From positions 632,369-696,368 of the forward strand of contig MU008178.1 of assembly GCA_010909165.1 (NCBI GenBank): DNA of 64,000 nucleotides. The letters run 5' to 3'. Position 1 is the stretch's first letter; each line of letters begins with the position of its first letter. This document shows, in pieces, positions 1 to 64,000 of this stretch. Below the pieces are notes generated by a model that did no database searches, had not been told where the DNA came from, and was given only the letters and a program-made list of their open reading frames with translations. A program made the position numbers and the translations under genes. This DNA is from Anthoceros angustus (taxonomy: Eukaryota > Plantae > Anthocerotophyta).

Positions 1-455
1 AGACTTGAGAGACCAAAAAACACGGGCTCAAGGCCACACACACACTGTTTAGGCTTGAGAGACCAAAGGAGAAACATGGGATCAAGGCCACACACGCCAG
101 TTTAGGCTGAGACCAAAAGAGAAACATGGGCGCCAAGGCCACACACCGCCAGCTTTAGACTTGAGAGACCAAAAAACACGGCAAATCAAGGCCACACACG
201 CTTTAGGCTTGAGAGACCAAAAGAAACACAAGCAACACACACACTGCATGTTTAGGCAGCGAGACCAATAGAAAAATACGGCATCAAGGCCACACACTTG
301 CGGCTTTAGGCTTGAGACCAAAAGAGAACATCGGATCAAGGCCACACACTTGCTTAGGCTTGAGACAAAAGAGAAACATCGGCATAAGGCCACACACTTG
401 CCTGCGTGCTTGAGAGACCAAAAGAGAAACATTGGGCGACAATCAAGGCCACACA
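1..455. repeat. Tandem repeat, ~58-62 bp unit, about 7-8 copies, running off the window start
   Basis: Recurring unit approx. TTAGGCTTGAGAGACCAAAAGAGAAACA(C/T)GG..ATCAAGGCCACACAC, read directly. Confidence 0.9.
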
Positions 456-894
456 CCTACCGGACAAGCTTATGAAAGTAAAAGCAGTCGTTTCAACTAA
501 AACCAAGAACACGATTCTAGATGAATGTCCATGTGGAATGACGTGCATTTGGGCGCTCCCTTTAATTCGATTTCTCCTTGGCAATTGCGCGGATCTCGTC
601 CGCCATCTCCTCCTCCACTGGATTTTCCACTTCTTGCTGCTCCATCAGGCCGCACTTCTTCAAACCGAGAACCAACATTGTGGAAGGGTTAGGAGTAGGA
701 GTGGCCGGAGGTGGCATGGGAGATCCTCCGGATTGAAGGTCTGCAAGTTTTGAGCCAGTGTCACGGACAAGGAGGAGGTGCTTCTGCCTTCTTCGCTATC
801 ATCTTTCTCAAAAGGTCCTGCGTGTGCACATAAGCCATCAGGCCTTGTTCTCTCATCCGAAGACCTAAGAGGAGGTGGTGGTGACTTGAGAGAG

Positions 895-1075
895 GCTGCT
901 CCTCCACGGCATCGAGTGCTCTTCCACAGGAAAGCCGCCATGGGATTAGCGGGCGCCGGTACTCCTCCACGGCATCGAGGCGGCGCTCCTCCTCCACGGC
1001 ATTAGAGGAGGCTGCTCCTCCACGGCATCGGGAGGCTGCTCCTCCTCCACCACGGAGGAGGCGCTTGTTCCACCA
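895..1075. repeat. Short degenerate tandem repeat (CCTCCACGGCATCGAG core)
   Basis: Core repeated about 5 times; on the minus strand it encodes DAVEE-type low-complexity peptide. Confidence 0.7.
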
Positions 1076-1624
1076 CGGCGGATCGCCTCGCTTCCTACCA
1101 CACACAAGGAGAAAAGAAAAAGCCATCGCTTAGAGCTCATTATCATCACCGACCCTAGAGCTCGTAACTAGTTGAAGGCGATTCAAACCTTTGCCGAAAG
1201 TGCGTGCTAAAAAGCCGCTTGATGCACAACTCACATTTGAAGGGGGATGATGAGCCTTGTTTTGAGAGTGTTGTGTTCACAGCCCATGTTGTAGAGCTAG
1301 GCTTGTCACACAAGCTTCTAAGTGCTCGGCGATCTGCGAGAGAGGGAGGCGGCCGACTCAACATGTGACCGCCGCTAAGCAAAGTCGCAATCTCTCTCTC
1401 AAGCAATCCTTGAAGCTGCCTGCAAAGCCAAGTCGACAATCTTAAGCAAACAAGGTGCAGGGCCTTGTGTACGGATGGACGTCAAATTCCGTGCTTCTTC
1501 TTCCGGCTTTACAAAGCCTTCCCGCACTTCTCATGGCCTTCCGCTTCTAAAATGTGCAGAGGCATGGTTGGCTTCCCGCGCTTCTCTCAACACATAGACT
1601 CAATTATAATACACAGGCTCTCAT

Positions 1625-1925
1625 CACACACCCCGGCGGCTGCATGGCCTCAATTACACTACATACAAGCTCCCCACTCCACACACATCCCGATGGCAAG
1701 CCCGGCTCTCACACACCCCGATGGTGGCCCCATGGCCTCAATTACACTAGCTACACAAGCTCCCCACCTCACACACCCGATGGTGCCGCATGGCCTCAAT
1801 TACACTAGCTACACAAGCTCCCCACCTCACATACCCCGATGGCAAGCCGCATGGCCTCAAGTACACTAGCCGCACAAGCTCCCCACGCCACACACCGATG
1901 GCAAGCCCGGTTCTCACACACCGAG
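1625..1925. repeat. Tandem repeat, ~57-60 bp unit
   Basis: Unit GCATGGCCTCAATTACACTAGCTACACAAGCTCCCCACCTCACACACCCGATGG occurs about 4 times. Confidence 0.85.
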
Positions 1926-2852
1926 GGCAATCGACATACAGGCTCTCAACACATACGCCGTATGTAAACATCTACTTGTATAGACATGAACCCGCCTTTA
2001 TATCAGTATTTGTGTGCAAGCATGTTCCCGCCTTGGACAAGATCTTGCATGCATTGCACCCGCCTCACCTGCCTTGTGCACCTGCGTCACCTACCTCGTG
2101 CACTGCAGGTGCTGGTGAGTTTGTGTGAAACGACTTTGAAACTACTATTTGCAACGCGCTCCGTTGTTAAGTCGGAAACTATTACCATTTACAACACACT
2201 CCGTTGTAAAATTAGAAACTATTACTATTTACAACGTTGAGTTCACTTTTACGTTCTAAAATCTCTAGTAGGTAAAAGTGGTACACATATGGAACGCACA
2301 AAGGAAACTAAGAGACCCTCTCTTCACCGTGCGGCTCGTTTCTCAAGAAAGGTCGGCCACGGCGCTTAGGATCGGTCATGCGCACAAACCGATCCCCTAC
2401 ATTCTTGTGTACATACGTATCTACAGTTCACCTTAGTTCATGGTAGGCAAAGAAAGATGCTCACCTCACTGGTGCCCAAGGTGGATCGAAATGGCTATGG
2501 AAATTTGTGCATGTTCACCGAGGGGTGGTGCTTTTGAACATATGGTTGGAAAGAGGAGGTCATCACGGTAATTGTGGTGTTGAGAACATTGCGTCGATTT
2601 TCTTGTAATTAGAAATTCATAATAATGAAAAACGCCAAAATGGGGCAAAAGGCAGGCCTTGGGGTTAAGCATGCTCGGCTCCACGGCACACTGTGCAAAA
2701 GTTCTCGGCTTCTTAGTGGCGAACACTTCGGCTTAGTTGAGAAAACTAGATTGCAAACTAGCCGGTGGAGTGGAGCCGCGGGCGCAGAACGAATCCCGAC
2801 GCCTCGAGAACCAAGTAATAAACTTCGGGTGAGGTTTAGGCTACTGTCGTAC

Positions 2853-3185
2853 ACATACTCCGTGATGCTCGCACGTATTCACATCCCATCGTAACAATCC
2901 CTTCATAATCACCGCACAATGTGCGACTTTATGTACTTGTTCCAACTCAGACAACTCAATTTGGAGCGGGTAGACATTTCTACCACGGGACAATGCACAT
3001 CAGCCATGTCATTGACCACCGTTGCAAACTCAAACACTTTTATCCTCCTTGATACTCCAGCAGTGGCAAATAGCTCGTCATCCCGATCAAACTCAATGCT
3101 GGACACAATATTGGAGGAGTGGAAGAGGTCCCCATGCCGCAACTCTGCAATTACCCGAAGGCGGCTGTAACGGGTGAAAGCATAT
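2853..3185 (-). pseudogene. COP1: Isolated intronless fragment of the COP1 E3 ligase WD40 region
   Basis: AFTRYSRLRVIAELRHGDLFHSSNIVSSIEFDRDDELFATAGVSRRIKVFEFATVVNDMADVHCPVVEMSTRSKLSCLSWNKYIKSHI, continuing across frameshifts as DYEGIVT.WDVNT..SITEY. This closely matches plant COP1. No RING, coiled-coil or other exons were seen nearby. Confidence 0.88.
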
Positions 3186-3939
3186 GAGTGATGAGGTTTT
3201 GATGGTGACCCATGCAAGCCTACAAATAAAGCTTTAATGCTTCTTTCCTTTTGAGGGAAACCATTGGCATGAAAATGGCATGATATGACAAACGGAGTGC
3301 TTGAGCACAGGGGCTGCTTAGCGTAGTGTGCTCCTCGGAGATATTTTGATGGCAGATAGAGGGATTGTATGGAGCGTAGCTATGTTGTCCCTTAGGTGCT
3401 TTCAAGGCTATTGCTTGGGAATCGTGCCCCTTTAATGTGTAAAAGATCCGGTGGGAATGAATAGAATAAGGGGCTAAAGGGCAATGCTTCCTCGGCCATC
3501 CACTTGAGCCCGAGTCTTAAAACCTCCGATTCGCCCCTCCTTAAACGGTCTAAAGAATTTAAGTCTTCTTGGCACTCATCATCATGCCGCTTGTTGATGT
3601 TGCCGATGCAAGCGGCTAGGCGGTACCTAATGAGAGTTCAATCCTCGATCGCACACCGTAACGCATTTCGAGGTTCCGCATTAACACCGCCCACACCACT
3701 CAGACATCGCCGAGACAGTTGAAAGACCCACATATGGTTTCTTTGACGCCATGGAGTTTGAGAGTAAGGGGCTCCTTGGGGCTGTCACTTTGTTCTGCTT
3801 TCCAGTAGCGAACTCGAGACACTATAGTTTTATAGCTGATCCGTTCCTGCGCGAATCGACAGGCACTCAAAGTGAGCGCACACACTTGAGCCGATTGTGT
3901 TTGTCCGACCGATTGTGAACTCGGTTGTGAACTCCGATT

Positions 3940-4649
3940 GTGTTAAGCCCGACCCGCCGTGCGCGCGGCGTGGCGCCGACAACGGCAGCGGCGCGTGAGA
4001 ACCATCCGGAGGTGATGGCAGCCGACAACCTGGCGGCGCCGGCGGCCGAGGACCTTCCGGAGGTGGATCCCCAGCGTCAGGAGGAGACGCGTGATGAAGA
4101 GGAGGTGATGCCTGTGAATTGTGCAAACTTTGACCCTTGTGACAAGGGTTGTGTAACATTGCGTCCGCTTCCTAGCCTTCCTCGGAGAAAGAGAAGGGTC
4201 CCACCCCTTCCAGATGGAACTCGTCCTTGTTTTTTTGGTCACATGCTTCCACGCGGCACGCCTTCAGTGCAGGCTATCATCACAGTTGGTACTACTCTCG
4301 ATCCAGGGTCTCCAAGGGCTTACTTTTGTGAAGAAACGGAACTCTGGATGACTCGACTTGACTGGGAGAAATAGATCTTGTGCCCGAACCTAATCATCTC
4401 CTTCTATCGTAAGTGTAAAAGTCTGTGAGTGATCTGCTTTGCATGATAAATGCTAATAACAGATTTTTGTTTGTGGCTCAAGGTTTTAATCGGCATCACG
4501 AATGGAGCAGACGAGCCACCTTCCGCTTTTGTGAAGACTATGCTCGATACGGACCAGAGCGGATCCGAGTGATAATGAACTCATCACAAATGTGGTTTCG
4601 TAGTCTACCCAAGTCACGCGAGGTTGGCAAAGACGATCGCCTATCGTGA
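3940..4649 (+). CDS. Possible two-exon ORF of unknown function
   Basis: ORF 3940-4374 followed by a GTAAGT...GCTAAT...AG intron-like segment (~4409-4482) and an open frame to 4649; no recognisable domain. Confidence 0.25.
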
Positions 4650-5671
4650 TGTAAAAGTCGTCGAGCTTTTGATATAAAGTTGCTCACACATTTCACAATC
4701 TTGAGTCCCACGCAAATAAGGAAAGGCTTGCGCCTTAAGTAAGCTAAGGCTATATCAATAGCACACTACGGTGCTTTACGAATGCTTTGCAATTGCCCAA
4801 ATCAAGGTAACGCTAGCTAGCGCTTTGGACCGACCGCCGCACTTGTAAGAGGCCAAGCCGCTGCGTTTCGCGGCATCGATCGTAAGAGGCCAAGCCGCCT
4901 TCCATTGTGCGTGCGAGGGCCTTCTCATAGCAAGGGTCGCACCATCCGCGCGATGCTAGATAGCTACAAGTCCGCTGGGTGTGGTGCTTTGCAAAGCGCC
5001 GAGTATTGTCGAAGTTGCATGCAATTGCTCATGATTAGAATTGCTGCGAGTGCGTTGCAAATGTTGCTGCGAGTGCGTTGATAAGAGAGCGTTGCAAATT
5101 TCCCAAACCGATTTGCAACGCCTCGTGTTGTAAAGCGCTTTGGATTGACCGCCTAACAAGCACCGATGAAGAGGCCTTTCTCTTGTCCCAGCTACTAACC
5201 ATCCACTACATAGCTAGAAGGGCCTTCCATCGTGCGTGGCGAGGGCCTTCTAGTAGCAAGGGTCAATAAAAAACACGGTGCACACCTAAATCGACCATCC
5301 ATCCGGATGCTAGATAGCTACAAGTCCGCTGCAGGTCTATGCTCTTTGTAAAGCGTTTTGAGTATCGCGTTATCGGTTGCATGGAATTGCTCTAGATTAG
5401 AATTGGCTCGATTTATGCGGATTTACGCCGACACGGAGGTTGGAGCGAGGGGCCGAGCACTTCATCGAAGGTAGCCTGCACTTTCCAACGTGCTCGGTGA
5501 AGGCAGGCAAGTGTTGTCGCTTAAGCTAACCCACGATCATTGTTGAGGGTAGGTCCTTATGGATCGCTCGAGATTTAAGCGCCCAAATATCCAATATATT
5601 TTCCAAAATGTTGGTGCAAAGAGTGCAAGGCGAGTTCTGAGCTAACCAAGCACGTAAACATTTGCGCAAGA

Positions 5672-6418
5672 ATGGACCTTACCTCCCAGAATGAAGTCCC
5701 GGTGGAGAACCGCAAAGAGATGAAGAACGAGGAGGAGAAGGAGGACGAGGAGGAGAAGAAGAACGAGGAGGAGAAGGAGGACGAGGAGAAGGAGGAGGAG
5801 GAGAGGAAGGAGGAGAAGAAATAGCAGAACAAGGAGAACCACCCGTAGCCACAACTGTGAGTTGCAGTCCTTTTCTTCTATGCTAGGAAATAAACTAATG
5901 AAGTAATTATGGAGCCCTTTTCTTCTATGCTAGAAAATACAATAATAAAGCAATTATATAATATTATCTATAGAATAATTACGATGTGGCATACTAATTG
6001 TGGTAAGTATGTTTCTTGTTATATTAAAGGTAGTTTAATTATTCATATGTGTAATTATGGTTGTTTTTTTATAGTTGGAAGGAGTTTGTGTTTGCATGTT
6101 ATAACAAGTGTAACGAGGAGGACACATGGCTTTGCGGTGTAGGAAAACCTTTGGATGGAAAGGCGGACCGCGGACCCTTTATTGCACCTCCTTATCATCC
6201 AAAAGAGGGGAAGATCCAAAGTCTCATGATGCTATTGTTTTATACAAGCATCTTTTGAAAGGCGTGTACCCTAGAGAATGGGGAATGTGGGAGAAGGGAC
6301 CTATTCCTATTAACAAGTCATTTCTATATTGGGGGCGAAGGTGGATAGTGAAGGAGGCAACAAACCCAGCCATGGGGTTGGGTTTATTTTCCATGGAGAA
6401 AATCGTAGTGAGAAAAGA
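5672..6418 (+). pseudogene. 5' part of a SET-domain protein gene (acidic E/K-rich N-terminus plus start of SET)
   Basis: ATG at 5672 into an E/K-rich tract, a probable AT-rich intron to ~6074, then ...WIVKEATNPAMGLGLFSMEKIVVRKD (SET GxG motif), ending exactly at the element insertion. Confidence 0.65.
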
Positions 6419-6478
6419 CCCTACTAGAAATGGCAGCCCATGTTACACTTTATGTTAAGATTTGGACCCCTGGATGTA

Positions 6479-9400
6479 ACACTCATGTTGCAATTTTGGG
6501 GTCATGTAACACTTTTTGGGCCCCTTGTTACACTTTGGCTTGGAAACCATACCACGTTGTTGCAATCATGTTGCAATAGTGTTGCAATTATGTTAAGATG
6601 AAGTGAGAGGTGGTTTTGCCCTCTCTCAAAATTGCAACATGATTGTAATATATAAAGTGTTACAAGAAAAGTCTTGTAACACTTTTGGAGGCTTGGTACC
6701 GAACCTCCTCCCCATCCACCATTGCCTTTTACTTTTGCCCTTGAAATACCACGTTTTACTTGGTATTTACCACCGATACACCCTTCAATATGACCATATA
6801 CAAATACCGTATCAATACATCCTTGTACTATACGCATGTAATCTACGGTAATAAATGTACTATATTATTCTAAGTGCTATACGTATTCAATTTCATATAA
6901 AATAAGTTTGTATATTACGTATTACATACATAACGGTCCGTATATATTCATGGTACCATACTTTGTATTTACTATACGTGTAAATAGCGACGCCTTTATA
7001 CCCCTACTTTATAGCATGCGTGCGGTTTGTCCTTCCCACATCACCAATAGCCATCGGCTCATGGCGCCCAAGAAGATATTGTCCCCACCTATCACCCATC
7101 GCACGATCGAGGTAATGCTGATCATCATGTTAGCTAGTTACGCAACAACTGAAAAATTTGACAGAAATCAAGATAACAGGTCTTGGCCTCGACCTTGCAA
7201 TGCTCGCAAGTACAAGATCATGCGCTGTACACATGATCCCGCCCGCCACAATCCTTCACCAACATCATGTCACATTGGTTACGATCACTGAAAAATTGAA
7301 TCACGATGAAACGGGTCTCTACTTGAAATCACATGGAACGGGCCTCCTCCTCTTCCTTCCTCTCCCCTTCTCCTTCTTCCCATCTCCCCATCTCCCCTCC
7401 TTCCTCCCCTTCTCCTTATAAAGCTTGACCCTCAAGCCGTGGCAAAAGAACATAGTTTTGAACATTTTCACCTTAGTTATAATAGTTGAGACGCATGTCT
7501 GCATCTCAAGCTCGTGACTAGTTGCATTCCTTTCATCAGTGCAACAACGACAAGCATGTCGATTTGTAAGGTGGACGGAAATTGCACAAGCTACATTGCA
7601 AGCCGCGAACAACTTCAGGACATTAATCCCACCCATCTCTTCGATTTTCCATCACCGCCTCGAGAGCCTTTCCATCAAAAGTCAAGCTACCACATTCTCT
7701 CGCCCACCGCAAAACGCAATCTAATAATTTGAACAAGCGAGACCACACGAGCAAACTAAGGACAAAACAAAGCAATACATACCGAAATCAATAAAGTTCG
7801 GTTCACACCTTCCTCGGGATTTGAGCAAGCGATACCACACATGATCAAATTCCTACATTGAGAACAAACAAGTTTCACTCCATGAACCTTACAATGCATA
7901 AGCCATACATGCGTGGTGGTCCAACATGGTAAAGATGGACGGAAAAAGCGTTAACTCCAAGAAGCTAAGCATAAAACCATGGAAGCTGTCCTCCAATTGC
8001 ACCGCCACCGCACTCCATTCACGTGCGCCAACGAGCTTAGACTCGATTAGATGACAGACCTGCGGGGAGCCGAGCTCGAAAGAGTCCGTCCGCAACTACG
8101 GTGAAATAACGTGGAAACAAAGTCAATTGGCCATGTGTCCATGGCGAGCAAAAATGGAAGCACGGCGAGCTGAAAAAGTATCCCAAGTAAGAGGTCGACA
8201 TTACCATCCCCGCCACCGGTGGGTTCTCAATTCGAGCTCGAAAGTCCTCATCCGCCTCACCCGCCTAAACACGTTGCTCAACCATGATCCGACCGGACAC
8301 TCATGTTGCAATTTTGGGGTCATGTAACACTTTTGGGCCCCTTGTTACACTTTTGGCTTGGAAACCATACCACGTTGTTGCAATCATGTTGCAATAGTGT
8401 TGCAATTATGTTAAGATGAAGTGAGAGGTGGTTTTGCCCTCTCTCAAAATTGCAACATGATTGTAATATATAAAGTGTTACAAGAAAAGTCTTGTAACAC
8501 TTTTGGAGGCTTGGTACCGAACCTCCTCCCCATCCACCATTGCCTTTTACTTTTGCCCTTGAAATACCACGTTTTACTTGGTATTTACCACCGATACACC
8601 CTTCAATATGACCATATACAAATACCGTATCAATACATCCTTGTACTATACGCATGTAATCTACTAATAAATGTACTATATTATTCTAAGTGCTATACGT
8701 ATTCAATTTCATATAAAATAAGTTTGTATATTACGCGTATTACATACATAATCGGTCCATACATATTCATGGTACCATACTTTGTATTTACTATACGTGT
8801 AAATAGCGACGCCTTTATACCCCTACTTTATAGCATGCGTGCGGTTTGTCCTTCCCACATCACCAATAGCCATCCTCGCCATGGCGCCCAAGAAGATATT
8901 GTCCCCACCTATCACCTCACGTGACATCACCGTGAGGTAACTGCTGATCATTAGCTAGTTACGCAACAACGAAAATTTGACAGAAATCACGACGGAAGTC
9001 TTGGCCTCGACCTTGCAATGCTCGCAAGTACAAGATCCGCTTGCGGCTGTACACATGATCCCGCCACAATCCTTCACCAACATCATGTCACATTGGTTAC
9101 GCATCACTGAAAAATTGAATCACAAGATGAAACGGGTCTCTACTTGAAATCACTGGAACGGGCCTCCTCCTCTTCCTTCCTCTCCCCTTCTCCTTCTTCC
9201 CATCTCCCCTCATCTCCCCTCCTTCCTCCCCTTCTCCTTATAAAGCTTGACCCTCAAGCCGTGGCAAAAGAACATAGTTTTGAACATTTTCACCTTAGTT
9301 ATAATAGTTGAGACGTGCATGTCATCTCAAGCTCTGACTAGTTGCATTCCTTTCATCGTGCAACAACGACAAGCATGTCGACGTAAGGTGGACGGAAATT

Positions 9401-10100
9401 GCACAAGCTACATTGCCGAACAACTTGGACATTAATCCCACCCATCTCTTCCCGATTTTCCATCACCGCCTCGAGAGCCTTTCCATCAAAAGTCAAGCTA
9501 CCACATTCTCTCGCCCACCGCAAAACGCAATCTAATAATTTGAACAAGCGAGACCAGACACTGAGCAAACTAAGGACAAAACAAAGTACATACAGAAATC
9601 AATAAAGTTCGGTTCACACCTTCCTCGGGATTTGAGCAAGCGTATACCACACATGATCAAATTCCTACATTGAGAACAAACAAGTTTCACTCCATGAACC
9701 TTACAATGCATAAGTCATATGCGGTGGTCCAACATGGTAAAGATGGACGGAAAAAGCGTTAACTCCAAGAAGCTAAGCATAAAACCATGGAAGCTGTCCT
9801 CCAATTGCACCGCCACCGGCACTCCATTCACGTGCGCCAACGAGCTTAGACTCGATTAGATGAGACTGCGATTTGGGCGGGCCGAGCTCGAAAGAGTCCG
9901 TCCGCAACTACGGTGAAATAACGAGGGAAACAAAGTCAATTGGCCATGTGTCCGATGGCGAGCAAAAATGGAAGCACTGAAAAAGTATCCCAAGTAAGAG
10001 GTCGACCATCCTCGCCAGGTGGGTTCAATTCGAGCTCGAAAGTCCTCATCCGCCTCACCCGCCTAAACACGTTGCTCAACCATGATCCAGATCCGGACAC
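6479..10100. repeat. ~1.8-kb tandem duplication inside the CCCTA element
   Basis: 6479-8296 is nearly identical to 8297-~10100; the ORFs at 6502-6837 and 8320-8655 give near-identical translations. Confidence 0.92.
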
Positions 10101-10944
10101 GGTTCATGGATCTTCCTTGATGCCACTTTCCTCTCGGCGAGGTTTGCTCCAAAATGCCCTCGGTGAGTTCTCCGCCTCCTTGTGCTCGCACCACACGCAC
10201 TCTTCCCCGCAGTGATCCGGACTTGTTGGTGTTTATTTTCACCGCTTTTCTCGCTTGAAGCACATCACACCAAGCGCAATCGCAGGGCATGTGGATGTCG
10301 GGCACAATTGGAAAGACTATCCATCCTCTAACGATTCTTTGCAATGGATCGCAGATGGCGATTGAAACCCATTCCTCGTAGACCGTACCAAAGATCCGCA
10401 CCATCGTGAGAAAGGAGTGAGCACCGGTGGACGCCAAGAATGTCCGTGTGACATCAAATCGATTCGTACAAAACCAAGTTGGCGCCGATCCGGTGAACCG
10501 GACCCACAAATGAGGAGGAGCAGATCCGGTCCGGACCAAGAGTGAAAGCGTGATCCGGTCGGAAAAGATAGAAGAGGAGGAGATGTTTGTGCAATCGCTA
10601 GCAAAGGTGAGTGGCATCTTGCCACCGCGCCGGGTTGTGAAACGCCTAGGCCGTTGAACACCGCACACGGCAACATTGGGCGATAAGCGCATTCGCTTGC
10701 CGAACGTGGACGCCACGCCATCGACGTATGCTGCACGTACACCACACCGCGAGGCCCCACCGTCACCACGCCGCCTCCTTTCAAATTCGCAATCAAAATT
10801 TGGGTAGGTGGTAAGAACCGTAGTCGAGTCAAAATGTCCGTCATATCCATGTTGGAAAGTAAAGGAAAACTTACATACTCGAGAAATGGTATCTGCAACG
10901 GTGGGGAGGGAGCGCAACACTGGATGAGTTGAAGTGGGTAGCAA
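10063..10944 (-). CDS. 293-aa ORF of unknown function inside the CCCTA element
   Basis: Longest open frame in the element; no domain recognised. Confidence 0.25.
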   Translation of the reverse strand: MLPTSTHPVLRSLPTVADTISRVCKFSFTFQHGYDGHFDSTTVLTTYPNFDCEFERRRRGDGGASRCGVRAAYVDGVASTFGKRMRLSPNVAVCGVQRPRRFTTRRGGKMPLTFASDCTNISSSSIFSDRITLSLLVRTGSAPPHLWVRFTGSAPTWFCTNRFDVTRTFLASTGAHSFLTMVRIFGTVYEEWVSIAICDPLQRIVRGWIVFPIVPDIHMPCDCAWCDVLQARKAVKINTNKSGSLRGRVRVVRAQGGGELTEGILEQTSPRGKWHQGRSMNRVRIWIMVEQRV

Positions 10945-12551
10945 GGCATGGATTGGAGAGCATGCCGGAGTACTGGAGTGGTATAGTGGTCGTTGAGGGT
11001 TAATGGAATGCTTAGTTGTGCGAAAGGTTGGTGCGACGTGGTGATATGTAGGACGTGAGCTCTAAGTGATGTGTGTGCATGACTGTAGGGCAGAAGGGGA
11101 AGGGAAAGCTGGTGGAAGGTGAAGGACATGTCAAGAAGGAAGGCACAGATACCAGTGGAGAGAAGGAAGATGGAGGAAAGGTGGCAAACAGGGGAGTGTC
11201 ACCGTCAAGTGATGCCGGAGGCAACGTAGATGGTGGGGGAACCTGGATGTGTGATGGCATTGTCACCGACAAGGCGTATCACACGACCGTGTCTAAAAGC
11301 GTGAGTCACCGAGCCGACGTTGGAGTCGCCAAGATGGGTGGACCGGTGATGGTCAATCGAACAAAAGAGGAAATTGGTCTTCCCACCTTTGTAGCCTAGC
11401 ATTTACAGGGTCCTCTGCCGTTAAAGTGGTAATTGAGGTCACTGGATAGGTCTAGGAAGTTGTGGAGGAACCCCGAAAACAATGGTGTTGGTCAAAGAGT
11501 CACCAAGTGACGTCGGCCGCTTTAGTTTAGAGGCACATGTTTGTATTGCACGCAAGACGCATATGTTCATATCACTTGAAAGACGACATGTTCGTAGTTA
11601 AAGCCAATGACATCGGTGGCAACAAAGTGAAAGGGATAGAGGACGCTTGAAGTGTCCAAAATTCCAATTAATTTGTCAATAAAATCAAACATATATATAT
11701 GCAAGGTATGAGAGTGAGTAAGGGTTAGCACATACATATTAGTACATAAACAAGTCTTGAAGCCTATATACGTATATACGATACAAAGGAGGTACATATA
11801 AGTACACTAATATAATATAAGTCCACTAATATAATATAAGTATATCAAGGATGTGTACATATATATGTACACATACTTACATATGCAAAGGATATGCAAA
11901 GGAGGTAAAATAGGAAGAGAAGGATACCCCGGGAGATAGAGGTCCTTGTTACAATCATATTACAAGAGGAAGAGGGGAAGAGTATAAAATGGTTGTGATA
12001 GGGGAGCTCCTTCTCACAGTCATGATGGAGGAGAAGAAGTAAAAGAGTATAAAAAGGGTGTGATAAGGGGAGCAATAACTAGCAGGGTGAGGTGAGAGGA
12101 GAGAGACCAAGCATTGTGTTAAGATGGTGTGAGAAGGTGGATAAGAAATTGACACCTTGAACACCAAGCCACCAAAGAGTGTTGCAATTTTGAAGTGGTA
12201 CATGAAGTGAGAGACCAAGCATTGTGTTAGGATGGTGGGAGAAGGAAGAGAAAAAATTGACCAAGTGAACACCAGGTCATCAAAACGTGTTGCAAGTTGG
12301 AAGTGTTACATAAAATTGCAACAACGACTGTAACAAGGGCAAGTGGGAAATTATTAACAATGCTTGTGAGAGAGGGGTGTCCATAAGGGTGAGGTGGGAA
12401 GAGAGAGTGCAAGGTTCGTGTTAAGATGGTTGCACTAAACGGGGACAGAACTGACAAACTTAATACCAAGCCTCCAAAACATGTTGCAATGTGGAGGTGT
12501 AACAAAAAATTGCAACATCGACTGTAACATAGGTGCCCTTTTCTAGTAGGG

Positions 12552-12966
12552 AGATAATGTGAATGGAGTTCCTTTGTTTGTGTTTGGGGGTCCAAAGTAT
12601 ACACAGGGAGAATATAACAAGATAGTGAACTACAACAGGTTACCAGATTTCCGGAAGTATGCATTGACTTTCAATAGACTCATGAAGATGTTAATGATGG
12701 CCCAATTGAGTACCTCGATGGGCATGTTGCATATGGGAATGTGGCAGATATATGAATAGTAGTAGTGGAAATATCGCAATCAAGCAAAATTGCATATGGG
12801 AAGAAAGGTCGGATGGGCATGAGCTACTAAGTGACGCACCATCTTGATTGGATTTGCACTTGGGCGTGAGGACCATTAATGCCGGGAAGAGTTGTTTGTT
12901 GATTACAATTGGTATAACCCCAACCATTTGAAGCCAAAAGGAAGGCCGTGCGTGAAGAGTACATAG
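12552..12966 (+). pseudogene. 3' part of the SET-domain gene
   Basis: (D)NVNGVPLFVFGGPKY...YLDGHVAYGNVA.YMNSS...QNCIW...VRTINAG.ELFVDYNW read across small frameshifts; matches the SET motifs D..GN..NHS and GEEL..DY; stop at 12964-12966. Confidence 0.75.
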
Positions 12967-13459
12967 ACACATTAAATTACGCATGATGGAGTGGAAGAAA
13001 TTGAAGGCAAAGTTGATGCACGAGGATGTGGAATAGTTTTTGTTGTAGGATGTAGAAGAGTTGATGTTGAGGGTCTTGTACCTTGTGTATATTGACTATA
13101 TCTGCAACAAAACAATTAGTATATATTGTCCTGACTTGACTTCTTAACCTTTTTAGTTTTGCATGTTGTTCAATATTTCCTTAATAATAGTGGTTATACT
13201 AAAGTTATTAAATTATAATATAATTTATTCTATATAGTACTACAATATTTTATATACTATTTATTTTGTGCGTGTGATTGAATAATCAGATTGAAGAGGA
13301 ACAAGATTTTATTGAGGTTGATGATCATTTTGAGGTTGATGAATTTTTTCGCAGTTAAGTTAAGTTCAGTTGCTTGCTTGTTTTATGTACTACACTCTAT
13401 TCTTCTATGAATATATATATAACAATGTAATTACTTAATACGTAATTGATCTGCATCTA

Positions 13460-13565
13460 TTACATATTTTGTTATGGTATCAGAGCCATGCTAGGTGTAG
13501 ATTGCATTCATGTTACATATTTTGTTATGGTATCAGAGCCATGCTAGGTGTAGATTGCATTCATG
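13460..13565 (+). repeat. Perfect 53-bp tandem duplication containing the tRNA-iMet PBS motif TGGTATCAGAGC
   Basis: Two identical units, 13460-13512 and 13513-13565. Confidence 0.85.
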
Positions 13566-14369
13566 TGAATGCACATTAAATTCTGCACATGTAGATGTGC
13601 ATATATATATATTTTTGTGTTTGTTTCTTGATTAGAAAATAGGTTCTAATAAGAAATAAAGAAAATGTTCAAGAAACCAAATTGTAGTTTGCTTTTTTGA
13701 TTTTTATTTAGAAAGATTTTGCATTTCTAGGAGTTCCCTAGTGCACCGTTGTCGATTGCCAAGGCAATTTGACACCGTGTACACTAGAACGATCGCCAAA
13801 AGTGGCAAAAATTCTTTATAAAATCATAATAGAAATTACAATATGCTTGAAGCATTTCTAAACACAAAATTGTGGCCAAATGAATGGCCAATCAATTGGA
13901 TGGGCAGCAATGGCAGCCACGCCCTGCTGAGCGAGTTCCACAACAGAATCGCCTCAGAGGGCAAGGCGCATAACAAAGCACACGATTGCGTAATCGCTTC
14001 ACCAATCGACTCAAGAATGGACTCAACACAAAATCAACTCAGATTTTGCGCTGGAACTAAGGGAGTCCTTCAATATTATAATTGAGACCTCTTCCCGAAC
14101 AACGCCATCTTGCTTGCCCTCCACCTAGAAACCCTAACAATCTCTATAATGCGTGTTCAGCGAGCATTTGATGGCAATGGTCACCCCAGAGGTTTCCTGA
14201 CCACACATGTCGCACCACACACAAGTGTTACACATTTGAATGCTCGAAGCACACCAGCAACATGTCGATAGGAGATTTCAAACAATCAGCCACAGACTTG
14301 CTGCTGCTAGTGTAGACTTGCGAGATCTAACAGAGAAGATAGAACATTTGGATTATAAACTGCTTACCT

Positions 14370-17223
14370 TGTTGAAACCTGCCTTGCTTGCAAACCCTGT
14401 ATTCAGAGGTGTTGCATGTAAGAAGGCAAGTAAAACAGATAGGTTTCATTTGTTTAACACTCCAAATTCATGTCCTTCTTGCTCTACCTACGCATTCAAC
14501 AAATGGGAGATTAGGAAACAAAGGATTGATAACAAAGTTTGTGTCTTTTCGTTCCTGAATCATCAGCCCTGTTGACCTGCACATGTTAGGTCAGACAGGA
14601 TCATTAAATAAACAGCCATATTAATCCTAACGTTTAGGAAGGACTAACGGCAGTCCTAAACATGGCTGACTCGAGCAATTCGAGTGGTGATGCATTCAAG
14701 GAAAAAGACTGGTTTGGGGGGACAGACATGATATGGGTAATGCGGATGCGTGGATCATTGCAACACAAGCGTGGAAATCGTGAAAGGGGAAGACTTGTTT
14801 CTCTAACTGCATTCACTCGATTCCACTCCTTCAATTGCTGAAAAGAAATTGCAGGATGCTTGACCGCTGATGAACTGCTCAAGACCTCATTAGGAGCGCC
14901 TAACCTCGACATGTTGAGACAGACCTGGATGCAAAACTGCAGCTGAGATTTGGTCCAGACTTCAAGACCTATTCGCAGGAACCACTTCAACGAGTCGATG
15001 ACAAAGACGCAATCTTCGAATCGCAAAATGAGAGATGATATTGAGAAACATCTTGGACATTTTAGATCAATGGTGTCTAAACTTGAGAGTGCTTCTCAAG
15101 AAAAGCCAGGATGACTTGCTCACATGCATTTCATGATGTCTCCGCCGAGTCGTGGTCACACTTTGTCACCTCCTACAATGCCTCGCACCTTCAAGGACAG
15201 AAGATAGCTAAGGCTGCAGGAGTTACATTACCCCCAACAACGTTTTCAGAGTTAGTGGGAGCTCTTCTTCAGGAAGAGGCAACAAGAGGGACAGGCAAGC
15301 GTGCTGGCAAGCAGCAGGCCCTGTACACCACCAACAAAGGAAAGGGCGTAAAGCCCAACTTCAGAGGTAAACTACATACCTCGGGTGCTAGCAACTCCCA
15401 GAGAGCTACTACACAAAAGAAGCCCAAGAAGGCTGGAAAATGCCACTGGTGCCAGATTCCAGGCCATTCGAAGAATGATTGTCGAAAGAAGCAGTCAGGA
15501 GTACCTCGCAAGGATGGTAACTCCACTTCTCAGACACATGTTGTGGTGACAAAACAAGGCTCTCCTTCAACCCTAACAGTAGGGAACAGGAAGTTTACTC
15601 GTCCTCTTGCAAACCCCACATGTCTGTCAGCAAATACTCAAGGCAAGCCCACACAAGAATGGTTCCTTGATACAGGTGCAACAATATACATTTGTTTCGA
15701 TAGAAACTCATTCACAATTGACTAGTTAAAGACCAGCTTTGTTTACCTAGGTGACGATAGCTCACTTGTGTCCCTGTGCATCAAGATGAAAATCCCGCCT
15801 TGTGCATCACGATCCTACCGATGACGATATCATGTGCCTGAAATGACAAGGAACCTAATTTCGTTCGAAGTTGAACATGGATAATAACAACCACATTCTC
15901 TTCACTCCAACAGAATGTAGGATTATAGATGCTTTTGATCATCGTAAAGTCCTAGCTTATGGGTCATCCGACCATGATCTTTCATTGCACACTCACATTA
16001 GTAATGCCAAAGCCAACTTAACTTCCAAGTCGTCAGAGACAGCTGCAAAGCAGGAAGAAAAAGCTAGGTTATGGCATATACGCCTAGGTCACCCTCACAG
16101 CACTAAGTTGCAGAAACTAGCTGCTAGTGACCTGTACAGTGATGGAAACATTGGACGTTTGCCATCCTTACCTCTCTGTGAAGCTTGTGTCGCCCTAAAC
16201 GCCATCATGTTTCAAGAACAAGGCTCCTCACCGGCTTAAGTTCTTGAGCTTGTGCACACCGACATGTGGGCCACTGGGCCACCCCTCAATTGGTGGTGAT
16301 ACTTCCTCACATTCACATGACAAGACAAGATTTGTCATTGCTTACATTTTGAAAGCTAAGAGGAATGCTATCCTGCTCAAAGACTATATGAAACTTGGCA
16401 GAGGTGGACGAAAAACTGAAAACTCTACGCTCGACAATGGTGGTGAATTCACATCAAACGAATTTCAAGCCTATTGCAAGGACGAAGGGATAGGAAGACA
16501 ACTTACAGTTGTTTACACCCCGCAACAGAATGGTGTTGCTGAGCGCTTGAACCTAACTCTGCAGGAGATGGTTTCATCTATGCTCCATCAAGCCTCATTG
16601 CCACTATCCCATCGGGTCAAGCCCTTATGATACCGTATTTACGAAACAAAGTTGCCTACAACTAGAATCGACCCCTTTGAAGCTTTGCAGTAAGCCACCT
16701 ATCCTACATCTTCGATTTTTGGATGTATCGCTTACGCCTTCATCCCTAAGGCCAAGAGAACAAAGTTAGCTGCTAAGGCCAAGAAATATCTTATGATAGG
16801 ATACACTGAAGGTATAAAAGCTTACAAGCTCTATGACGTACCTCAGAAGAAGGTGGTCTATGCACGCAGTGTGACCTTTGATGAAGGTCGAACTTGGCAG
16901 CAAGTGGGAGCTACTCTCCCTCAGGAGGACCTTGACCTTTCTGTCTTGTCTGATGTCACCGTTTTTGTTGATTCTGCCCTTGAGGAGATTGCTCCCCGCA
17001 GGGGATGAACAAAGACCATGATGAGCAGAGTGCAGTGAAGTCGATTTTGTCAACACTTGCAAAGAAGAACCTCCGCCCACCACGACCTTCTACCTCCACT
17101 TCCGACCTTCGATTGATGATGTTGAGGATTGATCCTTCCGACAAAGGCTGCGGTTGAACCTCGAACTTCACTTTGAACCCTCGAAATTCCACCACACCGA
17201 AAGGCCAAGCTTCTCATAAGAAA
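14370..17223 (+). mobile_element. Truncated Ty1/copia retrotransposon (putative short LTR, gag-PR-INT; RT/RNase H absent)
   Basis: Candidate LTR TGTTG...CCTAAC (14370-14631); ATG 14662; zinc knuckle CHWCQIPGHSKNDC; protease WFLDTGA; LWHIRLGH...CEAC; integrase DNGGEF...YTPQQNGVAER; FGCIAY...IGYTEGIKAYKLYD. The PR-INT order is copia-type. Confidence 0.9.
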
Positions 17224-18350
17224 CACTACAAGGAGGGGCTACCTTTTGCTAAATGGGTCTAAGTTTAGTTAGAGGAAACTACAACACTCTTATACTCAAA
17301 GCCTGTAAGTTTTTGAACATTTACAACAAGGGTTCCTAACTAATATGATGTGGCATGGATTTTACAAGGGGTTTGTTGACATGGCATGTTGACACGAATT
17401 TTACAACGGGATTTGTTGACATGGCATGTTGACACAAATTTTACAACGGGGTTTGTTGACATGGCTTGCTCGTTGTACATGACGTTGTTAATTGTGCATA
17501 AACTCTTTTGATTTAGAAAACTATGGGGGTTATTTGTTAATAAAACTACATTTTGTTGAATTTATAATGACGTGCATAAAGGATGTTGTAAAACGTACTT
17601 GTAAAAGACGTTGTAAACCATGTTTGTTGTAGATGGTTGTAAATTGTGCAAGACTTGATTTTTGGAATAATACCATTTATTGGAATATCTATGAATAGAT
17701 TTATTATTTGCTGATGTGGCAAGTTCGTTGCAAATGATGTTGTAAATATGTTTCTCTGGATTTATGTTAGTTATGGGATTATCTTTTTTTTTTTGTATTT
17801 ACTGACGTGTCACATGCATTGTAGCTATGGTTGTAAAACGCATGAAAACCATTTTATATAAATATCTATAAATAAATTTATTATTTGCTGACATGGCAAG
17901 CTCATTGCAAATATCATTGTAAAATGGTTTCTCCAATTTATGTTATATTATTGGATTATTCATTTTTATTGTATATTTATCGACGTGTCACATGCATTGT
18001 AGCTATGGTTGTAAAATGCACAAGCCAGCCAATATCCATGAATAAATATATTATTTGCTGATGTGGCATGTTGTTTAAATGCCGTTGTAAAATTTTGGAA
18101 GAGACCTTTTCCTTATTTATGTAATTTATGAGGTTATATATTAGTAAGATTATAAGATGTGGCATGCTTTTAAAATGTTGTAAATATGTGGAAGAGACCT
18201 TTTCTGATTTATGTCATTTATGAGGCTATATATTAGTGAAATTGTATGTGGCATGTTCATTGCAAATACATTGTAAAATGTTATACAAATTTATCGATTT
18301 ATAAATAGTGCCAGCGCATTGTAAATGTCGGTGTAAGAATTTTCCTAGCC
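17224..18350 (+). mobile_element. Left terminus and subterminal repeat region of a CACTA element (right end not found)
   Basis: CACTACAAG starts where copia homology stops, followed by many TTTACAAC/GTTGTAAA and TGACATGGCA repeats; similar repeats recur at 22020-22340. Confidence 0.65.
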
Positions 18351-19330
18351 AAGTTGTCAAAAACGAGGCGTGCATCTTGGCATACAGGTCCACCAGGGAA
18401 GCGCCCACAAGTACGTTATCCAAATGTCGTCTTTGCACAAGCTGTGAGTGCAGCTACCTGCCCTTCTGTAAGGCACCAACGCTTGCACATACCTTCAAAA
18501 GGCAAGCAAAAGTAACCTCATCAGCCACAAGTAGGCCCTCCTGTTGCATTTGCCCATACAAAAATAGCGCCTCTTGACCAAGCCCTTCGTCCATACCCAA
18601 AGAATCGTGCATTCAAGTCACCACATCCTTTGGGCTCAAGCATTGAAAAACTTGATGCGCATCTTCTACGCCACACTTTGCCTACATGTCCACCGCAAGT
18701 GCCCACAAGTGTGTTATCTAGTCTCTCCACAACTGGAGTGCTCTCAGTAAGGCACTTGCGCTTGCACTTGCCTCTAAGGCAAGCAAAGGTAACATGGTTG
18801 CCCACAATCGTGCCCTCCTTCTCCATTTGTCCATGAACAAGCGCCTCTTGGCCAAGCCCATGATTTGCATACCCAACTATCGTCCGTCCATGTCACGACA
18901 TCCTTTCGCCTAACCTATCGAAAACCGTGTGCCTCTTCCACCACTACGTTATACATGTCCAGACAGTTGGCAATAAACAAGTTCGGTGGAATGTCACTGT
19001 GCAACATATCATGCTGCACTTTTCTGCTAGATTCCGTGTCCACAAAGCAAATGCACAAGCTTGAAGGGCTGCTACAAAGATGTGGGCATCCGCCTTCACA
19101 CCAGCGACACATCGCATAGTAAAGTTGTATCGCCTCATTAGGCTCCCCATGTGTAGCATGTGCGGAGATTATTGAAAACCACATGAAGGGATTTGGTTGC
19201 CCACCCTCGTAGCCTACCTCCGGATACATACATCCGCAAGATATGGTTCCCCAAGTATGTGATGATTGCACAAGTTTGATGTGAGATCATGAACGCGCAT
19301 CCCACAACCATGTCCTTCTTATCTCGCACA
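18330..19330 (-). pseudogene. PLS-class PPR gene fragment (copy 1)
   Basis: WFSIISAHATHGEPNEAIQLY, VKADAHIFVAALQAC, NHVTFACL, VLVGASLVDLYAK are plant P/L/S PPR motifs; frameshifted. Confidence 0.85.
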
Positions 19331-19779
19331 AAGTTTTAGCACGATATATAAGATGGTGAGGAATAGAATAGTCTATCTACGCTAGATTTTCTGAGCTCCA
19401 ACGGCCTCGCAGAAGCTTTCCCTACTCACATAACGCGATGGTTACAGTGTCACGACTCCCATATCCAATCCGCACACCTCCTGTGCTCAGCTTTGCCGAG
19501 AGCTCGACTTGGAAGGAGAAGCACAATGACCCACCGCATATTCAAAGAAACAAGCTTCTCATCCAACAAGTCGGCTTGAACATGTTGTTTAACCCGAGGA
19601 CCTCACGGACTCCTTGCAGAATGTCGTGAGCGAGAGCTCCTCTTACCTCGCCTAGTTTCCCACGCACAAGAGGGAGTCCTAGGAAGTGGTGATGGGAGGA
19701 CGGTTACTTGGTGTGGTCACACGGTGAAGCGGCAGCTCAAGTCCGCTACGAGTCCGAGTCCTATCTATTCAAATAGGTA

Positions 19780-20030
19780 GGACTCAAGTCCTTGGTCTTT
19801 GGGGTTTGGGAAGAGCAGACTCAAGTCCTTGGTCTTGGGTTTGAATGATGTTCCTTGGTCCTTGGGAAAAGTAGTAGATAGAAGCCTATTTCGAGTCCTT
19901 GGTCTTGGGTCGGAAGGATGTTCCTTGGTCCTTGGGAAAATGGTATGTAGATAGAAACCTAGTCCTTGGTCTTGGGTTTCGGAAGGATGTTCCTTGGTCC
20001 TTGGGAAAAGTAGCATGTAGATAGAAACCT
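19780..20030. repeat. Tandem repeat (TCCTTGGTCCTTGGGAAAAGTAG..GATAGAA units)
   Basis: Motif repeated several times; a partial copy recurs at 23730-23800. Confidence 0.8.
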
Positions 20031-22956
20031 ATTTCGAGGGCCGAGGAAGGCAACTTCCTTGAACCATGGGAATTCGCTTTTCTAGATATTGCATGTAGGG
20101 CTATATATGCATGTTAGGTAGATCAGGGGTAAAATTGGCCGACTCATCAAGGGCCGTCGGGACATGTATACAATCTCGCTACTCCATGGTCGGAGTAGTG
20201 AGTTCAACCTAGGCCGTGGAGTATACGAAAAATTTTATAGCAACTGCGAATCTAGGTAGAATCCTAGTGTACTTCCTTTGGATTGCGCGCAATTCCAATG
20301 GAGATACACTAGGACAAGCCTGATTGTGCTATATAAAGATTTGTAATACAATGATATGCGAGTTCTTGCATATTAGCAAGACAAAGTCGGGCCTAATGAA
20401 ATGGCCAATCCAGAGCGCCAAGATGGCCCTACCGAGCTAATTTCTAATAGACGCAATAGGTATAGAGTTTCGATAGGCCTTCACTTGCGATAATCTACAT
20501 AGTATGTAATGCTGAAAAACCAATCTAGAGGGATTTCACGAAGCATGGTTAGTCGTAACATCCGAAATGTAGAGGCATGTTGAAATGTTGAAATGTCAAA
20601 TGATCTGGAAGAGGTTGAAGGACTGATGCGGAAAATGTCATTAGTGTAATGGCGATTGAGGTGATTCCACCGAAAAACACATAGGAGTATTTAGATCCTT
20701 AGTGCTAAGGTTGAAGGATCCTCGGTGACCTTCCGAGTGAAGAGGAGCTCACACTTTGACTCCTCATCTCACTTCCGAATCTTGATCTCACTTCGAGCTC
20801 AAACACGATCCCAAACGCAGAAGGTTAGTCAAGCAACCGGAGTATGTGCCTACACAAGAAAACCTCAGAGATTAACGAAAGCTCTTTCAAAAGAGCGCGA
20901 GAAGCATGTTCGAGGTCCGGGGTTAGAGAGTCCGGAACTTTCCTATCTAACCCTAACTAGCCTACATGCCACTACCTAATCCCACTGACTGGCCGTCTGG
21001 GAGGACTCTTCCTTTGGATTCTCTCGAGTCGGAGGACCTGGAGGCCTCAGAGCATCGGAGTCCTCACCGCACATGTAATCTTCAGGAGGAGATCCTCCTC
21101 AATCCTCAAGAGATCCCGTCAAGACACAAAGCAATTAGATAGCTTTAGAGCGAGTGGGAGTAGGAGGCGAGATGAAGCAAAACCCGTGTCACTTGAGCGG
21201 CTTACAACATGACCGAACAGAGTCAGAATTCACGACTCTGATCCGCTTCATGACTGCACAAGATGCTTGCATCGACATAGATAGGAGAGCTTGCTGCACG
21301 TGCCTAGGCTCACAATCTTCACATCCTTATCGGGGTTACCTCGAGGGAAATTGAGGCCGTGAGGGCCTCACCTCCCTCCGTCAGACATAGCCTCGCCCAC
21401 GTGTCAGAGGCCCCGAGCTCCCTCTTGCGGGAGGGGGGGCACGCGTGGGAGAAATTGTGGAAGCTAAGCCGCAATGGAGGACCTCCCATGTCCTCCGCGA
21501 TTATGGCCTCGCCTAGTCCTCAAGACCGTGCAGCTGTGAGGGCGCTCCGCTTTGGTCGGCTCGAGCTTCCCGCAGGAAGTGTCGCCGGGTCCCTGCAGCA
21601 GCAGAGGCGTTGTCCTAGCCGCCTTGCTTGCCGCAGCGCCTAGGGAGTCCCGGTGGCGGGGTTCGCATCCTTAGAGGAGGACGACATCTCGACTGTTACG
21701 CTCCACAACCCTTCTCCAATTGCAGAGCGTGAAGATGAAGAAGAGGAATATAACGCACTGGTGAGGACTGGTTTCACGCACGCAATATATACCGCGAGGA
21801 GCGGGGCGAACGCACAACGCAATGCATCTGCAGTTTTCACCCGACTCCATCCTACAAGGACCGGAGATGATCCGTTGTTGGAGCATCACTTTCCAAAATG
21901 ATCAACAAGTGGGAGTGAAGAGGTATACCCAAACACACCTCTCGTCCATCACACCTCCTCCCAGCTTCTCGACGGCCACCTCCTCAAATCAAGACAAAGA
22001 TTAATTGTTGAACGGACCGTGTTTTACAACACGGTCCGCTGTAAAGCCCAATTGTACGTTGTAAAATGTTTGAGACGGCCAGATCGGCCTCTCTCATGTT
22101 TTACAACATACGCAACCTAATCTAATTTACAACACGATCCATTGCAAACCTTTGTACATTGTAAAGCGTTTAAGAGAGGCCAAGATAGGCCTCCCACAAT
22201 TTACAACATAGTCTAATTTACAACACAGCCTGTAAAGCGCACTTGTATGTTGTAAAATGTATGACAAGGCCGGATCAGCCTCGACGTTTTACACCAAATT
22301 CACAACGTAGTCTCATATACAAGGTCCATTGCAAAGCGATCTTGCACGTTGTACACCTGCTTCCGGCCATTGACAAATTCACATTGTGTAGCCATTGACA
22401 AATTCACAGAGCCACCCGGCGGCGTAGAGAGACACAAGCCACGCCCCAAGTCGTACACTTGCTTTCGTGCTCTCACATAAATCATAGCAAGAGTTAGGAA
22501 CGGCACAGAAGCTGAGCAAACCAAGACTCCACAACACCCTCGGGCAAGAGAGATGCACCACCTTCAAGCAAGAGACATGCACCACCTTCGTGCAAGAGAC
22601 ATGCGCCTCTTCATGTGTCATTTAGTCATCAAACAACTTCCACCAAAAATTGGACAGAACTCGTAACGTGATTTCTTGATGCGAGCCATATGAACTAGCA
22701 TCCATGAATACACTAGCAGGAGCCATTAAGCCTTGGGTATTCTACCGATCTCGCCCATCAGCCCTCTCTCCTCGCTCTTTTGGTCGCTATCCGGGACGCC
22801 TGTTGATGTTCTACGCTTTCCCCATGAAATGTGCATCCATGTGAAATGTGAAAGAGATGTAGTGTGGCAATTATGCAGATGGATGTTGAAGCCATGAGAA
22901 AATGCGAGTGGACAACAAAGTTGCAATCGACATCGCACGCTTTGCAAGACGAGAAT

Positions 22957-23895
22957 GCTCAAGCATTGAAAAACTTGATGCGCATCTTCTACTTCGCCAC
23001 ACTTTGCCTACATGTCCACTGCAAGTGCCCACAAGTGTGTTATCTAGCCGTCCTCTCCACAATCAGGAGTGCACCGCCTGCCTTCCGTAAGGCACTTGGC
23101 TTGCACAGCCTTGGAAGGCAAGCAAAGGTAACATGGTTGCCCACAATCGCCCTCCTTCTCCATTTGTCCATCTAATAAGCGCCTCTTGGCCAAGCCATGA
23201 TTTGCATACCCAACTATCGTGGCCCATGTCACGACATCCTTTCTCGCCTAACCTATCGAAAACCGTGTTTGCCTCTTCGCTTCACCACGCTATGCATATG
23301 TCCACCAGATTGGCAATAAACAAGTTCGGTGGAATGTCACTGCAACATATCATGCCGCACTTTCGCTAGATTCTGTCCACAAAGAAATGCACAAGCTTGA
23401 AGGGCTGCTAAAGATGTGGGCATCCGCCTTACACCAGCGACACATCGTGATAGTAAAGTTGTATCGCCTCATTAGGCTCCCCATGTAGTATGCGGAGATT
23501 ATTGAAAACCACATGAAGGGATTTGGTTGCCCACCCTCCCGTAGCCTACCTCCGATACATACATCCGCAAGATATGGTTCCCCAAGTATGTGATTGACTG
23601 TACTCCAAGTTTGACCTGTGAGATCATGAACGCGTCATCCCACAACCATGTCCTTCTTTATCCGCACAAAGTTTTGTGCACGTATATATAAGCATCGAGG
23701 AATAGAATAGTCTATCTCGCGGTATTTTTGGTCCTTGGTCTGGTTTCGAAGGATGTTCCTTGGTCCTTGGGAAAAGTAGTATGTAGATAGAAACCTTATT
23801 TCGAGGGCCGAGGAAGGCAACTTCCTTGAACCATGGGAATTCCGCTTTTCTAGATATTGCATGTAGGGCTATATATGCATGTTAGGTAGACCTAG
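22957..23895 (-). pseudogene. Duplicate of the PPR fragment and flank (copy 2)
   Basis: 22957-23715 matches ~18636-19370 and 23735-23895 matches ~19960-20125. Confidence 0.85.
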
Positions 23896-25574
23896 GTAAA
23901 TTGGCACATTCTAAGAGGCAACTTCGAGAACTTCCCTAAGGTAATGGATCAAGAATCCTAGCAGTACTACCGGAATGGGATGCCTCGATTCGAGCATCTT
24001 GGATGCTTGTGACACACATGTGTTTGTCTCGCTCAAAATGTGAACGCACTCATCAAGTTCATGCAGGCAAGGAATCCTTCCGCCATCGGAAGAGCGGTTG
24101 GGGAATGGCATTTTCAACATCGATGGAGATGGAAGACGCAGCCGAAGACCCAAGCTTGAGTTCTCTTCTAGAGTGCTTGTGATTACAGCATTCCAACGCT
24201 GCTTAGAGACGGTATTGCCTCGTCAAAAGATTATTGCCCAAGCTCGGGAAAGGAGGAGGTTGTTGACATGCGTGAATGATGGTGTGTGGAGCATGTTGCA
24301 ACTGGCCTTCTTAATGCATGAATTTTGCCCGATGATTCAGTGCAAGCCATTGAAGGATCTCTTTCACAGATGACATTCGATTCCATTTGCAAAATCGGCA
24401 ACACCTTGGCAAGAGACATAACACGATAATATTTGAAGCGGTCAATATACATGAAGGTCAGTAGGGTCTATATACGTGGATCTCGGGTTTAAGATGGTTA
24501 TTAAAACGGCATGTTTGGGATTAGGCTACAGAAACGAGAAATAAGGGTGAAGATCACCGTCACAGCCATCTAGCCTCGAAAACGGTGTCTCTCCGCTTAT
24601 CATGCGTTTACCGTAGAAAATACCCATGTTCTCTCCTCATTGTGGGAAAAAAGTCGGTCGCTCGAGTTTCCTGTTTGTATAATCATTGTGGCCAAATGTG
24701 AAATCAACGCATTTAAAATCACATGCGTATACATGGAGACAACTATGGTATGGGTTTTGTAGAGGTTGTCATATCACCGAAAATGTATGCGGCGATTGGT
24801 GTGTGAGGGGCGCCGCATGCCGCCTTTTGCTGGGTCTACGACCAGCCGCATGAAACGCGCGGATATGTCCGTGTTATACGATGGCGAAAACGAACAAAGA
24901 TGGGAGCATATGGCGCTAGAGGGTGGAAAGTGGAGCACAAGGCCCATGTCCGCCGTCACCTACATCGCCTTATAACGGGTAAATGTTAATGACTAGTGCA
25001 ATTGTAATCATGAAATGCTGCGCTAGTGTATTGCAAGAAAGCCAAAACATGGTAGACGTGACAAGGTGACATTTAAGATGTACACATCGACGGCATGGTG
25101 GTCCTCGCATGTCTTAAAACAATGTATGACAAGAACATGAAACTTATGCCCGACAACTCCGGTGTCCGACTTTCAAACCCTATGCCATGAAGAGAAATTA
25201 GGATAAACATAAGGTTCCCTTTATTTCTTCATTGCTTAGCACATGTCATTACTCTTCGCTCAATCGAGACCTCGTCCCCGCCCACACAGCCTCATCTCCA
25301 TCTTCATCACTCTCCATTCACTACTACATTTGAGGATCCAAAACAACGTAAAAACAACGCATGTTTGTAAAAAACGGAAAAGTTGAAAACAACGCCACCC
25401 GAACCTAGCTGAAAATAACTAAACGCCGTTGTTTTCGTTTTGCTATTTAGAACTGTTGTTTTTCCTAACTCATCTTTAACCCATACCCCTAACCTCGCTC
25501 CGTATTTCTTTCCGTTCACTGCTACCGCTGGTCGCCCCTGCCCACCGCCCCTGCTTCATCATTATCGCCCAACG

Positions 25575-25700
25575 TTCGCCCGCTGCTTCGCCCGCTGCTT
25601 CGCCCGCTGCTTCGCCCGCTGCTCCGCCGCTCCTGCCCGCTATTTCGCCCGCTGCTCCGTCATTCTCGCGCCCGCTGCTCCTGCTTCACTGCTCCGCCCG
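25575..25700. repeat. 12-bp minisatellite (TTCGCCCGCTGC)n
   Basis: Four near-perfect copies plus degenerate copies. Confidence 0.85.
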
Positions 25701-27129
25701 CTGTCAGATGCATTGCTTTCCATTCCCGCTTCTATTCCCCATTTGGATAATAAAACAATAATTACTCAATAAAAATACTTTACTAAAAAATGGGATCAGT
25801 GGATGCTCCGTGGTCAATTCCACGGTTTATCTCGCAGCCAAGTCATCAAGGACTCGCCATATCCAAAGTGATCAAACCGCTCCTCAATAGTATGAACATA
25901 TCGGCGCAGAAGTGATAGTATAATAATCTCGCCTCAACACCTCGGCCAAATCATCAAGGACTCCGCCATATCCAAAGTGATCAAACCGCTCCTCAATAGT
26001 GTGAACATATCCAGGCGAGAAGTGATAGTATAATAATCTCGCCTCAACACCTCGGACCAAATAAAAGAAACAATCGAACTCGACTTTCTTGTCGAATGTT
26101 GCCTTAAAGGTCACTCAATTCGAAATTCCATGGAGGTATGTAGGGACTTGGTGCTTCTTACCACGCTTTAGACTGAAGTCACGACCAATCAGTGACCTCC
26201 TCTCCTACCATGAACTCAGACTTGCGGTATGAGCCTCAAGATATCCCTTAGCACTTGGGCTGATCAAGAAACAAGAAATGTACCTCAAGTATGCATTTTC
26301 CAACAAGAAATGTACCTCAAGAATGCATTTTGAAATAATCAAATATAAAACCACCAGTGCTGTCCACAAATGATAGTCTAGCTGGTTCTTTCCAAGAATG
26401 TGTCTTTACAGAAGGAGTAAGAGACAGCCACACGGGCGCATTAGCCTTGCACTTCACAGAGATGCTTACTTGGGCCTATCAACGACAAAACTGATGAACC
26501 CAAAACCGCAAAGATATGGACAAAATAAGACATAACGCAAGATCTTGATCGCACTTAATACCTGTGTGAACAAAATATTCAGAACGGTGCATTGACAGAC
26601 ACATCCAAGACAGTGGCAAAACAAGACACCCATAGCTCTTTCCTCTCCATCCAAGAAACAGAAGCCTATACTCTCCTTGAGGAACCTCTACAGGATAGGA
26701 GAAAAGACATAAGAAGCATGAACATACATGATTACATACTAGACCATGGAGGGCCACCTACCTCGAAACAAAACAATCCCTTGTCATCAACCTTCTTTGT
26801 TTGACTCAAGGCTTCAACACAGTCCATGGGTGAGTTGGATGTAATGTTGGGACCCAAAAGATCAACAGTTAGAATGCGCAAATCGATTTCCACACGAGAC
26901 AAATGTAACATCCGCACCATCCACCTTCTTGACTTATCACTACAAACACCAACCTTGCTTTCAACACCGGGAGAATACTTTCAACAACTCCACAAACATT
27001 GTAGTGCGTAGCAATTATATATGATATAGAAGCCATGTTTGGTAGCACTGTTGGCATCTTGGGAGTTAGCAAGAAGCCAACATATTTGCAAAACAAAAGC
27101 ACATGACCCAGGAGGAGGCAAATAGATAA

Positions 27130-28500
27130 GCCTCACCAGAAAGTTCTGCAAGGGGCCGAATCAGAGTGAGTTTTCTCGCCCATATTGTGTAGTGGGTAGA
27201 GGTGACTGATGAGAACATTGACCAACACTCTTGCTAAAGTTCTAGAATGTAATAAATGGCATTCTAACATCCAGAGCAGGAGGTGCATGCAAGCTGCTAA
27301 GAAACACAAACATGCATGCATGGTCAAGCTTGTAGTATCCTTGTGAGACCGAGGTTGCTCGAAAACATCAGAATAAATCTTCGCATCTCCAACACTGTAC
27401 CATCACCCTGACAACACGCCCAAAGAATCGAGAATCCACCGCAAGTTCGCTGGGAGAACTATAAGTCATGTTAGGAGGAAGAATCCAGATGAAATTTAGG
27501 CCACACAATGGAGGAAAAGTCTAGCTTCACAAGCACCGGAAGGGGTTGGGCGAGTGATGACTCATGATGAATGGCAACGTCAACAACACTGGGTGACACA
27601 TCAAATATGGAGTGAAGGGAAGGCCCACAGAGGAGAGAGACTCACCCTCCGTAGCATCCAAGATGTAAATTTCCGATCTCCTTGGATAACATACTCCACG
27701 CCATACAATATCTAGTCCTTCGCTCGATGATGCGAGCAAAATAGGTGAGGTGCAAAATAGCCCTCTACATCCTCCACATGCCAGATCTGTACACATTTCC
27801 AGCACATATGTCGCTGCATTTTAGGTTCAAGTTTTATAAGTTGCTCAAAGCATCGACCCTCACGCTCAGGATCTCCATGGCTTTTGCACGCATTCAGCAA
27901 GGCTTTCCACCTTACAACATCATTCTCAAAGGGCATGGAGTACAACAACTTCCTGCCTCATCCAGACGCCCGGCTCGCCCAAGGATGTTATCCATGCAAG
28001 CGCAGTGATAAACCCCAGATGAGATCCCGCCATGCTCCTGCACCATGCGTTCAAAATACTGCTGACCCTCATCCACCATCCACGTGTCTGCATGCCACAA
28101 GCGTGCATAAAGAGTCCAAGCTTCTTCACCAAGCCCTGGCTGAACAAAGCCTATGATCATGGTATTCCACGTCACCAAACTAGTTTCAGGCAGTCTGTCC
28201 AACACTCTGCAACAATCCTCTAAGCTACCACATTCTGCATACATGCCCACCACACTGGTACCAACAACCAAATCAGCTTCTAGACCTATTTGTTGTCTGA
28301 AAATGGGGCCCCTCCCCGTATGTCACCCAAGCCAGCACATGCATTCAGGAGGCAAACAAACGTGAAACTATCAGCAGGCATCCTCCAGGACAGCTCCTCA
28401 ACGTAATGGCCTCCAGTTGCATACATCTGGAAAGCCCAAGAGCTTCTCTGCGAACCCTTGGTGCATGCCCTGCAATCAAGCCATACCCCACTGGGTCTGG
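27130..28500 (-). pseudogene. PLS/E-class PPR gene fragments inside the CACTA element
   Basis: VVGTSVVGMYAECGSLED...LVTWNTMIIGFVQ.GLGEEA; YHCACMDNILGRAGRLDEA; SMPFENDVVRWKALLNACKSHGD...RCFEQLI (E1-type motif); further degenerate PPR-like peptide at 27130-27430. Confidence 0.85.
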
Positions 28501-28549
28501 CTCCAACAGCGGCTGAGACTTTATGAAGCTGTGAGGAAATCGGTGCGTT

Positions 28550-31500
28550 TCGATGGGGTATTGGTGGCGTTCTCCGGCCATCCTAGCTGTTCGAGTCCAT
28601 TTTGCAGGGGCAGCTGGGGCTCAGTTCCAAGCTCTATCCCGCATTGGCGTCCGCATACCCTCATGAATGGGGTTGCTGCGAAAAAGAATATCAGACCATG
28701 ATCATACAAAGGCAAGGCTATGTCAACACAACGAGATTGAGATTGATCATCACACTCACCTGATGGATCCCGCATGGGAGAGTCATGAAGGAGCCTGGTG
28801 CATGGGAGTTCTTGAAGGGTGCGTAGGTATTTCACCACCAAGTCCATATCTACATGATTCCTGCAAGGAAATGGCAGAGGGTTTATAAATACGCTTCTAA
28901 CAAGCTTACTTGAGTCTGTCACAGAGCACAGACCTGAAGGAGCTCGAAGCCATCGGCGTGTCACCAATGTCTGAGAGTTGATCTCTCCGCACTGCCACAC
29001 GATCAGATGCAGCTCAAGACACAACATCCTAGATAGACAGCACCTCAGAAGCCGGCAGTTCAGAGTTGTGAACAATTGTTTGGACAAACACACGAGGACA
29101 CAAGGCATAACTGTACCCTCCTCCATTTGAGACTCTAGGTCAAATCGAACAGTGGTGTTTGTACATCCTTTACACACCTCGGTAACCTTTGGACCGCCCC
29201 AATCTTATTTTGACTGTCCTCCCAAGTAGCCCTCATCTCTTAGGGCGTGGCCCCCATAACCTCCTCCAAACCCTGCAGTCAATTTTATCTCAGCAACGTT
29301 GGTCTACCTACGAAACCCAGGAACATCACGGTGCCTGCAGAAGGCCAGTCAAACCTAACACTTTGAGGAAGGTACCGAGATGGAGGATTTAGGTTGCTGA
29401 AGCTTGATGTAACCGCCTCTGCAAGATAGCCCAAGAACTTCCAAAGTTGCAGACACGTTGAATTGCATGCACATATAATCCCAATGCCTATCAATTCCAA
29501 CCACCGTCGTCAAACCAAAACTTCAATGTAAAGAATTAAGGTCCATACAGACTACCAATACTGTTTGCCCGACAGCCTCCGCATGCTGAACACACATAAC
29601 AAAGGGCTTACCACTGCTCATTCCCACTTATACCACCAAGTGCAACACACACTTGTGATCGTGACACAAAAAGCCACCATTCTCCAAGTGGTGACGGTCA
29701 TATATAAATAGGATGCTGCGGTTTACGTGCTCCACCGGCTCTTGTCTACCTTGTACATCAGTTGCATCAGCTACACCAAGACTACGATGCTGACTGATGT
29801 CTACCAGAATTGAACATTCACAGCTTGTACTAGAAGAAGTACCTTGCAGAGACCATCACGCACTCATACAATGTCCTTCACACCGACAGTTGCTTGACTG
29901 CCCAACAGAACCAAACAATACTCGCGCATCGAGGATATTGGAGTTTTGGTAATTACTGGAATGCATGAACAATATGATCTTACTCCAGTAGAACAAGGTC
30001 ATGTAGCTCATAATCCCCAACTGAAAGACCTGTTGTGACCTCTGAGCCACTACATCAGCTGTGAAAACTTGAATCACAGCATACACAAGCACTGTTGGCT
30101 CCAAGACCAAAGTCCACATGCACGCACATAAAACCCCACTGGTCCACAGCATCACTTACATCCTCCGCTGTGGTATCATTCAGAAAACCACTGGATGGTG
30201 GTTCACCTTACCACCTTTCCAGTAGATCCTAAACGAGCCCCTCTGATCACCTTTACATGATCTCCGTCTTGAAGAATTAACGCACTTGTGACTCCCACCG
30301 CAATGGTTTCCTGTCACATCAAAGGGTTAACAAGTAGAGTGATATACTGTGTTAACCGATCTGCTACATCCTGCAGCTGAGTGAAACGAAAAACAAAACT
30401 AGAGGACATCAATTACCTTCAAAATCCTCTGGACGGATGTATACTGTGTCATCAACCTTTTCCACATTTCCCATCAACTGCAAGTCTCCTTCGATAAGCA
30501 CAACAGATCCCCTTTCATGAGGTTGCCCTACGCTTTGAGGACAATGCTGATGGAAGCCCCATTGCATACATCCGCCATCTTCTCATTGGAATACACCGCT
30601 CAAGAATTGCTATGACAAGTCACACGCTACGCCAAAGGCAAAGGCAGCATTCTACCTTCACGGAACCATGGTGAACTTCGCCACGTTAAGATCCAGCAGT
30701 TTTGAGCAATCTCATCTTTCACGCCACCGCCACCCTACAAAGATCGGACGGGGCTCCAAGAGTCAAGTGACCAAACTACAAACTACTCAGAGAAGTAAAA
30801 ACAAGAAGAGAAGATAACCGCAACTTGGCAATCAAAGCCACAACCTCGTGATTCCGTCCGATTGTGCAAGACCTTGAGCAACGCTAGCTCGCGGTGGAAG
30901 ACGCTGGAGCAGGAATGGCATAAACGCATCATTGAATGTTCCGCACGACAACCGTAGCAACCGACATATTTACGACCAAATGTAACTCGCAGGTATCAGT
31001 CAACTTCATTCCAACCATCGCCGGCCCCAGTCGCATGACGGCAGATTTCCAAGTCGCTTGGGAGATGATCCACCTTCCCAAAGAGATATGCATCGGATTG
31101 GCTCACTCTTCATGGGCCAATGAGGTAAAGGGAGGCGGCCATCAAGATCGAGAGGAAAATCATGTCACCGGTGCAATCTCAACGCTCCTCCTCATCCACC
31201 ACCTCTAGCTTCTCCCCAGACCACCTTCTCGATAGCTTGCCAAGCCGCGGAGGTCGCGGGGTGCCGAAGGTGCCGCAGATGCCACCTTGGCATTTAGCCC
31301 AACCTTGTTACCTTCAACAGAAGTGTAACCACCACAGTTCTAATCGATGAAAGCTCATCAACATCGTGAACTTGCTCTAACTTGGGGACGAAGGAGAATC
31401 ACACGACAAGCCATCTTCAATATGCCCATGTTTCTTGACCTCGGTCTCCGCCCACGACGGCTTCCTCATCATCATCCTGCCTCCGAATCGGCTTCCTTGC

Positions 31501-33500
31501 GCCTATGGATGGACGCCAACAAGGCACTCTCACCGGGCACCTTTGCGCCCCGCCTCCTGGTGGCCAATTGGCTGCTGTTCACGACACCGCGAATACAGTA
31601 TCAATGCACGACACCGCAGCAATACAGCCTTCCATCCATGAGCCACGGCAGAAGGCAATCCTAGAGCACAAGGGTTCTAGAGCACAAGGTACCTAGTCTC
31701 CGCCGCTTCTCCTTCTCTTGGTCCATGTTGTCGACTCCGATTTCCGCAAGCACATCCTCCAAGACATTCTCTAATCGGCCGCCTCCGAATCCGCTCCAAA
31801 CCGCGCAGATCCGAGCTTAGGTCGTCCTTGCCCCAAGCACGAACTCCCTGTAGACAAGCTGCAAAGAAAGGATCCTCGAAATCTGGATGCTTTGACGACT
31901 GTTTTGTCCGAGCGTTCCAAGTGTAACAGATCCGATCGTATGTTGCCGATATCGAGAGGCAAATGCAGGCCCAAGATGCAATTTGTTGATGCTGCAATCC
32001 GCCATGGCGAAGCGAAACGCCGAGCAGGACGCAAGCCAAGGCTGGTAATATTAGCCAAAAATAGAGCTCGCGGCAACAGAACTCGCGGGCGTGGCTGGAC
32101 ACGCCAAGTCCGCCACATGTTACATTTTCGTGAGAGTTCATTCTACATGTTGAGGTGATGCTACGTCGGCATCTACAAAGGCAAGGTATCCGGTTCACTA
32201 CTTAGTGATACCTAGGGGAACGGGCACGAAGTCCTCACTGCTTTCTTGTTTGCTTTTGGGACCACCTTCTTCTTCCTCCTATCGCAAAGAACCATAGGCT
32301 GTTGCATCGTACATGCCTGCGTGGTCTTGTAGAAGATGGCCTGCCACATTTTTAACTGCCGCTGATTCCACGGCTCCCGATTCTATAGCTTCCACTGCAG
32401 CCTTCCAAATTCACCTCCCACATCTCCGATTCCACAGATTCAGTTCCTTCCCGGCCCCACAAGTTCCAGATTCATGCCTCGCCCACATCTTCCGATTCCA
32501 CAGCCTTCCATTCCTCCGGGCCCACATCTTCCGATTCCACGCTTCCATTCACACCCACTTTAACGCTTCTCCATTTTGTACGATATCATTAGGATTGCTA
32601 CGAGCAGCTAAGAAGTCTTCCATATTATTCACCTGCTTTGTTGCATAGGCCAATTCCGCCTGTGGATTCCTTCCCATTTCTTCTTGAAGGAAGCTGCAAG
32701 CGCCTCACCCCGCCCAAGGGGATTGCCGCCCCTTACTCCGAGAGGAAGTGCTGCTTTTGTTGTTTCACCGCAACCGCTTCCCGGCATTTTTCCTCTTTAG
32801 AATCGCAATTTCTGCCTCTACACTTTTGTCAAAGACTGCTGGCTCTGCCCAAGAAGGCATCTTAGCTTTCTTATCCTTTGAACGCCTCCCAGTGGTTACA
32901 ATCGCTTTAGCCTGAAGCTCTGCGGCCTTGTTTAAGGCCCTGTGCTTGCTGCGTACACATTGAGAGAACCTTTGCCTGATCAAAGACGTGTTAGTGATGG
33001 TGGGAAATTCTGAGGTAATGATATGTATTAACTCGCATCTTCTCTCAGACCGTGAGCACTCCATGCCTGTGGACATCCAAATTTGCCGCCAATCTTCGAT
33101 CCGAGCACATGCTTTTTCCAAGTTTCGAATCGCCACCAAAGGCAATATCGGGATCATTGTTTTCTAATTCTTCCATCTCCTCCACTTCGATGGTTTGTTC
33201 CGGATTCCTCCTCGATCCCCTCATAGCGTAAAGGACACCGCCCCCTGATCGACCACATAGTCTAAGATCGTGTTAGGATGGATTGCCGCTAATGTGTTTT
33301 GCACCTCGGCTGATGACCGCCCGGTCGACAACACTGCTGAAACTTGCCTCAAATTTTCTTTGAAACCACCTCTCCTCCATATCGCCCTTTTCTCGCCCAA
33401 ATCTTGTTCGCACATGGAGCTCCTCCAACCACATGCGCTCCCCTGGCTAGAGCTTGGCCCGCTCGATTCGACATCATCCACAAGCCAATACCTCAACCAT
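28550..33500 (-). mobile_element. Highly degenerate LINE-like (non-LTR) relic nested in the CACTA
   Basis: Scattered minus-strand peptides resembling LINE RT motifs (ITLL, HVDF, VSPLL) and a Cys/His-containing C-terminal segment; no intact catalytic motif could be read. Confidence 0.4.
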
Positions 33501-33949
33501 CGTCATTGCCAAATTTGTTGGCGCCATCGCCTTTGGAGAGCAAAAGCAAGCGAGTGAGTGACAAAACATGCGATGGCATGCAGATCAAATTGGTGCGGAA
33601 TCATGAAAATTCAAGAGCAATGCGAAATGATGATGACGATTTTCACTTGACAACGACGCCGATGAGACGTGACGCGTGGCAACGCGACTTCTGCATTTTG
33701 TTATCATCAATCACAAAATGGCTGAGGTCTTGGCCTCCGAGGAGCAAAAATGGCTAAGATCCCGGTTTTGAACATCAAGAAGGAGCGCCATCGCAGAAGA
33801 GGAAGTGGAGGATTCTCTCCGAGGGAACAAAGTGGAGCATCGTCCATAAGTTGCTGCTAGCGATTTCGTGAAGGATCACTATAGACACGACCACTATCTC
33901 ACATTGTTGCGATCCAACAAGTGCCCGCAAGTGCTTCCACAAATCAACC

Positions 33950-36900
33950 GCTACCTTGCAATCATCGCTAGTATACCCACCGGGCACTTGTCACCGATCG
34001 GATAGCATGAAGCGGACATTTCATAGCATAGCAGAGATGTGTTTCGGGCTCGAGCGGTGTGCCGACTTATGGTGCACATTATCAAGGGTGGTGAGCGCAA
34101 TGGCAAGGACCATGCCCAATGACATACATTGGACAAGGAATGTTCGTGCGTGAAGCACCACCATGGAGCTGATAGAATCGAGCCCGAGTTCGCTCGAATC
34201 GAGATATCCTGCAGATGCCTTGCCCTTGCCCCATCTGTCAAAACCAAGGGTGGGCGAGAGGTGATCATTCCGCCCGACATTGCATGCGCTTTTAAGGGAA
34301 CATGAAGTGATGGTGAGGGAACAGGAAGTGATGGTGAGGGAAGAGGAATTGTGTCCAGTGTAGAAGGTGGGGAAGAGTAATTGCTGGTGTAGAAGGTGAG
34401 GGAAGAGGATGCAGTGTAGAAGGTGGCTTTCACCACCGCTTGACGATGCACCGTGGTATGAAGGGGCTCAATTCGATGAAAGTGACAATACATCGAAGAC
34501 GAGTTCCTCACTTCTCCTCTCACATCGGATGACGGCGATGTCGGAGGATGGCGAGGATCATTTCGAAGAACTAGCGATAGCATTGCTGTAAGCCTATCTA
34601 GAGTCCATGAATGTTGGTGAGGATGATGAGGATCCTTGGCGCAACAAAATAAGAGTAGAGACTAAGTTGTGTGAGGGTTCAAGAGAACTGTTGACTACAA
34701 CGTTGCTACTTATTGTATATGCAAATGCAATTCAAGGTATCGACGCGTCTTTATGAATGCTTTATTTGGATTCTTGGCAACTAGAGCCCTTCGAAGCCCA
34801 ATAATATGCCAAAACGCGAGGGATGCAGGAAACTTGCTACATGTTGGCCAAGACTATGAGAAAATTGACGATGTATTGGAGATCGCTTTTAGAGGACCTA
34901 TGGACGGAAGCGTAAAACTTGCGGAAGTGTGGTGAGTACCGATATGAGAAAGGAACAGGTGCACGACACCGCGTAACGTAAGCGTATGTGGTACTTCCGG
35001 TGATCCCTAGGTTGCAACGATTATTTAGGTGTCTTGATCTTGCGGTTGAGATGTCTTCACATGTTACCAGTGAGTACAACAGGAGAATGGCCATATTTGT
35101 CGACTCACCGCATGGCTCTGTTGATGCTCCGGATGGTTTTGGTGATGATCCAAGAAATATTCACTTCACACTAATGCATTGTCCCGCTTTGGAATGCGGA
35201 CCTCTACTCGATCAACTTGGCCGCTTTTGCTCATCAACCAAAATTTTCCTCCTTGGATTGCATTCAAGAAACAATATATCATGATGCCGTTGTTGATGTG
35301 GCCTCACAAAGTTGCAAATGCGGATATCTTCGGAGCCTATGTATGAAGAGCTTGAGAACTTTGGATGAGTATTGTGGATGCATCCGGATGTATCCCAAGC
35401 CGTAATTTCAAGGCTGCGTCTGCAATTGTGAACACTATCACATTTTATGGGGCTGGAGTTTCTTCTCGGACTACAGTGCAGGATATAGAGCTTGTCCAAC
35501 TTGTTGGTCTCGCATTGATCATCGCAGTCAGCGTAAAAGAGTATCTATACCGGGGGAAGTTGCTACCATTGCCACATCCGCATAGGCTGCATGATGTAGA
35601 GTGTTTCATGGTCACCGAGTTGGGTGAAGTGGGAGGAGAGGCAACTCACCAAGACATCATACAAGAAGTAGCGAATTGGAAGCGGGGGATTGAACTACGG
35701 GATCGAAAATGGGGGTAAACGTAGTTTTGTTGGGTATGACATCTTACCTTACGGAGCACTTGGAGAACCCATTTGGTGGGAAGGACGGATGCATATCATC
35801 AAGAATGTGGCGAAGACTTATGGTATACTTTGGTTGGGCAAAGAGCGACTTGGCAACAAGAGAGGATCTCGTAGAAGGAAACAAAGAAGGAGCATGTGGC
35901 CACAACCAATACCGGAGACCTGGACCACTATTTGCTTCCAAGTCGCATGGGTTCTCCAAAGGAGAATCTTGAACTCGCTTTTGTATGTCGGATATTCGAC
36001 CTCCGACCGGATTTCGCTCGAATATGTGCTGTTGTCAAAAGCTTGTGATTCAAGTCCCATGATTGGTATGTCCTTATGCTTTATTTCTACCTATAGCCCA
36101 CGTGGCTTCATCGATGAGGAGGTGTTCTCGGTTGTTGCCGGTTGAGCGCTTATTCAGTGGTTGACCCGTAAAGAGGTTCTTGTATGTGAAGTGCAAGACA
36201 TGAAATTAGAGGTCAGAGAAGTCATGGTGGAAATGGAGCGACTTTTTCCAACCGTTGTTTGATATACAAATGCACATGATTGTGCATCTTGTTGGAGAGG
36301 TGGAAACACACGGCCCATGCACGTTGGATGTTCCCTATAGAGCGTTATTTGAAAGTGCTTAAAGATCTTTGTCGACAAAGGCGGACGAGGGCAGCATTGC
36401 CTGGATACCTAGCTATGGAGGCCATGTTATATGCCAAGTCCTTTTGAGGGAAATGTACCCTAGAGCTAATCACTTGCGGTCAATTGATGAAGATCATATC
36501 ATGTTCAAGTTCCTATTGGGAAAGGGAAGCCTATAATCTTACGGAAGATGAACAGGCGCATGCACAAGTACATGCCGATGAATATGAAAGCCATGGCTCC
36601 ATACTTGGCTATCCATGTAGAGGTGGAAAATGGTTTAACTCAGGAAAAGGATTTTAGACAATGGTTACGCCGTCCATCGATGAAGGCCGATGGCCTGACA
36701 TGACACCCCAACAGCGGGATATAGCAGCAGGCCCTCCCCTGAAAACTGAGGAGTATCGTGGACTCAAGGCTTATGGCTACCACTATCGTACAGAGGTTGC
36801 AGACAAGCATAGAAAAGTCACACAGGATAGTGGTGTTACGGGGTTTGGATTGTCGGAGATGATGAGCAAGCACGGCCATTTTATGGTAACATCCAACAAA

Positions 36901-37200
36901 TCATCGCATGAAATGTGGGAGGAGGATCATTTCATATTTAGGGTGAACTGGTATGAGTGTAAGCGGTGGGAGGACTCCATCCCTCAAAGAGGACTTGAGT
37001 GGATTCTCTTTAGTAAACCGCAAGTTGCTCTACAACTGGAATGTAAGATGGGTCGTGGCCCTTTGCATTCCCCGAACATGTCACGCAGGTGTTTTTCCAT
37101 GATTCGCCATTCTCAACGCAGAAGGTTGGAGTCTAGTTGTGGAATGCCCATCCGTATACGAATCCCTAAGCAAATAAGAGTAGAGTACACAATGTAGAGG
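33950..37200 (+). pseudogene. CACTA TNP2/TnpD-like transposase (frameshifted)
   Basis: YVVLPVIPRLQRLFR...FGDDPRNIHF (Transposase_21-like); MHIIKNVAK; GPMH..WMFPIERY.KVLK (DUF4218-like); TQDSGV and FRVNWY (DUF4216-like). Confidence 0.88.
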
Positions 37201-37423
37201 ACTGGAAATACCGTGGTTTAGGGCAGCAACACAACACACTGTAGAAAGCCGAGCCATCATAGTGTAGAGTCCAGACGATGCGAATTGTCCCTTTTCCTTG
37301 AGTTGCCTATAGGCCTGGCAGGTTTAGCGGAGGTATGTGTCTGATCGGCATGCCAACGAAGATGACACTTAATTTGTTGTTTTCAAACTGATGTATATGT
37401 AGAACAACGCTACAGTAAAGCAT

Positions 37424-37492
37424 GATGCATTGTTCTAGTGGTTTGTCTTTGAGTTTTGGATCGGGGAGACCCGGTTCAAACCCAGTAGCCCT
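37424..37492 (+). other. tRNA-derived (SINE-head-like) sequence
   Basis: TCTAGTGG A-box-like and GGTTCAAACCC B-box motifs at tRNA-like spacing; cloverleaf not intact. Confidence 0.4.
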
Positions 37493-37539
37493 CCACCCTT
37501 TGAGGGTCCTCACCACACTCGGATATGCGAGACCCGTCA

Positions 37540-37990
37540 GGTCCGGACGGGATGCGACTTGACGGAGCTGTGACTAAACGGAACCGTTAGGATCGTACGA
37601 GCCGTGGCTGTTTAGGATCGGACGAGCTTTCGCTAGCTGAATGGAACCGTTAGGATCGGACGAGCCGTCAGTGAACGGATCGGACCGCTTAGGATCCGTT
37701 AGGACCGACGGAGCCGTCAGGGCTGAACGAACGTTAGGATCGGACGGAGCTGGGGAGGACAGGCCTTAGGACCGAACTTGACGGAGCTGTTACCGTTAGG
37801 GCTGAACGGAACCGTTAGGATCGGACGGAGCCGTTGGGAAAAAAGGCTCCTTAGGATCGAATGGGACGGATGGGCTTCTCAACTTAACGAGATGGGATGT
37901 GCACATTAGGTGGGACGGGGCCCGTTGGATTCGGACGGCTGCTAAGTTCGACAAGTTATATCGGACGGGACCCGTTGGTCCGAATGAAGC
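37540..37990. repeat. Subterminal tandem repeat array (CCGTTAGGATCGGACGGAGC core)
   Basis: About 10 degenerate copies just inside the CACTA right TIR. Confidence 0.85.
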
Positions 37991-38249
37991 CGCGTTAAGT
38001 GTACTCCACTTTACTAAATATCAGATTAATTATATACTATATTTATTAAATATAAAATTAATCATTGAGAATTAAAATTATTTGTTAAGAAGTAAAATTA
38101 CTCATTAAGAATTCAAATTACCGTTAAGAATTACCGACCAAGTCACCTAAATCCACACCAAGCGAGGTATGGCTCGAACCTAAGAAACAACGACTTTTCC
38201 AACTGCTATTTTGGAGCGTTGTTTTGGATCCTCAAATGTAGTAGTGATT

Positions 38250-41200
38250 AGTTTCATCCGGCGTGTTTGGTTGAATGTGAGGAGAGCGCACCAACTTTTC
38301 CTTTATAGCTTTCTATCCGTCTGATGATGTTTCGAAGTGAGTCGAAACCCGTAGTATATAATAATGGTTTTGACAAAAACCTTTTGGATGTTGGGGCCCT
38401 TTCCTTTCCCCGACCTTTTTGGCGGTGTGGTCCATTCGGTCCTTTGAAAAATTCTCCAACATACTTGCCCTCATAAGCATCCGTGTGCTCACCACCAAGC
38501 ACAAGCAATACGGTTCTGGGCCCCAAGGTGCACACTTACAACCTTCGCTACCAACGCCCTATTGTGTGTGTCACCTCGCGGTGTCACAATAAACATTCCT
38601 TTCAGATCTCCATAATATCGCCATCCATCCTTCTTGCCACCTCTTCTTGGCGTTCAATAGTTTGGTAGGCCCCTAGATACATGTCCTGTGTGGTATGTCA
38701 CGCAAAAGAGCCTCGCCCAAGACAAATTTCTTCCGTATGTGCAAAGGGGGGACCCGGGCTTCAGCGGCAGCCCTATCGTACCATCTCCAGGGGTTTTGCA
38801 GAACAAGCCCAATGTTATGATCCACAATATTTGCGATTTCGTGTTGATCATTCCAGAAATCCATCCACCATTCTTCCTCCACAGCAGTCAAATATGTTGG
38901 CAGCTTCACCAGTCCTTTTTTCAAGTGATCCACGCCTTCACGTGCGGTCAAACCACCATCACTAGCTTTCTTGTCCTTCCCGCCATCCAAAGGAGCGGGC
39001 CCGATGGTGTCCGGAACAAAAGTCAAGAACTCGAGCCCATCTTCGATTCCCACAAGGGGAAGTGGAGTATTGCCATCGCGAATAACGGTAACCTTTCCCG
39101 CCCAACTTTGTCCTCGCGGGTGATTTTGAACTGTGCTGAAATGAAAGGTTGTTCAACTTCCGAACCGCAGTGATACTTCGACCGCTCACTAACGTAATGG
39201 CCATACGTATGTCCAAGTCGCCACTCAACACTTTCACCGATTCGCGTGAACGAGGACTTCAATATGTCCTCCATAGTTGGCAATGTCGCCTCCTTATGTT
39301 TTAAATGCTTAGAAAACATGAAAACATTTGATCCACTTGGTCGTGCGATGCCCCACGAGGAGGAATCCAACCTTCACCTTCTCGAACGTCCGAGTTCAAC
39401 GAGCATGTTCAAGTACGCAAATAGAAGCTGGTTCTTGTTCTCTCGGCATGTATTGTCCAGTGCAGTATAAGACTTTGGGAAGTATCCTTCATACGTGTGT
39501 ATAACGCCCGGATAATAGTTATTGTTAAATTTGCATCATTCCCGAGATTGGCATAATGCGATACGCCCGCCTCGAACGTGTAATTATGTATCATGCATCC
39601 AACAACATGCACCGTGATCCGACTATCCTCCTTCAAGTCCTTTGGCCACCGCAAAATATGCGGCAGAGAAGTTTTTTCGTCCATGCCGATAGATAACAAC
39701 ATATATTTCGCGGCTCCTTGTACGACCGACCGATGCGTCACAACTTCTTCCGCTCTCCATCAATCGTATCCGATGCTTGTTGAGTGCCTCTTGATACATA
39801 GTCCGTATGTCATGGAACACCATTGTCGACTTGTGGGCACCGAAATTCAATATCTTTGCACAAAAGCAGAGCTATTTGGGAAGATCGAGTGTCGCATTGA
39901 AACCGAGATCGAAACTAGGACATACGACATGCTCTATTATTCCACACCCAAATGCATAGTGACTTTGCATACAAGCAGAGCTATTTGGGAAGATCGAGGT
40001 CGTGCATTGAAACGAGATCGAAACTAGGACATACGATACATGCTAGCCTATTATTCCACAAATGCATAGTAGTGACATGCATAACTGAGCCCTGCGGAAG
40101 TTAATGTTACGGCAAGAACCCAACCCATGCATTTCCGGACCAGAAGCCGCCAACATGCCCTCCATCACCGGAGTGAACCTTATTAGTAGCTTGGAGGGCG
40201 CGCATGCAGCACCGGCAAAGAGGCGCAAGCTTCCTCATCAGACACAACAAAGCACCCGTAGTTCACCGCGCTTTAGGGCCTTCGGCCGCCATGCCCCATG
40301 CACTCCAAATTTGGGGGCGCCATGCGCGCCCGCAGTGGAGTGCATGGCGCCGCCATGGCCGCCTCCGACACAAACGAGAGGCGCCCCGCCGCCTCATTCG
40401 CCATTCCTGCAAGGCCATCCAGAGCCCACCACGGCAAAAACGGCGCCCGGCGACATCCCTTTGTCACTTGGAGGGCGCGCCATGCAGTACCCTTCACCAC
40501 AGACATTATGGTGCCGCCATGCGGCCCTTTTTCTGGGTGGCTCCGTGATCACCTGCATAGCAACGTGCCTGCACCGGCGACTCGAGACATCACCGCCGCC
40601 CGCAGGGCCCGCACATCCGCCGCTAACTCCCTCCATTACTCCACATGCTTTTATGCCATGCATACAGCATGCACCACAATAGCGGGAGGAGGCCTACCTT
40701 GGTCAACAAGATCGGTGTCTGTGATGTTGAACTTCAGCCCCATATGGAACAAGTCGAACTGCTTGACTTGGGTATCTTCACCCGCTTGAAATTGGACCCA
40801 TCCGCAAGAAATATGCATACGACACAAAGCTGCTCACCTTTTGACTCCATTCCACTCAGATTGTATCCAAACCTCATGCTTCGTGAAAGTGTCGTAGATT
40901 GTATACTCCACATCTCCGCCGCCAAGTGAAGGAAAGTCGCATCCATCCGTGCAATTGCAGCCAAAGCATGGGAGGATTGTACACAGGGCGGCCTTATTAG
41001 CGCCCCATGGTGCCTGAATAACCTCCGCTTCAACTCCTCGTATCATGGACCCTATGCAAGATACACGCTAAGGCTTTCAAACAACATTGCATAGGAATCG
41101 ACCCATGAGGTGAGTGAAAACTCGCCCTTGTTGTGGCTCGCAAATCAGGGACTGTGATGCGTAAATGTCTCTTGCTCGTCCGCCCATTCTCGTAAACCTG

Positions 41201-41392
41201 CACTGTTTCATGAAAAGCTTCTTTGTGAACTTGCGGATGCACAATTTGTTGCAACAAGGCTTTGAAATCCTCTCCGAATCGCCTTCACTTTTCCTCAAAG
41301 AGACACCGCCGCGCTTCACACGGCCCACATCGGCCGCTAGGCTGAAGGTATCGGCCAAAGGCTTGGATGGAAAGTGACGGAGACCGCCCGGT
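38250..41392 (-). pseudogene. Sola-like (DUF7869-type) DDE transposase, main part
   Basis: CCNKLC...CCLKA Cys-rich region; VKIPK; IGMD; LDNTCRENKNQLLF...FEKVKVGFLLVGH[T]HDQVDQMFS (39300-39470). A probable C-terminus continues left of the CACTA at ~25250-25315. Superfamily assignment is tentative. Confidence 0.7.
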
Positions 41393-44300
41393 CGCGAGGT
41401 TGCCAAGACGCCTACATGGTACATATGGCCCACATGACAGCGGGATAGCCGGGATCGCCCCACCATGGTTATGTAGTTCACTACCGGATCGCCCCATGGT
41501 ATACGGGTGGCCCCACTTGATCCGTGATCGGCCCGGGGCTGACCTATGGACATCATGGTCCATGCACCGGATCACGGCATCCCAGGCTGGGATATGGGCA
41601 TCCCAGATACCAGCCATGGGACATTGCGATTACGCCCGGGATTGCCGGATCAGGCGACTGGCCGCAGCCCACCACCCCAACGCCAAGACACAAGAACTAA
41701 GGTACGCATGCAAAGAATGAACTCGATGTATGCTTGCTTTTATATACTACGTTTGGTTAGGCATTTTCATTAACCAAGGACATGAAAACATATCCTTTAT
41801 TTTGATTGGCCCATAGTCCAAGGATTCATTTCCTTTAAATACTGAAGATAGGAAATAGATCCGTTATGAACGGATAACTAGGTAGGCTAGATAAAGCCAC
41901 TTAGTTTAGGTGTGAAACCAAATCTGGACCCAAACCCAAACAAGGCACGATCAACGTGGGAGGAGCACCACCAAGCGTGAGGTTGCTTTCGCATCATGGC
42001 GCAAACGCCTGGGAATCGATTTGGGCGTGGAGATGATGGCGAGCGGGAATGAGGACGTGGGGCAAGGAATGAGGGTAGTCTTCAAAATCGTGCACGAGGC
42101 CATGTTAGGAACAGTGTTTCACATAGGGTTTGTCTCCGAACCCCATTTTGGCCCCAACCATCCGTAAATGCACATGTCTCATTTCACTGCTTGTGATTTG
42201 CGAACCCCATGCCCCATGCATCCGAGCCCAAAAGAAGACCTATGCCCACCGTCCGCACAAATGACGGACACACCTTTGTACCAAGTGGCTTGGATGATCA
42301 TGACTTATGCTCCAAAGAGTCGGAGGCACCGAACGCCCGCGACTTATACTCCAAAGAGGTGCACACCGGGTTTGGAGAGGGTTGCGCTAATACTTGTGTA
42401 GGCAAGCACTTTCGCCTGCTTGCTTGTGCACACTTGCCACCGCACCAACACTCACATCAATTCTCTTTTCAAACCCCGTGATTCGGCAATCCACGCAGTG
42501 CATACCGCCTGACCCCTCCGTGCTGGAGATAAGCCGCACTTAGATCCGCAGATTAGGCCTCGCGCAAGAATTGGACAAGGTAAAGGATGGTGAGGCCTCC
42601 TCAACCGCTCTTGATCAAACTCTTCGTAGCTTACATTTCTTCTTGTCAAGTCCGCATCGCTTTCAACCTTAATCTATCCATGGGTGGCACATGGAGCAAG
42701 TCGATCTTAAATTCAAAATCTCGCGAAGCTTGGCTATCCTCTGAACACCTAGTCAGGCACCACAAGGCCAGGGTATAGACATGTCCTCCTTCAGAGCCTC
42801 ACCGAAATACTCACCATTTGGTCAAAACCCCACCGGGCGACCACTCTTTCTTCAGATATCACTGGCTCACTAGGGCTAGCAGTGCAGATGCTCTTATACT
42901 TGTGTTCGACTACATCCGATGTGCTTTCATTACTCAAGGAAAAATCATCTATTCTATTTATTTTCTTGCTTCTCGCAAAACATTGTGAAACATTGTCGCC
43001 TTCAAAAGGTTGGCCATTAGAAACCACCATCATACATGTCGAATTTTGGAAAATGTAGCTCATCTAGAAACCAAGGCCTATGCATCTATAATGCATCAAA
43101 CTCGAATGAGCCGACATTTGGCAACAATCAAAGAGATCCACCGCAAGTCATCTAAGAGGCACATAGAGTAAGGCCAAAAGGTTTTAGATGTTGTATACAA
43201 AGCGAATGTGGGAATATAACATCAAGCAACAAATGATTTTGAAAAATAATATTCATGACTTTACGCCTAGATACCGAAATGATTTACAAATTTTTCAAAC
43301 CACTAAAAATCAACACTCCATCCTGGTATTGATACGCCTCTAGGTTGCTTGACAGTGGAGTTGTTACAAAGTTTTCAAAGCGCCAAAAACAAGCAACCTA
43401 TCCTAGTACTAATCCGACCCAAGAGTGCTTAACCGAAAAGATTCTCAAAGCACCAAAGTCAAGCACCTCATCCCGGTAATGATCCGACTCGGGAGTGCTT
43501 AACCTTGGAGTTCTTATGCCATTGAGTCTATCTGCACCTATCCCAGATGTTTTAAGACAAACAATATATAGATGCGCCGGACGTCCGGCGATCCACTCCA
43601 CCATTTCCATCTCGCGGACGCCCACAAGATTGGGGTCTCAGAAATGCGCCGGACGTCCGGCGCAGACTCGCCAATGTGCCGAACGTCCGGCGATTGTCCA
43701 ATTCCTTCTATGTTTTTCACTCTAACAATGGAGATCCTGTGGTTGTGTACTCACAATGCACCGACGTCCAGCGCTACTTTTAGAGTCGTAGTTTGGTCCT
43801 CTCGAGATGGCCATGATCGCTATCGGTTAATGTTCTTCACAAGGACGTCCGCCAGCTGTTTTTCGCTGCAATTGCTACTTTGTTGGTTGCCGGACGTCCG
43901 CAGTTTGGCTTGTCGGACTAATTTTGTTTGGTTTTGCTCACTGCTCACCCCGCTAGGAAGTACTATCGCGAAAGAGGTGTTTAGGATTCCTAGCACGTTA
44001 AAAATCCTTGAAATCCCTTCCTTGTGAAGGTGAAATCCATGAACCTTCTTCGGCTTAAACATTAGCGTAAGTATTCACGAGAAAATAACATGGTCAATGT
44101 CTTTCAAGACATGTCTAAAGAGTGGTTTTGCTAAAGATGATGCATTTTGGCCTGCTGGGGGTCATTTTTGGTCTTTAGGGACCCAAACCCCTTTAATGGA
44201 GAATAACCCCAGGCCGAGAGACGCTGTTTAGGGAGGAAAGCACTTTGTGAACCCTTGCAATCTGGAAATCCAAGATCGATTAGATCTGTGTGTTTTTTGC

Positions 44301-44430
44301 TCAGCGTGCTTCCCTACAAGGCGCCAAGGCTCGATTTACAGGCTCCCAGCCAGCGCAAACTGGGCTGGCCAAGAAATCTTCAAGAAATCTCGTGATTCCT
44401 GCCATTGCGCAGCGGATCCCTTTATTTCGA
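41393..44430 (+). repeat. 5' LTR (~0.9 kb net), interrupted by a hAT-like insertion
   Basis: 41393-42111 plus 44227-44430 match 54074-54965; near-identical from ~41680 onward and more diverged in the first ~300 bp. Confidence 0.85.
42112..44226. mobile_element. Non-autonomous hAT-like DNA transposon in the 5' LTR
   Basis: Absent from the 3' LTR; ends CAGTGTTTC...GAGACGCTG (imperfect TIR); 8-bp flanks GTTAGGAA and TTTAGGGA each differ by one base from the empty-site GTTAGGGA; internal GCCGGACGTCCGGC palindromic repeats at 43570-43910. Confidence 0.8.
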
Positions 44431-45119
44431 AGACTCAATCTTCAAGGGCGACACTCCAAGGCGGAGTGGCGACATTTGAGGCGCCTCCTCTAGCTGGGGC
44501 GACGCCATTTTGGAGCCTGGAGCACAGCTGGGCGATTACACCTTCAGCTGTGGCCCAATCCAGCTCACTGCATGCTCCCAGCTGGGATTTCGAGGTCTTC
44601 AGGGCATTCCTTCACCTTTGCTGGCTTCTTACAGTGATGGCGTGCTAGAGAGGAGGCCAGATCCAGGCCTGATCCATGGGCTTTCCCAAATACAGCTGGG
44701 AATTCAAGATCTAGCGAGCGCTTTTCTCATCCCTTTTCGATCTTTGCAGCAGCAGAGCTTGTGGGAGAGGGAGGACAGACCTTGCCACTCAAGATCTCCA
44801 TTTCAGGCGGGCTACAGCATGGTCTGATACTTTGGTTTGATTCCAAGATCAGGAGCAGGCGGATTGCAGCTTTGCCAACATTTCTGATTTTGGGGATTTT
44901 GGGATTTGCTGAGCGCCCCTTTCACTTTTGCTGGTTTCATACAGTAACAGCGTGCTGGAGAGGAGAACAGATCTCACCATCGAGGTGTCTGGCTCAGCTT
45001 GGTCAGAAAGTGGGAGGGGAGGATCACGTTTATTTGACACTCACGTTTCAATTTCGGATGTGTGAGTGCCGTTTGTCGTTGCTGACCTTTCTCAGAGGCT
45101 GAGGCGTGGGTGCTGACCC

Positions 45120-45430
45120 CTAGACAGTCCCATTTTAGGGACTGTACAGTCCTAATTCCAAGGGCTGTGGGAACAGTCCCATTTCAAGGATTGTTGGGAG
45201 GAGAGCCGGGACTGTTGGGACAGTCCCACTTAGGGCTGTCCAGCCCCATTGCTGGGACTGGGACAGTTCCTACACAGTGCTAGGACTGCTGGGACAGTCC
45301 CACCTCGTGGGCTGTCCAGTTCTATTGCTGGGACAGTCCCACTTAGGGCTGTCCAGCCCCATTGCTGGGACAGTCCCATTGCTGGGACAGTCCCACTGTG
45401 GACTGTCCAGTCCCATTGCTGGGACTTAGG
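45120..45430. repeat. GGGACAGTCCC quasi-palindromic repeat array in the retroelement 5' UTR
   Basis: GGGACAGTCCC / GGGACTG / CAGTCCC motifs repeated more than 10 times. Confidence 0.85.
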
Positions 45431-45607
45431 ACAATCCTACCCTACACCAGGGCTGCTGGAGTGATCCAAGCGTAGGGGTAATCCATTTTGCTGCGAATTG
45501 CTAGGAGGCGCCACACCGCTGGCTGTGGAGTGGAGTGAGTGGAGGATTTCGTTGTTCTTTCACATTTAAGGGAGTGTTGCTGATCTTATGCGTTAGTCAC
45601 ATGGGTG

Positions 45608-47126
45608 ATGCACCCCGAGGGACATGAGATCAGTCCCCGTTACCGCTTGAGGACACGGGACATCCAGCAGCGGACCACTCCCGAGCGGGTACAGGCCAGA
45701 AGGAGGCGTTCTTTTCAGCATCAGCAGCAAGCACAGGAGGAATTGGCAAGCGGTTTAGAGGAGCCTGGCACGCCACCTGCCACCTTGGAGACAGCAACCA
45801 GCTGGTCTCCATTTGCAGATCTCAACACCGGCAAAGAATCATCCGACTCCTTGCCGGAGATCGGGACAAACTTGTCCCAATTTGAGCCTGAGACAAGATC
45901 GAATCAGCTGATCTTTCGGAGGATTCGGACACCATGGAAGGTGGAGGACCCTCATACAGGGACAGATTTTCCGGAGGCCGGCACTCAATCTGCGAGATTT
46001 TCTACCGCCCCTCAACGCTATCATCACCGGGTCGTTCAAGCATGGCGCTTATAATCACCAGACATGTTTGAGCAGCTTTCAAGCTACGACGACGCTGGAT
46101 TTGTATGAGGCACATCAAGCGGATTTGTCTTCTACCATCTCCACGGTGAATCCCCAGCTCAAGGAGCTGCAGCTTGCCTACAATGGCAAGTTGGCCACGG
46201 CCGTGAGTGCCCACCAGGCCAAGATTGCTGACGCGCCACCGCTCAGCCACCATCCGTGGTGAGTCTAACGGCCGAGAGGGTGGCAGCCACGGTTAGTCCC
46301 GAGTTCATCCAAACTCCCAAGTACCTTAATCCGTGGAGGAGTTCATGGCCATCCTCGAGAAGGCGTCCGCTCAAGACTCGAGAAAATAGCTGAGCTGGCC
46401 AGTTTCGCTCGCAAGAAGGGTGAGACTGTCCAGATGACCTTTCGCAGGCTCCAGAAGCTGCGAGAAGGCACTGGGATGTTGACTGACCAAGAGGCAGCCG
46501 AGAAGTTTCTTACGGCGTTGGAGGGAGATCCATTGTTCCACTTTCAACTTGTCACCTCTTTGGTGGACAAGTATGGGGACAGCTACACCCTGGAACAGGT
46601 CCATGAAGAAGCGGAGCGCAAGGAAATCGCGTTTTCAGCGTATGCTTCTCGACACTCCAAGGCCTTCACGCACTATCAAAGCATGTTTTCCAGCAAGGGG
46701 AACACATCTGGAGGCGTGGGATCAGGGGTTTCAAGCCCATTCAGGCCAGTCAAGTCGTCGCAGCCACCTCCACGTATTGCAATCGCTGTGGCAGCCGGAT
46801 CATTTGGCTCGTGCAAGCTTCCTGTGGAAGGTTTGCATTGTTCCCATTGCAACAAGACTGGCCATTTGGTTACATGCTTTCAAAAGCATCCGAGCGCAGA
46901 TATCAAGAAGGCCCCACACCTTCAGCCGGGACTCCCACAACAGCTGGCGGAATGCGTCGAAGGGCCGATCACACGGAATGGGGCCAAGGCCAAGGAGCGG
47001 CTAACCGACAAGATTGCCGCATTGGAGGCAGCAGTGGCAGCACTTACAGCTCACTGGAGCCCCAGCGCTGTGGCAGCACCTCCACCTCCAAGCCCGCCGG
47101 ACAGCCATTTTGGCACCTCACCGTGA
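45608..47126 (+). CDS. Gag-like region with zinc knuckle (frameshifted)
   Basis: ORFs 45605-46054, 46068-46262 and 46434-47126; CSHCNKTGH..C CCHC-like knuckle. Confidence 0.75.
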
Positions 47127-48069
47127 GGAGGAGAGGAGGATTATGGCTGCCACATGAGGCCTGTACTGTCCATCGCCTTGTGGATTCCACGCGATTCCCC
47201 CTACCCGCCACATGGGTAGGATGTGACTTGAAGAAGGCGCATTTGGATGTTGCACCGGGATGCCGATCCCTTACTCGGCAACAAAGAGCGAGGGCTGCCA
47301 TGCCTAGATCCTTTGCTCCGCTGCCGGCGTGGCCATCCTGCTGGAGGGATCATCTGGATGGAGCGCCGAGTGAGCAGCCTCCACATTCGAGTCATGGGGC
47401 ACCGCAATGTGCCACGATCATCTACCACCGACACCCGACCTTGATCATGCGCAAGGTGTTGGAGACTCCTTTGATCTCCCTCCAGGACATGGGAGTTGGG
47501 CGTGCCAGCAGTGCTGGGCTTGGCAACTGAAGTCTCCGCTATCCCATACTGGATCGCCGGAGAGTCCCACGGACACTTCCCCATGCATGGGGCTGCTGGG
47601 GACACCTCAACAGCACACCACAGCTCCATGTTCAGGCTGTCAGAGCCCCAAGATTGGGATTCTCCAGTCCCATACTGGGTGGAGAGTCTCAACATCGACG
47701 CAGCCCCCATACTGGATCGCCGAGGAATCTCAGCCTTGGTCCTCCCCACTGGACCGACAGCAGTCCCAATGCCAAGCACCTTCAGCTCCATGCCAAGGAC
47801 TGCGAGGAGAAACCCATCACGGGACTCTGCAGTCCCATACTCGGACAACCGGACCGCCGGTGGATCCACATGGGCAGCCTCACGACGTTTCAGCTGGGTA
47901 TTGCCCACCACCATCGACCATGTTACGATGGTGGGAGTGACAGGCAGGCCACCCACAGCCATGAGGAGGGCCAGCCACTTGAGGCGGTGCCTATGCGTCC
48001 CAAATACATGGAGTACTCGGAGCACCGATTCATTCCCACCAATCGCATGAATGTGCGAGTGAGCAATGC

Positions 48070-48380
48070 CATGGTGGACAATAGGGAAGGCCATGTCACG
48101 GTGAATGGCTATGCTCCCAAGCTTGTGCTCTTGGACACGGGGCTGCGTGATCATTGGCAAGGCTCGCCGCTAGGTTGAACTTGCGAGGAACACCGCCATT
48201 CACCTGGAACATCGTGACAGCCGCGTGGAACCTGTGTGGAGACTGTCAGCCACCGCCATCACGCTCAAGCGGACACGCCATGACATTGGCCATTCATTGC
48301 CTTGTCACGACAAATGCTAACACGATGTCCTTCTCGGACAGGAGTTTTTGTTTCCACCGCATCAGCGTGGACAATTGACA
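48070..48380 (+). CDS. Retroviral-type aspartic protease
   Basis: HVTVNGYAPKLVLLDTG (catalytic DTG). Confidence 0.75.
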
Positions 48381-48749
48381 GCAAGCTCACTATCGCCCGA
48401 TTGGCGTAGTGGAGGTCGCCATGGCGCACTTTCCCTTGAATGCATGGCGGATTGATCGAGGTCGCCACCGCCCTAGCTACTCCAGTCCTTATGGCGACCA
48501 TCTGTGCTGTCCCGAGGTGCTCCCACCGGCAGCCAGCATTTGAGTGACATGCTGGAGCTTGCCGACTTGGATCCAGATCACGAGGCCGACCATTTGGTCA
48601 CAGCCGCCTAGGAGACACTCCACCATCATTCGAAGTGTCCGACCTGGTTCAGCAAGCTCTTCCACGAGTGCAGCAAGCTCTGCAGCTCCAGACTCATGGC
48701 ATCCTCCACCACGGTGAGCCAGATCATCACGTGGACGGTGCCCACTGCA

Positions 48750-49690
48750 TTGCTGGAACTGCTTTGGGGGTATTTGCACAGGTCTGGAGGCTCTTTTGCT
48801 GAATGGCATCTTGGTCAGTCGTTACATTTACTATGACCGTTGTCCCAAGGCGCAATGCATTGCTGCTTTTCGCCTTCAGGAGCTGCGCGATTCCCTTCAC
48901 TACTCCCCGCCAATGCTATCTCAGGCACCTTTTCTACAATGCCCCAAGACATCCAGCTGTTGCAGCGCCGCCACATTCAGCTCCTGGCCCCCATCCACTT
49001 CGTGATTGCGGGATGGGAATGCCAAGGATTTTCTCAAGCCGGCACAGGGGGAGGATTACAAGACCCACGAACCGCCTTGTTTTGGGACCTTCACCGCATC
49101 TTGGTGGATGTTCAGCACTTCAGCCCTGGCTGCGCTTACTTGCTGGAGAACACCCCGGCGCAGCTGGACACTCGGCTGCAAGTTCGCCAAGACATGGCCA
49201 TCATCCAGCAGCATGTGGGCACGCCCTTGCTCATGGATGCCGCCCTGTGTTGGCGCTTTGCTCATCGCTGAAACTATTGGACCAACCTGGCCCCTCAACC
49301 TTTGCTAGAGTTGGTGGTCACCCGCACTACTCGGGACCCCACTCTCAAGCTCTCCGATGTGTTGGACCCTTGGCATCAGCCACGGGCTGTGACAGGTGCC
49401 GAGCGTGCACCTTGGTACCGCACCAACACGCCGGGACAGGCCCGGCAGACCCTTCCCACCCTAGTGAGCTTTCCTGGCTCCTATGCCTACAGGGGACAAG
49501 GGGCAGGTCTGCTATTCAACAGCAACACCCACCAGTGGGAGGAGCCCAATGTGGAGGAGCGGGAGCGCGTCATGGGTTTCCACACCCATGCCACTGCGGC
49601 TCCCCAAGTTACCGAGCGTCACCGCCGGGCCGCCTTGGGCCGCGCTATGGATCTGTCAGCCCTCACTTGGCTCATCAGCATATGTCTGGC
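48750..49690 (+). CDS. C5-cytosine DNA methyltransferase domain (DNMT3-like) within pol
   Basis: Motif I LELFGGICTG; motif IV VIAGWECQGFS; motif VI YLLENT; motif VIII AHR..YWTNL; motif IX EERERVMGF; motif X RRAALGRAMD, all in canonical order across a few 1-2 bp frameshifts. Confidence 0.92.
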
Positions 49691-50039
49691 CTTTCAGCTG
49701 TTGGCATTCCCGCGGAGCTCCCACCCGCCCCGAGGTCCTTTTCCCACATGCTGCGCCGACGCTGTCCATTTGCCCTTCCCGGGATACACCACCTGGTCAT
49801 ATTGGCTTGATGCAGGGGGAGGTGGCATGGCCATCCCAGTGCATTCTCAGCATCAAGCTCGTGGACATGGGAAGTCAACTGGGATCCGAGTATGGGATCG
49901 TCCAGTATGGGACGTCGAGTAGGGACTCCCAATTCACAGCACCCAAGCCTCGCTTATGTGCCGAGACTGTTGGGTCATGGGGCCCCAACTCACAACAGCG
50001 TAGCACGATACATGCCCTTTGCTCCAATACCGGGACTGT

Positions 50040-51310
50040 TTGCCTTCTCCATGCGAATTGAAGCGATGTAATGTGACCACCTTCCGCATCAATCTGACCA
50101 GCAAGGAGCCTATCTACAGGAGGCGCTACAGGCTCAGCAAAACTGAGTGGGACATGGTGGATGCACGTCAAGAGTTGCTTGAAGCCGGGCTCATTCGCCT
50201 CTAGCTCCCTATCTGCCACGTGATGCCTCCCAAGAAGGACAGAACGGAATGTGGACAGAGAAGAGGATGTGCGGAGACTACCGTCCTATCAACGCTGACA
50301 CAGGATCGGTACCCCATGCCAACGCCGGAGGAGATCTTCGACAACATTGGCAAGTCTACCTACTTCTCGATTTTGGATTTGCGTCAAGGCTTCAACCAGG
50401 TGTTGCTGAAGAGGACATCAAGAAGACAGCCTTCCACGGCTCTCAGCAGGGAATGGCTGGTGATGCCCTTTGGCTTCAAGAACGCGCCGGTGACTTTCCA
50501 GCGCGTAATGGACATAGTACTTGCAGGTTCAGCGAACCTCATGTGCTACATTGATGATGTCCTGGTCCACAGCGAGGACTTTGAGTCTCATTTGGTGCAC
50601 CTGGAAGATCTGTTCAAGAGATTGCGAAAGGCGCAGTTGACATGTCACCCGGCCAAGTGTGAATTTGGCATGGACACCGTGGCATACCTTGGTCACAGGG
50701 TTGTGCCTGGCGGCGTCATGCCTCATGCTGCCAAGGTACAGGCCATCTTGCAGGTGCGAGAGCCCACAAACCTCTCTGCCCTGCGAGCTTTCCTCGGCCT
50801 ATGCAACTATTACCGAGTATACATTCGGGACTTCAGCCGAATTGCCAAGCCGCTGAATGACTTGCTGCGGAAGGATGTTGTTTGGGCCTGGACAGAGAAG
50901 ACCCAGCAAGCTTTCGACACGCTGAAACTGAGCTTGACTAAGCTCCTGTCATGGCTGACGACTTCCAAGCCGTTTGTGGTACATACGGAGCATCATCTAG
51001 TTGCTAGCCCAACAAGATGAAGATGGAAAGGAGCGGGTGGTTGCGTATGCTTCACGCAGCAACAATCGTGAAGCCAACCATGAGCTACCAAGGGAGTGTC
51101 TAGTCAGATGGGCGGTCATTTTAGGCCCTACTGTATGGCAAGCCCTTCACGCTAGTCACTGACCATCAGCCCCTCAAATGGCTGATGACCAACACTAAGT
51201 TGAGTGGGAAGCTTGCAAGGTGGGCCATGATCTTGCAGGACTATGAATTTCAAGTGGTGCACCGAACGGGAGTCACACACCAAAACGCGGACACTCTCTC
51301 TCGGAATCCC
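50040..51310 (+). CDS. Reverse transcriptase and RNase H
   Basis: RMCGDYRPIN, DRYPMP, LDLRQGFNQ, MPFGFKNAP, YIDDVLV, FLGLCNYYR, VVAYASR, TDHQPLKWL, LARWAMILQDYEF. Confidence 0.95.
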
Positions 51311-53040
51311 AGTGCTAGTTGCGAAGATGTTACAGGCCGACAGGACCAAGATGATGGAGATCTGCAGCATGTGTCGGTGGCTGCGATGGTGGCTTTGACA
51401 AGCCTGGGTGACTGTCCCGAGTATGGGACAGTCCCGAGTATGGGAGTCCTTAGCATTGAGCACATATGCTGGGGACAGGAGGTCCAAGGACATCTGGGAA
51501 GACTCCGAAACTCTCCTATTTGTCCAAACAGGACAGTTTGGATCAGCCATTGAGCACGCTGAGCAAGAAAGAATTCGCCAACAAGTATCAATGGCGTGAT
51601 GGGCATTTGCCGAGGAGGCTGACCAATGGCTGGAACGATTGGTGCCACCACCTGATAGGGAGCAGCTCATCCGTCGAGTGCACGACATGGGCCACTTTGG
51701 AGTCAAGCGTACTTACAGTTTGCTCCTCCCATTTCCATTGGCAAGGGATGTACGCCCAAGTCAAACAGTGGCCTGTTGCAAGGACTACGTCAGGGTGAAG
51801 ACCTCCTTCACCATCCAGAACCCTCAGCTGCACCCTTTGCCTATCATGGGACTGTTCTTTAGGTGGTCTTGTGACTTGTTGGGTGAACTACCCAAGACAC
51901 CACGAGGGAACGTGTACATTCTCGTCATGATGGAGCACTTCTCCAAGTGGGTGGAGGTGGTGGCTGCCGGACAAGAGCTCCAAAAGCACCGCCAGCCTTT
52001 CTTCAGAATGTCTTTGAGTCGCTTTGGGAGCGGCCGAGTGCTTGACGGATCAGGGGTCTGAATTTCGAGGGGAATTCCAAGACCCTCTGGATGCGCTCCA
52101 TCGACCATCGCAGACCAGCCGAGACCATCCTCGCTGATGGCTGGCTGAACGGATGGTGCACCGGCCGAGTCACACACCAAAACGCGGACACTCTCTCGGA
52201 ATCCCGGTGCTAGTTGCGAAGATGTTCTGACAGGACCAAGATGATGGAGATGCAGCATGTGTCGGTGGCTGCGATGGTGGCTTTGACAAGCCTTGGTGAC
52301 TGTCCCGAGTATGGGACAGTCCTTAGCATTGAGCACATATGCTGGGGACAGGAGGTCCAAGGACATCTGGGAAGACTCCGAAACTCTCCTATTTGTCCAA
52401 ACAGGACAGTTTGGATCAGCCATTGAGCACGCTGAGCAAGAAAGAATTCGCCAGCGCGCTTCCAAGTATCAATGGCGTGATGGGCATTTGCTGAGGAGGC
52501 TGACCAATGGGCTGGAACGATTGGTGCCACCACTGGCGATAGGGAGCAGCTGATTCGTCGAGTGCACGATGACATGGGCCATTTTGGAGTCAAGCGTACT
52601 TACAGTTTGCTCCTCCCACATTTCCATTGGCAAGGGATGTACGCCCAAGTCAAACAGCAGGTGGCCTGTTGCAAGGACTGCGACAGGGTGAAGACCTCCT
52701 TCACCATCCAGAACCCTCAGCTGCACCCTTTGCCTATCATGGGACTGTTCTTTAGGTGGTCTTGTGACTTGTTGGGTGAACTACCCAAGACACCACGAGG
52801 GAACGTGTACATTCTCGTCATGATGGAGCACTTCTCCAAGTGGGTAGAGGTGGTGGCCCTGCCGGACAAGAGCTCCAAAAGCACCGCCAGCCTTTCTTCA
52901 AATGTCGAGTCGCTTTGGGGGAGTGCGGTGTCGGATCGAGTGGAATTTGAATTCCAAGACCCTCTGGATGCGCTCATCGACCATCGCAGGACCAGCCGAG
53001 ACCATCCTCAGGCTGATGGCCTGGCTGAACGGATGGTACA
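51255..53040 (+). repeat. ~0.9-kb tandem duplication of the RNase H-end/integrase region
   Basis: ~51255-52155 is repeated at ~52155-53040; the junction shares TGGTGCAC microhomology. Confidence 0.9.
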
Positions 53041-53560
53041 GACCATCAAGAAGGGTCTAAGGAAGCTCTGCCTTCAAATGCCCAAGAGAGGGACTTGGCT
53101 CTTCCTTACATCGCCATGGCTACGTATGAGTCGGCATGCCTCCTTGGCACATTTCAGTCCCTACTTCTTGCTGTTTGGGAGGGAACCCATGCCGCCTAGC
53201 TCAATTGCTAAGCAACTCTATGAGGTAGTGGATCCGGATGATCCAAAGAATGGGCAACTATTGGTCAGCCGCGGCCGCTGCAAGCCATGCCGATGGCCAT
53301 GGCTAATTTGAGGATTGCCCAACATCGGGACACCCTTAGATATGCCCACACTCGCGGCGCACCCAAGCTCAAGAAATTTCGTGGGGACTTTGTTTACTTG
53401 CGAAGGTGGAGACACCCTTGACACCACCACCGACATGTGCTGCGAGTTCAGGAGGTCAAGGAGAATGGTGTGCTAGTGCTACAAGGATCAGATGGACGTA
53501 CCACCAAGGATCACATGAAAAATTGTGCGCCTTGCCATTTGCCCAACCTGGATCCAACCA
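52400..53560 (+). CDS. Integrase (H2C2 zinc finger plus rve core)
   Basis: HDDMGHFG...CKDC; WSCDLLGELP; EHFSKWVEV; HPQADGLAERMVQTIK; SPYFLLFGREP. Confidence 0.93.
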
Positions 53561-53598
53561 TTGTCACCAGTGATTGGGTACCTCCGGCTGATTACCCA

Positions 53599-53733
53599 TG
53601 CCAGATTTGCAGGAGGACAGACGACCCTGAGCTGATGCTGCTGTGCGACCACTGCAACGGCGGATACCACCTATTTTGCTTGCAGCCGCCTCTCTCCGAG
53701 GTGCCGGAGCAGCTGTGGTATTGTCCACTATGT
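53599..53733 (+). CDS. PHD finger at the integrase C-terminus
   Basis: CQICRRTDDPELMLLCDHCNGGYHLFCLQPPLSEVPEQLWYCPLC is a complete C4HC3 with the conserved W. Confidence 0.95.
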
Positions 53734-54073
53734 GCTGCCTCTCCGGCCTCAAAGACCGCACACACAAGCTTCAATGGCTGGGGGGGGGTAGGAGCAGATG
53801 CTCTCCCAGCATACTTTGTTCTTTGCAAGGGGGACCTTTTAGACTCATACTGGATCGCCAAACTTTGGCCCATTCAGCATGACAATCTGGACCGCGATAA
53901 GTGGGCACGTACAGGAGGCAAGGAAGCCACAACAGATCCTGCCATGGGACATGGCGTTCCACAGGATCGCTGATCGGCCTGGGACATGGCCCACCTCACA
54001 GTTAAGATTGGTGGAGTTGCCCGAGACAAGCTCATACTGGACACCGGACTCCCAAACTTTTCACGCTTCACGA

Positions 54074-54965
54074 CCGGAGGTTGCCAAGACCGCCTGATGA
54101 CATGGGCCCACGACAGCTCATACTGGAGCCCCCGCCATGGGACATGTAGCTCACCGGGACAATGGGACTGTCCCAGCCATGGGACATGGCGGCCCCAGCC
54201 TGGACCGAGATCGCAGCCATGGGACATGGTCCCACATGGGATCGCCGGATCGCCATGGGACATGGCGCCCCACACAGCCAGATTGCCATGGGACATTGCA
54301 GTCCACCCGGATTGCCGGACCGCTGACCGTCAACCACCAGCCCAACGTCAAGACACAAGAACTAAGGTACGCATGCAAAGAATGTGAACTCGATGTATGC
54401 TTGCTTTTATATACTACGTTTGGTTAGGCATTTTCATTAACCAAGGACATGAAAACATATCCTTTATTTTGATTGGCCCATAGTCCAAGGATTCATTTCC
54501 TTTAAATACTAGTTATAGGAAATAGATCCGTTATGAACGGATAACTAGGTAGGCTAGAAAAAGCCACTTAGTTTAGGTGTGAAACCAAACTGGACCCAAA
54601 CCCAAACAAGGCACCGATCAACGTGGGAGGAGCAGCACCAAGCGTGAGGGTTGCTTTCGCATCATGGCGCAAACATCAGCTGGGAATCGAGTTGGGCGGA
54701 GCGTGGAGATGATGGCGGCGGGAATGAGGACCGTGGGGCAAGGAACAGGGTAGTCTTGAAATCGTGCTCGAGCGCGCGGTTAGGGAGGAAAGCACTTTGT
54801 GAACCCTTGCAACTGGAAATCCAAGATCGATTAGATCTGTGTTTTGCTCAGCTGCCTACAAGGCGCCAAGGCTCGATTACAGGCTCCCACGAAACTGGGC
54901 TGGCCAAGAAATCTTCAAGAAATCTCGTGATTCCTGCCATTGCGCAGCGGATCCCTTTTGGATCA
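54074..54965 (+). repeat. 3' LTR
   Basis: Matches the 5' LTR; ends ...GATCA followed by the TSD CCGGT. Confidence 0.85.
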
Positions 54966-55625
54966 CCGGTCCAAACTTCTCAATGGTTGGGGGTGTCTGG
55001 AAGACATTGTCCTCATCTGCATTGGGCGTCCCCGCATCTTGGCCGGAAATAGTAGTGAACAATCCCGACTGCCTCCACTCCAAGCACCGACACCAACTTT
55101 CCTCCTTCCAGACGGGCTTCTATCTATGGCAGTAGAGGTTCGTGTTCCCGAAGTCGGGGAACATAGCTGGGCATACTGAGGGCTGAGTGAGTTCTTCTCC
55201 ACCCTGGACCTGCAACACGCACATCCTGGGATCAGAGCCACTAACACAAACCTATGCCAATGAGTATGACGGGGGCGAAGACGACAGCTCCGACGACTCA
55301 GCTATCGGCCAAAGAATACATACTTTGTGGCAGGGAGAGTGGCAAGGACTTTGCATTTGCCTGGCGAGACGGAGGGGCCAGCCGCGCTTGCCTTTCACTC
55401 TGTTTACGGGGATCAGGTACTCTTTGGAACTGTGAAACATCTTGATTTTGCCCGAAATCTTCGTCCGCTTGACCGCACATCTACATTGTCAATGACATAG
55501 CAATCGTTGGTATCGGTCAAGGAATGAAAGGGCACATAACACGGAAACCCACATCGCCGGCGTCGGAGGTGAACTGGAGCATTGTGTTGGACTCGTAGCT
55601 CAAGGTTACGACTACTACGCGACAA
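54966..55625 (-). pseudogene. 5' part of the Sola-like transposase ORF
   Basis: ...DEDNVFQTPPTIEKFGP joins in frame with 41392 after removal of the LTR element; the upstream limit is approximate. Confidence 0.6.
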
Positions 55626-55899
55626 GTGTGATAAAAGGTGGTGGTGTGTGGTACATGACTTGACCGCAGAGGAGGCGAAGCCGTGGAGGACAAATCACTT
55701 GATTGCCAAATCCTAAATAGATTTCAAGTAATGGAGGGGCCCGTGCTATTATGCTACTATGCTGCCACCGCATATGCACCTACCATAGAGTTAAAATGAA
55801 CGGCCGGTAGCCATCAATAGCGGCTGGAAAAAGGGTATCCGAACGTTATGAAAACGCTTACTTACCCAATTGCATATTGGGCTTGCCCGCATGCGCGTA

Positions 55900-58800
55900 T
55901 AAACAAACACGTAGTGGTCACACTACCTTGCAAAATGATGTGCAATCGACAATGCGAAGGACATCGCGAACGCTGTGTGGAACCGTATGTTGGGTATGGG
56001 TTAAAAGAACAAAACGCATGCACATATATTCCTCCTTGTTCCTCCATACATAGGATAAGGACAATAACTCGGACCTCAGGCGTTACGGATCGCGAAATTA
56101 GGGTTTCCCGCCATTCCTTATAAACCCGAACAATTGAGTCCTTCTTCCGAGCCGCAGCAGGGCGAACCGAGCTCTTCCAACGCGGAGCGTCTGCGATTCA
56201 AGCGAGGCCACGTGGTTTTCCCAACAATTTGCCGTCGGCGACCCTCGCCACCGACTCTCCATCCTTGAGGACGACAGTGAGAAATTCCTTGTCCGAAATA
56301 GAATTGGTGCTTGCCTAATCCGGATTGAGCGTGTTTGATGCCTATCTTTGGTGCTACAGACGATGGCGAGCGACGCCAGAAGAAGGACCTCCCTGCGGGC
56401 CTAACCACGGAGACTTGTTGGAGAAGCGGAGGCGTAAGAAATCTAAAAGCAAGAAGGAGGCGAAATCGAGAACCACAGATCCTCCGCGACACGATCTGGC
56501 CGGACATGCTTTCCAACCTTGAGCAAGGTGGAGGTGGAACGGAAGGGGCAAAGTCCGGTCACTCAATTCAAGGCAAGCACCACAAAGACAGGTTGGTGGT
56601 GGAGAGAAGTCCGGCTTGTCCAAAGGATTGAGGGTGGGAAATCCAGATCAATTCCCTCCATACTCGTATGAGGAGACTGCACATGGAGGCACATGAACCA
56701 GCTTGAGGACACTATGCTTCGAAGCAGGAATGGTTGTTGACACAAGAGGAGCCGGATGAAGAAACTGCTATGGACGCCGAAGCTTTGGGTTTTGGGTTCA
56801 ACGGTGCAGCAAACCAGAGAGCAAGGCGGATGGGTCCTGGGCAACTTTGGATGGAGGCGAGACCCGTAATCGGATTCTTTGCACTTCAAGGCCTTAAGTG
56901 GACGCATTGCCGCATCGTCGATGATTACACATGTATCTGAAAGTGGCATGTTTGCACAGGAAGAAATGTGAGCCAAAGGAGTTGTCCAGACTTTTCGAGC
57001 GTTGAGCTGAGAATGTGAGTACACTTCTTAATTCCAGAGCATTCGCCACCGTTGATTGCATTGATGCAGGCTAACGGTGTGCTTGCTGTGATGGACGAGT
57101 GAGAGAACATTTCTGTGCTTGTGTGAGGTGATTACGAGCTCCATTATCCGTCATCGACGAGAGATGTCACCGAGGAGGACAAGACAGGGACTTCAAACTT
57201 CGACGGAAGTAGAAGACAATGAGGCGAGTTCGGACCTTGATGAGGAGGATGGGCCTATTCCGAGTTCTGGGTCATTCGGATGCGGAGGCATTTGAAGAGG
57301 ATGATGGGGAGGCCGAGGGTGATGGAGGGAGGTTTGCGCAGGCTACGATTTTCCAAGGTCGTCGCCATCCAAGCACCATGGGAGGAGTCCCTGCTACATG
57401 GAAGAGGGGAGCGCCGACGCCGGCGCCCTCGACTATGGTGAGGAGGAGGGGGCGCCGGCATGCGCCTCCATACTCGTATGAGGAGGAGGGGGCGCCGCAT
57501 GCCGCCCTCTGAGGAGGCGGAAGAGGGGGCGCCGGCATGCGCCCTCGACTATGGTGAGGAGGGGGCGCCCCTCCCGAGGGTGGATGCGCGCATGCCGCCC
57601 TCTGCATGTAGAGAGGAGGAGGCGCCGGCATGCCGGCGCCCTCGACTATGGTGAGGAGGAGGGCGCCGGCATGCCGGCGCCCTCGACTATGGTGAGGAGG
57701 GAGGCGCCGGCATGCCGCGCCCAGAACCTGTGGCTTGCTGGAGGAAGGCGTGGGGCCATGAGAAGCGGAAAAGCATGCATGATGAGGAAGGTGGTGGGCA
57801 CAGCAGTCCGGAGTGCGGAACGCTCGGTAGGAACAGGAAAAAGTTCAAGCGTCCCAAGGGAAACAAACACGTAGTTGGTCACACTACCTTGCAAAATGAT
57901 GTGCAATCGACAATGCGAAGGACGCCAGCGAACGCGGGTGTGGGTATGTTGGGTATGGGTTAAAAGAACATCGCACAAGACCACATATTCGTCCTTGTTC
58001 CTCCATACATAGGATAAGGACAATAACTCGGACCTCGTTGCGCGTTTATTCTGGACGGCGCGAAATTAGGGTTTCTGCCACTCCTTATAAACCCGAACGG
58101 TGGAGTCCTTCTTCTCACAGTCCGCAAAGGGCGTAACGAGCTCTTCCAACGCGGAGTCTGCGATTCAAGCGAGGCCACGTGGTTTTCCCAACAATTTGCC
58201 GTCGGCGACCCTCGCCCACCACTCTCCATCCTTTCGGAGGGGCCTTAGTGAGAAATTCCTTGTCCGAAATAGAATTGGTGCTTGCCTAATCCGGATTGAG
58301 CGTGTTTGATGCCTATCTTTGGTGCTACAGACGATGGCGGCGGTGATAAGAAGGACCTCCCGATGCGGCCTAACCACAGACTTGTTGGAGAAGCGCGGAG
58401 AAGAAATCTAAAAGCAAGAAGGAGGCGAAATCGAGAACCACATCCTCCGCGGATACCGATCTGCCTCTGGACATGCTTTCCAACCGCTTGAGCAAGGTGG
58501 AGGTGGAGCAGGAAGAGACAAAGTCCGGGTCACTCAATTCAAGGCAAGCACCACAAAGACAGTTGGTGGTGGAGAAGTCCGGCTTGTCCAAAGGATTGAG
58601 GGTGGGAAATCCAGATCAATTCCCTCCCATACTCGTATGAGGAGCTGCATGCGGAGGCACATGAACCAGCTTGAGGACACTATGCTTCGGGAATGGTTGT
58701 TGACACAAGCAGAGGAGGATGAAAGCATGCTATGGACGCCGATCTCAAGCTTTGGGTTTTGGGTTCAACGGTGCAGCAAACCAGAGAGCAAGGCGGGATG

Positions 58801-59810
58801 GGTCCTGGGCAACTTTGGATGGAGGCGAGACCCGAATCTGGATTCTTTGCACTTCAAGGCCTTATGAAGTGGACGCATTGCCGCATCGTCGATGATTACA
58901 CTTTATGTCATTGGCATGTTTGCAGAAGAAATGTGAGCCAAAGGAGTTGTCCAGCACTTTTCGAGCGTTGAGCTGAGAATGTGAGTACACTTCTTAATTC
59001 CAGCATTCGCCACCGTTGATTGCATTGATGCGACTAACGGTGTGCTTGCTGTGATGGGCAGTGAGAGAACATTTCTGTGCTTGTGTGAGGTGATTACGAG
59101 CTCCATTATCCGTCATCGACGAGATGTCACCGAGGAGGACAAGGCAGGACTTCAAACTTTGCGGAAGTAGAAGACAATGAGGCAGAGTTCGGACCTTCTG
59201 ATGAGGAGGATGGGCCTATTCCAGAGTTGCTGGGTCATTCAGATGCGGAGGCATTTGAAGAGGATGATGGGGAGGCTGGGGGTGATGGAGGGAGGTTTGC
59301 TGCAGCTACGGATTCCTCCCAAGGTCGTCGCCATCCAAGCACCATGGGAGGAGTCCCTGTGCTACATGGAAGAGGGGGAGGCGCTGTCGGGGGACGCCGG
59401 CATGCCGGCGCCCTCGACTATGGTGAGGAGGAAGAGGGGCGCGGCATGCCCGCTCGGATGCGGAGGCATGCAGCGCTCTGAGCGGAAGAGGGGGCGCCGG
59501 CATGCGCCCTCGACTATGGTGAGGAGGGAGGCGCCGGCATGCCGCGCCTCCCGAGGGTGGATGAAGGCGCCGGCATGCGCCCTCGAGGAGGAGGGAGGCG
59601 CCGGCATGCGCCCTCGACTATGGTGAGGAGGAGGGCGATGCTGGAGGTGGAGGTAGGCATGCGGCTGCAGCTCAGCTTGCGGTTGGAGGAAGGCGTCGGG
59701 GGCCATGAGAAGCGGAAAAGCATGCATGATGAGGAAGGTGGTGGGCACAGCAGTCCGGAGGAAGCGTTCGGTAGGAGCAGCGGAAAAAGTTCAAGCGTCC
59801 CAAGAACGAC
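55900..59810. repeat. ~1.95-kb tandem duplication with internal ~36-bp GC-rich repeats
   Basis: 55900-57855 matches 57860-59810; the unit GGCGCCGGCATGCCGGCGCCCTCGACTATGGTGAGGAGGAGG is repeated at 57410-57720 and 59390-59640. Confidence 0.9.
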
Positions 59811-59859
59811 ACAATGAGATTCCAACATTGCATGTCTCAACAGATGGAGAAAGACTGGA

Positions 59860-62238
59860 AGCGTCTATGATGCATGAGGATTATTTGCGTAAAGTCGTGA
59901 GTCTCATGCGAAGAAGGTGGTGCCGTAAATGACTGAAGTCGGAGAATTTGAGGCGCCGCTTTCTAACTCGGATGCTCGTTCCAAGTGGATGAGGCTTGGG
60001 CGAACTACGGCTCGCGTCATCTCAAGGGTCGTATTGAAGAAGGTGTGCTGCCTTTGCTTTGTATGATTGACCCATCTGACTGCAGGGATATCAAAACATT
60101 AGACTGGAAAAAGTTCCGGGCAAAGAAGTATATTATGGGGGTACTGAGGCAATCATACTTACGCCGCCATGAAGCCTTGCGATATATCACTGTGGAAGGC
60201 AAGGTTCCAATGGATGGAGGCCCATGTCTATTGCGGGCTAACTCTACAGAGATGCGAGCAACCCGACCACAACACAATGTCGGACAAGAGGAAAAAGATG
60301 AACTTTATCGAGCGACATACCTGTGGATGAACTTGATTGCAAAGCGGGATGGTGTGACAATGAGCATGAACTGGAAGTTCAATTTATACAAGGTGCTTGG
60401 GCTGATAGAGGATGACGAAGGTCGGGAAGATGAGCAATACAAGCAAAACAAAGTGGACAACCGGACACATATACTATGCATAGCAAAACTGGAGGGAAAG
60501 GTGTGGGAAAACGTGGACAGTATCTTCACCAAGTGGGAGGCGATGGAACTTCCTGAGCAGGCCAAACATGTTGCAGCAGGTACTAGCAAGAAGAGCAAGG
60601 GCAAACGCAAAGTTGGAGAAGAGGTGAAGACTGGAAAGCGTTTTGTTAAGCCCAAAGAGATGCAAGGAAACCATGGCGCTTCAAGGAATTCCACCGGAGA
60701 GACGGGTCGAAAATGCTGATTAGTGTGAGAAAAGGTTTTGACAGTTTACTAGACCGAATGGTATGTCCAAGGAGGTGATATCTGGAAGAAACTTCATGTC
60801 ATCCAAGTGGCGATGGCGAAACACTTAGGATGTGACTCCTTCGAGATGGTTAGGGAATACCCAATGCACTCTTCGGATGATGTTATTGCACGGTTTCAAA
60901 CAGCGTCGATGGAAAGGTACGTCATTTGTTTTAAGACTCATTGGAGACGGCCGCATGCCGCCTCCCACCATTTCGTTATTAACAATGGGAAGGCCGCAGG
61001 CACCGCCCACCCTACCTATTGTCACTTCACCGGTTTTCGATCGACCGACGGTGGGGTGCCAAGTGAAAGATGTGCGGATTTGAAAAACTACGAGGACTTC
61101 CGTGCTTTCATCCGGAAGTGCACACATGGAAGGGTCCGGAGAACGAACAAAGGACCCTAGCGGACATGGACATGGAAGAAGGCTGCAATGCTCATTGCTC
61201 CAACCACGAGTGTATCGTGAAATACCAAGTGGTAGCGAGAGATGTGTTGGACATCCGAGGGTTTTACTAAGAGGAATTACACTTTATTGGTTATGGATGT
61301 GCCTGTGGGATTCAACAAGGAAAGCATGATGTAAAGATGGACCAAACACGATGGGCATGATTTCACTCTTTCCATGACATGACGAGTTGTGAGGAAATCC
61401 GCATGATAGTTATGCATGGGGTGGAGGAGCCGCACAGCGTGAGGGAGGCTATGCGATGGGTGCACCGTGGAGGAATGGTCTCCTTCATGGGACAAAACTA
61501 ACATGCATAATGATCAAGGTGGATATGATACCGCCGAGTACATCACGGTAGGGTGGGGTAACTACAGAAGAAGAACAAGGTTTCAATGTTACCTAACACC
61601 GCCCCTTGGCTCGCTCAATAATGGTCGTGATCATTGGGCACAACACTGTCCAAGAAGCTTCTTTATATGTCATTGGACAAGCTCGTGGTATGTGCTTATC
61701 GAGGCCATTAGGGTTGATGCGAAGATGATCAACAACTTCTCCAAAGAAGGAGATTGGATATTAGATGCGTGAAGCGGACGACGACCCTAGTAATGCTATG
61801 TGGCCGCAATTGCATCGCCGTGGACTTGGACAAACGATGCGGAATTCATTCCCCAAAGGATACATGGATATGAGGTACTTCACGCCGAGGAGGAATTGAA
61901 TCATGAGCCACACCGACGAGGACCCGCTCAATTGGCAAAGGAATTAAGCTTGTCCGAGAAGGGTCACCGCAAGCGTCGTACTTTGGGGTTCAACAGATGA
62001 AAGAGAAAACGGGCAAATCGTTGATGACGGGCGAGAACTCGAGCGCAGTGTGCCATCCAGACTACAACACCCAAAGCGTCCTCCTCGTCTCTTGGATGTG
62101 GAGAATGCCATGCTGGAGAACGACAACTTCGAGGACCCCGACAACGCCCTCCTCAGAAACGTTGATGTTGTGTTCGATAGCGTATCTGGGCAATGCCCAC
62201 CCGAGACTCAAGCTGCTGGCGAAGATTTTGGTAGTTAG
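59860..62238 (+). pseudogene. ParB-like domain plus beta-class amino (N4C/N6A) DNA methyltransferase-like gene, frameshifted
   Basis: GNHTYAAM at 60148-60171 (ParB/Srx-like); LLVMDVPVGF at ~61284-61313 (DPPY-position motif); INNFSKEGDWILDA.SG..TTLV..CGRNCIAVDLD at 61728-61834 (AdoMet-binding motif I region). Motif IV preceding motif I gives beta-class order. Confidence 0.7.
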
Positions 62239-62509
62239 GTTATTGGAAATTTACGTTCTGTTGCGTGTCCAGCTTAGAAACCTTTTACAGGGCGCCGGCA
62301 TGCCGGCGCCCGCAAACATTCCCTTTAATCTTTTATTGCTTTTTAGTGCTATGTATTGCTTTTCAAGTAGGTGTGAAATCACGACAAGCCCCGTCTCAAT
62401 ATCACCGCTAAGACGATTGGGGCCTTCGCATACTACGACCATAACCGTGCACTTGATGTGAAAAGTAGGATGCCGTAGGGAAGGGAGGAATGAACCATCA
62501 CCAAGAAAA

Positions 62510-63990
62510 TTAAAACGCCAAAATCGTGGAATTCAAAGGCTCACCATGTTTTCCAGCAGGTTGGTTTTTTTTGCGACGGCTTTGTATCTGTACCGCTTCA
62601 AATATTATCGCACATGCACCACCATCTATGAGTGCAATCGCGTTCCTTCCACAATTTGTGAGTGCGACGTGCCCTTTTGCATCTTCCAGCTCACCATATT
62701 TTGCAGATCCCTCTTTCATGGGTCGTTCAACTGTCAAAAACTTGGCGGGCATTTTCCGATTCACCAAATTTTGCATACATGTCCACGGTGGTGCCCACCA
62801 CTACATTCTCCAGAGGCCGAGCCTTTGCTGTACCCATAAGGGCATTCCATGTCACCATATCACGACAAAGCAAGCAAGACTACAAGAAAGGTTAGGGAAT
62901 CACCACTAGTTGTCCATCATAGTGAAGACTAAACCAGAGGTTCTTTGAAATCAAGACGGTCATCCCCACTTGCCAATTAAGACGATCCATGTAACGAGGG
63001 GTCGTTCAATATCCATCATAGCATATGATGGGTAACCGAGAGAAAGAACAGTGATTCTTGAATCAAGAAAGCGATTATCCCCACTCGCCAAGACCACATC
63101 CATGGTGCTCCCATTCCTCCTCCATAAGATGATCCGGTGGCGTAGGGGCGCGTCGTTCTCTGACTCTCCAGAGTGTCCAAAATTTGTCGACTTATTCTCC
63201 AAAACACGGAAGGAGGATTCGCAAACTCCTCTCGAGGTACTTAGCGCCAATTTGAGTAGGCGGGACAACTTCCCTACATCGGCGGGAACCCCAAGCCGAG
63301 ATGGCGCCACTTGTTCGCATGGCGGACGGGAGACTTGTATCACAACCATCTTGTGAAGCAAGCGGTGGCTATGTCCTCACCTTGTTTACTATGTGTCCTC
63401 AACAATGGTCCGAAGGCTGCGGTGGTTTTCCGAGGACAAAGGCCCGAGTACACCGGCCGTGCACAAGAAGCCGTGAAAGGTGGAACCCGGCCTACGGCTC
63501 CCGCTTGGAGTGCGGCTCTTGGAACAAAGGCGGTGTCCGCAGAGAAATCATCAACGTCTTTGTCTTCTTTACTCTTTCCAGGGACTCGCCGAGGCAAACG
63601 GCCAAGATCGGATACCACACTCAAAGAAAAGAGATTGATTTGTGGCCCAATTCTAGTGCGGTCATCACCGCTACCAAGAAGCCGGAAGAGGTCGATCATC
63701 GAAATTGGCGCGGCAACTACGTCATCGCAACAATCGGTCATGCGTTGGTATGTCGTAAACCCTTAAACCACGAACCCGTTGCCTCCCAACGGAACCCCAA
63801 CGGAAGTCCAACGGTGGAGGATGTGCAATTTGAAGAAGGACGCGTGCGGTGGCAAGAGCCTACTAACTATCTCGGATGTCGGTACCCATGTCGCATTAAT
63901 ATGCATCGAGTTCAAGTCCGGTTGCCTTGGATGCATTCGATGAAAGTGATCGGTAGCGAGGAGGATTCGCGGTAGTCGTGGTGACGGGCG
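62510..63990 (-). pseudogene. Possible second, more degenerate amino-MTase-like gene, convergent with the first
   Basis: DAP(Y)ATG near 63150 after a 1-bp correction; C-terminal RKMPAKFL...KEG...GHVALTNCGRNAIALID echoes CGRNCIAVD of the plus-strand gene. Confidence 0.4.
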
Positions 63991-64000
63991 GGCGATCGGT

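Follow-up and report, generated by a model that had tools for sequence, protein, structure and literature searches.

The window analysed here, a stretch of DNA of 64,000 nucleotides, contains a dead copy of a Ty3/gypsy retrotransposon whose pol region carries a cytosine methyltransferase (DNMT) domain, of DNMT3 type to judge from its sequence and predicted fold, between the protease (PR) and the reverse transcriptase (RT), together with a PHD finger. Intact members of the family probably make this enzyme within Pol and methylate their own new DNA with it, a reading that we favour with some reserve. DNA methylation is the plant host's main weapon against transposons, and this usual picture is turned around by a transposon equipped with a de novo methyltransferase of its own. 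In print, DNMT-bearing retrotransposons are known from dinoflagellates and one charophyte alga, and the element in the window would mean that such elements have reached, or persisted in, the genome of a land plant. The family pairs the methyltransferase with a PHD finger, and naturally intact copies, if they exist, would offer a direct test of the self-methylation of cDNA, a question left over from 2018.

Anatomy and boundaries of the element

The element occupies positions 41394-54965 on the + strand and reads, from end to end, LTR, gag, PR, DNMT, RT, RNase H (RH), integrase (INT), PHD and LTR. Its 3' LTR (54075-54965, +) pairs with both parts of a 5' LTR that is split by a foreign, high-copy insertion of 2.1 kb (42099-44214), absent from the 3' LTR. 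The first part of the 5' LTR (41394-42098, +) aligns to 54075-54772, with 24 mismatches over 475 aligned bases in its core, and the second (44215-44430, +) to 54769-54965, with 3 mismatches over 190 aligned bases. The insertion shows a word depth of 165-1676 per bin in run X2, and a sister contig from the same organism joins LTR position 54748 to 44228 via 38 other letters, without the inserted 2.1 kb. The repeats are thus two direct LTRs flanking pol, within which the Pfam families RVT_1, RT_RNaseH, Integrase_H2C2 and rve follow each other in that order, the arrangement by which a Ty3/gypsy element is recognised.

The initial annotation had described this element as bounded by a target-site duplication. 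The LTRs are real, while the duplication itself is plausible but not proven: the six bases CCGGTC occur at 41388-41393 and, identically, at 54966-54971 (both +), adjoining LTR ends that were estimated independently, although chance alone would give about 10 six-base matches across all the space searched. No TG...CA termini with a target-site duplication were matched at the LTR ends, and neither a primer-binding site nor a polypurine tract of the element was recognised by eye.

Upstream of the methyltransferase, an open frame of 285 aa (46269-47126, +) represents a remnant of gag, with a CX2CX4HX4C zinc knuckle (CSHCNKTGHLVTC) in its translation and no Pfam match at E<=0.01. It is followed by a protease remnant spread over three frames (48075-48455, +), read in the translations from a DTG (48134-48142) and, downstream, a DVLLGQEFL, which we take to be aspartic protease motifs. 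Since no Pfam family matched in the window's frames, the window's protease and gag retrieved nothing as phmmer queries among the 159 family proteins, and the gag-PR of the relatives retrieved nothing by tblastn in the window upstream of 48705, the protease call rests on these two motifs as read by eye; relatives in the window's clade have Pfam protease matches upstream of their DNMT.

Downstream of the methyltransferase, the RT with its YIDD (50082-51020, +) is recognised by RVT_1 at 87.7 bits and is 54% identical to the RT of the relative P0006, and the tblastn match of another relative, P0161, to the window starts at 50082. An RNase H remnant (51001-51553, +; PF17917, 43 bits) comes as tblastn pieces in two frames. 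The integrase region has undergone a tandem duplication of 0.88 kb (51255-53037, +), whose copies (51255-52157 and 52154-53037) share 90% identity by blastn with gaps counted and differ by 2.5% in substitutions alone; a sister contig leaves out 875 bases at this point. A partial first copy of the integrase (51600-52061, +) is followed downstream by the main one (52481-53311, +), with its H2C2 zinc finger (PF17921, 59.7 bits) and an rve core (24.1 bits, under its cut-off), 41-44% identical to the integrases of the polyproteins that carry both DNMT and PHD. The C-terminal extension of the integrase (53422-53973, +) carries a PHD finger at about 53599-53733 (PF00628, 48.4 bits) and shares 46-53% identity with its counterpart in the class-B polyproteins, namely those with the order RH-DNMT-INT. 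The PHD finger at the C-terminus of the integrase and the absence of a chromodomain (Pfam) rule out a chromovirus.

The methyltransferase domain

The methyltransferase stretch (48718-49697, +) spans motifs I-X of the C5 cytosine methyltransferases. The six motifs that the initial annotation had read are all present on the + strand, on the strand of pol and between the DTG protease and the YIDD RT: motif I (FGG) at 48763-48771, in the frame starting at 48718; motif IV (GWECQGFS) at 49011-49034, with the catalytic Cys codon at 49020-49022; motif VI (ENT) at 49146-49154; motif VIII (AHR/NYWTNL) at 49260-49289; motif IX (EERERVMGF) at 49554-49580; and motif X (RRAALGRAMD) at 49623-49652. They come with some qualifications, as a frameshift near 48886 puts motif I in a frame other than that of motifs IV-X, an in-frame TGA (49269-49271) cuts motif VIII, which is one residue shorter than in the relatives, and the residue preceding the catalytic Cys is Glu where the canonical one is Pro. 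Searching the window's own translation with PF00145, the profile that had been proposed for a check, gave 32.1 bits (E 1.1e-7) over a cut-off of 22, a match far better than chance would give. Unlike the window, the relatives P0003 and P0006 have motifs I-X all in one frame. The alignment to P0006 (48888-50918) keeps to a single frame through DNMT and the linker and into RT, over 701 columns and with 44% identity (E 0.0), and neither introns nor separate boundaries are visible around the DNMT stretch.

To which type of DNMT the domain belongs is indicated by a family profile, made from the window and five relatives and searched against solved structures. It matched DNMT3A (1.1e-19, 73.8 bits), DNMT3B (3e-15) and DNMT3C (1.6e-14), then tobacco DRM (6e-7, 31.8 bits), M.HhaI (3e-6, 29.6 bits) and DNMT2 (13.8 bits), and none of the 56 sequences at E<=1 was a DNMT1 or a CMT by name. 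The alignment to DNMT3A is colinear, that is, the motif order is not circularly permuted, and DRM matches the profile through its C-terminal part only; a DRM is ruled out by the unpermuted order and the weak score, and a bacterial methyltransferase by its weak score. P0003, the closest intact relative, which shares 43% identity with the window's domain, was modelled with a mean pLDDT of 87.5, and every match that Foldseek lists for this model is a structure of DNMT3A, 3B or 3C (best E 4e-17), the catalytic-domain chains among the matches listed having target TM-scores of 0.76-0.85. The reader domains PWWP and ADD were found by Pfam neither in the window nor in the scanned relatives. On these profile scores and on the predicted fold, the domain is classed as DNMT3 type, in line with the DNMT3-like enzyme initially proposed for this Ty3/gypsy element.

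Family, clade and sister copies

The profile search of a protein library returned 5880 proteins at E<=1e-3, and the stricter E<=1e-30 left 476, counted as clusters. The position of the DNMT among 159 proteins was after RNase H or before the integrase in 106, before RT in 3, and in the remaining 50 the DNMT stood alone. Most members of the wider family have it between RNase H and the integrase, with a PHD finger at the end, and the window element has such a finger too. A tree of 156 domains places the window in a clade of 14 members (support 0.992), to which the three DNMT-before-RT proteins all belong and no protein with the other order does; the tree being midpoint-rooted, the two arrangements part at its deepest split. 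Eleven members of this clade were scanned for flanking domains, plus the cluster mates P0161, P0162 and P0163. A CCHC and/or a protease lies upstream of the DNMT in 6 of the 11 (P0139, P0144, P0131, P0153, P0156 and P0157) and in the three cluster mates, P0075, P0080 and P0120 have the DNMT only, and P0006 and P0151 have the DNMT and then RT; the order gag-PR-DNMT-RT holds in the clade wherever flanking domains were detected. Five clade members (as clusters; six proteins) bear the name Closterium sp. NIES-53, -54, -65 or -68, and the PR-DNMT-RT order is also found in Closterium proteins and in one polyprotein of 2188 aa. Judged from these sequences, the DNMT-bearing gypsy elements make up a large family of the green lineage, within which the window and the zygnematophyte alga Closterium share a distinct sub-clade whose DNMT precedes RT.

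The residues expected of a working enzyme are widely kept among the 156 domains of the family: the catalytic Cys in 156/156, the Glu of motif VI in 156/156 and its Asn in 150/156, the two arginines of motif VIII in 155/156 and 153/156, and the glycines of motifs I and IX in nearly all. As in the window, Glu precedes the catalytic Cys in 97/156, with Pro at this place in 48/156.

A second, less broken copy is present in the same organism. A contig of 3213 nt from run X1 covers 47027-47505 and 47580-49998, from the protease to the DNMT and including the whole DNMT stretch, a second contig runs from RT through PHD, and two additional, more diverged ones cover motifs VIII and IX. The family was active recently enough for its copies to be about 1.5% apart; between the sister contig and the window there are 13 substitutions inside the DNMT domain, 6 synonymous and 7 non-synonymous, too few to show selection. 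Sister copies without the domain had been named at the outset as what might overturn the proposal, and the sister contigs, P0006 and the Closterium relatives do carry it.

Decay of the copy and its surroundings

The copy in the window is a decayed pseudogene, with neither the ability to make the enzyme nor a function of its own. It cannot express the enzyme because of the frameshift and the in-frame TGA within the domain and because the pieces of pol lie in three frames; the insertion in the 5' LTR, the internal duplication and many frame changes across pol add to the damage. Between the repeat copies, indels and substitutions occur at about equal frequency, and some of the frameshifts could therefore be assembly errors.

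Near the element there is a pseudogene of a PLS-type PPR protein, for which 24/24 named protein matches are from land plants (21 organism names and 3 Gb_ identifiers), the matches of the PPR fragment being at only 26-40% identity; from this pseudogene, the host is most likely a land plant. The search of 124 other open reading frames of the window (15 + 109) yielded only a copia fragment and a PPR repeat, and Rfam had no match in the whole window.

Proposed function and alternatives

In intact members of the family, the DNMT would be produced within Pol and, to judge from the conservation of the catalytic Cys, the Glu of motif VI (ENV), the RxR arginines and the glycines of motifs I and IX, would be catalytically active, acting on the cDNA of the element or on the fresh insertion. 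As the initial annotation had suggested, the enzyme may be processed from Pol and packaged before it methylates the cDNA or the integration site. The PHD finger may direct integration towards chromatin that lacks H3K4 methylation, by analogy with the chromodomains of chromoviruses and the ADD domain of host DNMT3. Its nearest counterparts among solved PHD fingers belong to CHD4, Lid/KDM5, JARID1D, WSTF and BAZ2B, and fingers of this kind read the unmodified H3 tail. More tentatively, and at less than even chances, land plants and their nearest relatives among the algae, the Zygnematophyceae, might share a living gypsy lineage with a complete epigenetic module of its own for both reading and writing, in which the DNMT3-type enzyme marks the new DNA and the PHD finger of the integrase selects H3K4-unmethylated chromatin. 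The DNMT would then have been moved, or captured twice, within a single backbone, standing in the order PR-DNMT-RT in streptophytes and RH-DNMT-INT in the rest of the green lineage.

There are other ways to read the domain. It might have been kept in a role other than the methylation of double-stranded DNA: as a module that binds DNA or chromatin, or as an enzyme that methylates RNA, the RNA:DNA hybrid or single-stranded cDNA while reverse transcription is under way. This is the most serious of the alternatives and still an unlikely one: the Glu that the window and the 97 domains counted above have just before the catalytic Cys, where Pro is canonical, would suit it, as would the location of the domain directly upstream of RT in the window's clade, the lack of methylation by the KnitGypsy-Dnmt3 domain in yeast and the RNA methylation suggested by the same authors for a LINE-borne DNMT (PMC5890265). 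Nevertheless, that negative outcome was common to human DNMT3B (PMC5890265), among solved structures it is the DNA enzymes DNMT3A, 3B and 3C, and not DNMT2, that come nearest in sequence and fold, and nearly all of the 156 domains keep the catalytic residues, for which a module that only binds would have no need.

A weaker candidate still is an enzyme acting in trans on host chromatin, where it would blur the methylation marks by which the host labels transposons, or add methylation around sites of insertion, with an indirect gain for the element. Methylation of the host genome derived from retrotransposons was raised in the 2018 discussion (PMC5890265), and the PHD finger could carry the products of Pol to nucleosomes; however, the methylome of K. 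nitens is ordinary despite its elements (PMC5890265), and the element in the window is CpG-depleted (observed/expected 0.58, versus 0.76 for the whole window), which fits methylation of the element itself, whoever writes it. Finally, the DNMT stretch might be a one-off capture, that is, a fragment of a host DNMT3 or a misassembly nested in a single copy, as the only fully readable copy in the window, a broken one, could suggest. This is very improbable. P0006 follows the window in a single frame across the DNMT and on into RT, sister contigs from the organism itself contain PR-DNMT and RT-INT-PHD, with the two diverged ones over motifs VIII and IX, the PR-DNMT-RT order recurs in the Closterium proteins and the 2188-aa polyprotein, and no intron or boundary of its own can be seen. 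A nested host fragment is refuted by the colinearity with P0006 and by the sister copies, and the sister contigs and the clade members with PR-DNMT-RT establish the domain as part of the element family. Methylation by the element of its own new DNA remains the reading that we prefer.

Comparison with known systems

The element adds a member to a kind already published in 2018 with KnitGypsy-Dnmt3, a Gypsy element of Klebsormidium nitens with a DNMT3 domain (PMC5890265), which a recent preprint names as "streptophytes (Gypsy-DNMT3)" (10.64898/2026.05.21.726589). KnitGypsy-Dnmt3 and the window element both have an intron-less, non-rearranged DNMT3-type domain in the Pol ORF of a streptophyte Gypsy, with conserved catalytic residues (PMC5890265). 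Nonetheless, the repeats of KnitGypsy-Dnmt3 are arranged as in DIRS elements and its host is a charophyte alga, whereas the window element has plain direct LTRs and most likely a land-plant host, as well as a PHD finger, which the main text of that paper does not mention (PMC5890265). K. nitens itself is rejected as the host, since its proteins are public and the matches of the protein search to the window's domain reach only 32-45% identity. No match bears a K. nitens name, and the likeness to KnitGypsy-Dnmt3 is one of description. The yeast assay of the KnitGypsy-Dnmt3 domain, in which no methylation was seen, is the sole activity test in print for this nearest described element, and its authors call the outcome inconclusive; their survey comprised only seven land plants, with no expansion among them (PMC5890265). 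Our literature searches gave no printed report of a DNMT-carrying retrotransposon in a land plant, what is in print being from algae, which bears out the initial remark that this is not a recognised feature of land-plant LTR elements.

A further group is formed by the RT-RH-DNMT-INT-PHD polyproteins of green algae and metagenomes (for example P0007, P0009 and P0011), for which no name was found in the literature searched, and of which P0013, from Chlamydomonas eustigma, is a partial representative that stops inside the integrase. Their DNMT is homologous to that of the window (32-39% identity) and their integrase and PHD tail are 41-53% identical to its own, but the DNMT lies between RNase H and the integrase, and not between the protease and RT.

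SymbioDIRS-Dnmt3 and SymbioLINE-Dnmt of Symbiodinium are also retrotransposons that bear DNMTs, and the DNMT3 of the former methylates CG de novo in yeast, although they belong to the DIRS and LINE classes, inhabit another host lineage and represent, according to the authors, independent acquisitions (PMC5890265). Chromoviruses are Ty3/gypsy elements with a chromatin reader in Pol, in their case a chromodomain in place of the PHD finger of the window element, and Gypsy-7a_cRei of Chlamydomonas has, like the latter, a PHD finger in Pol (PMC9940879); neither is reported to carry a DNMT, in contrast to the element described here. The EpiLTRs of Euglena and Cymbomonas are likewise LTR elements with a cytosine methyltransferase and a chromatin reader, but they additionally carry an adenine methyltransferase and a chromodomain, and their DNMT is sister to DNMT4 and not to DNMT3 (10.64898/2026.05.21.726589).

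Among the enzymes of hosts, DNMT3 (animal DNMT3A, 3B and 3C; the DNMT3 of plants, including bryophytes) gives the best match to the window's domain in both sequence profile and fold, with the same motif order, even though the identity to the solved DNMT3 enzymes is only about 20%. The element differs from them in its PHD finger, which lies about 1300 residues away and after the integrase, in showing neither PWWP nor ADD by Pfam, and in the Glu before the catalytic Cys. The logic of host DNMT3, in which a PHD-type reader finger is coupled to a DNMT3 catalytic writer, nonetheless recurs in it.

The Methyltransferase Domain and Its Type

The coding region of the Ty3/gypsy element at 41394-54965 (+) contains a C5 cytosine methyltransferase that is readable in translation at 48718-49697 (+), with all six motifs of the initial annotation on the pol strand: motif I (FGG, 48763-48771) in a frame opening at 48718, and motifs IV (GWECQGFS, 49011-49034), VI (ENT, 49146-49154), VIII (AHR/NYWTNL, 49260-49289), IX (EERERVMGF, 49554-49580) and X (RRAALGRAMD, 49623-49652) in a frame opening at 48837, which is also that of the reverse transcriptase (RT). 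The two frames meet at approximately 48886, and motif VIII contains an in-frame TGA (49269-49271) and aligns one residue short of its relatives. Pfam PF00145 recognises the window's own translation (32.1 bits against a cut-off of 22, E 1.1e-7), which bears out the family assignment.

Regarding its type, the ranking of profiles and folds, rather than clade membership in a tree with named DNMTs, points to a DNMT3-type enzyme, as originally suggested. A phmmer search of all solved structures with P0003, the closest intact relative among the database proteins, returned 29 distinct sequences, 29/29 being DNMT3A, 3B or 3C, in colinear alignment. A family profile (the window plus five relatives) run against solved structures placed DNMT3A (1.1e-19, 73.8 bits), DNMT3B (3e-15) and DNMT3C (1.6e-14) above tobacco DRM (6e-7), M.HhaI (3e-6) and Arabidopsis DRM2 (6e-4), and none of the 56 sequences matched at E up to 1 was named DNMT1 or CMT. 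The AlphaFold2 model of P0003 (51-sequence alignment, mean pLDDT 87.5) was compared with the PDB by Foldseek, and every match listed was DNMT3A, 3B or 3C (best E 4e-17), with target TM-scores of 0.76-0.85 for chains comprising little beyond the catalytic domain and lower ones for longer chains. Neither PWWP nor ADD domains were found by Pfam in the window or the relatives scanned.

Anatomy and Decay of the Element

Upstream of the DNMT, the protease side is marked by a DTG at 48134-48142 and by additional stretches resembling a protease in two other frames, for which Pfam gave no match in the window; downstream, Pfam identified the YIDD reverse transcriptase (RVT_1, 87.7 bits), RNase H (RH), integrase (INT) and a PHD finger (48.4 bits). 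The proposed location between protease and RT is thus secured on the RT side by a domain match, the protease (PR) being recognised by its motif. Comparison of the window with itself yielded direct repeats (41613-42098 plus 44215-44423 versus 54285-54958), and a more sensitive alignment pushed the LTR starts out to 41396 and 54077. The best-supported LTR ends are flanked by a 6-bp repeat, CCGGTC, at 41388-41393 and 54966-54971; however, no TG...CA termini were found at the LTR ends, nor a recognisable primer-binding site in the element, so that the target-site duplication claimed at the outset has a repeat in the appropriate place but is plausible rather than proven.

This copy is dead. Its pol pieces are spread over all three frames. 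The element is CpG-depleted (observed/expected 0.58 versus 0.76 for the whole window). Its LTRs differ by 24/475 bases in the core and 3/190 in the second part, approximately 4% overall, which we take to represent a few million years at commonly used plant rates that may not be the host's. Foreign DNA of very high copy number, 2.1 kb long (42099-44214), interrupts the 5' LTR; Pfam detected no domain in it, and it is probably a non-autonomous repeat present in many copies. Its word depth is 165-1676 per bin in X2, a DNA-like sequencing run, against at most 30 in the flanks, with almost none in run X1; 63-nt repeats lie at 43292-43504 and CGCCGGACGTCCGGCG palindromes at 43572-43692. The integrase region carries a 0.88 kb tandem duplication (51255-52157 and 52154-53037) with 2.5% substitutions between units. 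Short repeats of the TGGGACAG/CCATGGGACATGG type, at 45139-45460 and 53940-54290, occupy the long leader downstream of the 5' LTR as well as the LTR starts, and blur the LTR boundaries. Small indels are about as common as substitutions, both between the units of the internal duplication (22 gaps, 21 mismatches) and between the window and a sister contig (13 indel events, 16 substitutions), so that assembly error, not decay, may account for some of the frameshifts.

A Family with Two Architectures

The DNMT domain is part of the element family. P0006, a related database protein of 820 aa, aligns with 48888-50918 in one frame, from the DNMT through a linker into the RT (701 columns, 44% identity). 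Sister copies without the domain would, by the initial annotation, have spoken against its reading; a 3213-nt contig assembled from run X1, a public run of the same organism, carries it, spanning 47027-47505 and 47580-49998, from the protease through the whole DNMT. Across the DNMT stretch 16 substitutions and gaps totalling 36 letters separate it from the window, and since its length differences fall at the window's two break sites, these breaks are not common to both copies in the same form; inside the DNMT, the 13 substitutions (6 synonymous, 7 non-synonymous) are too few for any conclusion. From the same organism, a second contig runs from RT to PHD without the 875-base duplication, a third joins LTR position 54748 to 44228 through 38 other letters and without the 2.1 kb insertion, and two more diverged ones reach motifs VIII and IX. 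A profile search of 1.84 billion representatives put the number of matching proteins at 5880 with E<=1e-3, of which 1545 reached E<=1e-10 and 476 reached E<=1e-30.

When 159 DNMT-bearing proteins were searched for the RT, RNase H, integrase and PHD of the window, the DNMT followed RNase H and/or preceded integrase in 106, 44 of which showed the complete RT-RH-DNMT-INT-PHD order; it was seen alone in 50 and preceded the RT in only 3. In a FastTree phylogeny of 156 DNMT domains (leaving out the fragment P0001 and two proteins with DNMT matches below 250 residues), the window is placed in a 14-member clade (support 0.992) that holds all three DNMT-before-RT proteins and 0/106 of the other order, and forms one side of the deepest split after midpoint rooting. 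By Pfam, among members of this clade and their cluster mates, a CCHC knuckle and/or protease lies upstream of the DNMT in P0139/P0161, P0144, P0131, P0153, P0156 (weak), P0157, P0162 and P0163; P0139, with 2188 aa, has the complete CCHC-PR-DNMT-RT-RH-INT series, and the clade members P0075, P0080 and P0120 show the DNMT only. Clade members P0151, P0144, P0157, P0156 and P0131, and the cluster mate P0162, bear the name Closterium sp. NIES-53, -54, -65 or -68; the other named relative, from Chlamydomonas eustigma, has the RH-DNMT-INT order. In its integrase and PHD regions the window shows 41-53% identity to the RH-DNMT-INT architecture, which indicates that both groups share a backbone: either the DNMT moved within a common gypsy backbone or it was captured twice. 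The RT-RH-DNMT-INT-PHD polyproteins P0007, P0009 and P0011 continue for some 350 residues past the PHD finger, in a stretch that by eye is conserved between them; the tail of P0007, the one scanned, gave no Pfam match.

The Remainder of the Window

The window consists mostly of repeats. A frameshifted PLS-type PPR (pentatricopeptide-repeat) pseudogene at 27712-28582 (-), the window's one clue to its host, matches 37 proteins at 26-40% identity, which carry E-motif and DYW Pfam domains; the 24 that are named (21 organism names and 3 Gb_ identifiers) all belong to land plants. Since the PLS class of PPR proteins is, so far as is known, essentially restricted to land plants, the host is most likely one of them. 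Klebsormidium nitens is rejected as host, a protein search with the DNMT having given no match above 45% identity, whereas the proteins of that alga are public. A copia-type fragment covers 15859-17005 (+) over three frames (gag_pre-integrs, rve and SH3_retrovirus matches). Large tandem duplications occupy 6479-10100 (unit ~1.8 kb, 93.7% identical) and 55901-59804 (unit ~1.96 kb, 86% identical, with GC-rich GCCGGCATGCCGGCGCC-type short repeats inside), and no protein families were found in either. Two direct repeats of ~0.75 kb, at 18634-19382 and 22957-23720, lie 4.3 kb from each other with 88.6% identity and may represent the LTR pair of a further small element.

Proposed Mode of Action and Relation to Known Elements

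What would such a domain do in an intact copy? We infer that it would be translated within Gag-Pol, be freed by the protease or left fused, and lie beside the reverse transcriptase in the particle, where its targets for methylation would be the new cDNA or the recently inserted copy, as PMC5890265 proposed in 2018 for a DIRS-borne DNMT3. According to the same paper, the DNMT of the K. nitens element produced no methylation in yeast, a result its authors call "inconclusive" because human DNMT3B failed too; this negative, with that reservation, weakens the proposed mechanism, as does the Glu before the catalytic Cys. In 156 family domains, that residue is Glu in 97 and Pro in 48 (Glu in the window), the canonical Pro-Cys thus being a minority form. 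The catalytic Cys, the motif VI Glu and the motif VIII Asn are each present in 156/156, the motif VI Asn in 150/156, the motif VIII arginines in 155/156 and 153/156, the motif I second Gly in 137/156 (19 gaps) and the motif IX Gly in 143/156 (12 gaps), a pattern which suggests, short of measuring selection itself, that catalysis has been selected for throughout the family. A non-catalytic domain, or one acting on RNA or a hybrid, seems to us unlikely, and action in trans on host chromatin more unlikely still; a one-off nested fragment is refuted, with hardly any probability left to it, by the colinearity of P0006, the same-organism contigs and the large family.

Such elements have been in print since 2018 as KnitGypsy-Dnmt3 (PMC5890265), cited as "streptophytes (Gypsy-DNMT3)" in PMC12344493 and in the 2026 preprint 10.64898/2026.05.21.726589, and the window's element is a further member of that known type. 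The 2018 survey covered seven land plants and found DNMT gene expansion in 0/7 (PMC5890265). In a full-text search whose scope stopped short of subscription journals and figures, no published report was found of a DNMT-bearing gypsy in a land plant, of the PR-DNMT-RT order or of the PHD pairing. The worth of a dead copy lies in the light it throws on the range and design of this family. The solved PHD fingers closest to the window's are those of CHD4, Lid/KDM5, JARID1D, WSTF, BAZ2A/B, ORC1b, UHRF1, ATXR5, PHF21A and AIRE, which we take mostly to bind the unmodified H3 tail (H3K4me0). The window's element shares the possession of such a finger with green-algal gypsy elements, of which Gypsy-7a_cRei is a published example (PMC9940879). 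In our proposal, the finger would tether integrase to H3K4-unmethylated chromatin, the role that chromodomains play in chromoviruses, and a PHD finger and a DNMT in one transposon would together reproduce the reader-plus-writer logic of host DNMT3.
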